Origin: an uncultured Candidatus Saccharibacteria bacterium
Lineage (GTDB): Bacteria > Patescibacteriota > Minisyncoccia > Phycocordibacterales > UBA5272
Length of the DNA stretch: 64,000 nt
Reading direction: 5' to 3'
NCBI GenBank assembly: GCA_964621595.1
Contig: CAZUPO010000001.1
Span: 78,758-142,757, forward strand
Every line of letters starts with the position of its first letter. Positions within the stretch are counted from its first letter, which is position 1. This document shows, piece by piece, positions 1 to 64,000 of this stretch. Made by a program: the position numbers and the translations under genes. The notes below the pieces were generated by a model. It was not told the origin of the DNA and did not search any database. It saw only the letters and a list, made by a program, of their open reading frames with translations.

Positions 1-450
1 ATCGTCGCAGAATGGAATGCAAAAGGAGGTGCTCCACTTGAAGAATACAATCGACTCAAAGATGAACAAACTCGCCTCACTGCAGAAGGAGAGCGTTTGC
101 AAAAAATATACGAGGAGTTAACTACAGAACAAAAACTGATTAATGAAAAAATAGATAGGTACAACGAACTTGTACGTTATATCAATACAAAAATTACTGA
201 GTTAAATAGTACTGCAAAGAAAGAATTTACCGAGGGTAACTATAATGGTTTAACTAACACAATAACAGTCTTCCAATACAGTACGCCAGTTAAACTTGAA
301 CGTATGCTAACACATGAGTTTGGGCACGCACTCGGTATAGATCACCTTTCAAATGAAAACGCTATCATGTACTATCTCAACTCATCAAATTCACTCACTC
401 TATCAAGTGATGATACGCAGGCCCTTAAAGCAGTATGCAAGATCCCTTAA
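1..450 (+). CDS. Zn-dependent metalloprotease (metzincin/matrixin-like), 5'-truncated at window edge
   Basis: Frame is open from nt 1 (no stop upstream of ATG at 97); HEFGHALGIDH matches HExxHxxGxxH zinc-binding motif; coiled-coil-like N-terminal part. Confidence 0.6.
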   Translation: MVAEWNAKGGAPLEEYNRLKDEQTRLTAEGERLQKIYEELTTEQKLINEKIDRYNELVRYINTKITELNSTAKKEFTEGNYNGLTNTITVFQYSTPVKLERMLTHEFGHALGIDHLSNENAIMYYLNSSNSLTLSSDDTQALKAVCKIP

Positions 451-1064
451 CCAAACAAGAATTATCTCTTATTCGTAGATTGAACACCCCTGCAAAAATT
501 CAGGATTTTCTTGACTCTATTCCTTTTAATTATGAGTTACATGGTGAAACATGCATGTCTCCAAGAAGGGTCATACGAGAAAGGAAGGCACATTGTATCG
601 AGGGTGCAATGTTCGCTGCACTTGTGCTCAGACATCATGGTTACAAACCAAAGATCATGAGTTTTAAAGTTGCTCGAGGTGATATAGATCACACGGTAAC
701 AATATTTAAAGAACACGGGTATTATGGTGCTATCAGCAAGACAAACCACGCGGTCTTACGATACCGAGATCCGGTGTACACAACACCACGTGAACTCGCC
801 ATGTCATACTTCCATGAGTACTTTATTAACGGGACCGGTAAAAAAACCATGCTTGGATACTCGCCATTGGTTGATCTCATGAAATTTGGCCATACATGGA
901 TGACAGCAGAAAAAGACCTGTGGGATATTGCAGAATACATATATACGATGCGACATCACCCGATTACAAACAAGAAAGTTTTGTACAAACGAGCCAGTCT
1001 TGTGGAGAGAAAGGCGGCAGATATACTTGAGTGGTCAACAGATGAAAAAAAACAGTACGTATAG
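435..1064 (+). CDS. transglutaminase-like cysteine peptidase-fold protein (hypothetical)
   Basis: AHCIEGAMFAALVLRHHGYKP resembles TGase core G-x-C-x-x-FA...LR..GIP; downstream His/Asp candidates; overlaps upstream protease gene by 16 nt in another frame. Confidence 0.45.
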   Translation: MQDPLTKQELSLIRRLNTPAKIQDFLDSIPFNYELHGETCMSPRRVIRERKAHCIEGAMFAALVLRHHGYKPKIMSFKVARGDIDHTVTIFKEHGYYGAISKTNHAVLRYRDPVYTTPRELAMSYFHEYFINGTGKKTMLGYSPLVDLMKFGHTWMTAEKDLWDIAEYIYTMRHHPITNKKVLYKRASLVERKAADILEWSTDEKKQYV

Positions 1065-1069
1065 AAAAA

Positions 1070-2140
1070 CTATAGTTCTTTTTCTCGTAACCCTTGAGGA
1101 GGGGTGCCGAAACGTACGTAGAACCTCTCTCTTCCAACAACGCGATTTGTATCTACCTTTACCGTAATCCTCCAGAGGCCTTCTATCATATTTTCTTTTA
1201 CAGAGTAGGCACGGTATCCGTTTTCCCTTCCGCCTTCGATACTAAAAGGAACGGTAAGTTTCTCCTGCCAAGAGTGTGATTGCTCATCGTAATATTCCCA
1301 TACATGGGAAAGTGGGGCGGTAAGGGCGCTCGGCGCATCGACTGCGCTAAAAAAATACACGGCTGGATCATGTGGATCTACGGTTATAGTAGACGCTCTG
1401 TAGGAATGCAGAAATCGATCATCCAACTCGTAGGTACCTCGATATCTCCCTCCATCTTCTCGTTCTATGTGGTAATACACACCACGTTCCTTAAGAGAGA
1501 GTGGTACGGCGGGCAAAATGTTTAGGTAATACATCATGCCGACAAACATTGGAATGCCGATAGCAAGTGCATGCATACGTGCGGCTTCATGCTCCCCCGT
1601 CTCCGATACATACCTCATTACCACACTGAATCCTAGTGCTACAACCACCGTAATACCGATACTTAGTGCGAATATCGCATCATTACTTTTTCCTAAAACT
1701 ACAGGTAAATGGAAGATGAAGTAAAACACCGCAGATACGAATAGAATTCCAACGTCTAACGTAAGGCGTAATCGGTGCGTTGAAACAAGTTCATTTGCTA
1801 ACACACACCCCAAAATACATAAAAAGAATGGCCAACTAACGGTTATGTCGGCTGATCTAAATGAATAAATAGACACAAAAGATAACGTAGAACCAAGGAA
1901 ACACACTATCGCGAATGTACTCAAAGAATACAGCCTCTGCTCGAGTTGCGTGGCGCGATTACGTTCAACAATCCATTCACGGATTATAATCAGTAAGCCG
2001 ATGCCAACCAGATACGAGAGTCCAACTATTTTTGCCTGCGGGTCATCTATATCAGGAAGAATGGCAATATCAAATACAAAACCAAAAATGAACAAAATGG
2101 TACTTAGATGAGCAGAGTGTTCCTTAGTACGACGAGACAT
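1070..2140 (-). CDS. integral membrane protein with C-terminal soluble domain (hypothetical)
   Basis: 356 aa ORF, ~7 hydrophobic helices in first 200 aa, hydrophilic C-terminal 130 aa. Confidence 0.5.
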   Translation of the reverse strand: MSRRTKEHSAHLSTILFIFGFVFDIAILPDIDDPQAKIVGLSYLVGIGLLIIIREWIVERNRATQLEQRLYSLSTFAIVCFLGSTLSFVSIYSFRSADITVSWPFFLCILGCVLANELVSTHRLRLTLDVGILFVSAVFYFIFHLPVVLGKSNDAIFALSIGITVVVALGFSVVMRYVSETGEHEAARMHALAIGIPMFVGMMYYLNILPAVPLSLKERGVYYHIEREDGGRYRGTYELDDRFLHSYRASTITVDPHDPAVYFFSAVDAPSALTAPLSHVWEYYDEQSHSWQEKLTVPFSIEGGRENGYRAYSVKENMIEGLWRITVKVDTNRVVGRERFYVRFGTPPQGLREKEL

Positions 2141-2153
2141 ACTGTGTTGAGTA

Positions 2154-3149
2154 TTATTCTCCTATAAGAGAAAGGAAAATAGCAGTGAGTGCTATCCATG
2201 CATGATCACGAGAAACGTCTAATAATGATCTTTTTTGCAATAACTCTAAAACAACTTTAGAAGTAAAGAGGTGTGGGTGGGCACCTACAATATCTTTCAT
2301 TATAGGAGATACCGAAACCTTCACCCTTTCCTCAAGACCAATGCGGATAAGTTCTAGACACTCATCATATAGAGCAAGAGGTGATGCTTGCGAAACGCGA
2401 TCAAGTGAGGCAAGCAACGCGGAAGCATTTTTGTCACCGATACTTTTGAGAATGGTAAATACTTCATCTCTATGTGGAGTACCGAGCAAGGTCACAATAT
2501 CTTCATACGAAATCTTTTTAGAAGATACAGCGAACACTTGCTCCAGAACGCCAAGCGCGTCACGATATGATCCTTTTCCGTGTTTTGCAATCGCCTCGCC
2601 TGCTTCCGTAGACAGACTCCTACCTTCTTCTTGTGCAATATCAATAAGCCGTGTGGAGAGCGTGGAGATACTTGGGATTTTAAAAACAATTTTCTGACAA
2701 CGTGAGACGATTGTTTCAGGAAGTTTCTCTGGGTCAGTAGTAGCAAGAATAAACACAACATGTGCTGGCGGCTCCTCAAGTGTCTTAAGAAGTGCGTTCG
2801 CTGCTTCTTTAGTGAGCATATGCGCTTCGTCGATAATGTACACCTTATACGGACTAGAAAATGGTGCAGTGCGCACCGCTTCTCGTAAGACACGTACCTC
2901 GTCTATACCGCGATTACTCGCAGCATCAATCTCAATGATATCTTCGGGATTACAACCAATATCCCGCGCAACAATACGTGCTACAGTTGTCTTGCCGGTA
3001 CCTCGCCCTCCACAGAATAGATATGCGTGGGAAATCTTCTTCTGCTTAATAGATTCGGTCAATACCTGTACTACCTGCTCCTGCCCAACGACCTCATCAA
3101 ATGTTGTTGGTCGATATTTACGATAGAGGGCTACGTGTGTCGTTTTCAT
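2154..3149 (-). CDS. dnaX: DNA polymerase III subunit gamma/tau (short form)
   Basis: YRPTTFDEVVGQE, Walker A GGRGTGKTT, IIDEAHML, SRCQ sensor motif; start chosen at MKTTHVAL (alt start 3167). Confidence 0.8.
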   Translation of the reverse strand: MKTTHVALYRKYRPTTFDEVVGQEQVVQVLTESIKQKKISHAYLFCGGRGTGKTTVARIVARDIGCNPEDIIEIDAASNRGIDEVRVLREAVRTAPFSSPYKVYIIDEAHMLTKEAANALLKTLEEPPAHVVFILATTDPEKLPETIVSRCQKIVFKIPSISTLSTRLIDIAQEEGRSLSTEAGEAIAKHGKGSYRDALGVLEQVFAVSSKKISYEDIVTLLGTPHRDEVFTILKSIGDKNASALLASLDRVSQASPLALYDECLELIRIGLEERVKVSVSPIMKDIVGAHPHLFTSKVVLELLQKRSLLDVSRDHAWIALTAIFLSLIGE

Positions 3150-3243
3150 ACAAAAATTGTACCACAACTAGGAAATTATTTCTCTGTAATTGGTAAGCGA
3201 TACAGAAGGATTGAAATTCAAAGATTCTATTACACGTTCTGGT

Positions 3244-4338
3244 TTATTTATCCCGAGAGAGGAAGGTTGCAACCTTGTCTTCCACCTCTTTTGCATTCCC
3301 ACATTCCATTAACTCGGAACGGAACTCCTTCGCACCATCAAAACCATTCACGTATGCTTTGAAATGTTTTTTCATAATAGCAAAACTTTTTATGTCACCG
3401 AGTTTTTCTTCGTACAGTCTTGTATGTTCAACAAGAATACGCAATCTCTCTTCTACGGACTTCGTAATTCCGCTAGTGTGACTATCGAAAAGCCACGGTG
3501 TTCCAAAGATACCGCGCCCAATCATCACTCCGTCAATCTTTGTTTCTTGTGCTTTGTTTCTACCATCGATAAGATCAATAACATCACCATTACCAAGAAG
3601 TATTGTTCCGCCATCTTGTACTTCACCTGTCATTTCTCGTACAAGCGCACGAACGTCGTTCATAATTTCCCAATGTGCAGCGACTTTTGACATTTCTTTT
3701 CGGGTACGCAGGTGAACGGTCAATACCGGAACATTACATTCAAGAATTTTTGGTAACCATTCTTTATATTCTATTTTGTTGTAACCAAGACGAGTCTTCA
3801 CAGAAACTGGAATATCTACCGCCCCCTCTTGAGCGGCGCGTATCACTTTTTGTGCAGTGCGCCAGTCCTTAATGTGTGCCGCCCCTGCCCCCTGCTTTTC
3901 TATGCTCTTATCTGGACACCCCATGTTAATATCTATACCGTCGAATCCAAGTTCACGACATAGCCGTGCTGCTTCGCGCATGTGGTCAGGGTTCGAGGTA
4001 AATAGTTGAGCAACAATTGGTCTTTGCTTATCTGTAAATTCTAAATCACGTTTGAGTACATCTCTCCCCGGACTACACAGTCCTGTTGCAGAGACGAATT
4101 CTGTCCACATCACATCTGGTCCACCACCTACCTCTCTCATCCTAGAATACTTCGCGATCATCTCTCGAAATGCAACATCAGTTACATCCGCCATCGGCGC
4201 TACGACAAAAACAGGCTCACCTTGAGAGATCTTTTTTTCATACAATTCTTGCCAAAAACCCCGCACTGGATTCATCTGCACCCTACGGACAGGCTTCTCT
4301 GGTTTGAATATTTTATTGAGGAGTCGTTGTAGCATCAT
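3244..4338 (-). CDS. dus: tRNA-dihydrouridine synthase
   Basis: FVVAPMADVTDVAFR and GIDINMGCP motifs of Dus family; alternative start MNPVRG at 4275. Confidence 0.8.
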   Translation of the reverse strand: MMLQRLLNKIFKPEKPVRRVQMNPVRGFWQELYEKKISQGEPVFVVAPMADVTDVAFREMIAKYSRMREVGGGPDVMWTEFVSATGLCSPGRDVLKRDLEFTDKQRPIVAQLFTSNPDHMREAARLCRELGFDGIDINMGCPDKSIEKQGAGAAHIKDWRTAQKVIRAAQEGAVDIPVSVKTRLGYNKIEYKEWLPKILECNVPVLTVHLRTRKEMSKVAAHWEIMNDVRALVREMTGEVQDGGTILLGNGDVIDLIDGRNKAQETKIDGVMIGRGIFGTPWLFDSHTSGITKSVEERLRILVEHTRLYEEKLGDIKSFAIMKKHFKAYVNGFDGAKEFRSELMECGNAKEVEDKVATFLSRDK

Positions 4339-5173
4339 GCGGAGGGATTATAGCGCCACCTTTAGTATTTGTAAATGACTCATCTTTAAATTTATAAAAA
4401 ACCTTGTTTGGGAAACGTATATCTAAATACTCAAGAGATTGAAGAGAGTTTTGTAATTTCGTTTTAAGTGGATCGGTATCTATCGCGCTTACTATAGTAG
4501 ACCAAACCTTGTCCATGTCCGCGTCCTTTGTTATTTTGATACCAATACCCTCTTCGCTAAGAAGATATATATCGTTGTAACTATCTATTTCGATTCTTCG
4601 TATTGGAAATAGCACGGATTCAATTTTTTTGATAAGTGAAGACAGTTTTTCCAGAAACACCTGATCAACACCCTCAATCCGTGATGTGGTTACCCCGTCC
4701 TGTGTAATTGGTGTCAGTGATGACGATGCGACCATGAACAATGGATATGAATCTACGGGATGTATCTCGGTATATATCACACCATTTTTTGTTAGTGCTA
4801 ACATATCACTTATTCGATAAAGAGGTGTGTAGGGAGTAACAACAATCTTTAGGGTGTGAATACTACTTGGGTACACTTGTACCGATTGAGTGTTAGGAAA
4901 TTGCTCAACGAGAGCACGTTTAATGGCCCCCTTTCGAAACGTAACTATTTTATTCCCAGGCACAAATGAATCTTTGCCCGATTCAACAATAGACCTAACA
5001 AGAGACTCTGCCTCTGTATGCCTGGTGTCATCTACTCCTACAATAACATACGTGTCGATAGTAAACGCATCACTACGACAATAAATATAATACACACCAC
5101 CTATAATAAATACTCCAAGGGTTATAAAAAATATCCTTCGAAGTTGTGTGAGAGTACTTCGCTTTATTTTCAT
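4313..5173 (-). CDS. cell division protein FtsQ/DivIB-like (single N-terminal TM, POTRA-like)
   Basis: N-terminal TM anchor followed by ~250 aa periplasmic-type domain; position upstream of dus/serS; weak family assignment. Confidence 0.4.
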   Translation of the reverse strand: MKIKRSTLTQLRRIFFITLGVFIIGGVYYIYCRSDAFTIDTYVIVGVDDTRHTEAESLVRSIVESGKDSFVPGNKIVTFRKGAIKRALVEQFPNTQSVQVYPSSIHTLKIVVTPYTPLYRISDMLALTKNGVIYTEIHPVDSYPLFMVASSSLTPITQDGVTTSRIEGVDQVFLEKLSSLIKKIESVLFPIRRIEIDSYNDIYLLSEEGIGIKITKDADMDKVWSTIVSAIDTDPLKTKLQNSLQSLEYLDIRFPNKVFYKFKDESFTNTKGGAIIPPHDATTTPQ

Positions 5174-5182
5174 GAAAGCAAC

Positions 5183-6454
5183 CTAAAATACTGGTTTACC
5201 TATGACCGTCTTTCCACCCATATATGGAACTAACACCTCTGGGACTTTTACAGTACCGTCTGCCTGTTGAAAATTTTCGATGATAGCAGTAAGAAGTCTC
5301 GGCGTTGCTGCTGCGGTGTTATTAAGTGAGTGTGTATAGTGCATCTTTCCATCTTTATCCTTGTAACGAATATTGAGTCGGCGTGTTTGGTAGTCGTGGA
5401 AATAACTCGCGGAATGCGTCTCGCGATATTTTCCTTGGGATGGCATCCATGCTTCGATGTCATACTTCTTTACCTGTCCTTGTCCTAGATCTCCACCACA
5501 GATAAGTAACTTGTGATAGGGTATACCCAGTTCCTCCATCATCTCTTCTGAGTGGCGGGTTATTTCTTCGTGATGCTTCACTGATTCTTCATGAGAAGCA
5601 GCACAAAGTACGACCTGTTCACACTTATAAAATTCATGGACACGGATAAGACCCTTCACATCCTTACCATGACTCCCCGCTTCTTTTCGAAAACATGGAC
5701 TCCATGCGATGATCCTACGTGGAAGATCAGATTCTTGTAATACTTCATCACTGTGATAAAACATCGTAGCAACTTCTCCTGTTCCGGCTAGATAATCATT
5801 ACCATCCTTATACAAATCATCTTCTCCTTGTGGAAGATAGCCAGAACCAAGCAGTGCTTCACGTCGAACAAGTGAGGGTACGAGCATAGGCTCGAATCCT
5901 TTGTCTTGCCAACGCTTCATAACATACTGCCACACAGCTATCTCCAAAAGTGCTGCATCATTTTTAAGGAAGTATCCGCGAAAACCTGCCGTTTTTGTTC
6001 CACGATCAAAGTCAACGAAATTTTGCTTCTCCATGATCTCGATATGATCGCGTGGTGTGAATGAAAATGTTGGTAGTGTTCCCCAGGAAGCAATGTCAAC
6101 ATTTTCACTATCATCTTTTCCCTCTGGAACAGACATATCCGGCACATTTGGTACCGCAAGCATGAGTCGCCTCCATTCCACCATCACTTTTTCGAGTTCA
6201 TCTTCTTGTTTTTTCAGAGAATCTTTAACACCTTTCATCTCCTCGATGAGGGTTTGTCTTTCTGTGGCGTCGACTTTGGTTATCTTTTCACTTGTTGCGT
6301 TTTGTTTTGAACGCAATTCTTCTACAACACGTAGTATTTCTAGACGATCAGTGTCTACCTTTACAAGATCTTCGACCTTAAATGGAATATGCTTTTTTCT
6401 TGCAGCTTCTTTAATAATATCTTGGTTTTCGCGAATAAATTTGATATCTAACAT
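5183..6454 (-). CDS. serS: seryl-tRNA synthetase
   Basis: N-terminal coiled-coil arm, class II aaRS core motifs; start at MLDIKFIRENQ (ATG revcomp at 6452-6454); 424 aa. Confidence 0.85.
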   Translation of the reverse strand: MLDIKFIRENQDIIKEAARKKHIPFKVEDLVKVDTDRLEILRVVEELRSKQNATSEKITKVDATERQTLIEEMKGVKDSLKKQEDELEKVMVEWRRLMLAVPNVPDMSVPEGKDDSENVDIASWGTLPTFSFTPRDHIEIMEKQNFVDFDRGTKTAGFRGYFLKNDAALLEIAVWQYVMKRWQDKGFEPMLVPSLVRREALLGSGYLPQGEDDLYKDGNDYLAGTGEVATMFYHSDEVLQESDLPRRIIAWSPCFRKEAGSHGKDVKGLIRVHEFYKCEQVVLCAASHEESVKHHEEITRHSEEMMEELGIPYHKLLICGGDLGQGQVKKYDIEAWMPSQGKYRETHSASYFHDYQTRRLNIRYKDKDGKMHYTHSLNNTAAATPRLLTAIIENFQQADGTVKVPEVLVPYMGGKTVIGKPVF

Positions 6455-6522
6455 GATTTGTAATTGTACCATGTTTATAAGTTTTCTAAAATGTAAATAA
6501 AACAGGCTATACTTCGTGGTGT

Positions 6523-7209
6523 ATGGACCAAGAAAAAGCAGCAACAATGTTTAACGACCTGCACGGGGTAACCCCTCATGTGGGCCTTCATACTGAAGGA
6601 CATCATTATAAGCCAAAGGATCTAAGTAGTCGTGTCGCAAAGACTATCGTGCATTTCTCTGCAACGTGTGCTGACTTCCTTTTTCGAGAACGCTATGGTC
6701 ACCGAGCTATTGTTCTTGAAACAATTGCATCTGTGCCAGGAATGGTGGGCGGGTTATTTCAACATCTTAAGTCACTTCGATTTATTCGTGACGACAAGGG
6801 TTGGATTCGCGCACTCATAGATGAGGCAGAGAATGAGCGCATTCACCTCCTTGTGTATAGTTCGATAGCAAAGCCAACTATTATTGAACGTACGCTTATT
6901 ATTGTAGTTCAGTTTTTCTTTTCAATTATTTACGGGACACTGTACCTACTCTCTCCACGAACAGCCCATCGTGTCGTTGGATTCTTCGAAGAGGAAGCAA
7001 TTCATAGTTACGAGACGTATCTTCGTCTTGTTCATGAGGGTGTTCATGAAAATATAGAAGCACCGACCCTTGCAAAAAGTTACTGGAATCTCCACGAAGG
7101 CGCTCGACTTACTGACGTAATCGAAGCCACCATCAAAGATGAAATGCTTCATCGCGATGTAAACCATCGCTTTGCTGATGACCCACATGGAACTCAGATG
7201 TGGCACTAG
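6523..7209 (+). CDS. aox: alternative oxidase (di-iron ubiquinol oxidase, AOX/PTOX family)
   Basis: LETIASVPGMVGG, NERIHLL, EEEAIHSYETY, IKDEMLHRDVNHRF = the conserved E/ExxH di-iron ligand motifs of AOX. Confidence 0.75.
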   Translation: MDQEKAATMFNDLHGVTPHVGLHTEGHHYKPKDLSSRVAKTIVHFSATCADFLFRERYGHRAIVLETIASVPGMVGGLFQHLKSLRFIRDDKGWIRALIDEAENERIHLLVYSSIAKPTIIERTLIIVVQFFFSIIYGTLYLLSPRTAHRVVGFFEEEAIHSYETYLRLVHEGVHENIEAPTLAKSYWNLHEGARLTDVIEATIKDEMLHRDVNHRFADDPHGTQMWH

Positions 7210-7227
7210 TAGTTACACAAAATAACT

Positions 7228-7251
7228 AAATCCCTACACATGTAGGGATTT
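7228..7251. terminator. bidirectional hairpin terminator between convergent aox and cyclase genes
   Basis: AAATCCCTA-cacatg-TAGGGATTT perfect 9-bp stem, T-rich flanks on both strands. Confidence 0.5.
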
Positions 7252-7273
7252 AGTTTGCGTGTAGAATAACTCG

Positions 7274-9178
7274 TTATTTTTCGTCGAACCTCCAAATGCC
7301 ATCAAAGGTATCGTCGTGACGAACGACCTCTATACGTTCAAGTAGTTTCTCTGACGGCGCATCCCCCTCCATAGCTAAAGAACGAAGTATCTGCACAGCG
7401 TCATCAAAATGTTTTTCTTGATATCGTACAAAAGCTTCTTCGTATGTACTAATTCTCTCGACCAATCCTTCTTGTGCATGCATGACTTCGTACAAAACTG
7501 TTGGGAGAGTTTTTCCTTTTACGGTAATCACGTCGAGTTTTCTGAAAAGAATGTTCTTGGCGTCGATAGTTTTGCGAACATCCTCAGTAACAATAATTTC
7601 TACACCGTATTTCTTTGTGAGACCTTCAACACGAGAACTCAAATTCACGGTATCTCCAAGTATTGTATAGTTCACACGCTCATGGGACCCAACGTTTCCT
7701 ACAATAACCCCACCCCTGTGTACTCCTATCCCCATAGCAAGAGATGTGCCATGCTGAGTATTGAATTCTCGAAGAGCATCTTGCATGGAGAGCGCTGCCC
7801 GTACTGCATGAAGTTCATGATGAGAAACTTTAAGTGGTGCATTCCAGAAAGCCATAACTGCGTCGCCGATAAACTTATCGATCGTCCCCTTTTCTTCAAG
7901 AATTGGCTTTGTCATTGCACTAAAATAGGCATTTAACATCTTTGTTAAATCTTCCGGAGAAAGTGATTCCGAAAGTGTTGTAAAGCCACGCAAATCAGAA
8001 AACAACACCGTGACATCACGCTTTTCCCCTTCAAAATGTAGTCCTTGTGGAGAAGCAAGTAGCTCCTGCAATACATCTTTGTGCACATATTTAGAAAAAA
8101 GATTTTCAATATATCTGTTCTTCTTTTTTTCACGCACAAAACGGACCAATATGCTGTACGCGCCCGTTACAAGTGTTGTGACGATAAGGGCAGGAGCAGG
8201 TATCTCAAACCCTGCGCTAAATAGCACAAAGGAAAGCACGATCAGTGCAACAATGATTCCTACGATACTAGATATTTGACCCAAAACACTACGCGAAAAT
8301 CTAAGGGCAACATAGGTAAGAATGGCACATAGTAACACAAGAATGCATTGGAGTAATGCGGGTACCTCAACATCCTGCACTCCCTCTAATCGAGAGATAA
8401 GCGCACTTGCGTGAACATACACACCTGGAATTTTTTCACCAGAAAATGATACGAAGTGATCCTCCAGATCCAGTGACACAGAACCGATAAAAAGAATCTT
8501 GTCTTTGAGGGCCTCCTTAGGAACATTTCCACGAAGTACTTCAACAAGTGAGTACGTTTCGATGTGTTTTGGATATCTAAAATGAGTTACGTTACTTTCA
8601 CATGAGAGTTTACCTCTACCAAATGTCGCATCCATGAAAGCCCTGTCCGCAAGACCATAAAGGCACGCAGAATTATAAGAAAAAGGTGTTGGGTATGCAC
8701 GAACCTTCCCGTCACCATCTGGGTGAACATTTGCAATAGCACTCATGAGATGATCACTGTGAGCATCTTGTATAAGGAAACTTTCAAGCAACGTTTCTCC
8801 GTCTGTCTTCGCTCCTAGAATAATTGCACTCTTACTTTCTTGCAATGCTTTAATAAATAAATCATCACCACTTCTCTTCTCCAAGAAAAGTACATCGAGG
8901 ATAACTTCTCTTGCTCCAGCAGCACTAAGAGTTCGCACCAGGTCTGCAAAGATACTTCTATCCCACGGCCACGCACCAAGTGACTGTAAACTTGCATCAT
9001 CAATACCAATGATTGCGACATCGTTTCTTTCATCCTCCGTACGAACACTATCGTAAAAACGCCTTGAACTCTCTATACCTTTTGGCGAAAAATTCCAAAA
9101 GAGTATCAAGAAAATAATACAGCACGCACCAAGTAACTCATACTTCCGATCGATAAGTATGGGGATCAATTTTTTCAT
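7274..9178 (-). CDS. CHASE2 sensor domain-containing class III adenylate/guanylate cyclase
   Basis: N-terminal TM, extracytoplasmic CHASE2-like region, 3-4 TM helices, C-terminal cyclase homology domain (RDVTVLFSDLRGFTTLSE, FIGDAVMAFWNAP). Confidence 0.8.
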   Translation of the reverse strand: MKKLIPILIDRKYELLGACCIIFLILFWNFSPKGIESSRRFYDSVRTEDERNDVAIIGIDDASLQSLGAWPWDRSIFADLVRTLSAAGAREVILDVLFLEKRSGDDLFIKALQESKSAIILGAKTDGETLLESFLIQDAHSDHLMSAIANVHPDGDGKVRAYPTPFSYNSACLYGLADRAFMDATFGRGKLSCESNVTHFRYPKHIETYSLVEVLRGNVPKEALKDKILFIGSVSLDLEDHFVSFSGEKIPGVYVHASALISRLEGVQDVEVPALLQCILVLLCAILTYVALRFSRSVLGQISSIVGIIVALIVLSFVLFSAGFEIPAPALIVTTLVTGAYSILVRFVREKKKNRYIENLFSKYVHKDVLQELLASPQGLHFEGEKRDVTVLFSDLRGFTTLSESLSPEDLTKMLNAYFSAMTKPILEEKGTIDKFIGDAVMAFWNAPLKVSHHELHAVRAALSMQDALREFNTQHGTSLAMGIGVHRGGVIVGNVGSHERVNYTILGDTVNLSSRVEGLTKKYGVEIIVTEDVRKTIDAKNILFRKLDVITVKGKTLPTVLYEVMHAQEGLVERISTYEEAFVRYQEKHFDDAVQILRSLAMEGDAPSEKLLERIEVVRHDDTFDGIWRFDEK

Positions 9179-9211
9179 GGAGTAATTGTACTTGCGACAG
9201 TAGCGTAAGAA

Positions 9212-10567
9212 TTACTGGAATGGATACTCGTCATCGAAACGTGTTTGGAGTCGAGTCTTTAGCGCTTTGTCTTTGGTACTACAGTACGTATCGATCTGCT
9301 GTGCAAAATCACCGAGAGTTCCCGAGGTAAATGGATATCCGTTATTTTTTGCATAATCCAACACCGCCTTCATACGATCAGATGCTTTGGCACCTGTTGC
9401 ACACGGTGTATCGACATCATCAAGATAGAAATGTTTAATAAACAACGGTTCGAATGTAGAGTAAAACTTCTCCTCATCCATTTTGACCACCGTCCCGCCT
9501 GAGGTCGACGTATTGGTTGTATTGGTTGTGGTGGTTGTTGTCTTTGTGGTATCAGTTGTTGTCTTTGTTGTTTTGGTAGTTGATTTTGTGGTTTCAGTTA
9601 CCACTGGTTTTGTCTCTTCTCTAGGTGTTCCTTCTTCTTTTGTTTCTACCTTAGGTTCCTCTTGTACACGTGGTTTTTTGACAATTTCATTGATGTTCTT
9701 GTCCTCTTTTTCATTGTCCAAATCCTTAAAAATCTCTTTCTTCATCTCCTTACGGAACATGTCTTTGAAGAGTTCTTTCTGAGTACGTTCTTCTAACTTT
9801 TGCACCTCTGTATCCTTCTTCTGTTCTTCTTCGATCATTCGCTTCATCTCATCGATCTTTCTGTCATCAATTCTTTCCTTGTCGACAAATTGCTTCATTT
9901 CAGTGTCTTTGATAGTTTCTGTCGTAATCATAGCAACAACCGGATTACCCTTCAGATCCTTTCTTTCTTCTACAGAAATAGTTTTTCCTTCTGTTACCTG
10001 TACCATCTCCTCCTTTGTAGAAGTTGCTTGTGATTCAACTTCTTTTTTAACCTCTACAGTATGTTCGGTAACAGAGACTTTTGTTTTTTTCTTGGTTTTA
10101 TCATACTTCACACCAAACTTTGTTCCACGCACCGCAGCGAGAGTGCCTGGGGTCTTTACCTCATAACTACTACCCTTAGCGAGAGCCTCTACGCGATGAT
10201 ACGTCGAACCAAGTGTCTGAAGGATAGAAGTGTGTTCTGGAGAATATGTAATCGTAATCTCAGTATTTTCATCAAGAGAGATACTTGAGTTATCTGGGAG
10301 AAGTACAATCGCGGTACCAGTACCTGTTTTTACAACGGTATTATTATTAATTTCTGTTGGATTTTCTGTTGCTTTAAGGAATGTGTCCCCTCCGCTCTCT
10401 TTATACAAGACATCTCCACTCTTTGGATACAAGAGTATTGAGTATCCTTCTTTTTTAACCTCACTTGGTGAGGCAACAAACGTATCCGAACTTTTTTTAT
10501 TCATTACTAAAAATCCAACACCAATTGCAATAACAAGTACTGCTAAGCCCAATATACTTTTCTTCAT
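9212..10567 (-). CDS. membrane-anchored FecR-domain protein with K/E-rich coiled region and Thr-rich low-complexity linker
   Basis: MKKSILGLAVLVIAIGVGFLV signal-anchor; FecR-like block (VRGTKFGVKYDK); TTKSTTKTTKTTTDTTKTTTTTTNTTNTS tract; start at 10567 (alt 10636). Confidence 0.5.
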   Translation of the reverse strand: MKKSILGLAVLVIAIGVGFLVMNKKSSDTFVASPSEVKKEGYSILLYPKSGDVLYKESGGDTFLKATENPTEINNNTVVKTGTGTAIVLLPDNSSISLDENTEITITYSPEHTSILQTLGSTYHRVEALAKGSSYEVKTPGTLAAVRGTKFGVKYDKTKKKTKVSVTEHTVEVKKEVESQATSTKEEMVQVTEGKTISVEERKDLKGNPVVAMITTETIKDTEMKQFVDKERIDDRKIDEMKRMIEEEQKKDTEVQKLEERTQKELFKDMFRKEMKKEIFKDLDNEKEDKNINEIVKKPRVQEEPKVETKEEGTPREETKPVVTETTKSTTKTTKTTTDTTKTTTTTTNTTNTSTSGGTVVKMDEEKFYSTFEPLFIKHFYLDDVDTPCATGAKASDRMKAVLDYAKNNGYPFTSGTLGDFAQQIDTYCSTKDKALKTRLQTRFDDEYPFQ

Positions 10568-10719
10568 AGTCTCTGTAGTATACCCTTCTCGTACAAAAAA
10601 ATCGCGTGGATATTCTTCCTTTGCAAAATTACACAAAAATGGTATAGTAGGAAGACTTATTTTTAAATAAGTGGCATTATTTTGCTAAAAATAATGCCAA
10701 CTAGACAGAAAATAAACAA

Positions 10720-10795
10720 GGCCCTTGGTTCATATGGCATGAGGCCTTGCCGAAGAAAAAGCATATGCCGACGGTTTTGCAAAACTGGCGCGATA
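10720..10795 (+). pseudogene. degenerate tRNA-Ala-like copy (pseudo-tRNA)
   Basis: GGCCCTTGGTTCATATGGCATGAGGCC and CGGTTTTGCAAAA resemble 5' half and anticodon region of the tRNA-Ala 100 bp downstream; same ATAAAAATAAA upstream context; does not fold as a tRNA. Confidence 0.35.
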
Positions 10796-10843
10796 CAGAT
10801 AAAATTTAGTGCAAAAGTTTTTGTTAGACATAAAAATAAATAC

Positions 10844-10916
10844 GGGCCCTTAGCTCATATGGTAGAGCGCCGGTTTTGCACTCCGGAGGTGAGGAGTTCG
10901 ATTCTCCTAGGGTCCA
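10844..10916 (+). tRNA. tRNA-Ala (anticodon UGC)
   Basis: Cloverleaf: acceptor GGGCCCT/AGGGTCC with G3:U70 Ala identity pair, D-arm GCTC/GAGC, anticodon loop TTTGCAC, T-loop TTCGATT, discriminator A, no encoded CCA. Confidence 0.85.
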
Positions 10917-11062
10917 CAAATGAAAAGTACTCCCTGTTTCAACAGTGGAGTGTTTTTCATTTGCTGGAACTGTATAGCACATGAACCGCTTCATGTGCGG
11001 GAGAATCGAATACGGGGTCGCGAGACTTTATCGAGGAGTTTGCGACGAGAAGTCCTGTGACC

Positions 11063-11084
11063 GATTCTCCTAGGGTCCACAAAA
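11063..11084 (+). repeat. direct repeat of the 3' end of tRNA-Ala (att-like), second copy
   Basis: GATTCTCCTAGGGTCCACAAAAT repeats nt 10901-10921 of the tRNA; a third shorter copy GAGTCCACAAAAT at 11143-11155. Confidence 0.6.
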
Positions 11085-11150
11085 TAACGAGTGTACTCAC
11101 GACTATATTTTGTGAGAATCCTGAGAATGTAATCATTCGAAGGAGTCCAC

Positions 11151-11193
11151 AAAATTAAAATAACTTAAGAAGAAATTAAGTTATTTTAATTTT
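11151..11193. repeat. perfect 18-bp inverted repeat / hairpin
   Basis: AAAATTAAAATAACTTAA-gaagaaa-TTAAGTTATTTTAATTTT. Confidence 0.6.
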
Positions 11194-11342
11194 GGTCAGT
11201 ATGTGCAACGTATAAATTGCTTTGTGTGCGAGGAAAATAAAATATACATCTCCACTCAATGGCCTCAGAGTCGAATGAGGCAGCACATAAAAACAGAAAA
11301 CCGCCCACCGAGGAGCCAATGACGGCTTCTGGTAAAGCGGTG

Positions 11343-11663
11343 TTACTCGCCGCGCGGTGCGCGGCGCAGATCAAGCGCGTTGATAGCGTCTAGAGCACGC
11401 CAGAAATGGTCTCTCTGCCATTTGTAGATCGCCATGATGGCGAGTTCCACCGTGACGAGACCGCAAGAAATTCCGAAGGAAGCCAAGACTTCGAGCGCCC
11501 AGTGGTGATTTCCAGCCATCAGGATGCATGCGGATCCGTAGAAGATGAGACCAGAGACCCCACTCAATATTAACAGCACCGATACCGGTAACAACATGAT
11601 GCTGTTGCCGTCCGCCTGGTCCGCCTTCTCTTGTGCGGTGGCATTTTTACTGACTTTCTTCAT
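11343..11663 (-). CDS. small membrane protein (hypothetical), in high-GC island
   Basis: 106 aa ORF with 3 predicted TM helices; local GC clearly higher than flanks. Confidence 0.45.
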   Translation of the reverse strand: MKKVSKNATAQEKADQADGNSIMLLPVSVLLILSGVSGLIFYGSACILMAGNHHWALEVLASFGISCGLVTVELAIMAIYKWQRDHFWRALDAINALDLRRAPRGE

Positions 11664-11852
11664 TTATTCTACCTCTATTTCAAGAACGAGTTTAAAGGGA
11701 ACTCACCCTCTTATTCGGCGTATACCGCCGAACGTCCTGTTCATCCGAACAGAAAACTCTTACTATTATACACCATAATTAGTATATTTGTCAAGTACTT
11801 AAAACCATACACAACACAATTTTTAAACCACTTCTTTGCTATACTGTTGTAT

Positions 11853-12380
11853 ATGAAAATAGTTGTTGCTTCAAAAAATCCAGTAAAAATAAATGCTGCG
11901 CGGGAAGGTTTCAAGAAAATGTTTCCGGAAGTAGATTTTGAGGTAGAAGGTATCTCTGTCCCCTCTAATGTCAGTGATCAACCGCGAAGTGATTCGGAAA
12001 CATTTACTGGTGCCCTAAATAGAGTAGACAACGCCTCGAATGAAATTACTACTGCAGACTTTTGGATTGGGATAGAGGGTGGAATAGAGGAAAAACAATC
12101 GGAAATGGAGGCTTTTGCTTGGGTAGTTATAAAATCAAATAGTGGCACATATGGAAAAGGAAGAACTGGAACGTTCTTCTTACCTAAAAAAGTTAGTGAT
12201 CTCATCAAACAGGGTAAGGAACTTGGAGAGGCGGATGACATCGTCTTTGGAAGAACTAACTCAAAACAAGCAAACGGTGCGGTCGGTATTTTAACAAATG
12301 ATGTACTCAATAGAACCTCCTACTACATAGAGGCTGTAGTGCTGGCATGTATTCCATTCAAAAATAAAGACTTGTACTAA
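11853..12380 (+). CDS. yjjX: inosine/xanthosine triphosphatase, YjjX family (non-canonical purine NTP phosphatase)
   Basis: MKIVVASKNPVKINAAREGF start typical of YjjX/DUF84; ~176 aa. Confidence 0.65.
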   Translation: MKIVVASKNPVKINAAREGFKKMFPEVDFEVEGISVPSNVSDQPRSDSETFTGALNRVDNASNEITTADFWIGIEGGIEEKQSEMEAFAWVVIKSNSGTYGKGRTGTFFLPKKVSDLIKQGKELGEADDIVFGRTNSKQANGAVGILTNDVLNRTSYYIEAVVLACIPFKNKDLY

Positions 12381-12451
12381 CTAAGGACTTACTGGGTTGT
12401 ATATCTCTTCTTTGAATCAGTAAAATATCAATTTCTCCCTGCAAAATACTC

Positions 12452-12525
12452 TGGTCAGGCTGCCGAGACTCGAACCCGGGTCGCATCCACCCCATGGATG
12501 TATATTACCCCTATACTACAGCCTG
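12452..12525 (-). tRNA. tRNA-Pro (anticodon GGG), CCA encoded
   Basis: Revcomp folds: acceptor CAGGCTG/CAGCCTG, D-stem GTAT/ATAT, anticodon stem CATCC/GGATG with loop ATGGGGT, T-loop TTCGAGT, 3' ACCA. Confidence 0.75.
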
Positions 12526-12676
12526 TAATTGTTGTAAGTATGCAGTCTAGCACGCATTAAAAATCTTCCACAAATAGACTCTTTCGATTTCGCTCGAAAA
12601 GCGCCGTCACGTCATCTAAAAATATCTGAGTTATCCCTACCGGGGAAGTAGTCAAAAACGTTATACTAAAAGGGTA

Positions 12677-13948
12677 ATGTCCGTTAACAAGGTACTCATG
12701 TTTGGGTGGGAGTATCCGCCACATCACAGTGGTGGTTTAGGTGTTGCTTGTCAGGGTCTTGTACATGCACTTTTGGATAATGAAGTGCATGTATGTTTTG
12801 TTCTTCCGAACTCTGTCCCACTCAATGAGAAACGTGTCACCATTCGCTTCGCTGACAGACCAATCCTTGTTGGAAAAAAATCTGCTATATTACGCATCCT
12901 TGCACGAGAACTACAAAACCCCTACCTCTCCTCTGTTGAATACGAAAAAAAGTTGTCAGAATTTATTAAAAAGGGAGGAAAAATAATTCCTCGAAGTCTT
13001 TTTGATCAAGTAGATCATTATGCACACATGGTTGATGAATTATTTGATGAAGAAGGTCTGGATGATGTAGATATAATACACGCGCACGATTGGTTGTGCT
13101 TCCCAGCAGGACTCCGAGCAAAAAAACTTACAGGGAAGCCACTCGTCGTACATGTTCATGCAACAGAGTTTGACCGCTCAGGTGGGAATTCTGTGAATCA
13201 GCGTGTATACGACCTAGAGCGCTATGCAATGCATAACGCGGATCATGTAATTGCGGTGAGTGAACTCACGAGAAAAATCATCATCGATCGTTACGGTGTA
13301 GATCCAGCAAAAGTATCTGTCGTTCACAATGGAAACACTATGATGCCGAAGTCACCGAACTTTCGTTTTAAATATCTTTTTGATTACCGTAAACAAAATA
13401 AAAAAATCGTACTCTACGCCGGACGTATCACAATCCAAAAAGGTGTTGATTACTTCGTACAAGCAGCGAAGAGAGTTCTCGAGTACGAAAAGGACGTGAT
13501 GTTCGTAGTTGCAGGATCAGGAGACATGGAAGGGCAAATCAAACATGCGGTCCACTGGATGGGCATAGCAGATAAATTTGTCTTCACAGGATATTACAAA
13601 ATGGAAGAACAACAGGACCTGTTCTCGTGTGCTGACGTGGTAGTCATGCCATCTGTATCAGAACCATTCGGTATCATTCCACTCGAATCTATGAGCACCG
13701 GGACTCCTGTTATCGTCTCTAAGCAATCCGGGGTATCCGAAGTTATCTCGCACGCGCTCAAGGTTGACTTCTGGGACACAGATGAAATTGCAAATAAAAT
13801 AATCGCCGTACTGCGGCACCCACCGCTAAAAGAAACGCTAAGTCACGAAGGAAAGAAACAATCGAAAGAAATTACCTGGGACAAAGCAGCGAAGAAAACG
13901 AAGAAAGTTTACTCGAGTGTTACAAGTAAATCTAAAACTAAAAAATAA
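12677..13948 (+). CDS. glycogen/starch synthase-like glycosyltransferase (GT4/GT5 fold)
   Basis: N-terminal WEYPPHHSGGLGVACQGLVHAL resembles GlgA E-x-x-P-x-x-K-x-GGL motif; first gene of alpha-glucan operon. Confidence 0.65.
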   Translation: MSVNKVLMFGWEYPPHHSGGLGVACQGLVHALLDNEVHVCFVLPNSVPLNEKRVTIRFADRPILVGKKSAILRILARELQNPYLSSVEYEKKLSEFIKKGGKIIPRSLFDQVDHYAHMVDELFDEEGLDDVDIIHAHDWLCFPAGLRAKKLTGKPLVVHVHATEFDRSGGNSVNQRVYDLERYAMHNADHVIAVSELTRKIIIDRYGVDPAKVSVVHNGNTMMPKSPNFRFKYLFDYRKQNKKIVLYAGRITIQKGVDYFVQAAKRVLEYEKDVMFVVAGSGDMEGQIKHAVHWMGIADKFVFTGYYKMEEQQDLFSCADVVVMPSVSEPFGIIPLESMSTGTPVIVSKQSGVSEVISHALKVDFWDTDEIANKIIAVLRHPPLKETLSHEGKKQSKEITWDKAAKKTKKVYSSVTSKSKTKK

Positions 13949-13959
13949 AAACAAACACC

Positions 13960-15156
13960 ATGCCAACAATTGCTCTCTACCTCAAAACCCATCAGCCATT
14001 TCGTATCAAACGCTACCGAGCGTTCGATGTTGGGCATGATCATGAATATTTTAATGACAAAAGTGAAGCAAACACAAATAACGTCAAGATTCTTAAAAAA
14101 ATATGTGAGAAGTCCTATAAACCAACAAACAAACTTCTTCTTGAACTACTCAAAAAGCATCCAGGGTTTCGTTTTAGTATTTCACTCTCTGGAACACTTC
14201 TTGAGCAACTTGAGGAACATGCCCCTGCCACCCTTGAAACATTTAAAAAATTAGTGGCGACTGGTCGTGTAGAAGTGCTTGGAGAGACCTACTATCACTC
14301 GCTTGCATTTTATTATTCTCTTTCAGAATTCGAGGCGCAAGTGAAGATGCAAAACAAAATTATTAAGCGCATCTTTGGAGTTACCCCAAAAGTGTTTTCT
14401 AACACAGAACTCGCATATCGCAACGACCTGGCACAGTGGGCAGAAAAAACTGGTTATAAAGGTATCATCGCGGAGGGCTGGGATCCCATACTTGGCTGGA
14501 GAACATCGAATTTCGTCTATGAACCATCAGGTACGAAAAAGATAAAACTACTTTTGAAGAACTACCGCCTTTCTGATGATATTGCATTTCGATTTGGAGA
14601 TAAAAACTGGAGTGAGTGGCCCCTCACCGCAGACAAGTTTGGTCAATGGGTTTCGGCGGTAAATGGAAATGGCGAAACCATAAACCTCTTCATGGACTAC
14701 GAGACGTTTGGTGAACACCAGTGGGAAAGTACGGGTATCTTCGAATTCCTCCGTCACATGCCTGGAGAAATTTTTAAAAACAAGGACAACGGTTTCCTCA
14801 CCCTTTCTGAGACATGTGCGAAGTACAAAGCACGCGATGTGGTGGACATGCCACATATCGTTACCTGGGCAGATACCGAACGCGACCTCTCTGCATGGAC
14901 TGGGAATACCATGCAGCAATCGTCTCTTGCAGAACTCTATCGTATTGAAAAAGCGGTTCTTGCTACCAAGGATGAAAAAATTATTGATGACTGGAGAAAA
15001 CTTCAGACTTCTGACCACGTATATTACATGTGTACAAAATGGTTTGCAGATGGTGATGTCCATAAATACTTCTCCCCGTACGAATCTCCATATGAAGCAT
15101 TTATCGCCTTCACGAACGCTCTAACAGACTTAAAACTTAGAGCAAAAATTCTCTAG
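13960..15156 (+). CDS. glycoside hydrolase family 57 (alpha-amylase / 4-alpha-glucanotransferase / branching-enzyme type)
   Basis: N-terminal LYLKTHQPFR (hHQP motif of GH57) and overall GH57 layout. Confidence 0.7.
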   Translation: MPTIALYLKTHQPFRIKRYRAFDVGHDHEYFNDKSEANTNNVKILKKICEKSYKPTNKLLLELLKKHPGFRFSISLSGTLLEQLEEHAPATLETFKKLVATGRVEVLGETYYHSLAFYYSLSEFEAQVKMQNKIIKRIFGVTPKVFSNTELAYRNDLAQWAEKTGYKGIIAEGWDPILGWRTSNFVYEPSGTKKIKLLLKNYRLSDDIAFRFGDKNWSEWPLTADKFGQWVSAVNGNGETINLFMDYETFGEHQWESTGIFEFLRHMPGEIFKNKDNGFLTLSETCAKYKARDVVDMPHIVTWADTERDLSAWTGNTMQQSSLAELYRIEKAVLATKDEKIIDDWRKLQTSDHVYYMCTKWFADGDVHKYFSPYESPYEAFIAFTNALTDLKLRAKIL

Positions 15157-15160
15157 AACT

Positions 15161-17125
15161 ATGGCAAAATCACTCGTACTCGCAAATGGTAACATTTTCG
15201 TAGGACTCAATGAGAGTGGTTTTGTGAGTGACTTTTTCTACCCGTATGTTGGAGTAGAGAATCATGTTCGCGGATCTGCACATAAAATTGGCGTATGGAT
15301 CAATACCTACTTATCCTGGCTAGACAGCGGTGAGTGGTCCATCTCTGCCGATCTAGAAGAGAACACGTTTGTTGGTGTAGTGCGTTACTATCACGCGAAA
15401 GAAAATCTAGAACTTATCTTTAAAAACATCGTCACCAACGACAAGAATATTTTCATGCGAACCGTGGAAGTTATTAACCACAGCACTGACACGAAACACA
15501 TTCGACTATTCTTTCATCAAGTTTTTTGTATTTACGGAACATCGCAAGAAGATACAGCGTACTACGATCCAGGCACTCATTCGATTATTCACTACGAAGG
15601 TCGCAGAGTGTTTTTTGTCTATGCAGAGTCGAGTGACGTTCCATTTGATGATTACAGTGTCGGACTCTATGGAATAGAGGGTCGCGAGGGAGTTTATAAA
15701 GATGCAGAAGATGGTCGATTAGAAAAAAATCCAATCGAGCACGGCCGTATAGATTCTGTACTATCCCTTCCACTTGTTGTTCATTCCGGAGAAAATAAAA
15801 CAGCGAATTATTGGATTACTGTTGCAGAAACGAAAGCCGAAGCCTTTGAACTTCATACTCACCTACTCTACAAAACACCGAAGCATATTTTTGAGACAAC
15901 AGCGAAATACTGGAAAGCATGGTTACTCAAACATGATCATAGCGTCGGGCAGCATATCAGTAAAGAGGCACTTGCTCTCTATAAAAAATCTATTCTCTAC
16001 ATGCGCGCAAATATAGATAATCGCGGAGCAGTTCTCGCCTCTGGCGACTCAGATATGCTCCAACGTGGTCGAGATACCTATAGTTACATGTGGCCGCGTG
16101 ATGGTGCTATGACTGTACGCACCCTTCTTGCAATAGGTGAAGAAAATAGCGCGAAAAGATTCTTCAAATTCTGTAGCGATGTTCTGGAACCAGATGGATA
16201 CCTAATGCACAAATATAGAGCGGATAAATCTATTGGTAGTTCTTGGCATGCATTTATTCATGACGGAAAAGCAATACTTCCGATACAAGAAGATGAGACT
16301 GCGCTTGTCCTTGTATCTCTTTGGGACTACTATGTAACTACCAAAGATATAGAATTTATAGATTTACACTACTACGGATTTATAAAAAAGATGGCGCTGT
16401 TCTTAGCTGAGTTTATTGACAAAGATACAGGTCTTCCGCTCCCCTCGTATGATCTCTGGGAGGAAAAACATGGTGTATCGACATTTACCGCATCCACGGT
16501 CTACGCGGGACTTATTGCTGGATCAAATTTTGCAGAACTCTTTGAAAAAAATAATACCAAGGAAATGCTACGAAGTACTGCTGAACGCATGCGACTAGCG
16601 ATCATTGAACATCTTTATGACGACAGTAAGGGTACATTTATAAAACAAATCTCGTATCGTAATAATGAGGTGGTACATGACACCATTGTTGATAGTTCGA
16701 GTGTTTACGGTATCATCACCTACGGCGTGTTACCTGTGACCGATAAAAAAGTTATTGCTTCTATACAAACACTACGGGAGAGACTACAGATACACGATGG
16801 TATAGGTGGAGTCCCACGGTACGAACGCGACCAATACTACCGACAAGTTGATACGCCAAACCCATGGTATATAACAACACTCTGGCTTGCACAATACTAC
16901 ATACGGAAAGCAGAAAATGGTGACGATTTGGGAGAAGCGTTACGCTGGATTAACTGGACGGTTGAGCACTCACCTCATTCTGGTGTACTTTCTGAACAAC
17001 TTCATCCATTTACCGGTGAACAACTCTCCGCGACACCGCTTACCTGGAGTCATGCTGAGTACGTCTATACCGTACAACTTTACCACCAAAAGTTAAAAGA
17101 TCTTGGGCTGTGTGCGCCACATTAA
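15161..17125 (+). CDS. glycoside hydrolase family 15 (glucoamylase/glucodextranase-like)
   Basis: LASGDSDMLQRGRDTYSYMWPRDGAMTVRTL block typical of archaeal-type GH15 catalytic (alpha/alpha)6 domain; 654 aa. Confidence 0.75.
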   Translation: MAKSLVLANGNIFVGLNESGFVSDFFYPYVGVENHVRGSAHKIGVWINTYLSWLDSGEWSISADLEENTFVGVVRYYHAKENLELIFKNIVTNDKNIFMRTVEVINHSTDTKHIRLFFHQVFCIYGTSQEDTAYYDPGTHSIIHYEGRRVFFVYAESSDVPFDDYSVGLYGIEGREGVYKDAEDGRLEKNPIEHGRIDSVLSLPLVVHSGENKTANYWITVAETKAEAFELHTHLLYKTPKHIFETTAKYWKAWLLKHDHSVGQHISKEALALYKKSILYMRANIDNRGAVLASGDSDMLQRGRDTYSYMWPRDGAMTVRTLLAIGEENSAKRFFKFCSDVLEPDGYLMHKYRADKSIGSSWHAFIHDGKAILPIQEDETALVLVSLWDYYVTTKDIEFIDLHYYGFIKKMALFLAEFIDKDTGLPLPSYDLWEEKHGVSTFTASTVYAGLIAGSNFAELFEKNNTKEMLRSTAERMRLAIIEHLYDDSKGTFIKQISYRNNEVVHDTIVDSSSVYGIITYGVLPVTDKKVIASIQTLRERLQIHDGIGGVPRYERDQYYRQVDTPNPWYITTLWLAQYYIRKAENGDDLGEALRWINWTVEHSPHSGVLSEQLHPFTGEQLSATPLTWSHAEYVYTVQLYHQKLKDLGLCAPH

Positions 17126-17167
17126 AAAAATACGATATACTTACAAGATCTAACTAATTGAAATAAC

Positions 17168-18130
17168 ATGGACGATATTTTATACCCCCTACACTCTTTT
17201 AAAGAACAATTCAGTTTTGACCCAGTTGTAGTTAATAAGGAAAACTTGGCGAAAAAGAATCATATTGTCATATGTGGGATGGGTGGGTCAATTATCTGTG
17301 GAAACTTACTAAAACTCCTCTACCCAGATCTACCCGTAACACTTCATAATGACTACGATTTGCCTCTACATATTGATAAAGAGAATACCTTGATTGTTAT
17401 CAATTCATATTCTGGTAACACAGAAGAAATGTTGAGCGCTTTTGATGCAAGTGTGGCGCAAGGATATTCTATGGCAACTCTCTCAAGAGGAGGAGATCTC
17501 ATCGCTCGTTCTGTAACCAATAATACGCCCCACATTGTTCTACCTAGTATCGGTGTTGAGGCTCGTTTTGCAATTGGACACCAACTCCTTGGGCTTCTCT
17601 ACTTGATGGGAGAGGAGTCTCGAATCCCCGAATTGCGGGAACATATTAGTGCGGTTGATATTACAAACGCAGAACGAGACGGCAAAGAACTTTCGGTGGC
17701 GCTTGCAAATAAGTATCCTATTATCTATGCATCGAAGCACCTCTACCCTATTGCGTATCTCATTAAAGCCGCAGTGAACGAGGGAGCGAAGTTACCTTGC
17801 TTTGTAAATATAATCCCTGAAGCAAATCATAATGAGATACAAGGCTTTGTTTCAACAATAAAAGATCGTGAGGTAGGAAACTTTACTTTTCTATTTATCA
17901 CATCACCTAAAGATCATCCACGTGTTGCAAGAAGATTTGCTGTCATGACAGCTTTATATCATGAGGAAGGATTTGGAATAGCAGGTCTCTCTAACGATCA
18001 TACCAATCACACGAAAGTATTTGAACTCATCCTCACAGGATACTTTGCGGCGACCTTCTTGGCAATCGCTCGCAATGTCGACACGTATAAAACTCCGTTT
18101 ATAGTGAAATTCAAAGACAGAATCCTCTAG
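17168..18130 (+). CDS. bifunctional phosphoglucose/phosphomannose isomerase (SIS domain, archaeal type)
   Basis: SIS-domain motifs VICGMGGSIICG and INSYSGNTEE; 320 aa; operon context. Confidence 0.55.
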   Translation: MDDILYPLHSFKEQFSFDPVVVNKENLAKKNHIVICGMGGSIICGNLLKLLYPDLPVTLHNDYDLPLHIDKENTLIVINSYSGNTEEMLSAFDASVAQGYSMATLSRGGDLIARSVTNNTPHIVLPSIGVEARFAIGHQLLGLLYLMGEESRIPELREHISAVDITNAERDGKELSVALANKYPIIYASKHLYPIAYLIKAAVNEGAKLPCFVNIIPEANHNEIQGFVSTIKDREVGNFTFLFITSPKDHPRVARRFAVMTALYHEEGFGIAGLSNDHTNHTKVFELILTGYFAATFLAIARNVDTYKTPFIVKFKDRIL

Positions 18131-18136
18131 AAATCT

Positions 18137-18943
18137 ATGCTCAATCTTGTTATTGATATTGGTGGGACAAATACACGCGTCGCAAAAACTACTGATAACC
18201 AATCTTTTGGGGAGCCGATTATCTTTAATACCCCGCAAGGGTTTGAACTATGGCTTGCGGTTCTCAAAGAGCATGTTCGAACACTGGTCCAAGATGAACC
18301 GATTAAACAAATTATTGCTGGAATCCCTGGCACACTTTCAGATGACAAGGGAACCATTGCACATAACCCTCATCTTAAACCATGGGAAGGAATACATGTA
18401 CGAGATATTCTTTCAAAATCTTTTTCTTGTGAAGTACATTTAGAAAATGACGCCGCTCTCGTTGGACTTGGGGAAGCAGTTTTTGGTAGTGGCAAAGGTT
18501 ATTCGATTGTTGCATACATAACAATCAGTACCGGGGTTGGTGGTGTTCGAATTACCGATGGCCACATAGACAAAAGTGCGCACGGGTTTGAAATTGGTCA
18601 TGAAATAGTAAACGATGGCAAAGAACTCGAATACTACCTTGCCGGAAGTTCGCATGAGAAACGTTTTGGAATGCCATCGAAAGATATCAAGGATCCTCTC
18701 TTCTGGAAAGAGGTAAACTACTACACCGGGGTACTTGCAGCCAATATAACGATGAGTTGGTCGCCCCATGCTATTGTCTTTGGAGGACCTGTAATGAACG
18801 ACATTAATCTAGAAGAAGCGACCGAGCACGCGAAGAAACTCCTCACTATGTATGATGAACTCCCTGTCTTTATAAGGAGTTCTCTAAAAAATGTTGGAGG
18901 TCTCTACGGTGGTCTTGCGTATCTTCAAACAATAGAAAAATAA
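18137..18943 (+). CDS. ROK-family glucokinase
   Basis: N-terminal LVIDIGGTNTRVA ATPase motif, ROK signature region with His/Asp in the middle. Confidence 0.7.
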   Translation: MLNLVIDIGGTNTRVAKTTDNQSFGEPIIFNTPQGFELWLAVLKEHVRTLVQDEPIKQIIAGIPGTLSDDKGTIAHNPHLKPWEGIHVRDILSKSFSCEVHLENDAALVGLGEAVFGSGKGYSIVAYITISTGVGGVRITDGHIDKSAHGFEIGHEIVNDGKELEYYLAGSSHEKRFGMPSKDIKDPLFWKEVNYYTGVLAANITMSWSPHAIVFGGPVMNDINLEEATEHAKKLLTMYDELPVFIRSSLKNVGGLYGGLAYLQTIEK

Positions 18944-18944
18944 T

Positions 18945-20648
18945 CTACTTAGAGTCTACGTGACTCCAGGAGTATTCTTTATCCGCAAACACTTTCTTCT
19001 TGGGATTAAGTACGTGAAGTGGGTCAAAAATGTTTTTTGTTGCTTCAAATAATGCAATAATTTCTGGTGAAAACATTTTTGCTAAATACGGTGTACGAAG
19101 CAGACCATCATTGTGTTCACCTGACATAGATCCTTTGTATTGGAATACAAGATCGTATACTTCATCCATCAACTGGTGTAACACCTCAATGATTCCCTCT
19201 TTGTGAATATCAATGAGAGGAATAATGTGGAAGTTCCCATTACCCATGTGTCCGGCGACAGTATAAATAAGATCTTTGTAAACATCCTTTTTGAATATCT
19301 CATCTAGTTTTGGTAGAAATTCTGGTAGATCATTTGGATGAACAACAATGTCATCTATTGTTGGAGCAGTTCTATACCCGTGCATTCGTGAACGAAGAAG
19401 TGCAAAACTTTCTCGTCGAAAAGTCCAATATTTTTTAGCGTCGGATTCTTTTTTGGTTCGTTTAATTGGGAGACCAAATGTTTTCATTCCCTCATATGCG
19501 AGTTCTGCTTGCTTCTCAACCTCTTCTTCTGAATCGCCCGTAAATTCTGCCATAAGAATGATCTTTGGAACACCCCCTGTAAGCACCATCATGAATTCTG
19601 GTAAAAATTGTAGTCCGAGTGTTATCATGTTGCCCCCCATACGTAGTGCTATATCTTTGAAGAATTTCATCGCAATCTTAAAGGTATGATCATCATAGGA
19701 CTCGAGAGATTCTGGCTTATGCTCAAGCATTTTGACAACTATTTCCCCAAGGTGTACGGTTGAGGGCACGAACATGACAAGCATGCGTGAGTGTGTCTTT
19801 GGTCGTACACCAGTGAACGTAACTGAGGATACAGCGGCAAGTGTCCCCTGACTACCAACTACCACTTTTGAAAGATCAAATACTCCTGTTTCTTTGTTAT
19901 AGATATTCCACAGGTAGTACCCGGAAGAATTTTTAGACACCGTAGGCTTAGCAGCCATGATTTCATCATAGTGACTTGTGATGAGGTCATACATTTCCTT
20001 GTGTATACGACCACCTTCACTTTTTTCATTCATTTTTATCTCTAACTCTTCTTTATTGAAAGGACGAAGCAAATCCCTCTCTCCATTGGCATACACAACA
20101 TCGAGGGTCTGCACATAATTTTCCGTTTTACCATAGGTGAGAGTTTTTTCACCGCCAGAGTTATTGGAAACAATACCGCCTATCGCCGCGAGTTCTCGTG
20201 ATGCTGGGTAACTCGGCATGAGCCAACCTTTTTCTAATGTTCGTTTTTCAAAATCTCGGTAATAGACTCCAGGTTCTGCAGTTGCTGAAAGTTCCGTCAC
20301 ATTCGAAACATGGTTCATGAATTTTGAGGTATCAACCACAATGGACGGATTAAGTGGACCACCTGTCATACACGTACCTGCCGCACGAAACGAAACAGAA
20401 ATATCATACCCTTGTTTACGTCCATCTGATACGTACTCAAGAAGTTTTGAGATATCTTTATAGTCTTTTGGATAGACGACAAGTTCTGGCTTGACATAAA
20501 ACAAACTAGTATCTCGTGCAACTTTCTCTCTATCTTCATCTCCAATCGAAACTTCGCCCTGGATAAAGGTCCTTAACGTGTTATAAACATTTTTATAATC
20601 TACTGGATTCATATGATAAAAAGTATACCATGTATGCACCTCAAACAA
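18945..20648 (-). CDS. FAD-linked oxidase (GlcD/D-lactate dehydrogenase family)
   Basis: FAD_binding_4-type motif RAAGTCMTGGP...VVD and C-terminal FAD-oxidase domain; 567 aa. Confidence 0.7.
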   Translation of the reverse strand: MFEVHTWYTFYHMNPVDYKNVYNTLRTFIQGEVSIGDEDREKVARDTSLFYVKPELVVYPKDYKDISKLLEYVSDGRKQGYDISVSFRAAGTCMTGGPLNPSIVVDTSKFMNHVSNVTELSATAEPGVYYRDFEKRTLEKGWLMPSYPASRELAAIGGIVSNNSGGEKTLTYGKTENYVQTLDVVYANGERDLLRPFNKEELEIKMNEKSEGGRIHKEMYDLITSHYDEIMAAKPTVSKNSSGYYLWNIYNKETGVFDLSKVVVGSQGTLAAVSSVTFTGVRPKTHSRMLVMFVPSTVHLGEIVVKMLEHKPESLESYDDHTFKIAMKFFKDIALRMGGNMITLGLQFLPEFMMVLTGGVPKIILMAEFTGDSEEEVEKQAELAYEGMKTFGLPIKRTKKESDAKKYWTFRRESFALLRSRMHGYRTAPTIDDIVVHPNDLPEFLPKLDEIFKKDVYKDLIYTVAGHMGNGNFHIIPLIDIHKEGIIEVLHQLMDEVYDLVFQYKGSMSGEHNDGLLRTPYLAKMFSPEIIALFEATKNIFDPLHVLNPKKKVFADKEYSWSHVDSK

Positions 20649-20655
20649 GCCCCTT

Positions 20656-22401
20656 TTAACCTATTTGCTCTAGTTTTTTGTCTATTTCTTTTTCTGTGAT
20701 TTCAAGTCGCTTTTTGAATTTTTTAAGGATAGTTTGCTCTTCTTTTGTAAGTTCTCGCTTCTTCTCAGCCTTGACCAAAATAGTATGGAATTCTTCCGTA
20801 TCTCGACGAAGGGCGATGACATTAGTGCGCAAAGTATTTTCTACCTCGTCTATAGTACGACGAACCTTTCTTCTAAAGCGTGAAAACTGCACAAGTGAGT
20901 ACCAAAATGTGGCAACAATACAGAATGACGCTATAACAAGGATAAGTACAACTGACAACCAATTCATCACAAAAATACCCATTTTCACAAGAGGCACGTA
21001 GTCTACGATGATAGCCTTGTTGTTGGTGTAATCGCTTGCTGACCCCTTACTATCAACAACTCGAGCTTTCAACTCATAAACACCACGATCAAGATGTTTA
21101 CTCCAAGTAAGGTGGAAAACACCTGCCTCGTCAGAAGTTGTTGTTTCCGTTTCTATGTTGCCATCCTTATCAAGAAGGGCGACTTCTACGGTTGATGACG
21201 GATAAGTTGCACCTGCGACTTTGAGTGTGTTTTCGAAGGTTACGTTTTTTGTGTATTCAGTAATTGTCGGAACAGTAAGTGCTTGAATAGTGAAATCGAT
21301 TGATACAGTACTGGTGTTACCTGCTTTATCTACAGAACTAATTACAACAGTATGTTTACCTGATATTTGTCGTGATAGACGATATAAATGCGTTGGTTCT
21401 ACTTGATATTTAGTAGCCTCTCCCCCATCAACACTCATAGTTATGTAGTCAACACCAGAAAGGGAGTCCTCTGTCAGAATTTGTATTGCCGGGGTCGTAT
21501 TGGTAGTGACAACACCATCTGGGAAAGAAGCAGCGAGAGATTCTGGTGCCTGGGTATCTATTTGGAATTTAAAGTGAGCAACTGGTCCCCATGTCGTACC
21601 ATTTCTAAACTGCACATGCATGTACATGACGCCATCTTGATCGGCTACAAATGATCTATTAGGCACTGGTGGGTCATAGACCTTGGAGGGTGTTGAGTTG
21701 TCTTTTTCGTTATAGAGTGTTCGTACGGCAGTGACTTGAGGCGGCACTGTCCACTCAAATGTAGCCTCCCTGCTTTTATACCACTTATCAGAACTTGGGT
21801 GAGTGGGTGAAGTGATTGCTGGGATAAGAGTATCTGACGTTGGAGTTACTACCACTTGTGGTTCTGGTGTTTCTTGCGCCTCAGTTACGATGACAAAAGC
21901 AGAACCAAGTGTACCTGTTACATTTGTGGCATTGCCGTCATTTGCAAGAACTGATCCCGACTTAACGTTTATATTTATATTCCCGGCTTGCTTTGCTTTA
22001 AAGGTGACGGTAATGACTTTACCGGATGCGCCACTAAACCCAGGATTGAGTGCAACACCCTCCAAGGAGACCGTTCCATTACTATTAGAATATGATGGTT
22101 CTTCCGCCCAAAGATTTATAAAAGATCCCGACTTTGATAACGAGGTAACGGTGAGAACATCTGACGGGAAACTAAGCGCAGCAGAAACGGCATTTATGTT
22201 ATCTGTATTATTACTAACAAGAACATCAACTGTAAAAGTTTTGCCAACTTTGGTTGTGATAGAGGATGGCGTGAGAGAGATATTAGCTGCAAATATCGTC
22301 TGAGGAGCAAAACTAAAGACAACACAAAAGAGACCCAGTACTACGACTCTACTTCGTTGTCTTTTTAGTTGTAACAAGAACCGGTAGATAGTGCTTACCA
22401 T
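20656..22401 (-). CDS. secreted type-I membrane protein with cohesin-like and Ig-like beta-sandwich domains and cytoplasmic coiled-coil tail
   Basis: Signal peptide; cohesin-like block ISLTPSSITTKVGKTFTVDVLVSN...NPGFSGASGKVITVTFKAKQAGNININV; C-terminal TM VVLILVIASFCIVATFWY then KR/E-rich helix. Confidence 0.55.
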   Translation of the reverse strand: MVSTIYRFLLQLKRQRSRVVVLGLFCVVFSFAPQTIFAANISLTPSSITTKVGKTFTVDVLVSNNTDNINAVSAALSFPSDVLTVTSLSKSGSFINLWAEEPSYSNSNGTVSLEGVALNPGFSGASGKVITVTFKAKQAGNININVKSGSVLANDGNATNVTGTLGSAFVIVTEAQETPEPQVVVTPTSDTLIPAITSPTHPSSDKWYKSREATFEWTVPPQVTAVRTLYNEKDNSTPSKVYDPPVPNRSFVADQDGVMYMHVQFRNGTTWGPVAHFKFQIDTQAPESLAASFPDGVVTTNTTPAIQILTEDSLSGVDYITMSVDGGEATKYQVEPTHLYRLSRQISGKHTVVISSVDKAGNTSTVSIDFTIQALTVPTITEYTKNVTFENTLKVAGATYPSSTVEVALLDKDGNIETETTTSDEAGVFHLTWSKHLDRGVYELKARVVDSKGSASDYTNNKAIIVDYVPLVKMGIFVMNWLSVVLILVIASFCIVATFWYSLVQFSRFRRKVRRTIDEVENTLRTNVIALRRDTEEFHTILVKAEKKRELTKEEQTILKKFKKRLEITEKEIDKKLEQIG

Positions 22402-23308
22402 AATGGTACAGTAAGGTCATTACTATAACTATGTATACAAGTATACGGGACTTTTTACCAAGATCTGAAGAGTTTTCAACAGGTGGTAGAGTTACATACG
22501 TATATGTCTTGTTCGTATAGAACACCTTTGCATGCACGTAGACGTGACGAGACTGATTAAGTAGGACGTAGGGATTTGATCCAACATGCCAGGAGATATC
22601 TTCGATATGAAATGGGCTATACTCTCCACTCTCAGCGAATGCAATGTGATCAATGAGTAGACTTGAGTCATGTTCGAAGACAAACATATACAAACCTCCG
22701 TTGGAAACAGCATCATTATGATCCAAGGTATACGATAGCGTTGGTGAAGATACGTAAGAATATATGTTTTCGCTAGTGAGGTCTGGCTGCCGTAACATCT
22801 TGGGGACAAAAATTCTTTTTGCAAACTCCTTATTCGATAGGAGCGTGGCTGTCTCATCGAATGCTCGGATTTGCACTTCTTCTAAACGAAGTTCTGAGAT
22901 ACCTTCTTTTTTAGGAACAAGGTTGATAATAAACAGGAGTCCTGGAGAAGATCCCTTAGTTCTGGAAGAAAGCACTCCGCGAAACCCGCCTGGGATAATC
23001 CCATCAAAAACAATATGCGTTTTGTTATCGATATACTTTTCTTCTGCAATTTTAGGCGGAGTTACCCACAGTGGAATACTTGTGTTACCTGCGATGATAT
23101 TTTTCACAACAAAACTATCACTGCGAAATGTAAACTCACCACCGACACCACTCACAACGTCTCCCTCTGGATCAAGATACACGAGCACGGGTACGGGTTC
23201 TCCATTGGTACCGACCCTAGTAGGAGCCTCTAGGTAGATTCGAGCAGCAAGCGCTTGATCTGCGCCCCAGAGTATACTTAGTATTATAAGGAATAAAAAA
23301 TTTTTCAT
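22349..23308 (-). CDS. secreted protein with C-terminal membrane anchor (hypothetical)
   Basis: Signal peptide MKNFLFLIILSILWGADQALA, C-terminal hydrophobic helix + KKTTK; overlaps downstream gene by 53 nt. Confidence 0.45.
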   Translation of the reverse strand: MKNFLFLIILSILWGADQALAARIYLEAPTRVGTNGEPVPVLVYLDPEGDVVSGVGGEFTFRSDSFVVKNIIAGNTSIPLWVTPPKIAEEKYIDNKTHIVFDGIIPGGFRGVLSSRTKGSSPGLLFIINLVPKKEGISELRLEEVQIRAFDETATLLSNKEFAKRIFVPKMLRQPDLTSENIYSYVSSPTLSYTLDHNDAVSNGGLYMFVFEHDSSLLIDHIAFAESGEYSPFHIEDISWHVGSNPYVLLNQSRHVYVHAKVFYTNKTYTYVTLPPVENSSDLGKKSRILVYIVIVMTLLYHYGKHYLPVLVTTKKTTK

Positions 23309-23314
23309 AATAGA

Positions 23315-24241
23315 TTATCCAGTCCAACAATACGCAAGAATACTTAGGTCGGTGAGATTGACTCTTCCGTCACTATTGAGGTCGACCTTCAGTGGAAATC
23401 CGAGTCGTTTATACCAAAACGCCATAATACTAAAGTCTAACAAATTAACACGACTATCATTATTAAGGTCACATCTAGCGTTCACAAGACTTACCTTTGT
23501 TTTTCTCATAACATTTTGTTTACCAACAGTGAAAAGAAGTGGGTTAGAGAATGCTGACAGGGAACCTGCAGTTGAAGACCGAACCTTTGCTGTTAAATCC
23601 CCTTCTCCCACCTCTTTCGAATCAAACACTAGACGCCACGAACCATCTTTACCTGAGATTAGATTTTTTGTAATACCATTTTTATAATATACCGTAAGTG
23701 CTATATTAGAGTTTGGAATTGCTTTACCAGAGAAGATTATCGGTGTACCTCTCAGAACTTCTATTTTGTCCGAGGTGATGGTTGGAGACAGATAGATATC
23801 GTTAACTGTTGTAACTTCTAGGGGTGGGATATAGATTGTATAGGTTGTAATGGCAGAACTTAGACCATCGTACTCGGCTTTTATTCCAAAAGTATATGTA
23901 CCTGATTTTATGTTACGAACAGGTACTTCGAACGTACCATCCTGATTGGCAGGTAAGGTATTCAGAGGTAGACCATTCTTCAGAACAGTGACCATACTTC
24001 CCGGATAAGCGTACCCGCGGAAAAGTGCAGAATCTGTTCCAGACTCATCAGTGAGTGGAACACCATTATTAGTGATAGGACTTGGGCTGGGTGGCGGAGT
24101 TATGGGAGGGATTCCGTTGTCGTGAACGTCAGCAAATATATCGATAGATTCTTGTAGAGAAGCCGATAACTGGGCAGAAGCAAACTGAGTGAATGAAACC
24201 AAACTAACAAAAACAAAGGCTGTTTTTGTAAGTAGTCTCAT
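23315..24241 (-). CDS. secreted protein with C-terminal type-I dockerin module
   Basis: Signal peptide; C-terminal duplicated Ca-binding loops DLNNDSRVNLLDFSIMAFWY and DLNSDGRVNLTDLSILAYCW. Confidence 0.65.
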   Translation of the reverse strand: MRLLTKTAFVFVSLVSFTQFASAQLSASLQESIDIFADVHDNGIPPITPPPSPSPITNNGVPLTDESGTDSALFRGYAYPGSMVTVLKNGLPLNTLPANQDGTFEVPVRNIKSGTYTFGIKAEYDGLSSAITTYTIYIPPLEVTTVNDIYLSPTITSDKIEVLRGTPIIFSGKAIPNSNIALTVYYKNGITKNLISGKDGSWRLVFDSKEVGEGDLTAKVRSSTAGSLSAFSNPLLFTVGKQNVMRKTKVSLVNARCDLNNDSRVNLLDFSIMAFWYKRLGFPLKVDLNSDGRVNLTDLSILAYCWTG

Positions 24242-24249
24242 GACTCATA

Positions 24250-25233
24250 TTACTTGCCACTAGCAAGACGAGCCTGTTTAATAATCCAAGCGTTATATCG
24301 CTTAAGTGCGAGACGTAGGAGAGCAAATATAACGAGACAGATTACAAGAACAACAACCATAAGGTGCCATGGGAATACGAATAGATAAAGTGACTTAACT
24401 GAAGATCCACTATTTCCGAAAGTGACATTGAGTTTTGCAGAATAAACACCGAGTGCAAAGTTTCTCATTTCATACTTCACGAAAGTAAAGAATGATGCTG
24501 AAGTTGCTGGAGCATCTTCATCTCCCCACCGTACCTCAAAACGACGAATACTGCCTGGTAGAACGTTTCCTTCATTCTTGTTGGCATTTAAACTAACCGT
24601 GGTCATGCCAATCATGTTCTTCACTGTGATATCACCAGTTGGCTTCACGCGATCTCCACCGTTGTTATTGAAACGGTAAATAAAATCTACAGGAAGTGTG
24701 GTGATAAGTTTCTTTTCACCCTTAAGGAAGAATGAGAGTACACCCCCTTCTTCTTTAATATCACCAGATACACGAAGCATCATGAGCATCCCAATCTTTG
24801 CACCCACAGAAACTTCATTTTCACCTGAAGTTGGTGGTACAGTACTTAAGAAGATCGCAGCAAAATGTCCACCCGCATCTGCATCTTGAGGAACCTTAAC
24901 CTTAAAAGGAATTTTGATCTTTTCGCCAGGCTTGATAACAACTTTTTCTGTTACGTCTACCCATGAAGCAAGACCTATTTTTTCTCTGGTGAAATTAGGT
25001 GTTCCAGATTCTCCCTGTGCTTCAAAATTTTCAATAGAAGTATAGTACGTTTGCTCAATACTTTGCTCGTTAATGATCGTAAAGGTCTCCTCTACTATAT
25101 CGCCTGGATTTGCACCAAGTTCAACTTTTGCAGGAGAAATAGTGAGAGCACTGGCATACCCTACCGCAACGAAAGTAATAACTGGTAGCGCGAGTATTTT
25201 TAGGATTTTCTTGAACGTTCTAGCGTGTGTCAT
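24250..25233 (-). CDS. cell-surface protein with C-terminal TM anchor, DUF916/CscA-like
   Basis: Signal peptide, LTISPAKVEL...GGHFAAIFLS block, C-terminal TM + KR tail = architecture of Gram-positive DUF916 WxL-cluster anchor proteins. Confidence 0.4.
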   Translation of the reverse strand: MTHARTFKKILKILALPVITFVAVGYASALTISPAKVELGANPGDIVEETFTIINEQSIEQTYYTSIENFEAQGESGTPNFTREKIGLASWVDVTEKVVIKPGEKIKIPFKVKVPQDADAGGHFAAIFLSTVPPTSGENEVSVGAKIGMLMMLRVSGDIKEEGGVLSFFLKGEKKLITTLPVDFIYRFNNNGGDRVKPTGDITVKNMIGMTTVSLNANKNEGNVLPGSIRRFEVRWGDEDAPATSASFFTFVKYEMRNFALGVYSAKLNVTFGNSGSSVKSLYLFVFPWHLMVVVLVICLVIFALLRLALKRYNAWIIKQARLASGK

Positions 25234-25270
25234 GATAGGTTATTTGTGAGTGAATAATTGCTATACCTCT

Positions 25271-26359
25271 TTAGAAGTTAGCGGTTGCTACGTATGTGAG
25301 GTTGGCAGCATAGGTACCTGCTTCTGTAATCGCTGCGATGTTTGTAACATATCGTAATGAAAGAGTTGCTGTCGCGGTTGATCCTGTACCACTAGCAAAC
25401 AAGTCCGATGTAGTTGCTGTTGCTCCATATGCATATGATGATGCCGCTCCGTAGGCTGAAGCAATACTAACCCCCGTTCCACCTGAGAGAGTTGCCCTAA
25501 TACCGAACTGTTCCGTTCCAGGTGTTGAAGACGCATAACTAGAGCCAATTCCAGAAATAGTATTTGATGCATTTTGTAGTGAAGTAAGTGTTTGACCACG
25601 TACTGTAACAGAGAAACCAGACGCCGCGTTTGTTGATACACCTAATGAATGAGCAACTGTTTCAGTAGAATCACCTGAGGTATTTGTAGAAGAAGCGTAT
25701 TTTGCGCCACCTGAACCAAGAGTTCCGAAGTAGATAGTTGATGTAGAAATTGTAAACGTAAGAGACTGGTTAACTGTTCCTGTCATAGCAACAGTGTCAT
25801 CATCCAATATGTACACACCAATAGAACCTGTGTCTCCAAGAGTTCCCGCCAAGTCTACAGAGTACTGACCAGGTGTTGCTGGGTTTGTAATCTGTGATGC
25901 TCCTGCTGCTTGCGAGGTAGCATTCGAACCGATCTCAATCTGCACACATCGGTTAGCAGGAATTGTTGCAGTTCCTGAGGTGAAAGTAATAGTCTGACCT
26001 GACTGTGCTACACCCCATGTGTTACCAGATGCAGATGTTGAGAGTAGCGCATCGGTGAAGCCAGAACATGTTGCGGATGTTGAGGTTGCTAAGTCTACGT
26101 TGTTAACAGAGAAAGAGCCCATAGTAAACCCTGCTGGAAAAGTAACTGTAATCGTCTGACCAGCTGCGAGACCTGTTGGTGTAACGAACTGAATAGTATG
26201 ATCTGATAATGTACTAATTTTTACACTAGACATTGAATCAGAAAGAGACGACATTGATGCTGCATACGCAACGTTTAGTTGTATTACAGTACTACCAACA
26301 AGGACCGCAACACCCGTCAAAAAACTGAGTGCTGATTTATAATAACGCTTAAGAGACAT
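25271..26359 (-). CDS. secreted Thr/Ser/Gly-rich beta-rich surface protein, YVATANF-terminus family (paralog 1)
   Basis: Sec signal (AYA cleavage), C-terminal ~170 aa conserved with next two genes ending LTYVATANF. Confidence 0.55.
   Translation of the reverse strand: MSLKRYYKSALSFLTGVAVLVGSTVIQLNVAYAASMSSLSDSMSSVKISTLSDHTIQFVTPTGLAAGQTITVTFPAGFTMGSFSVNNVDLATSTSATCSGFTDALLSTSASGNTWGVAQSGQTITFTSGTATIPANRCVQIEIGSNATSQAAGASQITNPATPGQYSVDLAGTLGDTGSIGVYILDDDTVAMTGTVNQSLTFTISTSTIYFGTLGSGGAKYASSTNTSGDSTETVAHSLGVSTNAASGFSVTVRGQTLTSLQNASNTISGIGSSYASSTPGTEQFGIRATLSGGTGVSIASAYGAASSYAYGATATTSDLFASGTGSTATATLSLRYVTNIAAITEAGTYAANLTYVATANF
25959..26083. repeat. 125-nt tract 100% identical to 27164-27288 (inside paralogs 1 and 2)
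   Basis: Direct comparison of the two gene sequences; flanking sequence is only ~75% identical. Confidence 0.8.
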
Positions 26360-26475
26360 AATGATTTGTTTTACGTTTAAATAAAATAAGACTTCTACAA
26401 TCTTACTACTTCTAAGTTTATCACTACAAAATAGGTTTTTCTGTGGATAAAGTACTGTTTTGATCGCTAACCAAA

Positions 26476-27573
26476 CTAGAAGTTAGCAGTTGCTACATAG
26501 ATAACGTTCGCAACGTAGGTACCCGCTTCGGTTAGTGATGATATGTTGGCAACATACCGGAGTGAATATGTGGTGGTATTAGTCGCACCGGACCCTGTGG
26601 CAAAAGTGGCGGAAGTAGTGGCGGTAGCATCGTATCCGTAAGATGTTGCAGCTGAGTACGTTGAATCTATTGTAGACCCTGTTCCTCCAGAGGCTGTTGC
26701 TCTAATACCAAATTGTTCTGAGTTGGGGGTAGAAGAGGCCGCTGTTGCTCCTATAAATGCTATTGTATTTGACGCATTTTGTTGTGAGGTAAGTGTTTGT
26801 CCACGGACAGAAATAGTGTAACCTGAGCCAGCGTTTGTAGACACGGCAAGCGTGTGCGCAATAGTTTCTGTGGAATCCCCCAATACGTTCGTTGAGGAAG
26901 CAAACTTCGCCGCACCTGTACTTAGTGCCCCAAAGTAAATGGTTGATGTGGAAATAGTGAACGTAAGAGACTGGGAGACTGTTGCACTAATGGTAACGGT
27001 ATCGTTAGTAATAATATTTTGGGTCGTGGAACCTGTATCAGTAAACGTACCAGCAATATCGGTAGTAGTAGCACCAGCGGTAGCTGGGTTTGTAATCTGA
27101 GATACACCAGTTGCTCCAGATGTCGCATTGGAACCAATCTCAATCTGAATACAACGATTCGCTGGAATTGTTGCAGTTCCTGAGGTGAAAGTAATAGTCT
27201 GACCTGACTGTGCTACACCCCATGTGTTACCAGATGCAGATGTTGAGAGTAGCGCATCGGTGAAGCCAGAACATGTTGCGGATGTTGAAGTTGCCAGGTC
27301 TATGTTGTTCACAGAGAATGTGCCCATGTTGTATCCGAGCGGGAATGTAATAGTAATTGTCTGACCAGCCGCGAGACCTGTTGGGGTAACAAACTGGAAG
27401 GTATGGTCAGAAAGTGTACTAACCTTAAGGGTTGATTGGGAGTCAGATACTGAAGTAAGGGCGGCGGCGTAGGCAACTTCTAGTTGTGAACCGATGGTTC
27501 CAACTGCGACGCTAATAATCACCATGATACTTAGTGTTGAGTGAAATATCGAGTGTTTAAAAATTTTCGTCAT
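26476..27573 (-). CDS. secreted surface protein, YVATANF-terminus family (paralog 2)
   Basis: About 70% identical to paralog 1 incl. identical ATSTSATCSGFTDALLSTSASGNTWGVAQSGQTITFTSGTATIPANRC; ends VIYVATANF. Confidence 0.55.
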   Translation of the reverse strand: MTKIFKHSIFHSTLSIMVIISVAVGTIGSQLEVAYAAALTSVSDSQSTLKVSTLSDHTFQFVTPTGLAAGQTITITFPLGYNMGTFSVNNIDLATSTSATCSGFTDALLSTSASGNTWGVAQSGQTITFTSGTATIPANRCIQIEIGSNATSGATGVSQITNPATAGATTTDIAGTFTDTGSTTQNIITNDTVTISATVSQSLTFTISTSTIYFGALSTGAAKFASSTNVLGDSTETIAHTLAVSTNAGSGYTISVRGQTLTSQQNASNTIAFIGATAASSTPNSEQFGIRATASGGTGSTIDSTYSAATSYGYDATATTSATFATGSGATNTTTYSLRYVANISSLTEAGTYVANVIYVATANF

Positions 27574-27651
27574 GCAGTAACAAACCTAATGCACAATTTG
27601 GTTACTTATTACTTCAGTATACCACTTCTGCCCTATTTTTATTGGGGAAAA

Positions 27652-30600
27652 CTAAAAGTTTGCTGTCGCTACATACACAACACTTGTTGAGAAAACACTT
27701 GGTGGTGTGGTTGCTGCTATATTAAGAAGATACCTAACAGAAAATGTTGTTGTGGCATTATCACCGACTGTAGCACTAGCGATTGAAGATGACGTTGTGG
27801 CTGTTGCGGAATATGCAAAACCACTCGCGCTATAAGGAGTACTAACTGTTCCTGATCCACCGGTTGCTGTGAGACGAATGCCGAATTGTTCGGTATTGGT
27901 CGCAGATGCTGTATTGGTATTACCTATAGCATTAATAGTTGTGCTCCCTGAAGTCAATGTTGCGCCACGAACACTAATCGTATAGCCGTTAGTTGCATTT
28001 GTGATGACAGAAAGGGTGTGTGCCTCAGTTTCTACATCGCTCCCAAGAAGACTGGTACTCGATGCGTACCGCGATGCTACTGGACTAGCATTACCAAAAT
28101 AGACACTGGATGTTGAAATTGTAAAAGTTAATACCTGGGGTATGATTCCATTACTCTCCTCATCCCACTCCACTAAAAAACGATATCGTACGTTAGCGTC
28201 CCCCGTCGCCTGTTCATTATATAGTGCTATACCTTCACCAGATTTTAAAACCAGTTCATCGCCATAATAAATGCTGTCTTCTTGATCACCAAACGGTTGA
28301 TTAACTACGCCCGGTGTAGTTCCGCTAACGAGGCGAGACGACGTCGATTGCATTAATGAAACAGTAACGCCCGTTGTTCTTATTTCTGCTGTTGTTGTAG
28401 CAGTATTTGAGTGTTTCTTAGGAATACTTGTCGAGGCAACAGAGGTTCCGCCAGAATGTGAAGAGATTTTACGTAGACTAAACGGAGTATACGCCGGCAC
28501 CGTTGCTGCCCCACTACGATTTACCTTAGTCATTAATTTTTTAATGATAAAGTTTTTTCCTGACCCAGTTGGATTAAAAAAAGTTGAATACACATACCCA
28601 AGAGAAGTACTTTGATTTATTGGACCACTCGTATACAAATATTGACCTAAAGAAGACGGCGCACTCGCGGCCTCTTCCCACTCAATTAAAAGCCTTACAC
28701 GGAGGTCAGCATCTCCCGCTGCGTCTTGGTATAGACCAACTCCTTCTCCGGGCTGGAGAACAACGTCTTCGTTGTTAGAAAAAAGAACTTCTGCGTAACC
28801 AGTATTTCCTGCTGCAGCACTCGCTACAGCTCCCGGTGTTTGGATGGCTATCATTTTGGAATCAGTTGTACCAGAGAATGTCGCCGTTACACCTGTGTGT
28901 CGAATTTCCATAGAACTCGTGGCGCTCCCTGTATTTTTCTTTGGATAACTGCTCGAGGCAACGAGAGTACCTGCCGAGGCGGCACTGAGACGGCGCAATT
29001 GAATTGGTATATACACTGCCGCCGCAACGGTATCTACTCTGATTCGTATGCGTTTTATAATTGCTGTCTTACCAGAACCAGATGGATTAAAAAAAGTTAC
29101 GTAGTTATAACTTGCTCCAGTATTTCCATTTATTGGGCCTATAGACATAACATACTGGTTTTGGGCGGTTGGGGCGCTTGCTTCCTCATCCCATTCAATA
29201 AGAATTTTTACTGATAGAGCAGCACTTGAGGTAAGTACATCATTATATAAGCCAATCCCCTCCCCCTCTTTAATAACAAGTTTCTCATTATCACCAAAAA
29301 CAATTTCTTGTTGTCCAATAACTTGCCCGACAGCACCAGCGCCAGTAACAGAAATAATTTTTGCATTTGCATCCCCAGCATAGGTTGCCGTTATTGCGGA
29401 AGTACAGGCCTGTAAACACCAGCGTATCTCCATAGAACTTGTGGCACTACCTGTATGTTTTTTTGGGTAACTACTGGATGCAACAAGAGTGCCCGCACTC
29501 GCTGCAATTATGCGCCTAAATTGTAACGAAGTATATGCTGACGTAGTGGTAGCATTCGCACGAATTACAAGCCTTTTTATTATAGCTGTCTTTCCAGATC
29601 CAACAGGATTAAAAAATGTATATAGTGAAGTATTGGCTGCTGTTGCGGCAGCAACTTTGTCTGATGCCCAAATATACTCACCCTGAGAACTCGGTGTGTT
29701 ACCTGTCGTGACTTCACCCCACTCTATAATCATACGTGTTAACTGATTAGCGTTACCTGCTGCTTCTGATATAAGAGCAATACCTTCACCTGGCTGAAGG
29801 ATAAGTTGCTCATCGTGATGATCAAAATCAATCTCCTGCCATCCTGTGGCTTGCCCCGCCGCACCACAGGGAGTTACGTGCCCGAGGCGAGCATCTGTAC
29901 CACCAACTTGAGTTACTGTTACGTTGGTATACCGAAATTCCATCGAAGTCGTAGCACCGCTCGTATTTTTCTTTGGAATACTTGAGGATGCGACCGCAGT
30001 ACCAGCAGATGCTGCGGATATTCTTTTAAGAACAATGTTGTTGGTGTATACCGCTCCGGCATCGCATGTTTCCGAGCCAAACCATATTCTTTTTACGACC
30101 GCCGTTTTACCTGATCCTGATGGGTTAAAAAAGGAATTATATACATAATTTGCTGCTGCAGCATTTTCCACACGTGGAAATGCAAATAAAAACTCATTTT
30201 GCGAGGGTGGTGGATTAACAGTCTCATCCCACTCAATAAAAACACGTACCGCCGCTGCTGCGGTTCCAGCCGCTTCTTGATAGACAGCGACGCCTTCCCC
30301 TGGTTGCAAGACCAGAGTTTCTTCACTAGAATCAAACGTGATATCTCGACGACTATAGTACGATCCAACAGCACCTGAAAGAGGTTGTCCGAGGATGCGG
30401 GAATCAGTTGTACCAGACAAGGTTACAGTGGGGCCCGCTGTACGAACCTCCATAATTGAATCTGATGTACTAGCATTTTTATAAATATAACTAGTAGATG
30501 CGATTTGTGTTCCTCCTGTTGATGAAGATATCCTTCTCACACTTAAGTTAACGTAGTTAGACGCCGTGGAAGAAGCGGTATTCGCGCGAACTGCTATACG

Positions 30601-30936
30601 CTTTATAGATGCAGATCTTCCTGACCCGACTGGATTAAAAAAGGCTACGTAGACATAATTGGCTGTAACACTACCATTTACCGGACCAATATCAAGCATA
30701 TACTCTTTTTCTGCGGGGTTGATTGCAGCATGAAGTCTGCTGGTGTTCACGAGAAAAGAATCTACAACATTTTTGTTCTTTTTTGCTAAATAAATTTTAT
30801 CTACAATATTAGTATTATGAAAAGACTCTTTAACATTCGTAAAGACATAAAGAAGTGCCTCCGTATTAAAACTATATGAGAGAGTTACGCCTATAAGAAC
30901 AAGAACTCCTATCTTTTTAATGAGCCTGCGTAACAT
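27652..30936 (-). CDS. large secreted surface protein: five ~170-aa internal repeats + YVATANF-family C-terminal domain (paralog 3)
   Basis: 1094 aa; repeats each contain NYVY..FFNP.GSGK.A.IKRI..RAN and end LQPGEGI.LY......IEWDE; C-terminus VVYVATANF. Confidence 0.55.
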   Translation of the reverse strand: MLRRLIKKIGVLVLIGVTLSYSFNTEALLYVFTNVKESFHNTNIVDKIYLAKKNKNVVDSFLVNTSRLHAAINPAEKEYMLDIGPVNGSVTANYVYVAFFNPVGSGRSASIKRIAVRANTASSTASNYVNLSVRRISSSTGGTQIASTSYIYKNASTSDSIMEVRTAGPTVTLSGTTDSRILGQPLSGAVGSYYSRRDITFDSSEETLVLQPGEGVAVYQEAAGTAAAAVRVFIEWDETVNPPPSQNEFLFAFPRVENAAAANYVYNSFFNPSGSGKTAVVKRIWFGSETCDAGAVYTNNIVLKRISAASAGTAVASSSIPKKNTSGATTSMEFRYTNVTVTQVGGTDARLGHVTPCGAAGQATGWQEIDFDHHDEQLILQPGEGIALISEAAGNANQLTRMIIEWGEVTTGNTPSSQGEYIWASDKVAAATAANTSLYTFFNPVGSGKTAIIKRLVIRANATTTSAYTSLQFRRIIAASAGTLVASSSYPKKHTGSATSSMEIRWCLQACTSAITATYAGDANAKIISVTGAGAVGQVIGQQEIVFGDNEKLVIKEGEGIGLYNDVLTSSAALSVKILIEWDEEASAPTAQNQYVMSIGPINGNTGASYNYVTFFNPSGSGKTAIIKRIRIRVDTVAAAVYIPIQLRRLSAASAGTLVASSSYPKKNTGSATSSMEIRHTGVTATFSGTTDSKMIAIQTPGAVASAAAGNTGYAEVLFSNNEDVVLQPGEGVGLYQDAAGDADLRVRLLIEWEEAASAPSSLGQYLYTSGPINQSTSLGYVYSTFFNPTGSGKNFIIKKLMTKVNRSGAATVPAYTPFSLRKISSHSGGTSVASTSIPKKHSNTATTTAEIRTTGVTVSLMQSTSSRLVSGTTPGVVNQPFGDQEDSIYYGDELVLKSGEGIALYNEQATGDANVRYRFLVEWDEESNGIIPQVLTFTISTSSVYFGNASPVASRYASSTSLLGSDVETEAHTLSVITNATNGYTISVRGATLTSGSTTINAIGNTNTASATNTEQFGIRLTATGGSGTVSTPYSASGFAYSATATTSSSIASATVGDNATTTFSVRYLLNIAATTPPSVFSTSVVYVATANF

Positions 30937-31939
30937 ACGAGTAGGTTTTAAATCCTATATCCCTAAAAATAGTAGTTATTTCTTCTTCATTGAGGTGCCC
31001 TTTTTTCTTTTGTTCGATCATTACCGTGATAATATACGGCCGACCTGGGGCGTATACAATCCCAGAGTCTGCTCGTACATTTTCATCTATACGTATACCA
31101 GTTTTATGTACAAAAGGCACAGTCTCAGGAATACTTTGACCAAGAAGATCTCTTGGGGCATGGGAAAGAATGTCTAAGAAAAGTTGGGCGTATTCTTGGT
31201 TTAGATACGTTGCATTATAAAGAGATCGAAAAAAAATAGAATATCTCTTAGCTGTGATACGATTGTCTGCATCTACTTGATTCTTGGGTGATCGCTTTAA
31301 TGCCTCAATAATATCATCTAAACCCATATGAACATAAACGTCTTCGAGTTCTTCTCCGTCTAGGTTTCTTAGTAGTACAAAGTGTGCTGTATTGTCTGAA
31401 TCAATGAGTGAGGCTTCCAAAAATTGTCTGATAGTAAACGTACTACCTGATGGCTGTTTATAAAGATTGCCATATTCGCTATCTTTGTCATCATCAAGAA
31501 TTACTAATTCATTTGTTAATTTCCATTTCTTATCTTGAATTTTTTTCATAATAGCCATTGCAACAGGAATTTTAATGAGACTTGCCGGCCAAATCTTTTC
31601 ATCCTTATTCACCGCAATGTTGGCACCGGTTGGCAAATACTCGAAGTACACAGAGACAAGATAATCATCGCGATTTTCGTATGTTTTAGTAAGATAATCA
31701 CGTAGTTCTTGGAAATCAACAATACGATCTTTTTTCTCAATAATGAGAAGGGCGGGGTTAAGAAACGTTAATTTAGTGTTTTCTTTATGAGAAAGTACTT
31801 GGCTTGAAATAAAAACACCAATACAAAATCCAGCAAAAAGTATAGTGATGCTGACTAGCATTCTTTTTTCTAAAAAGAATGCTAGTACTGCTTGTTTTTT
31901 AACATGGTAATTATTGCTCATTATTATCTTCAATGACAA
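30917..31939 (-). CDS. membrane-anchored serine hydrolase, class-A beta-lactamase / PBP-like fold
   Basis: N-terminal TM, SxxK (PASLIKIP) and SDN (IDSDNTA) motifs. Confidence 0.5.
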   Translation of the reverse strand: MSLKIIMSNNYHVKKQAVLAFFLEKRMLVSITILFAGFCIGVFISSQVLSHKENTKLTFLNPALLIIEKKDRIVDFQELRDYLTKTYENRDDYLVSVYFEYLPTGANIAVNKDEKIWPASLIKIPVAMAIMKKIQDKKWKLTNELVILDDDKDSEYGNLYKQPSGSTFTIRQFLEASLIDSDNTAHFVLLRNLDGEELEDVYVHMGLDDIIEALKRSPKNQVDADNRITAKRYSIFFRSLYNATYLNQEYAQLFLDILSHAPRDLLGQSIPETVPFVHKTGIRIDENVRADSGIVYAPGRPYIITVMIEQKKKGHLNEEEITTIFRDIGFKTYSYVTQAH

Positions 31940-34283
31940 AATTTAAATCTTCGAGTTTCTCCTTGGTTACAAGTGTATCAAGTTCTTCTTTGCTACGAAA
32001 TACATCTACTGTGGTTAAGTTATCATCAGAAAATACCTCGCCTGTAAATTCAGAATAAAATGAAAAATTACTAGCGCCAACGTAAACCTTCCAGACAAGA
32101 TTACTGAAGTCAACCTCTCCACGCTCACCATTACCTTTGTCGTATGGTGGAATGATACGGTAATCAATAGTTTTTGAATCTATGTTATAAGTAAACACCA
32201 TGGTTTCATCTTCAGAAAGCCAGAAAATATTTCTATCTTTAATAGCAAATGGGTAATCTTTTGCTGGTGGAGCGATACCCTCTTCATCTATTTTATTCTC
32301 TGTACCATCTTGTAAATTAAAAATCCAAAGTGTGTCTATATCATCCTGAGATAAATGCGCCACCACGATGCCACCGACTGTCCCCTTGATACTTTTAATT
32401 TCATCTTTTTTAAAATCAGGGAGGGGAAGTTTTTTTCTCTTTTCTTCTTCTTTAATAAGATCTAGTATTTGTTCTATACTCCCGTCTTTTGGTAGGGCGC
32501 GATTTAATTTATACCAACTATTTTTTTGTATCAGAGTACTTGCAACACTAGAGGTGGCTGTAGAAGTGGCCAATATTATATCCTCAGAAATAACGCTCGT
32601 AGTAGACGAAATCTCAGCAGGCGTCGTGGTACTAGCAGCACCTGTAACTAACACAGTGCCAGAGGCTGTTTCTATTGTAGTTGCCGATGATGAAGTTGCT
32701 TCTGGGTACATGTACCAAACCTCCTCCTTGTCCGTATCACTATTTTTTAAACGCACAATACGAACATCTCCAACTGTCACATCCTCCAAAATAGTGTCTC
32801 GTTCAAAATCTGGGTGTATGTGCTCAACGATTGTTTCGTATAATACTTCAACTTTAATACCGTCTAGATACATGCTTGGGATACTGTCAATGTGCCTTTT
32901 AGGCACCACCTTGACCTGGAGTCGTTCCATATCATTCCATGTAGTTGTTGCATTTAACGGGATTTCAAACGTTCTGTATTTCATTGATTCTCGATCGAGT
33001 TCACCAAGACTGCTCCAGGTAACTCCGTCAAAAGTGTATAGAACTTCGACAAGAGCACTTGCATGAGTCAATGTGCCCGCTCCTTCTTCTGTGGTTGTGG
33101 CAGTAGTGGTTGCAACCTCTGTAGAAGACGTCACGACCTCGCTACTTGTGGCTAATAGCAACATATCTTGAGTTGTCGAAGAAAGGTCTACCGCTTGCGT
33201 AGTTATCTCAGTGAGAACAGATGATTCTTCTGTCGGAACAACCATATCTTCAACAGAAGACGTGGAGGCTGTCGTTTGCACTACAGGGGCTTCTGTTGTT
33301 GGTTGAGATATATTTTCTGATAGATCTGATATAGGGACAGGCTCTGTCATTACATTCGACGATGTTGCTTCTTCAGCAAAAACATGTGTAATTATTTGAC
33401 CACTTAAAAAATTATACAGCATGTCTAAATATGACGTCGGCTGTGATTCACTTGGAGATGTTTCTACCGGTGAAGAAGGTTGGGTGGGTGATTCTATGTG
33501 TTCTACTGGGGTTGGTGCCGCCTCTTGTACTGGCTGTGTTTCACTTTGTATTGTACTTGATGATACGGTTTCAGTTTGGTTGGTATCCCCTACTGATGTA
33601 GTTGGTTCTGTTGGTTGTATAAGTGACTGGACCACATTAATCAAAGAGTCGATAATCCCCGCTTGTGTAGTCGTGCCAACACTTTCTGTGGAAGTACTTT
33701 CTGATGTAGTTGTTGCCGTAGACGTAGACAACGTAAATGTCACTTCTGTCGTAGAAGAAACATCCAGTATCTCGCCACTTGATGATGCAAACGAATCTCC
33801 AATGATAGTATCTTCTAGGAGAAAGTCTCCTCCGACCGCCATAGAAACCGTAACAAGCATTTTTGTTGGCTTAGTATTACTCTTGAAGTCACCAGAAAAA
33901 TCTCCGCAGTATATTTCTGCTTGAGTGTCTTTGGGTAGTACCGCTGAATTACTCACAGTGAAATGATCCGTATCAACATTAGAAATATTCTCTGGCGTAC
34001 CTTCAGCGTGATCCGGGTTTAGCCACCCACCCAAACACGTATTTGGATAAAATACGACACTGTCGGCAGTTCCATGCGGAGAGATGAAAACACCGAGCAC
34101 AAATAAAAGCACTATAGTGGAGAGCGCCACTCTCCAACGTTTGCGCGACTTCGCCTCTTCCAATAACTTCTGAGAGGTAAAAATATTTTCAAGTGAGCGC
34201 TTTACACTCTCGATATGAGATTCGGTTCTTTTGAGGGAATGGTGTATGAAGTTTTTTTTCTTTGGCGAGGGTTTCTTTTCCAT
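31911..34283 (-). CDS. signal-anchored surface protein with long Ser/Thr-rich linkers (hypothetical)
   Basis: 790 aa; N-terminal K-rich cytoplasmic segment, one TM, extensive T/S/E-rich low-complexity, structured C-terminal ~300 aa. Confidence 0.45.
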   Translation of the reverse strand: MEKKPSPKKKNFIHHSLKRTESHIESVKRSLENIFTSQKLLEEAKSRKRWRVALSTIVLLFVLGVFISPHGTADSVVFYPNTCLGGWLNPDHAEGTPENISNVDTDHFTVSNSAVLPKDTQAEIYCGDFSGDFKSNTKPTKMLVTVSMAVGGDFLLEDTIIGDSFASSSGEILDVSSTTEVTFTLSTSTATTTSESTSTESVGTTTQAGIIDSLINVVQSLIQPTEPTTSVGDTNQTETVSSSTIQSETQPVQEAAPTPVEHIESPTQPSSPVETSPSESQPTSYLDMLYNFLSGQIITHVFAEEATSSNVMTEPVPISDLSENISQPTTEAPVVQTTASTSSVEDMVVPTEESSVLTEITTQAVDLSSTTQDMLLLATSSEVVTSSTEVATTTATTTEEGAGTLTHASALVEVLYTFDGVTWSSLGELDRESMKYRTFEIPLNATTTWNDMERLQVKVVPKRHIDSIPSMYLDGIKVEVLYETIVEHIHPDFERDTILEDVTVGDVRIVRLKNSDTDKEEVWYMYPEATSSSATTIETASGTVLVTGAASTTTPAEISSTTSVISEDIILATSTATSSVASTLIQKNSWYKLNRALPKDGSIEQILDLIKEEEKRKKLPLPDFKKDEIKSIKGTVGGIVVAHLSQDDIDTLWIFNLQDGTENKIDEEGIAPPAKDYPFAIKDRNIFWLSEDETMVFTYNIDSKTIDYRIIPPYDKGNGERGEVDFSNLVWKVYVGASNFSFYSEFTGEVFSDDNLTTVDVFRSKEELDTLVTKEKLEDLNFVIEDNNEQ

Positions 34284-34395
34284 GAGGACGATGTATACCT
34301 CGAGTATATCAGTGGTTTTATACTATCCGCGGGGTAATCCCCATAACCATAGGTACGTATTTGATTTTAAGAGCAGGTAAGAACTTCAAAAATGC

Positions 34396-34878
34396 TCACC
34401 TCTTTATCTCTCTGGCTTTCGCAATCATTTTAGACGTTGAGTTTATTTTTTTACTAAAACTGTACACGACCCTAGTACCATACTCTTTCAAGTAGAAATC
34501 CTTGATTGTGTTATAAAACTTTACATAACCCCTCCTGAAAAATACCTGAGGGCGCGCATGACGCAAGAAGTGTAAACTCGTCTCTAATTTATTATTTTTA
34601 TCCACAAAAGACAACATAATAACAGCAGAAACAGGTTTTAGTGCCGCCAATATTTTTGCTCTCTTATATTGGGTATGAATTGGTTCCCTTCCCTTAAAAC
34701 GTCGTATGAACTCATCTGAAACCACACCAACAACTAACTCCCCGCCAAGTTTTGATGCCTCAAAAATATGCGCAAGGTGACCATCATGAAGTAAATCAAA
34801 GCAACCAGTAACACAAACGATTTTACGATTTTTTGCCCACTTTTTATATTCTGATAACTGGGAAAATCTATATATCAC
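34396..34878 (-). CDS. cytidylyltransferase-like nucleotidyltransferase (HxGH family)
   Basis: VCVTGCFDLLHDGHLAHIFEA = (T/H)xGH motif of CTP_transf_like Rossmann nucleotidyltransferases; 160 aa. Confidence 0.55.
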   Translation of the reverse strand: MIYRFSQLSEYKKWAKNRKIVCVTGCFDLLHDGHLAHIFEASKLGGELVVGVVSDEFIRRFKGREPIHTQYKRAKILAALKPVSAVIMLSFVDKNNKLETSLHFLRHARPQVFFRRGYVKFYNTIKDFYLKEYGTRVVYSFSKKINSTSKMIAKAREIKR

Positions 34879-34985
34879 AGTACCTTAAATCTATAACATT
34901 TAAAGCTTTCTGTCTAGTGGCTTCTGCTGCTTTTTGGGGAACCTGAAATCGCAGGGTGTCGACCAAATTTTTACACAACCCGCGC

Positions 34986-35393
34986 TTATACTTTAACAAT
35001 TTTTATACCAAACCATCTATCCCAGTAGAATCCAGATTCTTTTTTGAATGTATACAAGGCAACAAGACCAAAAATTAATGAAAATTTAAAAAAGAAGGAG
35101 CATCCCCAGTGTAAGATCATCTTCCAGGTAGCTGGCTTTTTATCAAGATTCTTTGCATCCACAAACTTATATTTGAAGACTTTCATACCTGGGGTCCAAT
35201 ACATATAACAATGAAAAACTACAACGTACAGCGTGATTGGTATCCATGCTAGCGTGTCCGGTAGATTATCACTGGCACCCGTGAAGACAACAGAAATAAT
35301 TGTAAAAACAAGTGTATAAAAAAACACGTCGATAATATCAGAAAGTATATATGTGCCCAAACTAATCGTATGCCCGTTGTTTGTTTCTTTCAT
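34986..35393 (-). CDS. small integral membrane protein (hypothetical)
   Basis: 135 aa, 3-4 hydrophobic helices. Confidence 0.4.
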   Translation of the reverse strand: MKETNNGHTISLGTYILSDIIDVFFYTLVFTIISVVFTGASDNLPDTLAWIPITLYVVVFHCYMYWTPGMKVFKYKFVDAKNLDKKPATWKMILHWGCSFFFKFSLIFGLVALYTFKKESGFYWDRWFGIKIVKV

Positions 35394-35442
35394 GGGGTAA
35401 GTATATCACTCTAAGGTGTGAAAATGTTGGGAGCACAAAAAT

Positions 35443-36231
35443 TCACCCTAAAGTCCTTAGAGTGGCCTTTGCTGCGTCTATAAAATTATGCACATCTGTT
35501 TCAAACCTTAGAACATCTTGCTCGAGCATCTTCCACTCGTCAGGAATTTGTCCATTCCCAACATTTTCTTCATGAACAAAAACAGCGATCAACATATCTA
35601 AAATTCCTCCAAGAATAACCGTAGAGAAACTGAGAGCTTTTTTTGCTTCAAAATAAGGTCCGTAATTAAAGTGATACTGACCATTGCCTGCTGATGACTG
35701 AGATCCGAAAAACTGAGATCCAAATGCACTGGCATGTGATGCTTTACTGAGGGTCTTAAACGCGGTACCATACGGAGTACTACCCCTTGAGACACTATCG
35801 CGATCTATAGCACCCTCATTAAATGCATCCTTGAAAACACGGTTCTTCTGATAGTCATCTTCCTTCTCGTTCCAAAACATTTCTAATAATTCAGTATGGT
35901 GAAACAAGTATTCCGCCATCATCAAATCACTCATAGAACTTCTGCTCAGAGTAGCGGCATCGCCGTATAAACCACGTTCCAGTAAAAGCCTAGAACTTTC
36001 CGTGTGTTGTATAAAGCGGTTCATCAGTAACAAAAGAACTTTTGTATAGGTAACGCTAGATTGATCAGGAAATGCTCGAGCCTCACTAATAAGGAATTTG
36101 ATGACATCTTTGAGAAGATCTACACCCCGCCAATATAGCACATAAAACTTTGGTAACGCAGTCTCTGTTAAAGAGAGGATTTCTTTTTCTATTTTCTGAA
36201 AATCTCTGTTTCCTTCTTGTGGCGATTCCAT
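35443..36231 (-). CDS. hypothetical protein
   Basis: 262 aa ORF, no recognised motif. Confidence 0.4.
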   Translation of the reverse strand: MESPQEGNRDFQKIEKEILSLTETALPKFYVLYWRGVDLLKDVIKFLISEARAFPDQSSVTYTKVLLLLMNRFIQHTESSRLLLERGLYGDAATLSRSSMSDLMMAEYLFHHTELLEMFWNEKEDDYQKNRVFKDAFNEGAIDRDSVSRGSTPYGTAFKTLSKASHASAFGSQFFGSQSSAGNGQYHFNYGPYFEAKKALSFSTVILGGILDMLIAVFVHEENVGNGQIPDEWKMLEQDVLRFETDVHNFIDAAKATLRTLG

Positions 36232-36284
36232 GGTTAAATTCTCGTTAAATATGTTACCCGGAGTCCGCGGTTACCTTAAACTAC

Positions 36285-36397
36285 CTGGGGTACAAGGGCT
36301 CGATCACAAAACTTCTCCTCATACATTCGTCGATAAAGTTTCGCGACCCCGTATTCGAGCCCTTACGCACAACATGCAGATGTTGTGCTGTACCCCA
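36285..36397 (-). pseudogene. tRNA-Gln-derived remnant: copies of the tRNA-Gln 5' end (TGGGGTA) and 3' end (TCGAGCCCTTGTACCCCAG) flanking a non-tRNA hairpin
   Basis: 19-nt exact repeat of tRNA-Gln 3' end at 36285-36303; cannot be folded into a cloverleaf; internal hairpin CACAACAT-ctgc-ATGTTGTG. Confidence 0.4.
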
Positions 36398-36444
36398 GCA
36401 ACACTAAGTGTAAGGAACGCTTTGCGTACTGTCAAAATGTGTTG

Positions 36445-36515
36445 CTGGGGTACAAGGGCTCGAACCTCGATTAACGGAGCCAGAATCCGTTGTCCTACCA
36501 TTAGACGATACCCCA
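36445..36515 (-). tRNA. tRNA-Gln (anticodon CUG)
   Basis: Revcomp folds: U1:A72 acceptor TGGGGTA/TACCCCA with G73 (bacterial Gln identity), D-arm GTCT/GGAC, anticodon stem ACGGA/TCCGT, loop TTCTGGC, T-loop TTCGAGC. Confidence 0.8.
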
Positions 36516-36681
36516 AAAAATTGTTAGGGAATAGGCACTAGTAAATACGTAATCCCCTAATCAAGACACGTGGCACAAAATACTTTACTAATGTGCGAAC
36601 ATACTATCATTTTTCAACCCAAAAATAAAGACGGGTGCTACATGCGCACATCTATGCAAATAATATTTCATTGCTATACTA

Positions 36682-36918
36682 ATGAGTATGTCTTGTCATG
36701 AAAATCATTCGCGATCGATTGTAAAAGCGATCAGTTACCGTCTCGTTAGTATTTGTGCGGACCTAATACTCGTATTTGCAATTACGAAAAAAATTGAACT
36801 AACCCTTGGTATTGTAACCGCAAGTAATATCGTAAGTACGTTTGTCTACTACTTCCATGAACGTGTATGGAACAGTTTCCATCTCGGCCGCTTTGCTCTT
36901 AAAAATTTAAAACGTTAG
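36682..36918 (+). CDS. small membrane protein, DUF2061-like
   Basis: 78 aa, two TM helices, KAISYRLVS start typical of DUF2061. Confidence 0.45.
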   Translation: MSMSCHENHSRSIVKAISYRLVSICADLILVFAITKKIELTLGIVTASNIVSTFVYYFHERVWNSFHLGRFALKNLKR

Positions 36919-36935
36919 GCAATGTTAGGGTAACC

Positions 36936-38165
36936 ATGCTGCAAGAAATATATCTCTCCATCAAACAACTCCGGAGACCGGTTCGTTCTCTCTTAGCATT
37001 ATCGTACGTATACAGAGGGGCAACAATACTAGTCGGCGCATTTATTCATATTGCAATATATGAACGCATATCAAGCATATCGTTTAACATTCTCGAAGGA
37101 ATTATAAACTTTACCGGCACCATGATCGGTTTTTGTATACTCGGATATTACTTTAGTAAACATCATTACGATATACGCTATGGTTTTTATTATAGTTTTT
37201 TCATGCTCGGACTTGGTGCGCTTCTCTTTACGTTTGCCTTTTCACCTCTGCTTATAACTACTGCGATTCTTCTGTATGGTATTGGAATAGGATTATTTTG
37301 GTTAACAATCCATACATATGAACTAACAGAAACTAGAGATGATGAGCGAGACTTTTATTCTTCTTTATTATCTGCTGGAGGAAAAGTACTTTTGGTGGTA
37401 TGTCCAATTGTTGCAACCGCACTACTCTACCTTTCAAAGACAATTCTACACTTAGACCCATTTATCATTCTATTCTCTGTGATACCATTTATTTTTCTGC
37501 TTGGTCTGTTCTCTTTTTCTGGGATACAGACATACAAACCAAGCACAATAGAACTTGCGGATCTCCGCCACTTTTTTATAGAGAAACGCAATGCAATTGC
37601 ACAACTCTACATGGCAGGAAATGGGATGGGTCACTTTTTGGGACCTCTCATCATACCACTTGCTGCGCTCACCATTTTGGGAAACGAAATGCGGGTCGGG
37701 ATCTTTAATGCAGCCATTGCGATTCTTTCTTCAGTCCTTATTCTTATTTTAGGTAAATATCGCGACAAAGGTAACCGCTTTATATTCCTGTGTGTCGCCA
37801 CGATACTTGGTAGTGTTTTTCTCTACCTACTGGGTTATTACATGTCGAGTACTATTCTTGTTATCTACGCGATTGCTTCATTATTTCTTGATCCTATAAA
37901 AGATGTTTCTAATCATGTGATTTCATTACAAACCATGGAATCAATCGGAAGGAGAGGAAAAGATTTTTATGCCACCATGATCCTGCGTGATTTTTCTTTG
38001 TGGGTATGGAGAATGGTGATTGGTGTGTTACTCCTATACACAAGCACCCTGATTGCAGACCCGTCTCTTATGATCAAGATTGGGATATTTGCCATCATCG
38101 CAGTAGAGTACATAACGGTACTTGGCGCGTACATTCTTCTTAAAACTCTCAATAAATTAGACTAG
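36936..38165 (+). CDS. MFS-like multi-pass transporter
   Basis: 409 aa with ~12 hydrophobic helices in 6+6 arrangement. Confidence 0.5.
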   Translation: MLQEIYLSIKQLRRPVRSLLALSYVYRGATILVGAFIHIAIYERISSISFNILEGIINFTGTMIGFCILGYYFSKHHYDIRYGFYYSFFMLGLGALLFTFAFSPLLITTAILLYGIGIGLFWLTIHTYELTETRDDERDFYSSLLSAGGKVLLVVCPIVATALLYLSKTILHLDPFIILFSVIPFIFLLGLFSFSGIQTYKPSTIELADLRHFFIEKRNAIAQLYMAGNGMGHFLGPLIIPLAALTILGNEMRVGIFNAAIAILSSVLILILGKYRDKGNRFIFLCVATILGSVFLYLLGYYMSSTILVIYAIASLFLDPIKDVSNHVISLQTMESIGRRGKDFYATMILRDFSLWVWRMVIGVLLLYTSTLIADPSLMIKIGIFAIIAVEYITVLGAYILLKTLNKLD

Positions 38166-39814
38166 AGTGTAAGACGTACCACTCGTATAGTCTCGTACGA
38201 ATACTTACCTTTAAGCAGGTCGTACACTGGGGAAAGTTTGTCACTTTTTGTTTTTGTAAATACTTTTTGTATTTCGGTAACTATTTTCTTAGACGGCATG
38301 ATATGTTTGAGTGGTATCTTTTTACCTTCACGCACAAGTGTTTCTAGGTGACCAATAATTGTCCCCTCTGACACATCACGAAGCACTGCAATTTCTTTGA
38401 TGGTGTGTCCTTCCTCTACCAGCAATCTCGTCTTTTCATGCGAAGGAACATGCATTCCTGTATCGCCATCTTCTGTATCCACCTCTTCTGCACTTCCACC
38501 AGAGGAGGTAAGAAATGACTCCTGGAGTGTAGAGAGTTCTTTGGCAGAATATTTTGCAATTGCTCCTTCGGCTTGTTTACTTTTTGCACGAAATGTACGG
38601 TCCATTTCAATCACATCCTCATGTATCATAAAAGCCTTGGCGTTAAATCCCTGTAAATACAAACCTTCAAGCGAGCGTAAGCGTGACAGCGCTACATACC
38701 CCTGCCCACTTGCAAATGTGCGCGTTAGATCAATCTCGGCACTATCAAGTGTCATACCCTGTGATTTATGCACGGTGATTGCCCATGCGAGTTTAAGGGG
38801 GATCTGGGTTACTTCAGCAAGTACTTTGCCATCTTCTTCTATTTTCCATGAATCTGCTTGCAAAGTAACACGTCGACCGTTTGTAAGATGGATTATTGGT
38901 GAACCGTCTTTACTAAATTCTGCAACTATACCCATGGATCCATTCACGTAACTTTTATCTTGTGCATTTTTAATACAAATCACTTTTGCTCCAACCTTAA
39001 GTGAAAGTGTTTGCTCTGCAAGAATGTTTTTCTTAAGTGTTTCTAGAGTGTGCGTCTTGCCGCGAGAAATCATCTCGTACACTCTCTCCTCACCATCCAA
39101 GAGATCAAATTCTCGCTTATTAATTGCATCTACATTTTCGTTATGAGTGTAAAGTTTTATGGATGATCTACTTTGTATATCTAAACGACTTTGCAATAAT
39201 TCATAATGCTCATCTTCTATATCCCCCTTACGTATTGCTTCTAGGATAGAAAGTAATCTCCCATCATCTTGTCTATATTGTTCCTCGAGATAGCAACATA
39301 CTGGCTTTGCCTCCTTCCATGCGTGTGAAGTAAAAGCATAAACATTCGTTGATTGCTCATCTTCTTGCGAGTACTTTACCACGGGTGGAAGTTGAAAAAA
39401 GTCTCCGGTAAAAACAACTTGTATACCACCAAATGATTTTTCATTTCGACGAAGATGCTTGAGGACCCTATCTAACATGTCGATAAAGTTCGCATGGAGC
39501 ATAGACACCTCGTCGATGATAAGTACTTGTGTGTCATTCACTCGTTTATAGAGAGATTGCTTTTCTTCAAGAGCGTCTAGATCTCGCGCAGAGAGAGACT
39601 CTTTGACACCAATACCACTCCACGAGTGAATAGTTGTCCCTCCGATATGAGTAGAAGCGATCCCTGTCGACGCAGTAAGAGTGTATCGCACACCGTGCGA
39701 TCGCAAGTATGATACATACTCACGGATGACGTGACTCTTCCCCGCCCCTGCAGGACCAGTTAAAAAGGTTGTATGCCCGAGTTTAAGAATGGAGAGCGCA
39801 GTATCTTGGGTCAT
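38162..39814 (-). CDS. PIF1/RecD-family ATP-dependent DNA helicase with C-terminal HTH
   Basis: Walker A LTGPAGAGKSHV, Walker B IIDEVSML, SF1 helicase motifs, C-terminal TIKEIAVLRDVSEGTIIGHL HTH. Confidence 0.7.
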   Translation of the reverse strand: MTQDTALSILKLGHTTFLTGPAGAGKSHVIREYVSYLRSHGVRYTLTASTGIASTHIGGTTIHSWSGIGVKESLSARDLDALEEKQSLYKRVNDTQVLIIDEVSMLHANFIDMLDRVLKHLRRNEKSFGGIQVVFTGDFFQLPPVVKYSQEDEQSTNVYAFTSHAWKEAKPVCCYLEEQYRQDDGRLLSILEAIRKGDIEDEHYELLQSRLDIQSRSSIKLYTHNENVDAINKREFDLLDGEERVYEMISRGKTHTLETLKKNILAEQTLSLKVGAKVICIKNAQDKSYVNGSMGIVAEFSKDGSPIIHLTNGRRVTLQADSWKIEEDGKVLAEVTQIPLKLAWAITVHKSQGMTLDSAEIDLTRTFASGQGYVALSRLRSLEGLYLQGFNAKAFMIHEDVIEMDRTFRAKSKQAEGAIAKYSAKELSTLQESFLTSSGGSAEEVDTEDGDTGMHVPSHEKTRLLVEEGHTIKEIAVLRDVSEGTIIGHLETLVREGKKIPLKHIMPSKKIVTEIQKVFTKTKSDKLSPVYDLLKGKYSYETIRVVRLTL

Positions 39815-39877
39815 GTGTAGAAGTTAGAAGATAGTATACAGGAAATTAGAAATCTGCCGATTGGGACAGGTGCTAGT

Positions 39878-39918
39878 GAAATCCAAAGAGCGCGTGCGAA
39901 GCACGCGCTCTTTGGATT
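39878..39918. terminator. 19-bp perfect hairpin downstream of ftsX
   Basis: AAATCCAAAGAGCGCGTGC-gaa-GCACGCGCTCTTTGGATTT. Confidence 0.5.
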
Positions 39919-39965
39919 TCGTATCTACTATTCCCCAGTTCCTACCACCTGTAACCTGCCCCCTG

Positions 39966-40892
39966 TTACACCTTCAAATACTTTCTTACAGCGAGTAGCG
40001 ACGAAACAACAGAAAGAATAACACCAGAACCAAGGAGAAGTAACGTGAGCGAGAAGAAGTGACTCATGAAATACGCATGAATATTCATCCCCTCAAAAAA
40101 GAACACTGTCTTTTTGGTGATATACATAGTTGCTGGATAAAAAATAATGAGTGTGATTGCTGTTGCTACTACAGAATAGAGAACTGATTCGACAACAAAT
40201 GGACCACGAATGAACATATTTGATGCACCTACAAGTTTCATGACTGCGATTTCATCACGATACACGAAAATAGCGAGACGAATGGTGTTATACACGATCA
40301 TACAACTCATAATAATGAACAAGATGGAGAGCCAGAATCCGACAGTATTGGTCCAACCTATGATGTTATTTAATTTATCAATACTATCTTTTAGTTGGTA
40401 ATAGTTAATCTTATCCACCGCACTTGCCTGATCCCCAAGAAGTCCAGACCCTGTTGTAAGTTGTTTTGCGATTGCTTCGTACTGTGACGTATCCTTGGCA
40501 ACAATTGAAAGAGATGCCCCGAATGGATTCTCTCCAAGTTCGTCGAGTGCCTGGAGAGTTAACTGATCACCCTCGTGACGTTTTTTGAAATCAGCGAGCG
40601 CTTGATCCCGTGTTGTTAGTTCTGCAGACTTTACTTGTGAAAGACCTCGGAGTTTTGCTTGAATGTCTTTTATTTGATCATCTGTTGCGTCCACTGTGAA
40701 GTACACACGCACGTCTACTTTTTCTTTTATCTGGTCTAGTGTGTAATCAAAAATTGCTCGTGCTAAGTAGAATGATGCAATGATCGAAAGTGTAATAGTG
40801 AGAATAAAAATAGACGAAAGAGAAACCGTCTTGTTGCGATAGAATCCTCGCAACCCTGCTACCAACACTCGTTTCCAAATAGACTTTTTCAT
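39966..40892 (-). CDS. ftsX: cell division ABC transporter permease FtsX
   Basis: 4-TM FtsX topology with large first extracytoplasmic loop; immediately downstream of ftsE. Confidence 0.75.
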   Translation of the reverse strand: MKKSIWKRVLVAGLRGFYRNKTVSLSSIFILTITLSIIASFYLARAIFDYTLDQIKEKVDVRVYFTVDATDDQIKDIQAKLRGLSQVKSAELTTRDQALADFKKRHEGDQLTLQALDELGENPFGASLSIVAKDTSQYEAIAKQLTTGSGLLGDQASAVDKINYYQLKDSIDKLNNIIGWTNTVGFWLSILFIIMSCMIVYNTIRLAIFVYRDEIAVMKLVGASNMFIRGPFVVESVLYSVVATAITLIIFYPATMYITKKTVFFFEGMNIHAYFMSHFFSLTLLLLGSGVILSVVSSLLAVRKYLKV

Positions 40893-40897
40893 AATAA

Positions 40898-41578
40898 TTA
40901 CATTGTAAATCGGCCAGACTTCTGATCACGAACAACTCTACCATCTTCCATAGTGATCACCCTTCGACCGAGATTATCAACAATCCCCTTATTGTGGGTT
41001 GTGAGTATCACTGTTGTACCAAGATCATTAATCTTTTTTAAAATCTGAACAATATCGTACGTATTAAGAGGGTCGAGGTTTCCAGTCGGTTCATCAGCGA
41101 TAATAACTTCTGGTCGATTGATGATTGCACGTGCAATCGCCACACGCTGTTGTTCACCGCCGGAGAGCTGGTGAGGGAAGTGATGCATTTTATTTTTCAA
41201 ATCGACGAGATCAAGTACGTGTGGAACATCTTCTGATATTTCATCATCATGGCGACCGGCAGCCTCCATTGCAAATGCCACGTTTTCGTATGCTGTTTTA
41301 TTTGGGATAAGGCGAAAATCTTGGAATACTACCCCGACTTTGCGTCGATAGTTTGTCATATCCTTTCCACGCAACTCATGAATGTTATCAGAATTGAATG
41401 ATACAACGCCCTCTGTTGGCTCTTCTTCAGCCAAAAGCAGTTTAATGAGAGTTGTTTTCCCAGCACCAGAGTGACCGACAATAGAGACAAGCTCCCCTTT
41501 GTTTACAACCAGGGAGACATTGTCGAGAACCTTGTTACCATTTTCGTATTCCTTAGATACTCGGTCAAAGTAAAGCAT
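40898..41578 (-). CDS. ftsE: cell division ABC transporter ATP-binding protein FtsE
   Basis: Walker [13 protein letters not shown] signature [14 protein letters not shown], Walker [12 protein letters not shown]; start [11 protein letters not shown] at 41578. Confidence 0.85.
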
Positions 41579-41617
41579 GAAAATAGTGTACCACACATCT
41601 ATGCTATGTTTGTGAAT

Positions 41618-41659
41618 AAAAATGGTTAACGCCGCGACCCCCTTGCGAGAATCGCGGCG
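41618..41659 (-). terminator. GC-rich hairpin terminator for 41702-42190 gene
   Basis: CGCCGCGA...TCGCGGCG stem followed by T-run on minus strand; shares CCCCTTGCG core with terminator at 42303-42334. Confidence 0.55.
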
Positions 41660-41701
41660 CATTGCGTAAACGGGCTCCTCCAGTGCCCAAAAAGAGAACT
41701 T

Positions 41702-42190
41702 TTAGATCTTTATCTGCTGATCCCAAGTAGTCGCCCAGAAATTGGGTGACCTCATGGAGTCCAAAAGACCCTGTTGAAGCAACTCGAACACCTTGGATAC
41801 GGCGACGAGTTTGTACTTGCGGCCGGGCACATGAGGATACGGATCGCGTATCACCATGTAGATCACCTTGATCCGCTCCTGGATGGGAACGTCCTCGCCA
41901 GCATGTAGCAAGAGGCAAAGGACATAATCGACGGCGATCCCTTTCCGCTTGATCTCCAATTCGATCCGCGGGTGCACGTATCCCTCCGGGCGATCAACGA
42001 GGAAGGAGTCACTGAGGCCACGCTCTTCTAGTTGCTTGAGCGCATAGCAGAGGAGACTGCTCAGTCCGAGTGAGAAGGTACGGTCGAACTTGCTCAGCAC
42101 CTTATCGCCCATCGGACGACGATTGATCACCTCCACTCCCTCGCCGCCCGAGAAAAATTCCCGCGGGAGGCGTTGATGGTTCATGTACAT
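41702..42190 (-). CDS. high-GC island protein A (unknown family; paralog of next gene)
   Basis: 162 aa ORF in ~58% GC DNA; shares P-x-EFF...G(V/I)(E/D)V N-terminus, I.LEI.R block and FW..W(D/E) C-terminus with 42353-42961 product. Confidence 0.5.
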   Translation of the reverse strand: MYMNHQRLPREFFSGGEGVEVINRRPMGDKVLSKFDRTFSLGLSSLLCYALKQLEERGLSDSFLVDRPEGYVHPRIELEIKRKGIAVDYVLCLLLHAGEDVPIQERIKVIYMVIRDPYPHVPGRKYKLVAVSKVFELLQQGLLDSMRSPNFWATTWDQQIKI

Positions 42191-42302
42191 AATTCACCTC
42201 ACGGGGTTACGGGTTGGTGGGAAAAACGAACTACACCTGACTACAAAACTACCCCAACTTGTACGTGAAGTCAACGGCACTGGATACTTACCAGAGAATT
42301 TC

Positions 42303-42334
42303 AAAACGCCGCATCCCCTTGCGGGGGCGCGGCG
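42303..42334 (-). terminator. GC-rich hairpin terminator for 42353-42961 gene
   Basis: CGCCGCATCCCC-ttgc-GGGGGCGCGGCG followed by TTTT on minus strand. Confidence 0.55.
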
Positions 42335-42352
42335 TTCTTCTGGTCCTGCTGG

Positions 42353-42961
42353 TCAGACTGCGACCGTTTCTTCCCAGTGGAACCAGAACGTCTGTTGCTC
42401 TCTTCCCAATCGCGCAAGGTACGCGAGCACGTGATCGGTGCGACAACCATTAATCGCCTCACGCTCATGTATCGAGAGGCTCCGCGACACCCCGATCACG
42501 GTGTACGGATGGAGGCGCGACTTCTGCGCTGGCGCGGAATCATCGCCCACTCGACGCGGAGGATCTTCGCGAACCAGCGAAAGATAGTGAACGGAGAGAT
42601 GCATGTGGTGATCGGCGTAGAACACGTGATACAACCGATCCACGACATCGCCCCGTACGATCTCCAGGTGAATCTCGTCATAGAACTCGAGATCGTTATA
42701 CCTCCTGGTGATGTACCAGTCCACCTGCTTTTCGATGATCGGGCAGACTTCGCGAGCGATGTGCAACTGGGAGCCATTCATTGAGCGGATGGAAGGGTTG
42801 TTGCTCACGGGTTCAGTGGACGGGTTGCTACCACCCGACGTCGCGTGTGCGCGCTTGAAGAGGCCGGGTCTCACGACATCGATTCCGTCGCGGAGGGTGA
42901 AGAACTCGTTGGGCATAGGCATGGCGGCATCCTTTTCTGGTGTTGACCTAATCGCAACCAT
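42353..42961 (-). CDS. high-GC island protein B (unknown family; paralog of 41702-42190)
   Basis: 202 aa ORF, likely start MPMPNEFF (~42922) after GGA SD-like; see paralog evidence. Confidence 0.5.
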   Translation of the reverse strand: MVAIRSTPEKDAAMPMPNEFFTLRDGIDVVRPGLFKRAHATSGGSNPSTEPVSNNPSIRSMNGSQLHIAREVCPIIEKQVDWYITRRYNDLEFYDEIHLEIVRGDVVDRLYHVFYADHHMHLSVHYLSLVREDPPRRVGDDSAPAQKSRLHPYTVIGVSRSLSIHEREAINGCRTDHVLAYLARLGREQQTFWFHWEETVAV

Positions 42962-43058
42962 TCGCGCAGGATGTGCGAGAGGTGCAATTTGATCAGAGGT
43001 TGGTGGAACTGCTTACTATACAAACTACCAAAAAATAGGCCCAAGATCAAACGACACC

Positions 43059-43937
43059 TTACGCGAGCATGCGCTCTGCCTCGATGAACTCATCAAGTTC
43101 CCCCTTTTCAAGTACAGCCTCTACATTACTTGTTTCCACATCAGTACGGTGATCCTTTACCATTTTGTATGGATGAAGAACATAGGAGCGAATCTGATTC
43201 CCCCACTCGATCTCGGTTGTCTTTGCAACTGATAATCCTTCCAACTCTTTCTTGCGACGATCCTCTTCTAGGGTAAATAATTTTGCTTGTAATACTTCGA
43301 GTGCTTTCTGTTTATTTTGTTCTTGATGTCTCTCTGTTGCGATCGATACTGCTATGTTTGTTGGTATGTGTACTATTCGCACCGCTGTCTCACGTTTGTT
43401 AACATTTTGCCCTCCTGGACCACTGGCACGAGAAGTTTCTACACGTAATTCATCGGGAGGAATAACTTTTCTTTCTTGTGGCGGAATGATGGGCAACACC
43501 TCCACAAGAGCAAATGATGTATGTCGCTTTGCTTGTGCATTAAACGGAGAAATACGTACCAATCTATGTACACCACTTTCTTTTTTTAACATCCCATATA
43601 CACCGCTACCGTGTATCTCTATGGTTACGTTACGATAACCACCGTGATCATTTGTATGTTCATGAAGTATTGAGCGAGTAAACCCTTTGCGTGCACAGAG
43701 TGCTTCGTACATCCGAAGTAGCATCAGGGCAAAGTCCTCGCTATCATCTCCCCCGGCACCTGCCAAGATAGAAAGTACAGCCCCGCCTTTGTCGATAGCA
43801 CTTACCCCATCTCGTTTTTCTTTTAATTGTTTTATTGTTTTTATAACCTCTTGTGCATGATCCTTGTCATTCCAAAAGGAGACCTCGTTCATCTGTGCTT
43901 CAAGTTCCGCAATCTGTTCATCAATCGTTTTATCCAT
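43059..43937 (-). CDS. prfB: peptide chain release factor 2 (short N-terminal domain, no frameshift evident)
   Basis: SPF tripeptide (RISPFNAQ) and GGQ motif (SGPGGQNVNK); 292 aa. Confidence 0.8.
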   Translation of the reverse strand: MDKTIDEQIAELEAQMNEVSFWNDKDHAQEVIKTIKQLKEKRDGVSAIDKGGAVLSILAGAGGDDSEDFALMLLRMYEALCARKGFTRSILHEHTNDHGGYRNVTIEIHGSGVYGMLKKESGVHRLVRISPFNAQAKRHTSFALVEVLPIIPPQERKVIPPDELRVETSRASGPGGQNVNKRETAVRIVHIPTNIAVSIATERHQEQNKQKALEVLQAKLFTLEEDRRKKELEGLSVAKTTEIEWGNQIRSYVLHPYKMVKDHRTDVETSNVEAVLEKGELDEFIEAERMLA

Positions 43938-44050
43938 GGTAGTTAAGTATTCTACAGTATATCAAATCGTGCTAAGGGGTAGGTTTACCAACAGAATACA
44001 CGTTGCGTATATCGAAACTCTTTGTATACTAAAAACATTCACGAAAATTA

Positions 44051-45091
44051 TTGCATAAGAAGCACGATACACATATGGTTGCACACACTGCGCGAAAACA
44101 ACTAAAAACATCTGCACAAAAGAAACGTACGTCTTCAAAAACTCGTAAAGGTATTCTCCTTGCTGCTGGCAAAGGTACACGTCTCCATCCGATGACCCTT
44201 GCTGTGAGTAAACAACTGATACCGATCTACGACAAACCAATGATCTACTACCCCCTTTCACTATTCTTGCATGCCGGTGTACGAGACATTCTTCTTATCA
44301 TTGATCCGTCTGACATGCTAACCTACAAAAACATTTTAGGAGACGGGTCACGCTTTGGGGTGAAACTTTCCTACGAAGTACAAATAGAAAAGAAAGGTAT
44401 CGCTGACGCATTTATTATCGCAGAGAAGTTTCTTGATGGATCGCCGTCATGCCTTATCCTGGGTGATAATCTTTTGGTAGGAAAAGATCTTCACAAAACT
44501 CTGGAATCAGCACACAAAGCAAACAAGACTGGTGCTCTTATATTCGGATACAAAGTTCCTGATCCTGAAAGATTTGGAGTTGTGACATTTGATAAAAAAG
44601 GCAAAGTAATATCTCTTGTAGAAAAACCAGAGAACCCAACCTCTCCATATGCTGTAACTGGAATTTATTTCTACGACAACCAAGCACCACGTCTTGCCAA
44701 AAAACTCTCCCCTTCTCCTCGTGGAGAACTAGAAATCACCGATCTAAACAAACTATACCTTGAAGAAGGCAACCTTTCTGTTATCAATTTTCCAGAGCAT
44801 ACAAAATGGTTCGATACTGGTACATACGACACACTTCTAGAGGCTTCCAACTATATTCAACAAGAACAAAAAAGGACCGGGATACCAATCGCACACATTG
44901 AGAGCATTGCATACCACAGAAACTATATTACCAAAGATACACTCACCCAATCAGCAAAGAAATTTTCAAAAACATCTTACGGTGCACACCTACTAGATTT
45001 GTTACAACAAAAAAAGAAGACTTCGAAACACACAACAGTAAAAGTAAAGAAAAAAGTGTCGAAAAATAAAGTTACTAAGAAAAAGAAGTAG
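44051..45091 (+). CDS. rmlA: glucose-1-phosphate thymidylyltransferase-like sugar nucleotidyltransferase with Lys-rich N/C tails
   Basis: GILLAAGKGTRLHPMT...KQLIPIYDKPMIYYPLS matches RmlA/RfbA N-terminus; K-rich extensions at both ends. Confidence 0.7.
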   Translation: MHKKHDTHMVAHTARKQLKTSAQKKRTSSKTRKGILLAAGKGTRLHPMTLAVSKQLIPIYDKPMIYYPLSLFLHAGVRDILLIIDPSDMLTYKNILGDGSRFGVKLSYEVQIEKKGIADAFIIAEKFLDGSPSCLILGDNLLVGKDLHKTLESAHKANKTGALIFGYKVPDPERFGVVTFDKKGKVISLVEKPENPTSPYAVTGIYFYDNQAPRLAKKLSPSPRGELEITDLNKLYLEEGNLSVINFPEHTKWFDTGTYDTLLEASNYIQQEQKRTGIPIAHIESIAYHRNYITKDTLTQSAKKFSKTSYGAHLLDLLQQKKKTSKHTTVKVKKKVSKNKVTKKKK

Positions 45092-45095
45092 AACA

Positions 45096-45115
45096 CCCCG
45101 GCCTCACGGCCGGGG
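45096..45115. terminator. bidirectional hairpin CCCCGGCC-tcac-GGCCGGGG between convergent rmlA and wHTH gene
   Basis: Perfect 8-bp GC stem abutting both stop codons. Confidence 0.55.
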
Positions 45116-45493
45116 TTACTTCTTGCGGGTACGCAAACGTTCCAGGAGCACACGGCCCCAGGCTCGTATTCCCCTCACCTCCTCCCTTTTTTTCCTCTCC
45201 TCTCGAGTTATGACCTTTTCGCGTCCGCGGGACGTTATCTTGAAGACAACGAAACGCCCCTTCTCTCCGGTATAGTTCCTTACCACATCCCCCGAGGTCC
45301 TCAACTCCTCGAGTTCCCGGAGGAACGAGTTGCGTGGCGGTGACAAAACGATGACACTACCGCCATTTCGATCTTCTGCACTATGCTTTTGCGGGGGTCG
45401 TTCTTGTTCATAGTCCGCGATGAGTTCGTCCACGGAAAGACCTTGACCCTCCCTTGCCAGCAAGCGCAGAAGGACGATTTGAATCTGCTTCAT
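45116..45493 (-). CDS. winged-helix DNA-binding protein (hypothetical regulator), high-GC
   Basis: 125 aa; MKQIQIVLLRLLAREGQGLSVDELIADY HTH-like start, basic C-terminus; GC-rich codon usage. Confidence 0.4.
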   Translation of the reverse strand: MKQIQIVLLRLLAREGQGLSVDELIADYEQERPPQKHSAEDRNGGSVIVLSPPRNSFLRELEELRTSGDVVRNYTGEKGRFVVFKITSRGREKVITREERKKREEVRGIRAWGRVLLERLRTRKK

Positions 45494-45601
45494 CTTTGTC
45501 CTCCCAGGATGTACAAGCGAACCTAATCATACCAAAAAATACTAGATTGTCGACCCTTACTTATAAAACAGTTTGTCTTGCTAAAAAGTATCTTTCTCTT
45601 T

Positions 45602-45674
45602 GAGCCAGAGGGCGGGATCGAACCGCCGACCTTTTCGTTACGAGTGAAATGCTCTACCAACTGAGCTACTCTGG
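45602..45674 (-). tRNA. tRNA-Thr (anticodon CGU)
   Basis: Revcomp folds: acceptor GCCAGAG/CTCTGGC, D-arm GCTC/GAGC, anticodon loop CTCGTAA, T-arm GGCGG-TTCGATC-CCGCC. Confidence 0.85.
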
Positions 45675-45720
45675 CTTTTTATTGTCGTACTATTGTACTA
45701 GTATTTTAATTTCATCACAA

Positions 45721-45744
45721 GAAAAGGCTGCGCAAGCAGCCTTT
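45721..45744. terminator. hairpin AAAAGGCTGC-gcaa-GCAGCCTTTT
   Basis: Perfect stem with A/T runs on both sides. Confidence 0.5.
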
Positions 45745-45760
45745 TCCACGAAGACGAACA

Positions 45761-45988
45761 TCAGTGTTGCGACGCGAAGCGCTGCAATGCCAGCACCTCT
45801 GCAGGCCCGAGATCTCGTGGCGATGCGCCGATATGTTCTGGCGTACCGACATGCAGAGCGTGAATCATCGGAGCGCAGAATCTCTCCACCGCACGCTGAC
45901 ATTCAACGCTGTGCACAGGTGCATCGTTTTTCGGACTGGAGATCCTGCCCGACAGTGACGCCTGTGCAGCAAACATGAAATCTTGCAT
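45761..45988 (-). CDS. possible small ORF in high-GC segment (coding status uncertain)
   Basis: 75 aa ORF; several overlapping ORFs on both strands in this ~60% GC stretch, so frame choice is weak. Confidence 0.2.
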   Translation of the reverse strand: MQDFMFAAQASLSGRISSPKNDAPVHSVECQRAVERFCAPMIHALHVGTPEHIGASPRDLGPAEVLALQRFASQH

Positions 45989-46053
45989 GGTGCGACCCTC
46001 CTCAAATCGTGGAATAAGAAGATTCTAGAACCTTGCGCAGTCAAAGTCAATCT

Positions 46054-47178
46054 CTACTGTAAATACTTCTTTCCTTTCAACTTCTCTGGAAGTAGACTTT
46101 CTGTATCATACATTTCGTAATCTTTCCCATACTCCAACTCTTTCATAAGGTTCGTTGGTGCATTGCGAATTTTTAAGGGAACAGGAAGATTACCATACTT
46201 TGCAACATCTGCCTGTGCAGCACGGAGTGCATTGTATGCGCGTCTATCTTTCTTACATTGTGCAAGATATGCGGCGCCATGAGAGAGATTAATAGCACAC
46301 TCTGGATATCCTATGGTCTCAACCGCACGAAATACTTCATTGGCAACAACAAGTGCTGTCGGTTGTGCAAGGCCGACATCTTCACTCGCAAACACCACCA
46401 TTCTTCGTGCAATAAACTTTGGGTCTTCCCCCGCCTCAACCATACGCGCAAGGTAGTAAATAGCAGCATCCGCGTCCCCCGCTCGCATGCTTTTTATAAA
46501 TGCGGAAATAGTATTGTAATGCTCTTCTCCTTTTTTATCATAACGAAGATGTTTTGATTGCAATGCTTCTTTCAGAGAATCAACTGTTACTTTTCCATAG
46601 AGTTCTTGCGCGCCTTCGATGAGAGTAAGAGCAGAGCGTGCGTCACCACTTGATGCTTCGATAACCCACCCCAGGGTATCCTTATTCATTTTTATTTTAG
46701 AGCGCTTGAGTATTGTTTCCATGTCTTTCGGAGAGAGTTCGTGAAGAGTAAACACTCGCGTGCGGGAAAGGAGTGCACTAATGACTTCAAATGATGGATT
46801 CTCTGTTGTCGCGCCAATCAAAATAAGTTCCCCACTCTCAACAAATGGAAGAAGGAAGTCTTGCTGCGATTTATTAAAACGATGAATTTCATCAAGAAAC
46901 AAAATTTTTGGCAACTCACTCGTTTCTTCTACAATCTTTCGTATGTCATCTTTTCCTGCAGAAACCGCGGAGAGTTCGTAATACGTGCCACCAAGGGCTT
47001 GTGCGTAGATGCGTGCAAGAGTAGTCTTCCCTACCCCAGGTGGTCCCCAGAGGATAAAAGAAAATACATGTTTCTTTTCAATGGCAATACGAAGTGGCTT
47101 ACCAACACCCACAAGGTGGTCTTGTCCGACAAAATCATCGAGTATCTCTGGTCTAATGCGTGAGGCAAGTGGTTCCAT
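46054..47178 (-). CDS. rarA: replication-associated recombination protein A (AAA+ ATPase RarA/MgsA)
   Basis: Walker [14 protein letters not shown], Walker [12 protein letters not shown], RarA C-terminal helical domain; start [10 protein letters not shown] at 47178. Confidence 0.8.
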
Positions 47179-47213
47179 AATTAACCTTATAGTAGCATGC
47201 CTAAGAACACGAA

Positions 47214-47924
47214 ATGATTTTGATATACTTACATATAATGCTTGATATTCGAATTTCATCAAGAAATCCTATTATATATAAAGGGTCTTTTAATGGGTCG
47301 CCTGAGAAATTACTATCCTTAATGCGTGATAATGGTTTTATTTGCACACCAACTACAACAGGGAAAATTTCGTTAGTTTCCTACCAGAGAAAATCAGATG
47401 ATTGGAATAGAATTGGTGGTAATTTTTACTTCCACCAAGATGGATCTCACCTCCCCTCAAAACCAGAATTCGTTGCACTATTATGTAAAAATAAAGGAAC
47501 AACACGAACGGTCACCTCCATTACTGATGGAAGAAAAATCTATCAGCATAGTGCTAAAATAGTTGGTAAAAAATTTCTTCACTCTCTCATGGCGGTATAT
47601 ATAGACACACACAAAAAAATGTACACAAGACCACTTGTTGAAAAAGATGAGTATGGCAAGTGCTATTTAAATACGTTCCACTATATAGAACCAAATCTAG
47701 AACTTCTTCATGAGGACGATCGTAAGATTTTCAACCTCAAACTGGCAAAGTTTATTTTGTGTTTTGAGAAGTTGCAAAAGCAATATACTGTCTACTCTCA
47801 TACTTGGAACAATAATGATCTTATTATTTTTAAGAACCGCGCCTTCCATCATGCAAGATTCAACGCAACGAATACAACCGATAAACAGAGATTTCTTTAT
47901 CGAATGTGGTTTACTAAGAAATAA
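47214..47924 (+). CDS. TauD/TfdA-like Fe(II)/2-oxoglutarate-dependent dioxygenase
   Basis: FHQDGSH (HxD) plus C-terminal IIFKNRAFHHARFN (DNR..HxA...R) arrangement typical of TauD family; start may be an internal Met. Confidence 0.5.
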   Translation: MILIYLHIMLDIRISSRNPIIYKGSFNGSPEKLLSLMRDNGFICTPTTTGKISLVSYQRKSDDWNRIGGNFYFHQDGSHLPSKPEFVALLCKNKGTTRTVTSITDGRKIYQHSAKIVGKKFLHSLMAVYIDTHKKMYTRPLVEKDEYGKCYLNTFHYIEPNLELLHEDDRKIFNLKLAKFILCFEKLQKQYTVYSHTWNNNDLIIFKNRAFHHARFNATNTTDKQRFLYRMWFTKK

Positions 47925-47931
47925 TAACTGG

Positions 47932-48004
47932 AGCCAATGGCCAGGATTGAACCGGCGACCTCTTCCTTACCATGGAAGTGCTCTACCAACTGAGCTACAT
48001 TGGC
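47932..48004 (-). tRNA. tRNA-Thr (anticodon GGU)
   Basis: Revcomp folds: acceptor GCCAATG/CATTGGC, anticodon stem CTTCC/GGAAG with loop ATGGTAA, T-loop TTCAATC. Confidence 0.85.
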
Positions 48005-48076
48005 ACGTTTTTTGTTCGCAAGATTTTTCTAAAAATAGAAAATACATACAAACAAGTACGTACTATTCTAGCAAAT

Positions 48077-48316
48077 TTATCCAACCGAAACAATCTTTGA
48101 CGGACTGTGGTGTCCGCTTACAATACGGACAGACAAGCCTGCATATATCTGGCGAAGAATTTCAATAATTCGTGTATTTGCACGATTGCCCTGTGCTTCT
48201 TCTTGTACCCAAATACGATATTCGTCATCCTTTATCTGCTCCACTTTCTCTTTTTTAGAATCTGGAATGACTTTTACTTTTATGTACATACTAGGTGGAA
48301 ACAGAATTACAAACAA
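48077..48316 (-). CDS. DUF167/YggU-family small protein
   Basis: 79 aa, IKVKVIPDSKKEKV...RIWVQEEAQGNRANTRIIEIL pattern of UPF0235. Confidence 0.55.
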   Translation of the reverse strand: MFVILFPPSMYIKVKVIPDSKKEKVEQIKDDEYRIWVQEEAQGNRANTRIIEILRQIYAGLSVRIVSGHHSPSKIVSVG

Positions 48317-48320
48317 CCTC

Positions 48321-49019
48321 TTACGAATTATGAGTTTTTTTTCCTATTGTATTCTCTTTCTTTGCTCTGTATTCATCAATAAGTTTGTGATTCCCAGAGA
48401 GAAGCACTTTTGGTACTCGATATTTTTTACCAGCATATTCGTATACCTCTGGGCGACCATACACTTCGTGACTTGCAACACGTTTATCTTCAAGTGAAAC
48501 TGAGTCATGTAGCACGCCCTCTAGTTGACGAGACATCGCATCAATACAAATCATCGCCGGTAACTCTCCTCCAGTGAGAACATACTCACCGATACTCCAC
48601 TCTTCCCCCTTTAATATTTTCTTAACTCGGGCATCTATCCCCTCGTACCTACCACAAATAAAAATTATGTCGGTGTATTTCCTTACTGATGTTTTTGCCA
48701 GCGTGTTAGTGAACCGCTTTCCTCCTGGGCTAAAAATAACGATCTTCCAAGACAGTTTTTCTCCTTTCTTTTTACTTTTTGTCTCTTGTTTCTTTTTAAT
48801 ATCATCAATCGTGCGGAGAATTGGATCGACCCACATGACCATCCCTGGACCACCACCGTACGGACGACCATCGACACGACGATGTTTATCAGTTGTATAT
48901 TCCCGAAGCGGGTATGTAGTGATCGATAAAATATTGTTTTCTATTGCACGTGCAATAATCGACTCATTAAAGTATGAATCGAGCATATTTGGGAAAATGG
49001 TGACCACGTGGAAACGCAT
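48321..49019 (-). CDS. trmD: tRNA (guanine37-N1)-methyltransferase
   Basis: MRFHVVTIFPNM start, RVDGRPYGGGPGMVM SPOUT-knot motif. Confidence 0.85.
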   Translation of the reverse strand: MRFHVVTIFPNMLDSYFNESIIARAIENNILSITTYPLREYTTDKHRRVDGRPYGGGPGMVMWVDPILRTIDDIKKKQETKSKKKGEKLSWKIVIFSPGGKRFTNTLAKTSVRKYTDIIFICGRYEGIDARVKKILKGEEWSIGEYVLTGGELPAMICIDAMSRQLEGVLHDSVSLEDKRVASHEVYGRPEVYEYAGKKYRVPKVLLSGNHKLIDEYRAKKENTIGKKTHNS

Positions 49020-49150
49020 AGTTTATACGTGAGATACTATCATACTTATGCAGTAATCGTAAGTAGTGAGATGTACATCTTGTAGCAAAACCTCAGTCAC
49101 AAGGACTGAGATTTTGCATTTAAACTAGAGACACATTAAACGTCGACAAA

Positions 49151-49483
49151 CTATATTCCCTTCAAATCATTCATGACGGCATCAACATCAGTCATATCAT
49201 AACGCGGTGGATAGGATTGAGACCCCTCTTCATAGCGACGACCTTCTGGTTCGTTAATCTTCAAATTTACTCGTGCATTATTCTTCATACCAACAACACG
49301 AAGTAGGGTGCGTAACGCCTTGGCAGTAGCACCATCACGACCAATCACTTTACCCATGTCTTCTCCCGCAACGTCCAGTGTAATGAGTACACCCATCTCA
49401 TCGACTCGTCTATCTACTTTTACTCTGTCGGGATTATCTACTAATGCTTTCACTACATACTCTACGAATTCTTGATCTTTCAT
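49151..49483 (-). CDS. KH-domain RNA-binding protein (KhpA-like)
   Basis: VIGRDGATAKALRTLL GxxG KH motif; conserved rpsP-KH-trmD gene order; start MKDQEF at 49483. Confidence 0.6.
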   Translation of the reverse strand: MKDQEFVEYVVKALVDNPDRVKVDRRVDEMGVLITLDVAGEDMGKVIGRDGATAKALRTLLRVVGMKNNARVNLKINEPEGRRYEEGSQSYPPRYDMTDVDAVMNDLKGI

Positions 49484-49596
49484 ATGGATATTCTTTTTGT
49501 ATTTTGTATACAATGCTAAGTGTAGCAATGGAGACACCATGCAAAAGAAAGTTATTCACATATTACGTTAATAACTAGCAGTACGTACGCAACAAA

Positions 49597-49626
49597 AGAA
49601 AAAACGCGTGGTCTCACGCGTTTTTT
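49597..49626 (-). terminator. Rho-independent terminator after rpsP
   Basis: AAAAAACGCGTG-agac-CACGCGTTTTTT. Confidence 0.6.
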
Positions 49627-49654
49627 CTTCTTATCCTTACAAACTACCCAAAAC

Positions 49655-49954
49655 TTATGCCTTCTTCTCTTCTTTCTTTACTGGAGACTTGCGAGGAAGT
49701 ACGTTAACCTTTTTCCCTTCAATAATTCCCTTAGAGATAAGGAGGTTACGTACAGTTGGGGTAACTTGAGCACCAACTCCAATCCAGTGCTTGACGCGAT
49801 CCTTCTTTGCTTCGAAGGTTCCCATCTTCACATTATACGTACCGATGATTTCATTAAAGGAAGTGGTCTTCGGCTTTAAAATACTTTCTGTAACAATAAG
49901 ACGAAAATGTGGGTCATTTTTTCGGCCAATGCGTTGTAATCTGATTTTTAACAT
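49655..49954 (-). CDS. rpsP: 30S ribosomal protein S16 with Lys-rich C-terminal extension
   Basis: MLKIRLQRIGRKNDPHFRLIV; start at 49954. Confidence 0.85.
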   Translation of the reverse strand: MLKIRLQRIGRKNDPHFRLIVTESILKPKTTSFNEIIGTYNVKMGTFEAKKDRVKHWIGVGAQVTPTVRNLLISKGIIEGKKVNVLPRKSPVKKEEKKA

Positions 49955-50021
49955 GGGGTATATTTTACCATAAACCACCAGAAAAGAAAAGCCCCCACCA
50001 GAAACCTTCTTGGGCTTAGTT

Positions 50022-50414
50022 TTATGAAGTAGTTCCTCCAGATTTTTGATGCTCGGCAAGCATATATTCCACTTTGTCTACAAGTTGCTTCCCAGAATAA
50101 TCAACTTTTAAAATAACCCCGAGCGCCCCAGCCTCCAGAACCTTTGCATTTATTTCTGCGTCCGAAATATTCGAGCAAACAATAACTGGTATGGGTAATG
50201 TTGTGGTCTTTTTCATGGTACGCAAAAACTCAAATCCGTCCATTTTCGGCATCATAAGATCAAGCAATATAACATCAGGCATTTTTTCAACAACACTATT
50301 AATACCGTCGAGTCCATTATCTTCCAAAATCACCTCATACCCCGCTTTTTCAAAACTGTGCCGGTAGATTTCCTGAATATCTTTATTATCCTCAACAATC
50401 ATTACTTTTTTCAT
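50022..50414 (-). CDS. receiver-only response regulator (CheY-like), pair 1
   Basis: MKKVMIVEDNKDI...DVILLDLMMPKMDG REC domain, no output domain. Confidence 0.75.
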   Translation of the reverse strand: MKKVMIVEDNKDIQEIYRHSFEKAGYEVILEDNGLDGINSVVEKMPDVILLDLMMPKMDGFEFLRTMKKTTTLPIPVIVCSNISDAEINAKVLEAGALGVILKVDYSGKQLVDKVEYMLAEHQKSGGTTS

Positions 50415-50415
50415 A

Positions 50416-52098
50416 CTATGATACTGTTTCTTTGTCAGATGAGTTGACATCCCCTTCTGCAGCCGATGTCTTAGTTTTTGCGTCAAGAGATGCTTCTTGT
50501 AACTCTACATAAAAACGTGAACCTTTATCCTTACCGTCCGACTCCGCCCATATCTGACCATTGTGGGCACTTATAAATATCTTCGCTAGGTACAAACCAA
50601 GACCTGTCCCAAGAATATTTACCTTCTGCACATCAGCGCGAGAGAACTCCCGGAAGAGAGCAGACATTGTGTCCGGTGTAATTCCCACCCCTGTGTCACT
50701 CACCTTAATAAGTACTCGTCCATTTTCTCGTGTCACCGTGACATCAACGAGTCCTTTCGGGGTGTACTTGATAGAATTGTCGATGAGGTTTGTAATAACT
50801 TCTTTTAACTTCCCTCGATCAGCCATCACAAAACATTTCTCTTCTGTAGCAAGGCGCTTCGTCAATTGTAAATTTTTTTGGTCAGCGTTAACTTGAAATG
50901 TCCCTAGTATTTCATTTACGAGTTCTACAACATCCAATCGTTGAAAAACGTACTGAAGTTGCCCAAGTTCTATTTTTGACTTATTGAGATATTGCGAGAG
51001 GAGTGAGATAACTTCATTACCTGAAATCATGATCTTCTGCAACAAATCCACCACCTGTGGCGGTACGGTCCCCTTGTCCCCTTCAAGTAAAATAGAGGCG
51101 TAACCGCGCATAATAGTGATCGGCGTTCTAATCTCGTGTGTGGCAAATGTCATAAGTTCTGATTTTTGATCATTGGCCAATTCGATTTCAAACGTATTTC
51201 TTACAAGTTGGATACTGAGCGCCAAGGTGAGTACAAACACAAGGATACGTAAAAGGAGTTGTTCTATATTGTCCGCTAAAATAAGTTCTATAAGAGAGAC
51301 AACACAGAGGAAGAATGTGAAGATTCCAGCAAAAATATTTTTGACATGGAACATCTCCACCAAATAAATTGCGTACGCTGTGAACACTATAACTGGGAAA
51401 ATAAAGAGTGCTCCGAACGGAACAAAGTCGAAGTTATGGAAACCAATCGGTAGGATAAAACTAAATAGGAGGAGTAGTCCAGCGGTTAACGACATTCCGG
51501 TGAACATAAGTACATTTTGTCGTCTCTCGTCACCTTTGGTAATGTGTATCTTTCTGAAAAGTGTAGCGAGTCCTGCGGATAGGAAACTAAATGTCACGAT
51601 CCCGGCAAGCATGATGCCGTCGCTCTTCTCTGGGTTAGCAAACTCAGTGATTGAGATTAGATTATTAACCTGTGTAAAGAGAAATGGAACAAGGAGAAGC
51701 GCGGAAGCAAAGAATGCGAGCGGGAGAAGTACATACCTATGCCACAAAGGAAATTCTTTGTGCTCTGAAGGAAAAACAACTGCGAGCTGGTAAAAAGCAT
51801 AGGAGTGCCAAATGGTGAGGAAGATATGAATACGTAACGAGAGTACTGTTAATGACGGGTCTGTAAACTTATACAAGAAATAGTTCGATATTCCCCAAAA
51901 TACTGTAATGATAGAAAAGAAGAAAAATGTTCGACTGGTGATACTGCGTTTGCTTCTGTAAAGAACGATTGCGGCGAGAGACAAAATACCTACAACAGCG
52001 ACACCAACTCCAACTAAATCAAACTGTATACGATCAAAAAAATCCTGGAGTTGCACTACGAAGTCATTCATACTACAAGTAAGTATAACGCACCACAC
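50416..52098 (-). CDS. sensor histidine kinase with N-terminal 7TM domain, pair 1
   Basis: ~7 TM helices, HisKA (FATHEIRTP) and HATPase_c (N, G1, G2 boxes) domains. Confidence 0.75.
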   Translation of the reverse strand: MWCVILTCSMNDFVVQLQDFFDRIQFDLVGVGVAVVGILSLAAIVLYRSKRSITSRTFFFFSIITVFWGISNYFLYKFTDPSLTVLSLRIHIFLTIWHSYAFYQLAVVFPSEHKEFPLWHRYVLLPLAFFASALLLVPFLFTQVNNLISITEFANPEKSDGIMLAGIVTFSFLSAGLATLFRKIHITKGDERRQNVLMFTGMSLTAGLLLLFSFILPIGFHNFDFVPFGALFIFPVIVFTAYAIYLVEMFHVKNIFAGIFTFFLCVVSLIELILADNIEQLLLRILVFVLTLALSIQLVRNTFEIELANDQKSELMTFATHEIRTPITIMRGYASILLEGDKGTVPPQVVDLLQKIMISGNEVISLLSQYLNKSKIELGQLQYVFQRLDVVELVNEILGTFQVNADQKNLQLTKRLATEEKCFVMADRGKLKEVITNLIDNSIKYTPKGLVDVTVTRENGRVLIKVSDTGVGITPDTMSALFREFSRADVQKVNILGTGLGLYLAKIFISAHNGQIWAESDGKDKGSRFYVELQEASLDAKTKTSAAEGDVNSSDKETVS

Positions 52099-52145
52099 CC
52101 CAGAACACCTGTGAGTATCTTAGGCAATACGCCTGTGTAGGCATG

Positions 52146-52517
52146 TTATGCCTCCACGTTCAAAATATGACTGATCTTGTCCACCAATTGCTTACCAGAA
52201 TAATCCACCTTGAGGAGTACTGCATTAGCCCCAGATTCAACAGCCTTTGCGTACGTTTCTTTGTCTGAAAGGTTGGAACATACCACAACAGGGACTTTGA
52301 TGTCAGTGTTTTCCTTGAGTGCTTTTAAAAATGCAAAACCATCCATGTTCGGCATCATCACATCAAGAAGAATAATATCTGGCTGCTTCTCTACTACAGA
52401 TGAAATCCCGTCGAGTCCATCGAATTCTTGGAGTACCTCATATCCGGCACTTTCAAAATTGAGTTTATAAATCTCCTGTAGATTCTTATCATCCTCAATA
52501 ATCATTATCTTTCTCAT
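52146..52517 (-). CDS. receiver-only response regulator, pair 2
   Basis: MRKIMIIEDDKNL...DIILLDVMMPNMDG; paralog of 50022-50414. Confidence 0.75.
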   Translation of the reverse strand: MRKIMIIEDDKNLQEIYKLNFESAGYEVLQEFDGLDGISSVVEKQPDIILLDVMMPNMDGFAFLKALKENTDIKVPVVVCSNLSDKETYAKAVESGANAVLLKVDYSGKQLVDKISHILNVEA

Positions 52518-52536
52518 ACTGTTTTTGTGCCTTTAA

Positions 52537-54159
52537 TTATAGCATCGGGAGAGTGACAGAGAAAGTTGACCCCTTGCCCAGCCCTTCGGAATCTATAAAA
52601 ATATATCCTTTATGCGCTTCAATAATCTCATGTGCAAGGTAAAGCCCAAGTCCAGAGCCACCACCGTTAAGTACTGCCCCCTCTCCACGACCAAACTTGG
52701 TAAAGAGTTTTTCTTTTGTTTCTGGAGAAATACCCACACCAGAATCACTGACAGAAAATATAATTGTTTTATGTTCTTCATCACGGACAAGTTTCACCTT
52801 AACAAAACCTTCTTTTGTGTATTTGATACTATTATCAATGAGATTTAAATAGACTTGCTTTATCTTTGTGCCGTCAGCGCTCGCCATGAATGATTGTGAT
52901 CCATCGATTTCTGAAGTGAATGTAAGGTGTCTGTCTTCGGCGGCAATTTTCATATCTGACACAAGATCCAAGAATGTCGACTTAAGATCAGTCGGCGCAA
53001 ACACATATTTCATACCCCCCTGCTCTATTTTTGTAACATTCAAGAAGTCCTCTACTACACTCGCGAGCCCCTGCGCCGCAGCATAGATATGACGCACAAT
53101 CTCCTTTTGCTTATCAGAGAGCTCGCCAACAATACCATCAGTGAGTGTAGAGGCATATCCCTTGATGACAGTGAGAGGACTACGAAGTTGGTGGGAAGCG
53201 AGTGACACGAACTCCGACTTCAACTTATCAAGCGATTTTAATTTTTCGTTTGCAACAGCAAGGTTTTCAGTTAGATGTTCGAGAATGAAGATATTTTTTA
53301 CAAATTGAATAGAAATCAACAAAACAAACAGAAAAATACCCGAGCGAAGTATAAGTTGTCCCGTATCATCCGCAAAAATAACTTCCAAGAAAGTCACCAC
53401 ACACAATCCAAAAGCCATTAGAGATGAGCCTATGTTCTTAACTTTGAATGCCTTATGTTTGAAAATAGCGTACGTTGTGAAAATCGAGAAGGGAAAAATT
53501 GTCAAAGCACCCAGAGGAATAAATCTTATAATCTCGAAGACCGCGGGAAGGATTAGATTGAAGGTAAATAATAAAATAAAAGTTAATATGGCTCCTACTA
53601 ATATTAAGATAAGCGGACGTCTTTCTATTTTTTTTGCTTTTATTATTTTTTTAATGAGGATTACAAAAGAACTGATCACTAAGATACAGACGGTTAATAA
53701 AAATAATAAGATCCCTTTCTCAACAACTGGCTCTGGTTTATTATCTAGAAAAGTGACGCCTGAAAAAACAAGATTCCCTAAGATTGTCCAAAGTGAGATA
53801 AAAAAGATGTACGGTAGTAAAATATATTTATGCCAAACAGGAAAAATAACTCTCTCCTTGGGAAATACAAAAAGAAAATTAAAGAATGTGTAGGAATGCC
53901 AAAAAGCAAGGAAAATAACGATTTTCCATAAAGAAAGTACTAGGTCGGGATTATTTGTTTGATAACTTACATAATTAAAAAAACTCCACAACATAGTAAC
54001 GACACAAAACAAGAAAAAAGATACGTTGGTATAACTCTTGCTATTACTTGTATAAACAATAAAACCCAATAAAGCAATCGCTGAGATTGTTACCCCGACT
54101 GTTAGTAAGTCAAGATTAAGAAAATTTAAATTTTGAATTAGGAATACTAAATCTTTCAT
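52537..54159 (-). CDS. sensor histidine kinase with N-terminal 7TM domain, pair 2
   Basis: Paralog of 50416-52098 (WHSYTFFNFLFVFPKER vs WHSYAFYQLAVVFPSEH); HisKA SHQLRSPLT. Confidence 0.75.
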   Translation of the reverse strand: MKDLVFLIQNLNFLNLDLLTVGVTISAIALLGFIVYTSNSKSYTNVSFFLFCVVTMLWSFFNYVSYQTNNPDLVLSLWKIVIFLAFWHSYTFFNFLFVFPKERVIFPVWHKYILLPYIFFISLWTILGNLVFSGVTFLDNKPEPVVEKGILLFLLTVCILVISSFVILIKKIIKAKKIERRPLILILVGAILTFILLFTFNLILPAVFEIIRFIPLGALTIFPFSIFTTYAIFKHKAFKVKNIGSSLMAFGLCVVTFLEVIFADDTGQLILRSGIFLFVLLISIQFVKNIFILEHLTENLAVANEKLKSLDKLKSEFVSLASHQLRSPLTVIKGYASTLTDGIVGELSDKQKEIVRHIYAAAQGLASVVEDFLNVTKIEQGGMKYVFAPTDLKSTFLDLVSDMKIAAEDRHLTFTSEIDGSQSFMASADGTKIKQVYLNLIDNSIKYTKEGFVKVKLVRDEEHKTIIFSVSDSGVGISPETKEKLFTKFGRGEGAVLNGGGSGLGLYLAHEIIEAHKGYIFIDSEGLGKGSTFSVTLPML

Positions 54160-54165
54160 AACTTT

Positions 54166-55218
54166 TTAATTTATAAAGACTGGTTCCATTCTTTTAGAAA
54201 CTGCCGTAGGCTTTTCTGCTTTACCAACTCTAAAAATAAAACCAATATGAGCACCATTGGTATTGAAAGAATTTTCAAGTACATGGAATGATTTGTTGAT
54301 AAGATTAAGGTGTTCTGTATTAAAAATTGTATCTCCGCCATTTTTACAAAACTGATGTAAGTAAAGGGTCCCATTACAAGGATGTACTGCTAGACCTAGT
54401 TTGGTTGCCATTAACCAAGATCTTTGCACGGCGCGACCAAGATGTAAAAAATCAACTGCTGAAAAACCCTTCATTGTAAGGGCACAAAAGGCCGCTGAAT
54501 TGGTATATTTTTCACCATTCTCTTTGCTAATCTTATCGGCTATTTTTAAAAAAAAGTTAAAAACCTTTAATATATTCCAGTTTTTGAATAGTTTAACAGC
54601 TCCGAGTTGATGAGGTAAAAATTCAAGAGTATCAATAAAAAAACCACCAGATTTATTTTCGTCTTCTTTTCTCCAAATAATATGTTTGTAAAAAAAATCA
54701 TGCATGGACTTAGTTTCAAATAACACTTTCTCATGCGCGGAAAGAGCATACCCAACATCCTTCATCAAGATTGGATCGTCAACAAAAACAAGAGAACCTT
54801 TTTCATAGGAAGTTACGGAGTTTAAGATATCTATTTTTTCTTTTTCATTTAATTTTTCTTTTTTATAATCTTTTCGATTAGTACATCGTGTTCTTATAAA
54901 ATTATAAAGAGTATCTTTTTGAGAATTTTGTTTTTGAAAAAAAATATCTGCTGTGTGCGAAAGATTGCTATTGTCAGGTAATAATGTAACGACTGGATTA
55001 TATCCACGTTCCAGTGCGCTTAAAAAAATATTTTCTATTAGCGCTCCGTGTGCTATGTAAGAGCCTCTTTGTTTTATGTTATATAAGGATTTATCAGCTT
55101 CTTCAATGTTAAAGATAGACAAAATATTGTTTTTGTAAAGAAATTTCCATGGTTGGCAATTCTCTCCTGATGGAGCACAGACTCCATCCCTTACGATATC
55201 TTTAATCTCTTCTGGCAT
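54166..55218 (-). CDS. two-lobed nitroreductase-fold oxidoreductase (SagB/McbC-like candidate)
   Basis: APSGENCQPWKF FMN-nitroreductase motif near N-terminus; 350 aa (about twice a canonical nitroreductase). Confidence 0.6.
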   Translation of the reverse strand: MPEEIKDIVRDGVCAPSGENCQPWKFLYKNNILSIFNIEEADKSLYNIKQRGSYIAHGALIENIFLSALERGYNPVVTLLPDNSNLSHTADIFFQKQNSQKDTLYNFIRTRCTNRKDYKKEKLNEKEKIDILNSVTSYEKGSLVFVDDPILMKDVGYALSAHEKVLFETKSMHDFFYKHIIWRKEDENKSGGFFIDTLEFLPHQLGAVKLFKNWNILKVFNFFLKIADKISKENGEKYTNSAAFCALTMKGFSAVDFLHLGRAVQRSWLMATKLGLAVHPCNGTLYLHQFCKNGGDTIFNTEHLNLINKSFHVLENSFNTNGAHIGFIFRVGKAEKPTAVSKRMEPVFIN

Positions 55219-55243
55219 ATTTATAGTTTATCATCTAGAAAGA

Positions 55244-56431
55244 CTACAGACCAAACACCTTTCTGAAAGTGTCCGCTGCGTACTTTCTTTTAAGTATTTC
55301 ACCCTCTTCAAGATAGTCGGGTGTGAATTTTTCGTCTATTGAAAGCACAACTCTGTTATCCTCGACAGATTGGTTGTTCAATATTTTTCGAATACAGTAT
55401 GCCACGGCGACACCGTTAACTAGAGCCGCTCCTCCAAGTTGGGGCCAAGAAACAATAGTCTTCCCCATTTCTAAAAGTGATTCCTGCATCCGCACTGTCA
55501 CATTATCAGCGCCAACACATTTTGTTGCCATTTTACCAATTCCGAATTTATCAAGTTTAAGTAGAGAGTCATAAGATAAATCTTCACCGAGACGACCGTG
55601 GAAATATTTTATACTTTCATCTAAATCATATCTTTCGATATCGATTACCGCATTATCTCCATTATCAGTGCCCATTAATACTGGAATTTTATATTCTTTT
55701 GCCTTTTCTCTGATCAAATATTTTACCGCTATATTATCTAATTCATCAACTACAATATCTAATCCTTTAAAAAAAGTGTCGATATTTTCTGGGTGTAACC
55801 CTTCGGGGAAAATTTCGATTTCAGCATACGGATTAATTTCATAGATTCGTCGTGCAACCATTTCCACTTTTAATATACCCAAATTATCAACTCCTATTAG
55901 AATTCTGTTAGTATTAGAAAGGGCCAATCTATCCATATCAGCAAGTTTCAAATGCTTTGGTCCACCTTGTAGAGTTAGTGCAAACGCAACTGACGAACCA
56001 ACACTCAAACCCCCAATACCAACTGTAGCGTTATAAAATTTTTGCTGTTCTTCATGCGAAATTAAATTTTTATTTCTTGCCGTTCGTACTTTTTCGAAAT
56101 CAGGTTCGTTTAAAATATGTACAAGTTTTGATGACCATGGGAAATAGACCCACTTTCCATTTTTATATAAAGGTTTTTCTTTTTTAAGACTTTCATAAAA
56201 ATCTTTAAAGTCATTCTTGTAGTTACTTGTATAGACTTTGGCAGGATTATTAATACCGAAAAGTTCAAGAAGTAGTTCTTCATAATCATCTACTGTATAT
56301 TGGACCCGGCCATCAGCAATCATTGTATTGACAATATCTTCTTCTTTGGGATTTGAAAGATCGAAGAAAATGGGGCGGAAATTTTTATTATCCTGCTTCG
56401 TAATAAGTAAATCTTCGGTATTATAAGACAT
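55244..56431 (-). CDS. ThiF/MoeB/E1-like adenylyltransferase-fold protein with ~130-aa N-terminal extension
   Basis: VGIGGLSVGSSVAFALTLQGG (GxGxxG Rossmann) ... LKLADMDRLALSNTNR typical of E1/ThiF family. Confidence 0.6.
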   Translation of the reverse strand: MSYNTEDLLITKQDNKNFRPIFFDLSNPKEEDIVNTMIADGRVQYTVDDYEELLLELFGINNPAKVYTSNYKNDFKDFYESLKKEKPLYKNGKWVYFPWSSKLVHILNEPDFEKVRTARNKNLISHEEQQKFYNATVGIGGLSVGSSVAFALTLQGGPKHLKLADMDRLALSNTNRILIGVDNLGILKVEMVARRIYEINPYAEIEIFPEGLHPENIDTFFKGLDIVVDELDNIAVKYLIREKAKEYKIPVLMGTDNGDNAVIDIERYDLDESIKYFHGRLGEDLSYDSLLKLDKFGIGKMATKCVGADNVTVRMQESLLEMGKTIVSWPQLGGAALVNGVAVAYCIRKILNNQSVEDNRVVLSIDEKFTPDYLEEGEILKRKYAADTFRKVFGL

Positions 56432-56523
56432 ATCTATTAATTATAAACTAAGCATAACACAAATGAGCTAATAGCAACATGTTACCTAAACAACGAACAA
56501 TTGGAGGTAGATACCGACTGATG

Positions 56524-58050
56524 TTAATGTGAGCCAATCCATTTCTGTTTACCTTTTAAAGAAAAGTGGGTTTCGTCTCCATATTTATAAAAAACTAACT
56601 TTGGATATACACGAGATCCTATTGTCTCATAAAGTTTCTTGTATTCACTACTCTGTTTAAGTAAAGTTGTATGGATATCTTTTAAAACCTGATTTTTGGT
56701 TTTTGAATTCACAGTAACATTCCTCTTTAGTTCCAAGTTGATTTCTAAATATTGATTTTCATTTTTATCATTTTTTGTAAACATAGTAAACTTTCCAGTA
56801 GTAATCTGACTAGAAATCTTTGAAGCAAGGCCTTTTTTTATATACTCCGGGTAAACAAGGGCCCCGTACAAAGTTGTAGAGAAATCTGATCTTTCGTATA
56901 CATACACAAAGGGTAATTCAGTGATGGTATCTTCTAGGCCTGTTTTTTTTATCTCTTCCTTAATATCAACCCCTGCGTTTATACATGCTTTTAGCACATC
57001 ATTAAAAGAAAGTACCCCGCCCTGATCTCCTATGTCGTATCTAACCAACGGAAGAGCATTATCTGCTGTGCATAAAATAACACCCGTAGGCGCTTCGAAA
57101 TTTATAAAGTCTGGAATATACTGAGCAAATGTTGGTAATCTGTTAGCTTGATTAAACAAATTACTATATAATTTTTTATTCTTGACGGCGAGTCGTCTTA
57201 ATAAAATTGTTAGCGGCGTTTCTTGAGCCATACTTCCAAGTTCGGCACTACCATAGATATTCATCATATCTCTGTACATATTTTTGATACCCATTTTTTT
57301 AGTAATATATTCTCGAAAACTCTCAGAAAAAGACTCCGCGGCGAAGATGACTTTAATTGAATATTTTTTCCAAAAAACATTACTGAACTGTGCTTCATCA
57401 GCAAGATCTTTAATAAACGGTGGATAGCCACATATAATAATATGATCAAAAAAACTACCGAGACTTTTGATTGCCTGATAAATTTCTGCCTTGTTGATTC
57501 CTGGGGTAATAATTGTTACGGGGAACCCTCGCTCCCCCATATGTTTGAAGGCTTGATATGTAATCAACCCACCAATCCATACCCCCATACCGAAACAATC
57601 GATAACCAGGGTTGATTCTTTTTTTTTGATTCTAGAAATTTGGAAAAAAAGTTGATGGGAAACAGACGACTGTAAATCAATTTTCTCAACTCTAGGAAAA
57701 TAAAAAGGTGTGCCCGTAGAACCTGATGTTGCTGTTAAGACTAGTGATTTTTTTTGAAAAACTTTTTTTTTGCACAAATCAACCCATTTGTAAAGACGAA
57801 GAAAATTTTTTTTACTAAAGGATGGAGTTTTGTCTATTTTGAGTTTTTTTATATTTACACCCGACTTGATAAGAAAATCTTTATAGACTGGTATATTCTT
57901 CGATGTTTCTTGTAGGATTTTATTGAGTCTTTTACTTTGAATCGCAGACCAACTTTCGCTTTTTAAAATAAAAAGTGAGTTTACATAGTCATTATATATT
58001 CTAGATGACTCTTGTGACGATTGTGTACCAGGTAAAACGGGGGTGGCCAT
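56524..58050 (-). CDS. adenylate-forming enzyme, phenylacetate-CoA ligase (PaaK) / coenzyme F390 synthetase / CapK family
   Basis: TSGSTGTPF P-loop variant characteristic of the PaaK/F390 subgroup of ANL enzymes; 508 aa. Confidence 0.6.
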   Translation of the reverse strand: MATPVLPGTQSSQESSRIYNDYVNSLFILKSESWSAIQSKRLNKILQETSKNIPVYKDFLIKSGVNIKKLKIDKTPSFSKKNFLRLYKWVDLCKKKVFQKKSLVLTATSGSTGTPFYFPRVEKIDLQSSVSHQLFFQISRIKKKESTLVIDCFGMGVWIGGLITYQAFKHMGERGFPVTIITPGINKAEIYQAIKSLGSFFDHIIICGYPPFIKDLADEAQFSNVFWKKYSIKVIFAAESFSESFREYITKKMGIKNMYRDMMNIYGSAELGSMAQETPLTILLRRLAVKNKKLYSNLFNQANRLPTFAQYIPDFINFEAPTGVILCTADNALPLVRYDIGDQGGVLSFNDVLKACINAGVDIKEEIKKTGLEDTITELPFVYVYERSDFSTTLYGALVYPEYIKKGLASKISSQITTGKFTMFTKNDKNENQYLEINLELKRNVTVNSKTKNQVLKDIHTTLLKQSSEYKKLYETIGSRVYPKLVFYKYGDETHFSLKGKQKWIGSH

Positions 58051-58159
58051 ATATTTAAAGTCTTACTATTCTATAACTATTTCTAAGTTTTGTATAGTTA
58101 AATGACTGTTTATTTTTCTAATAGGTCAATCTCTCAGTGAATTAAATTTTATAACACTT

Positions 58160-60106
58160 TTACCCCAATAATGCGTAATCGATGAGGCGTAGTTCGAGGT
58201 TTGCATTTTTTACTTGTATACGGACTGGGGTGCCTATCTTGTACTCAATCCCTGTTCTTTCGCCAAATACTCGTCCCCCTTTTTGATCGTATACATAAAA
58301 ATCATTTCCAAGGTCGCGCAACTTCACCATACCCTCACACTTACTCTTCTTTTCTTCGACATAGATTCCCCACTCGGAAACGCCGGTTACCATTCCTTCG
58401 AACTCTTGCCCTATGCGATACGACATATACTCAACCTGCTTATACTTGATACTTCCACGCTCTGCGTCAGAGGCTTCTTTTTCTCGACGTGATGCTTTGA
58501 CACACAATGATTCATAGAGTCCGCGCTCTTCAACATTTGGATATTTGTCTTCGACTACTTGCATGAGGAGTCGATGAGTAAGGACATCTGGATAGCGACG
58601 AATAGGAGATGTGAAGTGAGAGTAGAAAGAAAATGCAAGGCCATAGTGACCAATGTTTTTTGTGCTATACACCGCCTTTGCCATCGAGCGAGTAATGTGA
58701 ACCTGCAGAAGTGCTTTCTCAGGTCTATCCCCCATCTTCTCAAGAAGCGCATTTAGATCCTGTGATGGTATGAGACCGTCTGTAAAACGCACATGATACC
58801 CAAGACCACGTATGTAGAGATCAAGTTCATGCATACGATCAGGATCTGGCTTGTCGTGAATACGATACACGCACACCGCATTTCCTTCGCCATTCTTTTT
58901 CTCCTGCATTTCTGTAATGTACTTGCTAACATATTTGTTTGCTAAAAGCATGAACTCCTCGACAAGTTTGTGTGTGTCCCCTCGCTCTTTTGTATAGACA
59001 TCTACCGGCACACCCTTCTCGTCTAACTTAAATTTAACTTCTTGCGTTTCGAGTTGAAGTGCGCCATGTGCAAAACGCTCTTTCGTAAGATTCTTCGCAA
59101 TCTTGTTCAAGATGTTTAACTCTTCGTAGAAGTCACCGTTGTGGGTGTCTAGGGTTGTTTGCGCATCCTCGTAGGTGTATCGACGATGTGAGTTAATAAG
59201 TGAACGCCCGTACCACTCATTGTACACTTTACCCGCATCATCGATCTCAAGTACACATGACATAACAAGTCGATCTTCCCCTTGCACCAAAGAACATAAA
59301 TCATTTGAGAGAACTTCTGGAAGCATAGGAATGCAGCGATCAACGAGATACACACTTGTCTCGCGTGCTATGGCTTCTTCATCAAGAGCAGTACCTGGGC
59401 GAACATAGTAAGAAACATCTGCGATATGAATACCAACTTCGTAATGACCATTATCTAGCTTTTTGAACGATAGGGCATCATCAAAATCCTTCGCATCAAG
59501 CGGATCAATGGTAAATGTTGGTATAGAGCGAAAATCACGACGACCTTGTTTGTCTTCCTCGGTAATACCACGCTTTTTTATAGTTTCAGCCTCTTCATTG
59601 ACTTGCTTGCCATGTTCATCACTGAAGCCACGCTCAAGGGCGTACGCAAGCATTTCTGCATCATTCTCTCCGGGGTGCCCGAGGACGAACGCAACTTCCC
59701 CGATTGGAGACTTCTTTGCATCTTTCCAGTCAGTGATACGTGCCACAATCTTCATCCCCGGTGCAGCGTCGTGAAGAGCATCATGTGGAATGAGTATATC
59801 TGTATACATGCGTTTGTCATCGGGAACGAGGAAATACATCCCGTTATCTGCTTCGAGAATACCGGCGTATCCATGCTTGTTACGCTCAACGATACTTGTG
59901 ACAGTTCCGTAAAGTTCATCTTCGCCGCGGAGATTTTTCTTCTTACCAAATATTTCAACTTCAACAATGTCGTGATGTAATGCAGTATGCAAGTGACTGT
60001 GGTCAATGAAAATAGCACCCTCACCATTTTCCATGAGGTCGGCTACTCGCACGTAACCATCTTTTTTTGATGTAATACTTATTTGCCCTGTATGACGGTG
60101 ATCCAT
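58160..60106 (-). CDS. rnr: ribonuclease R (RNB family 3'-5' exoribonuclease) with C-terminal S1 domain
   Basis: 648 aa; N-terminal cold-shock-like region, central RNB domain, C-terminal S1-like beta-barrel (GMVTGVSEWGIYVEE...). Confidence 0.8.
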   Translation of the reverse strand: MDHRHTGQISITSKKDGYVRVADLMENGEGAIFIDHSHLHTALHHDIVEVEIFGKKKNLRGEDELYGTVTSIVERNKHGYAGILEADNGMYFLVPDDKRMYTDILIPHDALHDAAPGMKIVARITDWKDAKKSPIGEVAFVLGHPGENDAEMLAYALERGFSDEHGKQVNEEAETIKKRGITEEDKQGRRDFRSIPTFTIDPLDAKDFDDALSFKKLDNGHYEVGIHIADVSYYVRPGTALDEEAIARETSVYLVDRCIPMLPEVLSNDLCSLVQGEDRLVMSCVLEIDDAGKVYNEWYGRSLINSHRRYTYEDAQTTLDTHNGDFYEELNILNKIAKNLTKERFAHGALQLETQEVKFKLDEKGVPVDVYTKERGDTHKLVEEFMLLANKYVSKYITEMQEKKNGEGNAVCVYRIHDKPDPDRMHELDLYIRGLGYHVRFTDGLIPSQDLNALLEKMGDRPEKALLQVHITRSMAKAVYSTKNIGHYGLAFSFYSHFTSPIRRYPDVLTHRLLMQVVEDKYPNVEERGLYESLCVKASRREKEASDAERGSIKYKQVEYMSYRIGQEFEGMVTGVSEWGIYVEEKKSKCEGMVKLRDLGNDFYVYDQKGGRVFGERTGIEYKIGTPVRIQVKNANLELRLIDYALLG

Positions 60107-60163
60107 ATGTTACCTAAAGTAACTCATAGTGTAGCACATGTATTGTAATAAATTGACATGTTG

Positions 60164-60192
60164 ATGTATTTATTATAGTGTTTTCATAACCA
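60164..60192 (+). promoter_or_regulatory. sigma70-like promoter for high-GC gene 60210-60644
   Basis: TTGACA -35, TATAGT -10 candidate 15-16 nt downstream; GGAGG Shine-Dalgarno 7 nt before ATG. Confidence 0.35.
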
Positions 60193-60209
60193 ACATTCTG
60201 GAGGCCTCC

Positions 60210-60644
60210 ATGGCCACATTGTACCTGTTTCAAAATCTCATGCGGCATAAAGAAGCCCTCATGCACGTGAGAATGTTTGACCCGGGCGTTCTCTGGAGCG
60301 GGATGATGGAGCGCATCGGGGCGGATCCGTCCGACCTATCGCCGGCACTCATCGTTGGAGATACCGACGACGATGCACATCGCACCGTGCAGAACAATGG
60401 CGGGAAGACGGTCGAGACGAAAGAACCTATCAAGTTCTTCCGCTTCGATACCATGGCACTGCGCGACGAGGTGCGTGAGCGGATCACGAAACTTCGTCCG
60501 CCTGTGCTCTGGAGCGGAATGATGGAACCGGCGCAAGTCGATGGCGATCCAGACCATTCCCCGGTCCTCCTCGTTAGCGATTCGGTGACCGCCTTCATGT
60601 GCGCAAACGGTGGCGGCACCGAAATCAGGGACGCAGAGATCTGA
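60210..60644 (+). CDS. high-GC small protein with internal VLWSGMME repeat (unknown function)
   Basis: 144 aa ORF in ~60% GC DNA with own promoter-like, SD and strong terminator; duplicated motif (P)VLWSGMME(R/P). Confidence 0.5.
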   Translation: MATLYLFQNLMRHKEALMHVRMFDPGVLWSGMMERIGADPSDLSPALIVGDTDDDAHRTVQNNGGKTVETKEPIKFFRFDTMALRDEVRERITKLRPPVLWSGMMEPAQVDGDPDHSPVLLVSDSVTAFMCANGGGTEIRDAEI

Positions 60645-60657
60645 CGGCACCCCTCCT

Positions 60658-60693
60658 CCCGCTTGAGAAGCCCGGCTTCTTGAGCGGGTTTTT
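60658..60693 (+). terminator. Rho-independent terminator
   Basis: CCCGCTTGAGAAG-cccgg-CTTCTTGAGCGGG + TTTTT. Confidence 0.65.
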
Positions 60694-60709
60694 CATTTCT
60701 CTTCAATCT

Positions 60710-62938
60710 CTACGCAACCATTTGCTCGGCCTGTTTGAAATCAATCGAAAGTAAACGACTAGCACCATCGACACCAATTGTTACTCCATAGAGCATATCG
60801 CAATGGCTCATAGTTTCGCGATTATGGGTAATGATGAGTAATTTACTATGCTCTGCTAAGCGACGAAGCATAGCACCATACTTGCGGGCATTTGACTCAT
60901 CTAGTGGGGCATCTGTTTCATCGAGTACCATAAATGGTGGTGGTGTTATCGAAGACATCGCAAAAAGAAGTGCAATAGAAACAAGTGCACGTTCGCCACC
61001 AGAGAACATATTTATTTCTTTTACCTTTTTATTCGGAAGAGTCACATCGATCTCAATACCCTGCTCGTGAATTTCCTTTCCCTCTTCGTCAATTTTTGTA
61101 AGTGTTATGACACTGAGTTTACCCTTGCCACCAACAAATACTTCCGCGAAAAATTCACTAAATACTTTGGATACCTGGGCCACACCAGATGAAAACTTTT
61201 CTGTGAGAGTTTTCTCCAAATCATCTACTAAGGTGAGAAGTTTTTCTTCGGATGACTTTATGTCCGCCAACTCTTTCAAGAGATACTCGTCTCGTTCTTT
61301 GGTCGTCTTATACTCCTGAATGATTTCATCTCTATTAGGAACACTAGCTTCCTCAATACGAAGTTTGGATCGCTCAATTGCACGTAAAAGATCATGCTTT
61401 GGAATTGTTTTGTACTTTTCTTCACTCTGCTCTTGGTGGTACGCTGTAATACTACGACCAACGATCATAATACCCTCCTGAAGAAGACTCTCGAAATGCT
61501 GCTTGCGAAGTGCATGCTCGCCCTCTTCTTGCTTGCGAAGTGCAATAACGCTCTCAAGTTCTCGTAATTTACTTTCCAACTTCATCACCTTCTTTTCCTC
61601 TTCATGACGAGAAGAAATAGTTTCCTGAGAAGCTTGATCAAGTGACTCTATCTTACCTTGAACAAACGTGATTTCGTTATTGATATCTCCACTTCGTTTT
61701 TCATGATCTTTGATATTCTCGCTGAGTAAATCGATGTCGTGCTTGATTGCATCTTTATTGATTTTTCCTGCGTCAGCATACTTAGAAAAAAATGTTTTAG
61801 AAATACCCTGCAATTGAGTGGCGTGATCTTGTGCATGTTCATGATCACCACTTAGAATGGAAGAGTGGATGCGTTCAGTGTGATCTTCTATTTTTTCTTT
61901 TACTTCAGTGAATTCGCCGCGTGGAATAGTGATATCGTGTATAACATCTTCTTCATGGAACTGCTTCTCCAGGTAGGATCTCTCCGCTTCTAGTCGACCA
62001 AGTGTTTTTAGCATTTGATCTTTGCGTTCAATGAGAGAACGAAGTTCCGCTTGGAGTGTATATTTCTCCTGCGAAGACATCTCTTCGACATTAGGCTTTT
62101 TTTCTTTAAGAATTTGTAACTCTTTTCGTATTGAATCAGTAACCAAAAGAAGAGATGAGGATGTGCCCTGCTCACGGATGCGCTCATCAAGGAGATGTAA
62201 CTCCTCTTCTTCACGTGTAAGGTATGCAACGAGAAGCCTGTGTAAATTTTTTCTTTCTTCTTCTTGGGACTCGATTTTTTTCACCTGGCGCTCGAGAAGT
62301 AAGAGGTGGGGTTTTATCTCAGTGCGCAAGAGTTCTACTTCACGAACATGGATTTTTACCCGCTCTAGTTTACGCTTACTCTCATTCAGGCGCATATGGT
62401 AGACACGTAGACCAAGCGCATCTTCTATGGCTTCTTTCTTGTCGCGTGGAGATGCCAAGAGTATTCTATCCGCCTCCCCCTGGGATACAAGAGTATGAGC
62501 ACTGCTCCCAATCCCCGCAAACGAGAGCAACTCTTGAACATCCTTAAGACGAATTTTTGCTTCATTTAAAAGATAATCACTTGTCCCATCACTATAAATG
62601 ACTCGTGAGAGCGTAAGTTCATCATACACAAGAAACGGTGCGAGTTCTTCACTTGCATCTCGTGTATCACCTCTCTCACGGTTATCGATAACCATGGTGA
62701 CACTAGCACGAGAGAGAGAAGAGAGATGCTCTGAGCCTTTGAAGATCACATCGGTGCTGGCTTTTCCACGCATACTCTTCATCGATTGCTCACCCAGAAC
62801 AAAACGTATTGCTTCAGCGATGTTGGATTTACCAGAACCGTTTGGACCGACAACACCAGTAACTCGATGAGTAACATCGATTGTAGTTTTCTTGGCAAAG
62901 GATTTGAACCCTTGGATAGTTATATGTGAGAGACGCAT
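60710..62938 (-). CDS. smc: SMC-family chromosome partition ATPase (short, ~742 aa)
   Basis: N-terminal Walker A VVGPNGSGKSNIAEAI, long coiled coils, C-terminal LSGGERALVSIALLFA signature + Walker B FMVLDETDAPLD. Confidence 0.7.
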   Translation of the reverse strand: MRLSHITIQGFKSFAKKTTIDVTHRVTGVVGPNGSGKSNIAEAIRFVLGEQSMKSMRGKASTDVIFKGSEHLSSLSRASVTMVIDNRERGDTRDASEELAPFLVYDELTLSRVIYSDGTSDYLLNEAKIRLKDVQELLSFAGIGSSAHTLVSQGEADRILLASPRDKKEAIEDALGLRVYHMRLNESKRKLERVKIHVREVELLRTEIKPHLLLLERQVKKIESQEEERKNLHRLLVAYLTREEEELHLLDERIREQGTSSSLLLVTDSIRKELQILKEKKPNVEEMSSQEKYTLQAELRSLIERKDQMLKTLGRLEAERSYLEKQFHEEDVIHDITIPRGEFTEVKEKIEDHTERIHSSILSGDHEHAQDHATQLQGISKTFFSKYADAGKINKDAIKHDIDLLSENIKDHEKRSGDINNEITFVQGKIESLDQASQETISSRHEEEKKVMKLESKLRELESVIALRKQEEGEHALRKQHFESLLQEGIMIVGRSITAYHQEQSEEKYKTIPKHDLLRAIERSKLRIEEASVPNRDEIIQEYKTTKERDEYLLKELADIKSSEEKLLTLVDDLEKTLTEKFSSGVAQVSKVFSEFFAEVFVGGKGKLSVITLTKIDEEGKEIHEQGIEIDVTLPNKKVKEINMFSGGERALVSIALLFAMSSITPPPFMVLDETDAPLDESNARKYGAMLRRLAEHSKLLIITHNRETMSHCDMLYGVTIGVDGASRLLSIDFKQAEQMVA

Positions 62939-63042
62939 AGAAACTAGTAAGATGTATTAGTAATGAAGGAAAAGGACTTCCCTTACAACGCTGTACATCA
63001 AAATACTTACGTCAGTGTATCACGGAGTGCTGGTAACTTTAT

Positions 63043-63519
63043 TCACAAACCCTGTAGAAAGATATATATCGCCCGGAACATATAATGCGCTACAATTACC
63101 CCGACGAAGATACCTGCGATGATGTCCTTATAGTCATGAACCTTCAACCTAACTCGAGCAAATACGATAATCACTGACATAAGAATAACCGCCCAGAAAA
63201 TAGGATAACCCTGCAGATAGGTACTATAGGAAATGGAAGCAAGACCCGTTGCATGTCCTGATGGAAATGCGTATACATCGTGTGAAGAAAAAACTCTCTC
63301 TGCACTACGAGGTTTGCGCACAAGGTACTTTATTACACTGGTACAAAGAAGGGCGAGGAGTGTACTTGTACCTGCCGCAATAATAAATAGTGCAGCTTCT
63401 CGTGCAGATGACGTAAAGAGCGCATTTGCACTCACCACTATAGGAACAAACCATACAAGACGCTTTGCGCTATAAGAAAAAATAGTTTTCTTCATACTAT
63501 CTACACAATAATACCACAT
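63043..63519 (-). CDS. PAP2-family membrane phosphatase (BcrC/PgpB-like, candidate undecaprenyl-diphosphatase)
   Basis: KYLVRKPRS (KxxxxxxRP), PSGH, SRVRLKVHDYKD (SRxxxxxHxxxD) acid-phosphatase motifs; 4-5 TM. Confidence 0.65.
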   Translation of the reverse strand: MWYYCVDSMKKTIFSYSAKRLVWFVPIVVSANALFTSSAREAALFIIAAGTSTLLALLCTSVIKYLVRKPRSAERVFSSHDVYAFPSGHATGLASISYSTYLQGYPIFWAVILMSVIIVFARVRLKVHDYKDIIAGIFVGVIVAHYMFRAIYIFLQGL

Positions 63520-63545
63520 CGCATATATGCTAAACTCTAGAGATT

Positions 63546-64000
63546 ATGACGTTACTACACACTATCATACTTGGAATTGTCGAAGGACTTACAGAATTTT
63601 TGCCAGTATCCTCTACTGGTCATATGATACTTGTGTCACATTTTTTGCATATCCCAGAGGATGTCGCTCTAACGACGTTTGAAATCGCAGTGCAAGTCGG
63701 TGCGATTCTTGCTGTTGTTGTGACCTACTATAAAAAACTTTTTGATATAGAGATGATCAAAAAGTTAATCCTAGCATTCATACCTACTGGCGTGGTTGGT
63801 CTTTTTGTTTTCCCATACATCAAAAACTTACTAACCTCCCCAATCATTGTTGCATCTATGCTTGTTCTTGGTGGACTATGCATCATTATCCTGGAACACA
63901 GATACGAAAAACAAACTGAGGAAGGAAAAATTATTGAGATTTTTAATCTGTCATATAAAAATGCTTTCATCCTTGGAGTACTTCAATCTCTGGCGATCAT
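63546..64000 (+). CDS. uppP: undecaprenyl-diphosphatase UppP/BacA, 3'-truncated at window edge
   Basis: Manual translation: MTLLHTIILGIVEGLTEFLPVSSTGHMILVSHF... = BacA motif (E/Q)xxxE...PxSRSG; open to end of window. Confidence 0.8.
   Translation, partial: MTLLHTIILGIVEGLTEFLPVSSTGHMILVSHFLHIPEDVALTTFEIAVQVGAILAVVVTYYKKLFDIEMIKKLILAFIPTGVVGLFVFPYIKNLLTSPIIVASMLVLGGLCIIILEHRYEKQTEEGKIIEIFNLSYKNAFILGVLQSLAI

Follow-up and report, generated by a model that had tools for sequence, protein, structure and literature searches.

Gene content of the operon

Nine genes on the minus strand occupy positions 20656-34283 of the window, the 64-kb stretch of DNA that was analyzed as a whole, which comes from an ultrasmall CPR bacterium of the Parcubacteria group. 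As the initial annotation had described, the genes are co-directional and closely spaced or overlapping, with intergenic spacings of -29, -20, 78, 116, 37, 8, 6, and -53 nt, and all nine coordinates held. In order from the first gene, with selected domains below the gene to which they belong, the features are as follows.

31911..34283, minus strand: 790-aa signal-anchor protein, the first gene of the operon (TM residues 49-73, Ser/Thr-rich middle, conserved C-terminal part)
30917..31939, minus strand: 340-aa membrane-anchored serine hydrolase of the class-A beta-lactamase / DD-peptidase fold (SLIK, SDN, and KTG motifs)
27652..30936, minus strand: 1094-aa candidate tip adhesin (signal peptide, five ~171-aa repeats, Pam pilin C-terminal domain)
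28171-30750, minus strand: the five repeats (residues 63-922; copies of 170-174 aa, 35-50% identical)
27655-28131, minus strand: Pam pilin C-terminal domain of the 1094-aa protein (residues about 936-1094)
26476..27573, minus strand: 365-aa PamB-type shaft pilin (signal peptide, N-terminal β-sandwich, linker strand DTVTISATV, C-terminal domain)
25271..26359, minus strand: 362-aa PamB-type shaft pilin (linker strand DTVAMTGTV)
24250..25233, minus strand: 327-aa membrane-anchored chaperone candidate, PamC/PamD equivalent (WxLIP/DUF916 fold, C-terminal TM helix)
23315..24241, minus strand: 308-aa dockerin protein, candidate pilus terminator/adaptor (signal peptide, N-terminal strand, Pro-rich linker, two Ig-like domains, dockerin)
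24122-24172, minus strand: short N-terminal strand of the 308-aa protein (residues about 24-40)
23318-23473, minus strand: duplicated dockerin (residues 257-308), bracketed by Cys257 and Cys305
22349..23308, minus strand: 319-aa short-stalk anchor candidate (signal peptide, divergent cohesin-like domain, second β domain, weakly hydrophobic C-terminal segment)
20656..22401, minus strand: 581-aa long-stalk anchor candidate (signal peptide, cohesin, flexible linker, three Ig-like domains, TM helix, cytoplasmic helical tail of ~75 aa)
21877-22296, minus strand: cohesin of the 581-aa protein (residues 36-175; PF00963)

All nine products had been taken for signal-peptide or signal-anchor proteins. 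In most of them the hydropathy of an N-terminal signal or anchor segment indeed exceeds the threshold; two features that do not reach it, the signal peptide of the 308-aa protein and the hydrophobic C-terminal stretch of the 319-aa protein, were read from the sequence.

Pilins, candidate tip, and candidate chaperone

Three paralogs in the operon have in common a ~165-aa C-terminal domain with YVATANF at its end (identities of 71% and 47%). That the domain is common to the three was correctly noted at the outset, but it is not an unnamed family: all three match NCBIfam NF058581, the Pam pilin C-terminal domain, above its cutoff of 55 bits (362-aa protein, 66.8; 365-aa protein, 63.8; 1094-aa protein, 67.8). 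The proposed SCPU-like C terminus (PF05229) gave no match, and the Pam profile found none among PDB sequences. Pam pili are chaperone-assisted donor-strand-exchange fibers that have to date been reported from CPR bacteria only; they were described in 2026 in Ca. Mycosynbacter amalyticus, a CPR bacterium of the Saccharimonadia, with NCBIfam NF058578, NF058579, and NF058581 as the reference families used here. Cryo-EM shows that PamA and PamB form filaments by donor-strand exchange, while the chaperone and terminator functions in this preprint are AlphaFold-based predictions (bioRxiv 10.64898/2026.03.03.709456). Since the YVATANF domain belongs to a family whose members form such pili, it points to a pilus and not to the S-layer-like structure that had been offered as an option.

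The two ~360-aa pilins are 71% identical to each other, and the N-terminal domain of the 365-aa protein has one Cys pair (cysteines 101 and 141). There are 826 homologs of the 362-aa protein, the best of which are 60-73% identical and come from Parcubacteria-labeled MAGs. Along its entire length, the family of the two pilins is homologous to PamB-like pilins from bona fide pam loci (hhalign 99.7%, E 1.8e-26, residues 10-362), and in the shaft pilins a linker motif, DDTVx(I/V)(S/T)ATV, directly precedes strand A of the C-terminal domain. The 1094-aa protein lacks this linker (DDTVxISATV) and retains strand A (LTFTIS), and both observations also apply to the 971-2575-aa proteins with this domain that were inspected in related loci. 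The 170-aa repeat mentioned in the initial annotation was recovered as five copies, which are unrelated to the pilin N-terminal domain (hhalign probability 0.1%). We speculate that the 1094-aa protein is the tip, solely on the basis of the missing linker motif and the gene order.

The 327-aa protein had been likened to membrane-anchored DUF916 proteins, and this layout stands, with two Ig-like domains, a C-terminal TM helix, and a WxLIP fold (AF2 model, pLDDT 83.7); the proposed role as an anchor is less likely than that of an assembly chaperone. Its most conserved element is a β-hairpin (strands 121-130 and 146-155, with a low-confidence loop between them). A Foldseek search of the PDB with the model returned the WxLIP of E. 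faecium as the best match (9i25/9i1y, E 6.5e-11), followed by the chaperone-usher chaperones CsuC, CfaA, FimC, and Caf1M and then by RbmA. Pfam WxLIP_PGBD is sub-threshold for the protein itself (E 0.016), reaches E<=0.01 in 17 of 55 orthologs, and exceeds the gathering score in one homolog, a Pam-locus chaperone. Homologs found by phmmer adjoin pilin genes in most related loci, bona fide pam loci included, and are often present twice per Saccharimonadales locus, as is the case with PamC and PamD. Together, the model and this gene context suggest a chaperone function.

Dockerin and cohesin proteins at the position of PamR

Both a cohesin and a dockerin are encoded within this one operon, as had been proposed. 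The canonical duplicated dockerin of the 308-aa protein is borne out by PF00404 (Pfam Dockerin_1; 30.5 bits, gathering score 22.9) and by two Ca-loop repeats beginning at residues 258 and 287; the protein also matches Pfam Big_6 and Big_13. The cohesin-like β-sandwich of the 581-aa protein likewise proved to be a cohesin: the full-length protein gave no Pfam cohesin match, but the isolated domain passes PF00963 (34.6 bits, E 2.7e-8; gathering score 24.1). The 319-aa protein, whose gene always comes next after the dockerin gene, has no Pfam match of its own, and its cohesin-like domain is related to that of the 581-aa protein by BLASTP (5e-5) and by family-versus-family hhalign (99.0%, E 2.4e-18, residues 13-208). 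No second dockerin or further cohesin was found elsewhere in the 64-kb window.

The arrangement is conserved across related genomes. In 25/25 species-level Parcubacteria-group genomes the dockerin gene directly follows the chaperone gene and is itself followed by cohesin genes, two of them in 23 of the 25. Among 30 Saccharimonadales-type loci, none has dockerin or cohesin genes and 25 have PamR, almost always directly after a chaperone gene. The loci used for comparison count as bona fide pam loci because they carry a PamR equivalog (389 bits in L060, for example, where the cutoff is 300). No dockerin-type locus contains PamR; the two sets of genes are thus mutually exclusive, and the 308-aa dockerin gene occupies the position that PamR holds in the Saccharimonadales-type loci.

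Models in the preprint place the N-terminal strand of PamR inside the last pilin (bioRxiv 10.64898/2026.03.03.709456). In bona fide pam loci, the PamR N terminus mimics the pilin linker of its own locus (L041: pilin IVLNGTMPE, PamR VALNGVMPE). The dockerin-protein family, with 225 clusters at E<=1e-30 and the dockerin at the end in 146 of the best 150, also has a recurrent strand-like segment right behind the signal peptide, with a flexible linker after it; nearly all of 26 inspected members show the motif (V/I)(S/T)(I/V)(S/T)AxV and then a P-/G-rich linker. A PSSM built from pilin linkers found its best match at the mature N terminus in 15 of these 26, a figure that is not a probability, because these proteins are themselves interrelated and most of the scores lie within the 95th percentile of background ORFs. 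Three observations count against the explanation favored below: in the window's own protein this strand is degenerate (ESIDIFADV) and is missed by the PSSM, the similarity of the dockerin family to the PamR family is weak (hhalign 50.7%, E 1.6e-4; BLASTP not significant), and there are two different cohesin proteins per single dockerin.

Assembly, anchoring, and alternative explanations

Our results lead us to favor, as the probable explanation, a Parcubacteria-group version of the Pam-type pilus that is fixed at its base through a cohesin-dockerin joint, which takes the place of the transmembrane terminator PamR. All products would be exported by Sec, and every new subunit would have its open C-terminal domain capped by the conserved hairpin of the 327-aa chaperone (WxLIP/PapD-like). 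The 1094-aa protein, which has an acceptor domain and no donor linker, would begin the fiber and end up at its tip, displaying its repeats as an adhesin; the two pilins would join beneath it, the inter-domain linker strand of each entering the C-terminal domain of the preceding subunit. The 308-aa protein would stop growth, since it offers a donor-like strand at its N terminus and lacks an acceptor domain, and its dockerin could bind the cohesin of the 581-aa and/or the 319-aa membrane protein. The membrane-bound cohesin proteins and the dockerin protein would thus probably clip the fiber to the cell, replacing the usual membrane anchor. This model is in agreement with the general idea of the initial annotation, a self-assembling surface structure with a membrane anchor, a putative cohesin-dockerin tether, and repeated exposed subunits for attachment in a reduced-genome, episymbiont-type bacterium. 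The view that the system is undescribed holds in part. Pam pili themselves are described, but cohesin and dockerin have 0 occurrences in the Pam paper (bioRxiv 10.64898/2026.03.03.709456) and are absent from the published pam operon, so an operon of this composition is not described; the undescribed part is the dockerin protein, with its linker-mimicking N-terminal strand and two Ig domains, and the two cohesin membrane proteins at the position of PamR.

The operon shares with the Pam system the pilin C-terminal domain, full-length PamB-type pilins, a TM-anchored chaperone of PapD-like fold, the lack of an usher and a sortase, and a CPR host. It differs in lacking PamR and the tip protein PamT, in having one chaperone gene instead of two, in its five-repeat tip candidate, in the dockerin and cohesin genes, in the additional 790-aa and hydrolase genes, in the lack of an ATP-synthase gene among the inspected flanking genes, and in its origin from the Parcubacteria group, which the preprint does not mention. 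Chaperone-usher pili of diderm bacteria (Pap, Fim, Csu, CFA/I) have a similar two-Ig-domain chaperone fold, the donor-strand logic proposed here, in which the tip adhesin, with its large N-terminal part, is only an acceptor and the terminator only a donor, and a subunit C-terminal G-x-Y...aromatic motif. In contrast to these pili, the operon has no outer-membrane usher, its chaperone is tethered by a TM helix, and its donor strand is an inter-domain linker and not an N-terminal extension; no sequence homology between the two is detectable.

It is also conceivable, if rather unlikely, that the operon holds two systems, a Pam-type pilus that is anchored or released otherwise and an independent cohesin-dockerin module that displays the two-Ig dockerin protein as an adhesin. 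The poor fit of the window's own N-terminal strand and the weak similarity to PamR are compatible with such a division, as are the easy detachment of Pam pili noted in the preprint (bioRxiv 10.64898/2026.03.03.709456) and the large size of the dockerin-protein family, many members of which have variable N-terminal insertions. The invariable location of the dockerin and cohesin genes behind the chaperone gene, their exclusion of PamR from the same position, and the recurrent strand and linker argue for one system instead, and the operon contains no other terminator candidate or acceptor-less donor.

The WxLIP fold raises the question of a non-filamentous complex like the WxL/Csc clusters of Firmicutes, in which the 327-aa protein would be a permanent membrane anchor that keeps the three YVATANF proteins monomeric on the wall by inserting a strand, a mechanism that has been proposed for WxLIP and WxL proteins. 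WxLIP (DUF916-DUF3324-TM) has the same domain order, with two Ig-like domains and a TM helix, and, according to a published proposal, engages WxL through an inserted hairpin (PMC10599100; PDB 9i1y and the WxLIP-WxL complex 9i25), and the structural and Pfam matches described above speak for this reading. We nevertheless consider it improbable: a search for WxL domains found none in any operon protein, there is no LPXTG partner, and the partners are full-length homologs of PamB-type pilins that retain the linker strand needed for polymerization and whose relatives are resolved as filaments, while the Pam profile lacks any PDB match. Least probable is a cellulosome-like or S-layer-like assembly that organizes enzymes or forms a surface lattice. 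The true cohesin and dockerin and the abundance of Ser/Thr and β structure in several operon proteins recall such assemblies, but the operon encodes neither a carbohydrate-active enzyme nor a scaffoldin with several cohesins, the sole dockerin of the window is attached to Ig-like domains only, and the repeated subunits are pilin family members. With known cohesin-dockerin pairs, cellulosomal or not, the operon has in common the canonical cohesin fold, a duplicated Ca-loop dockerin, and cohesins on cell-surface anchoring proteins, as in anchoring scaffoldins. It departs from them in that no enzymes are carried, the dockerin is part of a protein of a pilus operon and lies between the two residues of a conserved Cys pair, and anchoring would be by TM helices and not by SLH domains or sortase.

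Returning to the favored Pam-type pilus, the first two genes may also contribute to it. The 790-aa protein (24% S+T) has no match among Pfam, NCBIfam, and PHROG families; its homologs hold the same position in most closer Parcubacteria-type loci, and two stretches of it (residues 60-148 and 242-487) are similar to the N-terminal part of a 1982-aa protein bearing the pilin C-terminal domain (locus L033). The 340-aa protein, whose motifs were taken from its translation, matches Pfam Beta-lactamase2 (3.1e-41) and scores 89 bits with the NCBIfam class A model, under the cutoff of 200. Its gene overlaps its neighbors on both sides, by 29 and 20 nt, and is missing in 4/4 closely related loci without the five-repeat tip protein and present together with that protein in 11/11 loci.

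Pilins of the Pam type in a nine-gene operon

The nine minus-strand ORFs of the operon (window 20656-34283), of 790, 340, 1094, 365, 362, 327, 308, 319, and 581 aa in this order, have intergenic gaps of -29, -20, 78, 116, 37, 8, 6, and -53 nt. The same-strand array of exported or anchored proteins described in the initial annotation was confirmed, as all ORFs are present and most of the nine proteins have at their N terminus a hydrophobic segment, signal or anchor, over the hydropathy threshold. By hydropathy, the 327- and 581-aa proteins have a clear C-terminal transmembrane (TM) segment besides. Two weaker segments, a signal peptide in the 308-aa protein and a C-terminal stretch in the 319-aa protein, stay below the threshold and were read from the sequence.

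The 362-, 365-, and 1094-aa proteins, the only three ORFs in the window to bear this domain, share a C-terminal domain (CTD) of about 165 aa that ends in YVATANF, with 71% and 47% identity. The domain had been taken for an unnamed family; it is instead NCBIfam NF058581, "Pam pilus system pilin subunit," whose cutoff of 55 bits is exceeded by all three proteins (66.8, 63.8, and 67.8 bits, respectively). The SCPU resemblance also suggested for it had to be abandoned, PF05229 giving no match at E<=1 with the full proteins or at E<=10 with the isolated CTDs.

Recently, cryo-EM of filaments of Ca. Mycosynbacter amalyticus, a Saccharimonadia parasite, led to the pilins PamA and PamB, in which a single linker strand joins an N-terminal beta-sandwich to an open Ig-like CTD, the acceptor of a neighbouring subunit's linker (bioRxiv 10.64898/2026.03.03.709456). 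According to AlphaFold models, PamC and PamD are PapD/FimC-like chaperones that retain a C-terminal TM helix, PamT is a tip subunit with the acceptor domain only and without a linker, and PamR, which is RbmA-like and has a TM helix, plugs the last pilin with its N-terminal strand (bioRxiv 10.64898/2026.03.03.709456). This description covers one Saccharimonadia species, lists Saccharimonadia and Microgenomatia as principal carriers, and makes no mention of cohesin, dockerin, or Parcubacteria (bioRxiv 10.64898/2026.03.03.709456). Our literature search found no paper that ties cohesin or dockerin to CPR pili.

The operon has in common with the Pam system, by sequence homology, the two-domain pilin architecture of beta-sandwich, linker strand, and CTD, as well as an adjacent membrane-anchored PapD/FimC-like chaperone (PamC/PamD). 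In fact, the family of ~360-aa pilins aligns with PamB-like pilins, drawn from loci with a PamR equivalog, over residues 10-362 versus 17-360 (hhalign 99.7%, E 1.8e-26), and this full-length homology to the PamB-like family of the loci termed class 2 below shows that the pilus operon in the window is of the Pam type, in a second architectural class. In contrast, PamR (NF058578, RbmA-like with a C-terminal TM helix) has no match at E<=1 in any of the nine proteins, and the best operon scores against PamT (NF058579, cutoff 240), 23.4 and 15.7 bits, come from the common domain alone. The system had been thought undescribed; taken as a whole, it belongs with the Pam pili, while its base, with dockerin and cohesins instead of PamR, and its tip, with a giant repeat protein instead of PamT, are indeed undescribed.

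From homology and the conserved linker strand, the operon would be expected to form a donor-strand-exchange filament. The ~360-aa pilins have a conserved segment upstream of the CTD, 'DDTVx(I/V)(S/T)ATV' (window copies DTVTISATV and DTVAMTGTV). A further strand, 'SLTFTIS...YFG', directly precedes the NF058581 domain and occurs in PamT-like proteins as 'SLEVIV'; because it is present in linker-less PamT, we assign it to the acceptor domain as strand one and place the linker immediately upstream. PDB sequence searches with the pilin and with the profile of the pilin-CTD family found nothing significant, so that neither the PamA/B structures nor the WxL chain of 9i25 was matched by sequence, and segment scans of the pilin N-terminal domain against Pfam and PHROG gave only noise. 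A TasA/archaeal bundling-pilus lead proved not to be relevant.

Dockerin and cohesin proteins in place of PamR

Most of the domain guesses of the initial annotation were right, and the observation behind them is confirmed. The dockerin segment claimed for the 308-aa protein matches Pfam Dockerin_1 (PF00404) with 30.5 bits versus a gathering score of 22.9 and contains two Ca-binding loop-helix repeats, with loops DLNNDSRVNLLD at residue 258 and DLNSDGRVNLTD at residue 287; the same protein also matches the Ig-like Pfam families Big_6 and Big_13. Its family comprises 225 clusters at E<=1e-30, and 146 of the best 150 end in dockerin. Two cysteines, C257 and C305, flank the dockerin (window 23318-23473) and are kept in the family consensus 'cDlN...aycWTG', where a C257-C305 disulfide may clamp the domain.

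The cohesin-like domain proposed for the 581-aa protein emerged once the domain was scanned alone. The full-length protein has Big_13 as its sole Pfam match, and the isolated N-terminal domain matches Pfam Cohesin (PF00963) with 34.6 bits (E 2.7e-8, gathering score 24.1), an ortholog reaching 31.6 bits. Its AlphaFold model (pLDDT 82.5) has a cohesin, a flexible linker, three Ig-like domains, a TM helix, and a long cytoplasmic helix, and Foldseek with the whole chain retrieved multi-Ig arrays only. The 319-aa protein carries a divergent second cohesin-like domain (BLASTP 5e-5; family-versus-family hhalign 99.0%, E 2.4e-18), and its second domain gave only noise in Pfam and PHROG segment scans. 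PDB sequence searches with the 581-aa protein and its family profile yielded no significant match, and there is no further cohesin or dockerin anywhere in the 64-kb window. A full-length Pfam scan detects the cohesin in 2 of 56 orthologs of the 581-aa protein, the isolated 140-aa domain being needed, and routine annotation will therefore usually miss it. Past the TM helix, this protein has a cytoplasmic helical tail of ~75 residues (about 505-580; window 20656-20900) that is highly conserved in orthologs, which suggests oligomerisation or an intracellular partner.

Nearly all of 26 dockerin-family members have a (V/I)(S/T)(I/V)(S/T)AxV strand directly after the signal peptide, followed by a Pro-/Gly-rich linker, two Ig-like domains, and the dockerin, and many of the best 150 clusters of the family begin with the same strand. 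A pilin-linker PSSM has its best match at the N terminus in 15/26 of these dockerin proteins, with most scores within background, and the strand of the window's own 308-aa protein, ESIDIFADV, is outside this set. Such mimicry is also seen in bona fide pam loci, where the N terminus of PamR resembles the linker of the local pilin; in L041, for example, the pilin linker is IVLNGTMPE and the PamR N terminus VALNGVMPE. The hhalign match of the dockerin and PamR families is weak (50.7%, E 1.6e-4) and runs from the N-terminal strand through the Pro-rich spacer and across the first Ig domain, and BLASTP of the dockerin protein against PamR gave no significant match.

The 362-aa pilin has 826 detectable homologs, the best of which (60 to 73% identical) come from Parcubacteria-labelled MAGs, and on two long contigs the gene order is as in the window. 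For a survey of 58 loci, with one genome per species and up to 10 kb retrieved on each side, all ORFs were translated and searched with the nine window proteins, one PamR sequence, and cohesin and dockerin domain HMMs. The 58 loci split into two classes. In class 1, found in 25 species-level genomes, a large CTD protein is followed by one to four ~360-aa pilins, then by the chaperone and the dockerin protein, with two cohesin proteins at the end; 23 of the 25 genomes have both cohesin genes, and of the remaining two contigs, one is truncated. Labels here are Parcubacteria, Paceibacterota, Nomurabacteria, Kerfeldbacteria, Magasanikiibacteriota, and similar, and where specific, all fall within the NCBI "Parcubacteria group," across which the variant is conserved. 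Class 2 consists of 30 loci, mostly with Saccharimonadales/Saccharibacteria labels, with pilins and one or two chaperone homologs. By phmmer with one PamR sequence, PamR is present in 25 of these 30 loci, nearly always directly after a chaperone gene, and in none of the dockerin-type loci; conversely, no cohesin or dockerin was found in the retrieved sequence of any of the 30.

Three surveyed loci are noted separately. L035:747-6627, from a MAG labelled only 'bacterium', encodes a 1215-aa CTD protein, a pilin, and a chaperone homolog, without PamR, dockerin, or cohesin genes, and may represent a third architecture. L029 and L039 are short contigs with Pam-type genes in MAGs titled Gammaproteobacteria and Magnetospirillaceae; mis-binning of CPR DNA, not the presence of Pam pili outside CPR, is the most likely explanation.

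Chaperone, tip, and the first two genes

The initial annotation had called the 327-aa protein DUF916-like, which holds for its fold, the match to Pfam WxLIP_PGBD being below threshold (15.7 bits versus a gathering score of 27.3). Its AF2 model (pLDDT 83.7) has two Ig-like domains and a C-terminal TM helix, and Foldseek against the PDB ranks WxLIP of E. faecium first (9i25, 9i1y; E 6.5e-11), then the chaperone-usher chaperones CsuC, CfaA, FimC, and Caf1M, then RbmA. A PDB sequence search with the family profile found nothing significant; WxLIP_PGBD matches at E<=0.01 occur in 17 of 55 orthologs. The protein has phmmer homologs (1e-11 to 1e-40) among the chaperone genes of Saccharimonadales pam loci. 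These include L060, a bona fide Saccharimonadales pam operon with a PamR equivalog (389 bits versus cutoff 300) and a pilin CTD of 166.8 bits, one of whose chaperones passes WxLIP_PGBD with 35.2 bits (gathering score 27.3). The coordinates concerned are as follows.

Window 24250-25233, minus strand: gene of the 327-aa chaperone candidate
L060:13866-14861: in the pam operon of L060
L060:10503-11546: in the pam operon of L060

Conservation in the 327-aa family peaks in a beta-hairpin at residues 121-155, whose loop is modelled with low confidence. WxLIP has been proposed to insert a hairpin into WxL (PMC10599100), and by analogy hairpin 121-155 may be the counterpart both of this hairpin and of the F1-G1 donor hairpin of chaperone-usher systems. 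If Pam chaperones belong to the DUF916/WxLIP family, WxL/Csc clusters and Pam pili would have common descent, and our comparisons suggest a chaperone ancestor common to the CPR Pam pili and the WxL/Csc clusters of Firmicutes; their common origin would be one chaperone-assisted strand-complementation system of monoderm-type envelopes. WxL and DUF916 are absent from the text of the Pam preprint (bioRxiv 10.64898/2026.03.03.709456), and the WxL domain and the Pam pilin domain have no sequence-profile match. Unlike WxL/Csc clusters, the operon has no detectable small or large WxL-domain proteins, by searches of full proteins and isolated CTDs, and unlike chaperone-usher systems, it has no usher family match among its nine proteins.

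Those large CTD proteins that were inspected (971-2575 aa; the 1094-aa protein is among them) keep the acceptor domain and are without the linker segment, which by analogy with FimH and PapG would mark them as tip subunits. Within the 1094-aa protein, a unit of 170-174 aa occurs in five copies with 35 to 50% identity; the 171-aa repeat is unrelated to the pilin N-terminal domain (hhalign probability 0.1%) and gave only noise in Pfam and PHROG segment scans. Each repeat (window 28171-30750) contains 'FFNPxGSG(K/R)(T/S)', with weak matches to AAA, ABC, CobW, and guanylate-kinase models. We rejected the AAA/ABC/P-loop matches as spurious, since 'GSGKT' lies in an exported beta-rich repeat and does not fit Walker A.

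Upstream of the tip gene (27652-30936), and overlapping it by 20 nt, lies the gene of the 340-aa protein (30917-31939), a membrane-anchored beta-lactamase-fold serine hydrolase (Pfam 3.1e-41) with SxxK, SDN, and KTG motifs. The hydrolase and the five-repeat tip protein occur together in 11/11 related loci, and the hydrolase is missing in all four close loci in which a 329-aa CTD protein replaces the five-repeat tip. The 790-aa protein (31911-34283) belongs to no family in segment scans of Pfam and PHROG, which gave only noise, and its residues 60-148 and 242-487 resemble the N terminus of a 1982-aa CTD protein in a related locus (L033:3932-9877; domain E 2.5e-10), possibly a gene fusion linking the 790-aa protein to a tip subunit. 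This possible fusion and the co-occurrence of hydrolase and tip lead us to speculate that the 790-aa protein and the hydrolase may belong to the tip end.

A tentative assembly route and the flanking genes

In our model, all products would be exported by Sec and each subunit would be capped by the 327-aa chaperone. The 1094-aa tip protein would begin the fibre, and the 362- and 365-aa shaft pilins would join beneath it. Since the 308-aa dockerin protein would bring a donor strand and no acceptor domain, it would end growth, and its dockerin would then grip the cohesin of either the 581-aa (long stalk) or the 319-aa (short stalk) membrane protein. We regard it as possible, if somewhat short of probable, that the dockerin protein is a terminator in this sense, with a linker-mimicking strand that plugs the last pilin and a cohesin-dockerin joint on TM stalks that fastens the fibre. 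Domain identities, homologies, and gene-order statistics were established directly, and filament formation in homologs only; the chaperone, tip, and terminator roles, as well as a Ca-dependent contact of the 308-aa dockerin with the 581- and 319-aa cohesins, are what we infer from them and from the preprint (bioRxiv 10.64898/2026.03.03.709456).

The cohesin-dockerin module could instead be an independent display system that happens to share one operon with the pilus genes, but its fixed gene position and its mutual exclusion with PamR argue against this. The products could also form a non-filamentous, WxL-like complex, against which stand the absence of WxL domains and the full-length homology of the pilins to filament-forming ones. 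A cellulosome or S-layer assembly would call for enzymes, scaffoldins, or lattice proteins, which are lacking; we rejected the cellulosome because no protein has more than one cohesin, the operon encodes no CAZyme domain, and a multi-cohesin scaffoldin is absent.

To our knowledge, Pam pili are so far the sole pilus class specific to CPR bacteria, and they are thought to make the first contact with the host cell. Our findings extend the Pam system to the Parcubacteria group, where it is likewise common; this group is a very large part of CPR and almost wholly uncultured. If the proposed anchoring is true, it would be the first case of a pilus held by cohesin-dockerin, accounting for retention of the fibre without usher, sortase, or PamR and assigning a physiological function to the non-cellulosomal cohesin-dockerin pairs that are widespread outside cellulolytic bacteria. 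The anchoring hypothesis is directly testable with recombinant domains. Moreover, the five-repeat tip protein offers a candidate adhesin for host recognition in organisms whose hosts are mostly unknown.

Promoter scans gave counts equal to the shuffled expectation, and terminator-like sites were in modest excess (19 versus 12.2 shuffled, sd 3.3), none of them marking an operon boundary. No intergenic RNA fold beat its shuffles (z-scores -1.2 to +0.9), and Rfam found five tRNAs only in the window. On the same strand, 7 nt downstream of the operon, lies a FAD-linked oxidase gene (FAD_binding_4 plus FAD-oxidase_C; window 18945-20648), which has the same position in L001 and L002, the two related contigs examined, and may be co-transcribed as a tenth gene. 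Elsewhere in the window, a stretch of low GC (54166-58050; 0.33-0.34 versus ~0.41 elsewhere) codes for a nitroreductase-family protein, a ThiF-family protein, and one unassigned 508-aa protein and has two genes for histidine kinases next to it (50416-52098 and 52537-54159); the stretch may have been acquired as a cassette for modification or peptide maturation.

Follow-up and report, generated by a model that had tools for sequence, protein, structure and literature searches.

Background

It is textbook knowledge that tandem paralogs undergo gene conversion. Among duplicated bacterial genes, interlocus gene conversion (concerted evolution) is known for instance from tufA/tufB of Salmonella and from multicopy surface-protein genes, and the pilE/pilS system of Neisseria generates antigenic variation of a type IV pilus pilin by gene conversion from silent truncated cassettes. 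Another kind of filament, the Pam pilus, a donor-strand-exchange pilus of CPR bacteria, was described in 2026 with PamA and PamB (WP_260763287.1 and WP_260763280.1) of Ca. Mycosynbacter amalyticus (Troman et al., bioRxiv 10.64898/2026.03.03.709456). Pam pilins occur mainly in Saccharimonadia and Microgenomatia, PamA and PamB share low mutual identity, and recombination between paralogs is not mentioned in the preprint (10.64898/2026.03.03.709456). The WxL/WxLIP (DUF916-DUF3324) surface-protein clusters of Enterococcus and other Firmicutes (PMC10599100; PDB 9i25 and 9i1y) form a further point of comparison.

The locus studied here lies in a stretch of 64,000 nucleotides (the window) and resembles the Pam system in several respects. 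All three pilins in the window score above the cut-off of NF058581 (CPR_Pam_pilin_C; 55 bits), there is an invariant cysteine pair, and several pilin paralogs share an operon with a PapD-like chaperone that has two domains and a C-terminal transmembrane helix. The differences are that the host, an ultrasmall bacterium, is Paceibacterota/Parcubacteria-like, in line with the grouping of the window's SerRS with Patescibacteria/Paceibacterota, and that in the array a 1094-aa five-repeat pilin is joined by two pilins of about 365 aa with 70% identity between them. A scan of eight proteins of the locus yielded no PamT equivalog, the PamT score being 23 bits where the cut-off is 240.

The pilin locus

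The array comprises the following features, in order of coordinate:

24250 to 25233, minus strand, putative pilus chaperone (PamC/PamD-like), 327 aa
25271 to 26359, minus strand, pilin gene A, 362 aa, NF058581 at 66.8 bits
26360 to 26475, minus strand, spacer between B and A, 116 nt, outside the repeat
26476 to 27573, minus strand, pilin gene B, 365 aa, same architecture as A, NF058581 at 63.8 bits
27652 to 30936, minus strand, giant pilin, 1094 aa, NF058581 at 67.8 bits

A and B are tandem Pam-type pilus-subunit genes that stem from an ancient duplication. The product of gene A consists of a putative signal peptide, an N-terminal beta-sandwich (about residues 35-190), a linker strand (about 198-212) with the conserved sequence QSLTFTISTSTIYFG, and the C-terminal Pam-pilin domain (226-362). 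In the AF2 model of A (pLDDT 83) residues 37-185 form ten strands, the invariant QSLTFTISTSTIYFG contains a lone strand (200-204), and residues 237-360 make up a C-terminal beta domain; the N terminus is modelled as a hydrophobic helix (residues 3-24), followed by VAYA/A. C98 and C138 are invariant across the pilin family, and the linker ranks among the most conserved segments. By analogy with Pam pili, the window pilins are predicted to form a filament in which each subunit donates its linker strand to the C-terminal domain of its neighbour (donor-strand exchange). A search of PDB sequences with the pilin profile returned no relative, the Foldseek hits of the pilin model were all generic tandem Ig-like folds, with neither Pam nor WxL among the top 50, and Pfam gave no WxL match on the pilins.

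The positions of the A and B types are conserved among relatives. A is the positional orthologue that we call A-type, adjoining the chaperone gene, and the last gene of the array was A-type in 22 of 23 loci. B is the B-type positional orthologue, with gene 1 of the sister-species locus L032 (P0012) as its counterpart, judged by the flanks. The number of small pilins varies from two to four among relatives. The giant pilin opens the array, does not contain the repeat described below, and is made up of five tandem repeats of about 172 aa followed by the linker motif and C-terminal Pam-pilin domain that A and B also have; these repeats are visible only in protein alignment, as a DNA tandem-repeat finder run on the gene returned nothing. 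In at least nine related genome loci the small pilins are preceded by a gene whose product is about 1100 aa long.

The product of the gene at 24250-25233 is a putative membrane-anchored PapD/WxLIP-like pilus chaperone, judged from its structure model (AF2, pLDDT 79), which shows two Ig-like beta-sandwich domains, a C-terminal transmembrane helix (residues 289-324) and a putative signal peptide. Its top Foldseek matches were the WxLIP structures of E. faecium (9i25_C and 9i1y; E about 2e-11), followed by chaperones of chaperone-usher systems (CfaA, CsuC, Caf1M and FimC) and by RbmA. Pfam and NCBIfam gave sub-threshold Ig-like/WxLIP matches only, including a weak one to Pfam WxLIP_PGBD, and some homologues carry a DUF916 annotation.

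Nearly all named homologues come from CPR MAGs (Parcubacteria, Paceibacterota, Pacebacteria, Saccharibacteria and Gracilibacteria), the exceptions being one labelled only 'bacterium' and one labelled Polynucleobacter, which is probably a binning error. In a promoter scan of the locus the number of promoter-like sites did not differ from that in shuffled sequences, and terminator-like sites were about twice as frequent as the shuffled mean, none of them attributable to the repeat or to a gene end. A RarA-like gene was also seen in the window.

An exact repeat in two diverged genes

Over their full length A and B share 70.3% nucleotide identity (766/1089 aligned positions), within the 70-75% estimated in the first-pass annotation, and 70.7% amino acid identity. 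The perfectly identical stretch of 125 nt that had been reported there proved both exact and maximal, in that neither end can be extended by even a single base:

25959 to 26083, minus strand, tract copy 1, in pilin gene A (gene nt 277-401)
27164 to 27288, minus strand, tract copy 2, in pilin gene B (gene nt 286-410)

The copies form a direct repeat, 1205 nt apart from start to start; the 64-kb window contains no other repeat of at least 40 nt, and the repeat search found no third copy there. The tract encodes S93-I133 plus two bases of P134 in gene A; the peptide of 48 aa (A91-C138) quoted for it earlier exceeds what 125 nt can encode. Copy 1 codes for part of the N-terminal beta-sandwich, between the invariant C98 and C138, and corresponds in the model to a loop (93-113) and two strands (114-120 and 123-127). 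As the spacer does not belong to the repeat, A and B each retain their own upstream region.

Identity is far from uniform along the genes. The sliding-window alignment revealed a sharp island, with values between 47 and 82% outside it, a rise from 82% via 93% to 100% on its 5' side and a fall from 93% via 85% and 77% to 68% on its 3' side; without the tract, nucleotide identity drops to 66.5% (641/964). All 40 degenerate codons in the tract that specify the same amino acid in A and B are also identical in nucleotide sequence, against 94 of the 212 such codons (44%) outside it, and the chance of such a run of identical codons is p about 7e-15. Likewise, the Nei-Gojobori pS was 0.03 in the tract versus 0.58-0.76 in the remaining regions of the mature protein. 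Directly 3' of the tract four synonymous differences follow one another. The amino acid-identical block of A and B (D89-C138) is wider than the tract, and in the residues that border it (D89-T92 and A135-C138) the codons differ synonymously. The difference between complete codon identity inside and 44% outside excludes both chance and protein-level constraint as the origin of the tract.

Independent tracts in related genomes

Evidence on the origin of the tract came from a four-sequence sliding comparison of A and B with their counterparts A' and B' in the sister species (L032). In the flanks A pairs with A' and B with B' (identity 0.72-0.87), while A/B identity at residues 161-200 is 0.53-0.57. 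The sister species has its own exact tract, of 237 nt (residues 82-161) and with edges unlike those in the window. Within the tract A equals B and A' equals B' (identity 1.00), and the window sequences match those of the sister at only 0.78-0.82. The combination of identity within each genome, a gap of about 21% to the sister, and flanks in which each gene pairs with its sister-species orthologue points to independent, recent gene conversion in the two lineages. This bears out the proposal of recent gene conversion made from the window alone: synonymous sites are homogenised, the flanks match the sister orthologues and the tract matches the paralog in its own genome.

Exact tracts were also present in four more distant loci (362, 398, 698 and 786 nt), which brings the converted pairs to six; the sixth (P0075/P0088) turned up during the search of homologues for hybrid genes. 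Since these four loci share no more than 65-72% identity among themselves and with L032, the conversion events must be independent. All six tracts take in residues 93-134 and stop at or before residue 263, a bias towards the N-terminal domain that is based on six events with statistics that are partly post hoc. Among 46 within-genome pairs that show no conversion, conservation of the tract region did not exceed that of the remaining gene, at either the nucleotide or the codon level.

The nearest outgroups to the window tract show similarities of 0.68-0.70, nearly equal for either donor direction. In L032 the A-type gene carries B-type sequence at residues 150-156, which suggests that there the transfer ran from B to A.

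We conclude that the tract very probably arose by recent interlocus gene conversion between the tandem Pam-type pilin genes, through non-reciprocal homologous recombination. A segment of the sequence coding for the N-terminal domain of one copy would have been replaced by that of the other via heteroduplex formation and repair, leaving both flanks of A and of B original and diverged. The molecular route would be recombination of the RecA type with a non-crossover outcome, and the restriction of the tracts to the N-terminal domain may reflect selection against homogenisation of the C-terminal domain. The effect that is seen is homogenisation and not diversification.

Alternative explanations

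It is very improbable that the tract is an assembly artefact, i.e. that the paralogs differ within it and that an assembler collapsed or merged the region or built chimeric genes. All sequences are contigs from metagenome assemblies, several of which break exactly at the tract, and bubble-popping could mask a few real differences. Nevertheless, the same sequence was recovered from separate samples and pipelines (JGI, ENA/SPAdes and Logan): a JGI contig of 8.7 kb with identical sequence contains both genes, an ENA contig (L002) covers gene A and both flanks at 99.8%, and another contig (L004) spans gene B. The organism occurs in JGI samples 3300045398, 3300045395, 3300045392, 3300045356 and 3300045354, in ENA ERZ17987222 and ERZ27283041, and in SRR23702482, SRR23702483 and SRR12487046. 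Contig ends fall at 27288 (the exact start of L050, which stems from a different sample), 26083, 26037 and 26013. A true repeat longer than the assembler k is expected to yield such ends at its exact borders, so that they mark the repeat as real and the locus as assembly-sensitive, which is what the first-pass annotation had anticipated; four other samples yielded contigs whose ends lie exactly at the tract or within it. Moreover, the two flanks of each gene match one and the same sister orthologue, which shows that the phasing is not chimeric, and the same phenomenon occurs with other edges in five further genomes. Because of de Bruijn-graph merging the true identity might be 97-99%, in which case the event would be older and not different in kind; even then, identity of 97% or more against surroundings of about 66% would call for conversion.

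Equally small is the probability that the tract reflects programmed variation, be it cassette conversion as in pilE/pilS, a template/variable pair of a diversity-generating retroelement (DGR), or deletion between the direct repeats to give a B/A hybrid pilin. The gene products are indeed subunits of a surface filament, in a bacterium that is probably an epibiont (preprint 10.64898/2026.03.03.709456), conversion recurs at one place, and a direct repeat of 125 nt with a spacing of 1205 nt is a substrate for deletion and duplication in an array whose number of small pilins varies among relatives. However, both copies are complete, with a start codon, a putative signal peptide and their own upstream spacer, so that neither is a silent cassette. 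The converted segment is conserved and not hypervariable, and dN/dS between orthologues was 0.04-0.14 in every region with unsaturated dS, which gives no sign of antigenic-variation pressure; full-length copies and a tract in a conserved segment led us to reject cassette variation. The earlier suggestion of a surface-antigen family under variation pressure thus holds for the surface location, the products being pilus subunits, but not for the pressure. A DGR was rejected as well, since there are no adenine-position or other differences between the copies, no third copy, and no reverse transcriptase among the 28 ORFs scanned. Hybrid genes were absent from the 10 contigs examined of the 16 that carry the chaperone gene, and among the 120 homologues listed there was no B/A hybrid protein related to this locus.

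Selective constraint in place of recombination, whether it acts on the protein, the codon usage or an RNA, regulatory or recombinase site within the tract, is hardly credible: the tract does encode a conserved part of the N-terminal domain, next to two invariant cysteines and in a block of identical residues wider than itself, but the residues at its borders are encoded by different codons, the tract of the sister species is about 21% different and yet identical between its own copies, and the region diverges normally in the non-converted pairs of other genomes. Protein or codon constraint was ruled out by these 46 pairs and the synonymous-site statistics, and the lack of extra conservation in the pairs also argues against a shared functional element at the nucleotide level. 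An RNA element was ruled out by a search of Rfam over 24000-31500 at E<=1, which returned no match to the tract and one chance-level hit elsewhere, and by the folding of the tract RNA, which was not unusual (z = -0.18). In the other reading frames, of either strand, no ORF of at least 80 aa overlaps the tract.

Implications

Recent gene conversion between A and B thus makes the tract a genuine but ordinary feature of a recently named pilin family, and current understanding is not overturned. What it adds is a picture of ancient, position-conserved A/B paralogs of Pam pilins in Paceibacterota-like genomes with repeated exchange in the N-terminal domain only. This offers a testable hint that the linker, the C-terminal domain and the variable loop must stay distinct, and that other parts may or must be shared.

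It is conceivable, although we consider it unlikely, that conversion in the N-terminal core is kept by selection. A shared surface of the N-terminal domain would then keep A and B compatible at the contacts between N-terminal domains in a mixed filament, while the C-terminal groove domain and the variable loop (161-197), encoding subunit order or chaperone specificity, stay protected. If true, Pam pilin arrays would represent a case of domain-selective concerted evolution driven by co-polymerisation.

There is also a practical consequence. An exact direct repeat of 125 nt fragments short-read assemblies of this organism and could cause mis-joined or chimeric pilin genes in MAGs, and because of this risk of chimeras converted segments should be masked in pilin trees and structures.

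Comparison with known systems

The resemblance to the WxL clusters lies in the chaperone, for which WxLIP is the best structural match, and in the composition of the cluster: a small protein, a large protein that has the C-terminal domain of the small one with added N-terminal domains, and a two-domain partner, whose C-terminal transmembrane helix was observed for the window protein alone. The pilins differ, having neither a WxL match in Pfam nor a WxL chain among their top 50 structural matches.

With pilE/pilS the locus shares gene conversion among pilin-coding sequences. The pilus types are unrelated however (donor-strand exchange versus type IV), and here silent donors are lacking, the part affected is conserved and under purifying selection, and two genes of the expressed type are homogenised.

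Conversion of the tufA/tufB type is similar in its island of identity that includes synonymous sites, its sharp edges and the incongruence between within-genome and between-species relationships. In the pilin genes only an internal piece is affected (125 nt, and up to 786 nt in relatives), the rest being at saturated synonymous divergence, and one and the same sub-region was hit in six independent lineages. The process is thus an ordinary one, although in unrelated relatives it has come back to the same portion of the gene.

An identical tract in two diverged pilin genes

The tandem paralogous pilin genes A and B share an exact repeat of 125 nt (25959-26083 = 27164-27288), the match ending at both sides. 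The two genes and their neighbours, all on the minus strand, are:

20656-24241, minus, three further secreted or membrane-anchored proteins, downstream of the chaperone gene and in the same orientation
24250-25233, minus, chaperone-like protein (327 aa; structure model), next gene downstream of A
25271-26359, minus, gene A (362 aa), holding tract copy 25959-26083
26476-27573, minus, gene B (365 aa), holding tract copy 27164-27288
27652-30936, minus, giant pilin (1094 aa), upstream of B
30917-31939, minus, class-A beta-lactamase-family / serine-hydrolase-like gene (PF13354, E 3e-41)

In global alignment the two genes agreed at 70.3% of nucleotides (766/1089) and 70.7% of amino acids, and without the tract the nucleotide identity was 66.5%. 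Identity in sixty-base windows was 100% within the island and 47-82% elsewhere, so that the first-pass annotation was right to describe a perfect island inside diverged tandem paralogs and the profile is not uniform. The peptide assigned to it there (A91-C138) was slightly too long, as the tract encodes S93-I133 and two bases of P134. It is the sole repeat of at least 40 nt within the 64-kb window, and no third copy was found there.

Among codons that specify the same amino acid in A and B (Met and Trp excluded), 40/40 were nucleotide-identical in the tract versus 94/212 outside, and the chance of such a 40-codon run is about 7e-15. Just beyond the tract (D89-T92 and A135-C138) the two proteins are still identical and the codons differ, with four consecutive synonymous differences directly past the 3' edge. 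The Nei-Gojobori pS between A and B was 0.03 in the tract and 0.58-0.76, near saturation, in the other regions of the mature protein. The identity of the tract exceeds what chance or protein constraint would give.

The pilin locus

A Pfam search with the A and B proteins gave no match. The C-terminal part (about 135 residues) of A, B and the giant pilin was recognized by NCBIfam NF058581 (CPR_Pam_pilin_C, Pam pilus system pilin subunit; 66.8, 63.8 and 67.8 bits, respectively, cut-off 55 bits). Pam pili are known from a 2026 description in Ca. Mycosynbacter amalyticus, where PamC and PamD, PapD-like chaperones with a membrane anchor, are the proposed assemblers and single filaments show PamA-to-PamB switches (preprint 10.64898/2026.03.03.709456). 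An AlphaFold2 model of gene A (30-sequence alignment, pLDDT 83) predicts a signal-peptide helix, a beta domain (37-185), a lone strand (200-204) within the family-invariant motif QSLTFTISTSTIYFG and a C-terminal beta domain (237-360), a predicted architecture that fits the Pam pilin description; Foldseek against a PDB copy without Pam entries returned generic tandem Ig-like folds only. Within the protein the tract falls in the N-terminal domain, beyond the coverage of the Pam-pilin HMM; it takes in the loop that follows C98 and the hairpin 114-127 and ends four residues short of C138, both cysteines being invariant across the family. In HMM match, architecture, chaperone partner and restriction to CPR the genes correspond to Pam pilins, donor-strand exchange itself being only predicted. 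The host is a member of the Patescibacteria: homologues of the seryl-tRNA synthetase, pilin and chaperone of the window came from MAGs that carry the labels Patescibacteria, Parcubacteria, Paceibacterota or Pacebacteria.

In the giant pilin, five repeats of about 172 aa stand in tandem ahead of the Pam linker motif and the C-terminal domain. A Walker-A-like motif, FFNPxGSGK(T), is present in every repeat, with (I/V)EW(D/G/E)E as the closing residues; the pseudo-P-loop accounts for spurious weak ATPase/ABC matches. The repeats belong to no Pfam family and could make up the shaft of the pilus or its adhesive tip. The chaperone-like protein is modelled as two beta-sandwich domains with a C-terminal transmembrane helix. 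Its best structural matches were the E. faecium WxL-interacting protein WxLIP (9i25_C, 9i1y; E about 2e-11), with the chaperone-usher chaperones CfaA, CsuC, Caf1M and FimC and also RbmA ranking next, a profile as would be expected for a PamC/PamD-type chaperone. Some of its homologues are annotated DUF916.

The three proteins encoded at 20656-24241, whose gene order is kept in the sister-species locus L032, comprise an Ig-domain protein (308 aa) whose C-terminal domain is a type I dockerin (PF00404, 30.5 bits versus cut-off 22.9), unusual in a pilus operon, a 319-aa protein with a hydrophobic C-terminal segment, and a Big_13/OmpL47-like protein (581 aa) with a near-C-terminal hydrophobic segment, probably transmembrane, and a charged tail. 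The beta-lactamase-family gene, directly upstream of the array, overlaps the giant pilin start by 20 nt and neighbours the array on a JGI contig as well; its product may remodel the cell wall and be expressed together with the pilus. Elsewhere in the window (7274-10636, minus), a CHASE2-domain adenylate/guanylate cyclase (634 aa) adjoins a FecR-domain protein (474 aa), a signalling pair unrelated to the tract.

Tracts at related loci

Scans of genome and metagenome collections yielded 44 related loci, usually with a giant pilin (about 1100 aa), then 2-4 tandem pilins (about 365 aa) and then a chaperone. In 22 of 23 loci the last pilin before the chaperone resembled A more than B over residues 161-362, and the first small pilin was usually closer to B; by these comparisons the A/B duplication is old and its position conserved.

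The nearest relative, L032 (JGI 3300045333), has orthologues of B (P0012) and A. In the flanks, A and B are 0.72-0.87 identical to their L032 orthologues, whereas A and B share just 0.53-0.57 at residues 161-200. At residues 93-134, in contrast, the paralogs are identical (1.00) within each genome and window and L032 share just 0.78-0.82. The exact tract of L032 is 237 nt long (residues 82-161; 8254-8490 / 9442-9678), with edges unlike those of the window tract. The pattern is incompatible with one ancestral event; each lineage has homogenised the region itself, recently relative to the split. The A-type gene of L032 has the B-type sequence SGATGV in place of SQAAGA at residues 150-156, an indication that transfer went from B to A there.

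Four more loci contained exact tracts:

L022, residues 48-163, 362 nt
L015, residues 18-150, 398 nt
L059, 2998-3695 / 5314-6011, 698 nt, beginning 3 nt upstream of the start codon
L006, 3491-4276 / 6000-6785, 786 nt, beginning 1 nt upstream of the start codon

These loci and L032 are only 65-72% identical among one another and the events are therefore independent. In the distant genomes of L006 and L059, each with three tandem pilin genes, the identity joins the first gene to the third; the middle gene is only 66-74% identical to either neighbour, and the adjacent copy was therefore bypassed, whether by conversion or by partial re-duplication. A Pam-type pilin and a chaperone homologue (P0193) were also present in a MAG with the betaproteobacterial label Polynucleobacter sp. 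(L027, SSFP01000101.1), probably as a binning contaminant from a CPR epibiont and not as a true non-CPR occurrence.

Origin of the tract

The best explanation, which we hold with considerable confidence, is interlocus gene conversion between A and B via homologous recombination with a non-crossover outcome. A crossover between the direct repeats would delete or duplicate a 1205-nt unit and leave a hybrid gene; no B/A hybrid was found among the contigs examined or the 120 listed homologues. Recent conversion or recombination between the paralogs had been proposed from the sequence at first reading, and the homogenised synonymous sites and the different tract of L032 agree with it.

That the tract is an assembly artefact is very unlikely. 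The assembler may have merged a few real differences, which would alter the age of the event and not its nature, but several further assemblies reproduce the window sequence: both genes stand at 100% identity on an 8.7-kb JGI contig, ENA contig L002 covers gene A and both flanks at 99.8% with the differences outside the tract, and JGI contig L004 covers gene B. The two flanks of each gene match one and the same L032 orthologue, and the phasing is therefore not chimeric. The locus is indeed assembly-sensitive, as was first supposed: contigs of four other metagenomes break at or inside the repeat (L050 starts at 27288, L051 at 26083 and L055 at 26013; L004 ends at 26037), as expected of a true repeat exceeding the assembler k-mer, and MAGs of this organism will tend to fragment there.

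Programmed variation (cassette conversion, a DGR or phase-variable deletion) is similarly improbable. Both copies are complete genes, each with its own upstream spacer, the copies match at every position and a third is absent from the window, no reverse transcriptase occurs among the ORFs scanned, the segment affected by conversion is a conserved one, and orthologues show a dN/dS of 0.04-0.14 in all regions with unsaturated dS. The variation pressure on surface antigens invoked in the first-pass annotation is therefore unsupported.

Constraint at the nucleotide or protein level can be practically dismissed, being contradicted by the synonymous statistics and by L032, with no Rfam match and an ordinary RNA fold of the tract; when 46 within-genome pairs free of conversion were compared, the tract region was not more conserved than the rest (nucleotide identity 0.62-0.65, codon identity 0.44-0.50), and therefore no sequence element is preserved across species.

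Bias towards the N-terminal domain and relation to known systems

Residues 93-134 lie within all six tracts and none of the six passes residue 263, with uniform-placement probabilities of about 0.008 and 0.0004, respectively (tract lengths kept; post hoc, six events). In the remaining 19 of 24 loci with at least two paralogs in the collection scans the longest exact runs were 8-38 nt. Local similarity is not obviously the cause of the bias; in non-converted pairs the C-terminal domain is about as similar as the N-terminal-domain core. A tentative and rather doubtful explanation is selection against converting the C-terminal domain, the predicted donor-strand-exchange groove, or the paralog-specific loop 161-197, homogenisation of the N-terminal-domain core being tolerated or favoured in co-assembling subunits.

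As a phenomenon the tract is standard gene conversion. Two points are modestly new: Paceibacterota-like genomes carry Pam-type pilin arrays, in which ancient A/B paralogs accompany a giant pilin with internal repeats, and conversion recurs in the N-terminal domain only, of which the Pam preprint makes no mention. Like the pilin locus, WxL clusters of Firmicutes combine a small protein, a large protein with the same C-terminal domain and a two-domain partner, an analogy that hints at an evolutionary link between the Pam and WxL systems.

What the first reader, a model, noticed from the sequence alone, without database searches (positions are those of the whole stretch)
41590..43040. 1.4-kb high-GC island between ftsE and prfB carrying two diverged tandem paralogs of an unrecognised protein family, each with its own similar hairpin terminator
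GC content jumps from about 38% to about 58% exactly at the ftsE start (41578) and returns to low GC before prfB (43059).

The two ORFs are 162 aa and 202 aa. Both begin P-x-EFF-(S/T)xx(E/D)G(V/I)(E/D)V(I/V). They share an I.LEI.R block and a C-terminal FW..W(D/E) motif, so they are paralogs.

The two terminators share the core GCCGC...CCCCTTGCG...GCGGCG, which points to duplication of a gene-plus-terminator unit. The composition indicates horizontal acquisition from a high-GC donor. I cannot assign a function; the pattern could equally fit a toxin/immunity-like or defence module.
Basis: seen in the sequence. Interest (0 to 1): 0.66.

Follow-up and report, generated by a model that had tools for sequence, protein, structure and literature searches.

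The report
Foreign high-GC two-gene islet, function unknown
A 1.4-kb stretch of clearly foreign, GC-rich DNA sits between two housekeeping genes of a tiny-genome (Parcubacteria) bacterium and carries two small self-contained genes with no relatives in any database, so it is a real but fairly ordinary case of recently imported genes of unknown function.

Summary
Window 41628-42922 is 55.9% GC against 41.2% for the window (z about 4; tetranucleotide distance z = 6). It holds two minus-strand ORFs, ORF1 (162 aa) and ORF2 (202 aa, more likely 189 aa). Both are truly coding: GC1/2/3 is .60/.34/.70 and .61/.41/.71, against host GC3 of about .35.

Each ORF is its own expression unit:
- a promoter-like TTGAYY-N17-TAGTTT, found only twice in 64 kb, once before each ORF;
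- a Shine-Dalgarno site;
- a 14-15 bp hairpin terminator with a GCAA loop.

The host is a Parcubacteria (candidate phyla radiation) bacterium. In most related loci prfB and ftsE are adjacent. The closest insert-free relative has a 153-nt gap. About a quarter to a third carry other, unrelated inserts there (MazEF, HEPN/NTase, GIY-YIG, RT), so the gap is an accessory-gene hotspot.

Neither protein matched any family library, solved structure, or phage, plasmid or viral collection. Neither had a relative among 5.8 billion protein clusters. ORF1 also had none in an exhaustive scan of 1.84 billion representatives. Structure models failed.

Paralogy is only weakly supported (N-terminal motif, P about 0.02-0.03). 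Best reading: recently acquired, phage-moron-like ORFan cassettes. There is no evidence for a toxin/immunity or defence role. Interest is low to moderate.

The parts
43022..43050 (-). Promoter-like element of the ORF2 cassette: TTGATC, 17 nt, TAGTTT. It begins 9 nt after the prfB stop codon.
   Evidence: The pattern TTGAYY-N17-TAGTTT occurs exactly twice in the 64-kb window, here and before ORF1, against 0.09 expected. Geometry confirmed. Promoter function is inferred, not shown.
42930..42935 (-). Shine-Dalgarno-like AAAGGA, 7 nt upstream of the ATG at 42922
   Evidence: Read from the sequence. It favours the 189-aa start, which the NCBI/ENA gene calls also use.
42353..42922 (-). ORF2, 189 aa (the ORF is open up to the ATG at 42961, giving 202 aa). 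It is an ORFan. Residues about 20-50 form a low-complexity linker.
   Evidence: GC1/2/3 = .61/.41/.71, periodicity p = 8e-9. Only a self-hit among 5.8 billion clusters. No family, PDB, phage, plasmid or viral match.
42297..42338 (-). Terminator 2. Hairpin AACGCCGCG-C-CCCC GCAA GGGG-A-UGCGGCGUU, followed by UUUGAAAUU.
   Evidence: dG = -34.9 kcal/mol, z = -5.3, 0 of 200 shuffles fold as well. Inverted repeat I9.
42246..42274 (-). Promoter-like element of the ORF1 cassette: TTGACT, 17 nt, TAGTTT
   Evidence: same pattern as before ORF2. Function is inferred.
42195..42200 (-). Shine-Dalgarno-like GAGGTG upstream of the ORF1 start codons (ATG at 42190 and ATG at 42184)
   Evidence: Read from the sequence.
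41702..42190 (-). ORF1, 162 aa, an ORFan
   Evidence: GC1/2/3 = .60/.34/.70, periodicity p = 1e-10. Only a self-hit in the word-indexed search and in the exhaustive phmmer scan of 1.84 billion representatives. No family, PDB, phage, plasmid or viral match.
41614..41660 (-). Terminator 1. Hairpin GCGCCGCGAUUCUC GCAA GGGGGUCGCGGCG, followed by UUAACCAUUUUUAUU.
   Evidence: dG = -32.7 kcal/mol for the 102-nt context, z = -2.6. Shares CGCCGCG...GCAAGGGG...GCGGCG with terminator 2.
41586..41594 (-). Extended -10 promoter-like element of ftsE (TGGTACACT), 7 nt before the ftsE ATG at 41578. It is native and not part of the islet. It marks the islet's downstream limit.
   Evidence: The same element sits just upstream of the ftsE start in the two nearest relatives, at about the same short distance: TGGTATACT in L009 and TGTTATACT in L089. 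Inference from conservation.

Best explanation
The segment from about 41614 to 43050 is a recently acquired foreign islet. It sits in the gap between prfB and the ftsEX operon of a Parcubacteria (Patescibacteria / candidate phyla radiation) chromosome.

The islet consists of two tandem, autonomous expression cassettes in the same orientation as the flanking genes. Each cassette has four parts:
1. a sigma-70-type promoter-like element (TTGAYY-N17-TAGTTT);
2. a leader with a Shine-Dalgarno site;
3. a small cytoplasmic protein gene (ORF2, 189 aa, then ORF1, 162 aa);
4. a strong intrinsic terminator with a GCAA tetraloop.

This is the architecture described for phage 'morons': extra genes with their own promoter and terminator and deviant GC content, inserted between genes that are adjacent in relatives. 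Here it lies in a bacterial core-gene neighbourhood rather than a prophage.

**How it fits in the locus.** The islet lies between the prfB stop codon and ftsE's own conserved extended -10 promoter. It therefore leaves both housekeeping units intact, and its terminators insulate ftsEX from read-through.

**Origin.** Both genes came together from one source of roughly 55-60% GC, most likely an unsampled mobile element or virus. If they are duplicates, the duplication is older than the transfer.

**What is shown and what is inferred.**
- Shown: composition, coding status, cassette anatomy, absence from relatives, hotspot behaviour of the site, and absence of homologues.
- Inferred: promoter activity, the moron-like way of functioning, the kind of donor, and any protein function.

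**Function.** My best guess is accessory, conflict-related cargo such as phage exclusion or another mobile-element-derived function. That rests only on the company kept at this hotspot in other genomes.
For: **Composition.**
- Island GC is .559 against .412 for the window, z about 4. Tetranucleotide distance z = 6.0.

**Coding status and foreign origin.**
- GC3 is .70/.71 against a host value of about .35, with near-host GC1 and GC2. Periodicity p = 1e-10 and 8e-9.
- Log-likelihood per codon for ORF1 is -1.11 under ORF2's usage and -1.39 under host usage. For ORF2 it is -1.16 under ORF1's usage and -1.37 under host usage.
- Arg/(Arg+Lys) is .57 and .86, against a host mean of .42.

**Cassette anatomy.**
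- The promoter-like pattern is found only at the two expected places, with 0.09 expected by chance.
- Both terminators fold strongly and resemble each other.

**Not an assembly artefact.** The same junctions occur in 8 assemblies from JGI, Logan and ENA samples at 99.6% identity or more.

**An insertion.**
- prfB and ftsE are adjacent in most of the related loci where both genes could be scored (about 70 of 80 genome loci, 62 of 80 metagenome loci). The median gap is about 80 nt in the metagenome set.
- The nearest relative without an insert, L089, has a 153-nt gap.

**A hotspot.** Other genomes carry unrelated cargo in the same gap:
- MazE+MazF (L106);
- NTase+HEPN (L037);
- GIY-YIG (L116);
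- a reverse transcriptase (L111);
- 23S_rRNA_IVP (L055).

**ftsE keeps its own promoter.** The extended -10 element is conserved in L009 and L089.

**No homologues.**

**Literature.**
- Moron definition: own promoter and terminator, GC content different from the neighbouring genes (PMC3594210).
- HGT is common in Patescibacteria and can reach 13% of genome length (PMC12455944).
Against: - No phage, integrase, transposase or repeat boundary marks the islet, so the insertion mechanism and the kind of donor are unknown.
- Promoter and terminator activity are predicted only. TAGTTT matches the -10 consensus at 3 of 6 positions, and the generic promoter scan did not report it.
- All recovered copies are near-identical (99.6% identity or more) and the protein sequences are essentially unchanged. 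There is therefore no evidence of purifying selection and no presence/absence polymorphism.
- The proteins could be non-functional passengers.
- No donor lineage was found. No homologue exists even in GC-rich genomes among 15 billion proteins. That is odd for ordinary bacterial donors and is only indirectly explained by proposing an unsampled mobile element.
- Structure models are unusable (pLDDT 40 and 37).
Confidence: 0.7

Rival explanations
1. A novel two-component conflict module (toxin-antitoxin, toxin-immunity or anti-phage defence), in which ORF1 and ORF2 act together.
For: - The prfB-ftsE gap holds conflict-type cargo in other Parcubacteria: MazEF, HEPN/NTase, GIY-YIG and a reverse transcriptase.
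- The two small genes were acquired together and have identical composition.
- ORF1 has a D66...E79-I-K81 string that loosely resembles a PD-(D/E)xK nuclease motif (read from the sequence).
Against: - A strong terminator (-35 kcal/mol) and a separate promoter-like element lie between the genes, so they are not an operon.
- The two proteins look like weak paralogues of each other, not a toxin plus a cognate partner.
- No PADLOC, Pfam or NCBIfam hit at a significant level. The best was PADLOC PDC-M02B at E = 0.042 over 35 residues.
- ORF2 has V where ORF1 has the K of the putative ExK motif.
Confidence: 0.15
2. The GC-rich stretch is a structured non-coding RNA or other non-coding element, as GC-rich intergenic islands in AT-rich genomes often are. 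On this view the ORFs are chance open frames favoured by high GC.
For: - High-GC intergenic islands in low-GC genomes are a classical signature of structured RNAs (general knowledge).
- GC-rich DNA gives long chance ORFs. A 135-aa antisense ORF is also open at 42377-42784.
Against: - Three-base periodicity of GC is extreme and has the coding pattern GC3 > GC1 > GC2 in exactly the frames of the two ORFs (p = 1e-10 and 8e-9).
- The ORFs fill the island, and each has a Shine-Dalgarno site, a promoter-like element and a terminator.
- No Rfam match, even at E <= 1.
Confidence: 0.03
3. An assembly or binning chimera: a fragment of a GC-rich organism wrongly joined into a Parcubacteria contig.
For: There is an abrupt composition change with no mobility genes or boundary repeats.
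Against: - The identical arrangement, with both junctions, is found in independent assemblies from at least three sources (several JGI samples, two Logan SRA runs, one ENA assembly). Identity is 99.6-100% over up to 9.7 kb.
- The boundaries coincide with functional signals (prfB stop, ftsE promoter), not with arbitrary break points.
Confidence: 0.02
4. Two unrelated foreign genes that share only a short N-terminal module of about 18 residues (for example a common interaction or targeting peptide), rather than full-length paralogues from a cassette duplication.
For: - hhalign and BLASTP align only residues 6-23 of ORF1 with 1-18 of ORF2, at P about 0.02-0.03.
- The exhaustive phmmer search with ORF1 did not recover ORF2.
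Against: - Further short motifs are colinear: I-x-LEI-x-R...VD, DP, Y-x-[LV]-[VI]-x-VS and FW..W[DE].
- Both low-confidence models give the same order of elements: long helix, three strands, one strand, two helices.
- The promoter-like elements and terminators of the two cassettes are also alike.
Confidence: 0.3

Closest known systems
Phage 'morons' (Hendrix/Juhala concept; reviewed in PMC3594210)
   Same: - One small gene per unit.
- Each unit has its own promoter and its own factor-independent terminator.
- GC content differs from the neighbouring genes.
- The unit is inserted between two genes that are adjacent in related genomes.
- The genes are often ORFans.
   Different: - The islet lies between chromosomal housekeeping genes (prfB and ftsEX) of a Parcubacteria bacterium, not in a phage or prophage.
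- No phage genes lie nearby.
- Expression signals are predicted, not measured.
Genomic islets, or cargo of core-genome integration hotspots (small horizontally acquired inserts between conserved genes)
   Same: - Atypical composition.
- Absent from the nearest relatives.
- The same intergenic site is occupied by different accessory genes in different genomes, including MazEF, HEPN/NTase, GIY-YIG and a reverse transcriptase.
   Different: - The islet is GC-richer than its host by 15 points. In the other occupied gaps examined, the insert is within about 5 points of its own genome.
- No integrase, tRNA or direct repeats mark the boundaries.
Type II toxin-antitoxin pairs, which are frequent occupants of this same hotspot
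   Same: Two small adjacent genes on the same strand, acquired as a unit.
   Different: - The two genes are separately transcribed units with a terminator between them.
- The partners resemble each other weakly.
- No similarity to any toxin or antitoxin family.

Membership tests
Phage moron | Own promoter upstream of the extra gene | tested here: inconclusive
   TTGAYY-N17-TAGTTT is present before both ORFs and nowhere else in 64 kb, with 0.09 expected. The -10 hexamer matches the consensus at only 3 of 6 positions, and the generic scan missed it. No expression data.
Phage moron | Own factor-independent terminator downstream | tested here: met
   Both ORFs are followed by hairpins with 14-15 bp stems and GCAA loops, then a U-rich tract. 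dG is -33 and -35 kcal/mol, and z is -2.6 and -5.3.
Phage moron | GC content different from the surrounding genes | tested here: met
   55.9% against about 43% in ftsE and prfB. GC3 is .70 against .35-.38.
Phage moron | Inserted between genes that are adjacent in related genomes | tested here: met
   prfB and ftsE are 6-130 nt apart in most related loci. L089 has a 153-nt gap.
Phage moron | Resides in a phage or prophage genome | tested here: not met
   - The flanks are prfB, ftsE, ftsX, a Pif1-like helicase and an NTP-transferase.
- No PHROG match for either ORF beyond E = 0.15.
- No hit in the phage or IMG/VR collections.
Type II toxin-antitoxin module | Two genes co-transcribed as one operon | tested here: not met
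   A strong terminator (42305-42336) and a second promoter-like element (42246-42274) lie in the 162-nt spacer.
Type II toxin-antitoxin module | Similarity to a known toxin or antitoxin family | tested here: not met
   No Pfam, NCBIfam or PADLOC match for either protein. The only PADLOC hit has E = 0.042.
Known anti-phage defence systems (PADLOC-DB v2) | Match to a model of a known or candidate defence protein | tested here: not met
   ORF1 matches PDC-M02B at E = 0.042 over 35 residues only. ORF2 has no match.
Integron gene cassette | An attC site (imperfect palindrome of 57-141 nt with RYYYAAC and GTTRRRY core sites) at the 3' end, with an IntI integrase nearby | tested here: not met
   - The hairpins are about 32 nt. 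Read directly, they lack both core sites: T2 is flanked by GAAGAAC and GTTTTGA, and T1 ends in GTTAACC.
- No integrase domain appears among the genes annotated within +/-6 kb.
PD-(D/E)xK nuclease superfamily | Conserved D...(D/E)xK catalytic motif on an alpha-beta-beta-beta-alpha-beta core | tested here: inconclusive
   - ORF1 has D66 and E79-I-K81, but ORF2 has V at the K position.
- No Pfam or PDB sequence match.
- The models are too poor (pLDDT 40 and 37) for fold assignment, and Foldseek gives nothing at E <= 0.001.
Horizontally acquired genomic island (general) | Atypical composition and absence from close relatives | tested here: met
Horizontally acquired genomic island (general) | Mobility hallmarks: integrase or transposase, flanking direct repeats, tRNA target | tested here: not met
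   - No flanking direct or inverted repeats at the boundaries.
- No tRNA within 2.5 kb.
- No mobility gene in the neighbourhood.

The most novel reading that the evidence does not exclude
The islet may be one instance of a so far undescribed habit of this Parcubacteria lineage. On this reading the lineage collects several tiny, self-contained, GC-rich single-gene cassettes (promoter, ORFan, terminator) from one GC-rich source. The source could be the organism it lives on, or a virus or plasmid of that organism. The cassettes would be inserted between core genes without any integrase, for example through DNA uptake and recombination.

The 64-kb window holds at least five such GC3-outlier ORFs with similar codon usage. 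About 1020 ORFs from 112 related loci hold only three. If they all trace to one donor, their composition could point to the unknown partner of this uncultured bacterium. The ORF1/ORF2 family would then be a new, lineage-restricted protein fold.
Probability: 0.12. Interest if true: 0.6.

Novelty: new member of a known kind. Interest (0 to 1): 0.3.

Why it matters
- It is a clean, well-delimited example of recent gene import into a streamlined candidate-phyla-radiation genome, with complete, self-sufficient expression signals.
- It shows that the prfB-ftsE junction is a recurrent landing site for accessory and selfish genes in Parcubacteria.
- The two proteins have no detectable relative among about 15 billion predicted proteins, so they are true dark matter.
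- If the several GC-rich ORFans of this genome share a donor, they could hint at the ecological partner or virus of an uncultured episymbiont.
- Without a function or a donor, the finding remains descriptive.

Tried and rejected
1. **Family and structure look-ups.** Pfam, PHROGs, PADLOC, NCBIfam and PDB sequence searches for both proteins found nothing significant. A PDB profile search with the ORF1+ORF2 alignment also found nothing.
2. **Homologue searches.** Word-indexed searches gave only self-hits for both proteins. So did the exhaustive phmmer scan for ORF1.
   - tblastn against phages, plasmids and IMG/VR found nothing.
   - The single plasmid hit (E = 0.4, Aureibacter) lies antisense to the annotated CDS and is spurious.
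3. **Structure.** Single-sequence AlphaFold2 models have pLDDT 40.0 and 36.9. Foldseek against the PDB gave no match at E <= 0.001, with TM <= 0.22. I draw no fold conclusion.
4. **Non-coding RNA reading.** Rfam at gathering score and at E <= 1 gave nothing. Codon periodicity settles the region as coding.
5. **Selection test.** All eight recovered copies are 99.6% identical or more, so dN/dS and presence/absence polymorphism could not be assessed.
6. **Boundary repeats.** No flanking direct or inverted repeats sit at the boundaries. The 10-11-nt matches lie inside ftsE and prfB and are at chance level.
7. **Integron attC reading of the hairpins.** Rejected, because the core sites are absent.
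8. **Shared 9-mer CCACCAACC.**
   - It lies upstream of both ORFs and also in the L089 prfB-ftsE gap.
   - An alignment of the upstream regions gave no convincing wider homology, so it stays unexplained.
9. **RNA structure in the leaders.**
   - The prfB-ORF2 spacer folds only mildly better than shuffles (z = -2.1).
   - The ORF1 leader does not (z = -0.1).
10. **Last homologue search.** That ORF is also an ORFan.
Full report
**What is there**

The window is a low-GC genome (41.2% GC). The flanking proteins place it in Parcubacteria/Paceibacterota, part of the candidate phyla radiation. The best FtsE matches are Parcubacteria-type MAGs at 62-92% identity.

On the minus strand the local gene order is prfB (43059-43937), ORF2, ORF1, ftsE (40898-41578), ftsX (39966-40892).

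Composition marks the segment out clearly.
- The segment 41628-42922 is 55.9% GC, against 42.7% for ftsE and 43.0% for prfB.
- The two 500-nt windows covering 42001-43000 are the highest of 128 (z = 3.9 and 4.2).
- The tetranucleotide distance to the rest of the window is 6 standard deviations above that of equal-sized windows.

The rise begins at 41628, not at the ftsE start. The flanks are about 43% GC rather than 38%.

**Coding or not**

GC by codon position is .60/.34/.70 for ORF1 and .61/.41/.71 for ORF2. Host genes give about .55/.35/.35. The periodicity is highly significant, with chi-square p = 1e-10 and 8e-9, and has the orientation expected of real genes (GC3 > GC1 > GC2).

Almost all of the GC excess sits at third positions. 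That is what un-ameliorated imported genes look like.

Two further measures agree.
- Each ORF predicts the other's synonymous codon usage better than host usage does: -1.11 against -1.39, and -1.16 against -1.37 log-likelihood per codon.
- The proteins are Arg-over-Lys biased (.57 and .86, against a host mean of .42).

Rfam finds nothing in the segment, even at E <= 1. A structured-RNA reading is therefore rejected.

**Anatomy**

Each ORF is a complete expression unit.

*Upstream.* A promoter-like TTGAYY-N17-TAGTTT occurs exactly twice in the 64-kb window, with 0.09 expected. One copy is at 43022-43050 before ORF2, and the other at 42246-42274 before ORF1. Both ORFs have Shine-Dalgarno-like sites:
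- AAAGGA lies 7 nt before the ATG at 42922. This favours a 189-aa ORF2, as NCBI and ENA call it.
- GAGGTG lies before the ORF1 start codons.

*Downstream.* Each ORF is followed by a hairpin with a 14-15 bp stem and a GCAA tetraloop, then a U-rich tract.

| Terminator | dG (kcal/mol) | z |
|---|---|---|
| T1, after ORF1 | -32.7 | -2.6 |
| T2, after ORF2 | -34.9 | -5.3 |

The two hairpins share CGCCGCG...C-GCAA-GGGG...GCGGCG.

*Limits of the islet.* It starts 9 nt after the prfB stop codon. It ends just before an extended -10 element (TGGTACACT) that lies 7 nt before the ftsE start. The nearest relatives keep this element just upstream of ftsE, at about the same short distance: TGGTATACT in L009 and TGTTATACT in L089. 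The insert therefore occupies the natural gap between two transcription units and should not disturb either. This last point is inference.

**An insertion, at a hotspot**

The same locus, with both junctions, occurs in eight assemblies from JGI, Logan and ENA samples at 99.6-100% identity. It is therefore not a chimera, but it represents a single population.

Across 80 genome loci and 80 metagenome loci of related bacteria, prfB and ftsE could both be scored in about 70 and 62 loci respectively. They are usually adjacent.
- The gap is 6-130 nt in most loci.
- The median is about 80 nt in the metagenome set.

The two nearest relatives lack ORF1 and ORF2.

| Relative | FtsE identity | prfB-ftsE gap |
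|---|---|---|
| L089 | 89% | 153 nt, no insert |
| L009 | 92% | 2 kb of unrelated, low-GC genes (30% GC) |

About a quarter to a third of the loci have something in the gap, and the cargo is diverse:
- MazE+MazF (L106);
- nucleotidyltransferase+HEPN (L037);
- a GIY-YIG nuclease (L116);
- a reverse transcriptase (L111);
- a 23S-rRNA-IVP four-helix protein (L055);
- several other ORFs.

None of the other inserts examined is more than about 5 GC points above its own genome. The site is an accessory-gene hotspot, and this occupant is unusual only in how GC-rich it is.

**The proteins**

Neither protein matches Pfam, PHROGs, PADLOC, NCBIfam or PDB sequences at a meaningful level.

Homologue searches found only the proteins themselves.
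- The search of 5.8 billion clusters returned only self-hits for both.
- An exhaustive phmmer scan of 1.84 billion representatives with ORF1 also returned only itself.
- tblastn against phage and plasmid records and IMG/VR found nothing real.

Single-sequence AlphaFold2 models are unusable (pLDDT 40 and 37). Foldseek on them gives no match at E <= 0.001. The fold and biochemical function remain unknown.

**Paralogy**

- Smith-Waterman z = 2.75, with 31 of 2000 shuffles reaching the score.
- Semi-global z = 1.9.
- BLASTP E = 0.011 for the N-terminal 15 residues.
- hhalign P = 0.027 for 18 residues.
- ORF1's exhaustive search did not pick up ORF2.

Three things favour homology:
- the colinearity of five short motifs over a 21%-identical alignment;
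- the same order of secondary-structure elements in both poor models;
- the matched promoter-like and terminator elements.

I put full-length paralogy at roughly 60%. The alternative is two different proteins that share only an N-terminal module.

If they are duplicates, the duplication long predates the transfer. The proteins have diverged to about 21% identity, while both retain the same donor-like composition.

**How it most likely works**

The architecture matches what phage biologists call morons. These are extra genes with their own promoter and terminator and deviant GC content, sitting between genes that are adjacent in relatives (PMC3594210). Here the setting is a bacterial core-gene neighbourhood, so the islet works like a moron but is not a member of that class.

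HGT into Patescibacteria is well documented, at up to 13% of genome length, with competence, conjugation and transduction all proposed as routes (PMC12455944).

There are no integrase, transposase, tRNA or boundary repeats here. The route of insertion is therefore unknown. Uptake followed by illegitimate or homology-assisted recombination is my inference.

On function I can only say that the hotspot's other occupants are mostly conflict or selfish genes. A classical two-gene toxin-antitoxin or toxin-immunity operon is unlikely, because a strong terminator and a second promoter-like element separate the genes.

**Wider pattern, outside the finding**

The same window contains further small GC3-rich ORFs between core genes.

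| Coordinates | Strand | Length | Notes |
|---|---|---|---|
| 11343-11663 | - | 106 aa | membrane protein |
| 45116-45493 | - | 125 aa | helix-turn-helix-like |
| 45761-45988 | - | 75 aa | weak periodicity, p = 0.1 |
| 60210-60644 | + | 144 aa | internal repeat; also an ORFan |

The 125-aa and 75-aa ORFs flank tRNA-Thr. Several of these ORFs have their own hairpin terminators. All fit the ORF1/ORF2 codon usage better than the host's.

With one criterion (GC3 at least 0.25 above the locus median), the window has 4 outliers among about 60 ORFs. About 1020 ORFs in 112 related loci have 3. GC-rich ORFan cassettes are therefore a recurrent feature of this particular genome.

**Verdict**

This is a real feature, correctly described, and correctly read as a foreign islet carrying an unrecognised protein family. 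Paralogy is plausible but unproven. No functional class can be assigned.

It is a new member of a familiar kind (a small horizontally acquired ORFan islet at a hotspot, with moron-like design), and interest is low to moderate. The most novel reading not excluded is that several such cassettes came from one GC-rich partner or virus.

Noticed in passing
window 60210-60644 (+), between RNase R (58160-60106) and smc (60710-62938): A 144-aa GC-rich ORF (GC1/2/3 = .62/.41/.70, periodicity p = 3e-6). It has an internal repeat (P[GP]VLWSGMME...DP...SP.L[IL]V.D, twice) and a hairpin terminator. It has no Pfam family, and only itself was found among 5.8 billion clusters.
   Followed up: partly
window 45116-45493 (-) and 45761-45988 (-), flanking tRNA-Thr(cgt) at 45602-45675: - Two more GC-rich small ORFs, each followed by a strong hairpin.
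- The 125-aa ORF is helix-turn-helix-like, with GC3 .60-.61 and a CCCCGGCC-GUGA-GGCCGGGG terminator.
- The 75-aa ORF shows only weak codon periodicity (p = 0.1), so it may not be coding.
- The 75-aa ORF shares a 24-residue stretch with the 144-aa ORF at 60210 (46% identity). It also matches a 75-aa ORF in L093 (1026-1253).
   Followed up: partly
window 11343-11663 (-): A 106-aa GC3-rich ORF (.55/.41/.66) encoding a predicted membrane protein. It has no Pfam family and lies between a tRNA-Ala region and a low-GC gene.
   Followed up: no
L011 3855-4619, L064 4368-4700, L079 3228-3686: These three are the only GC3-outlier ORFs among about 1020 ORFs in 112 related Parcubacteria loci. All three lie just upstream of prfB and have no Pfam family. 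The L011 ORF (254 aa) has GC3 0.80 in a genome whose median GC3 is 0.20.
   Followed up: partly
window 42212-42220 and 42998-43006 (-); L089 3931-3939: The 9-mer CCACCAACC occurs three times in the window, with 0.21 expected. Two copies are in the leaders of ORF1 and ORF2. It also occurs in the 153-nt prfB-ftsE gap of the insert-free relative L089. No wider alignment could be established, and its meaning is unknown.
   Followed up: partly
window 42975-42994 and 43045-43064: A 20-nt imperfect inverted repeat (75% complementary) spans the prfB stop codon and the ORF2 leader, enclosing the putative ORF2 promoter. The 161-nt region folds only mildly better than shuffles (z = -2.1).
   Followed up: partly
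L106 3313-3968; L037 5114-5975; L116 1401-1889; L111 2965-3987; L055 562-942: The prfB-ftsE gap of other Parcubacteria holds several kinds of cargo, which marks the junction as a recurrent accessory-gene hotspot:
- MazE+MazF;
- nucleotidyltransferase+HEPN;
- a GIY-YIG nuclease;
- a reverse transcriptase;
- a 23S-rRNA-intervening-sequence protein.
   Followed up: yes
window 43059-43937 (-): The RF2 gene (prfB; SPF and GGQ motifs are present) encodes only 292 aa as a single ORF. Only 113 nt lie upstream of it before the next gene. It therefore appears to lack the usual N-terminal extension and the programmed +1 frameshift site. This was not examined further.
   Followed up: no
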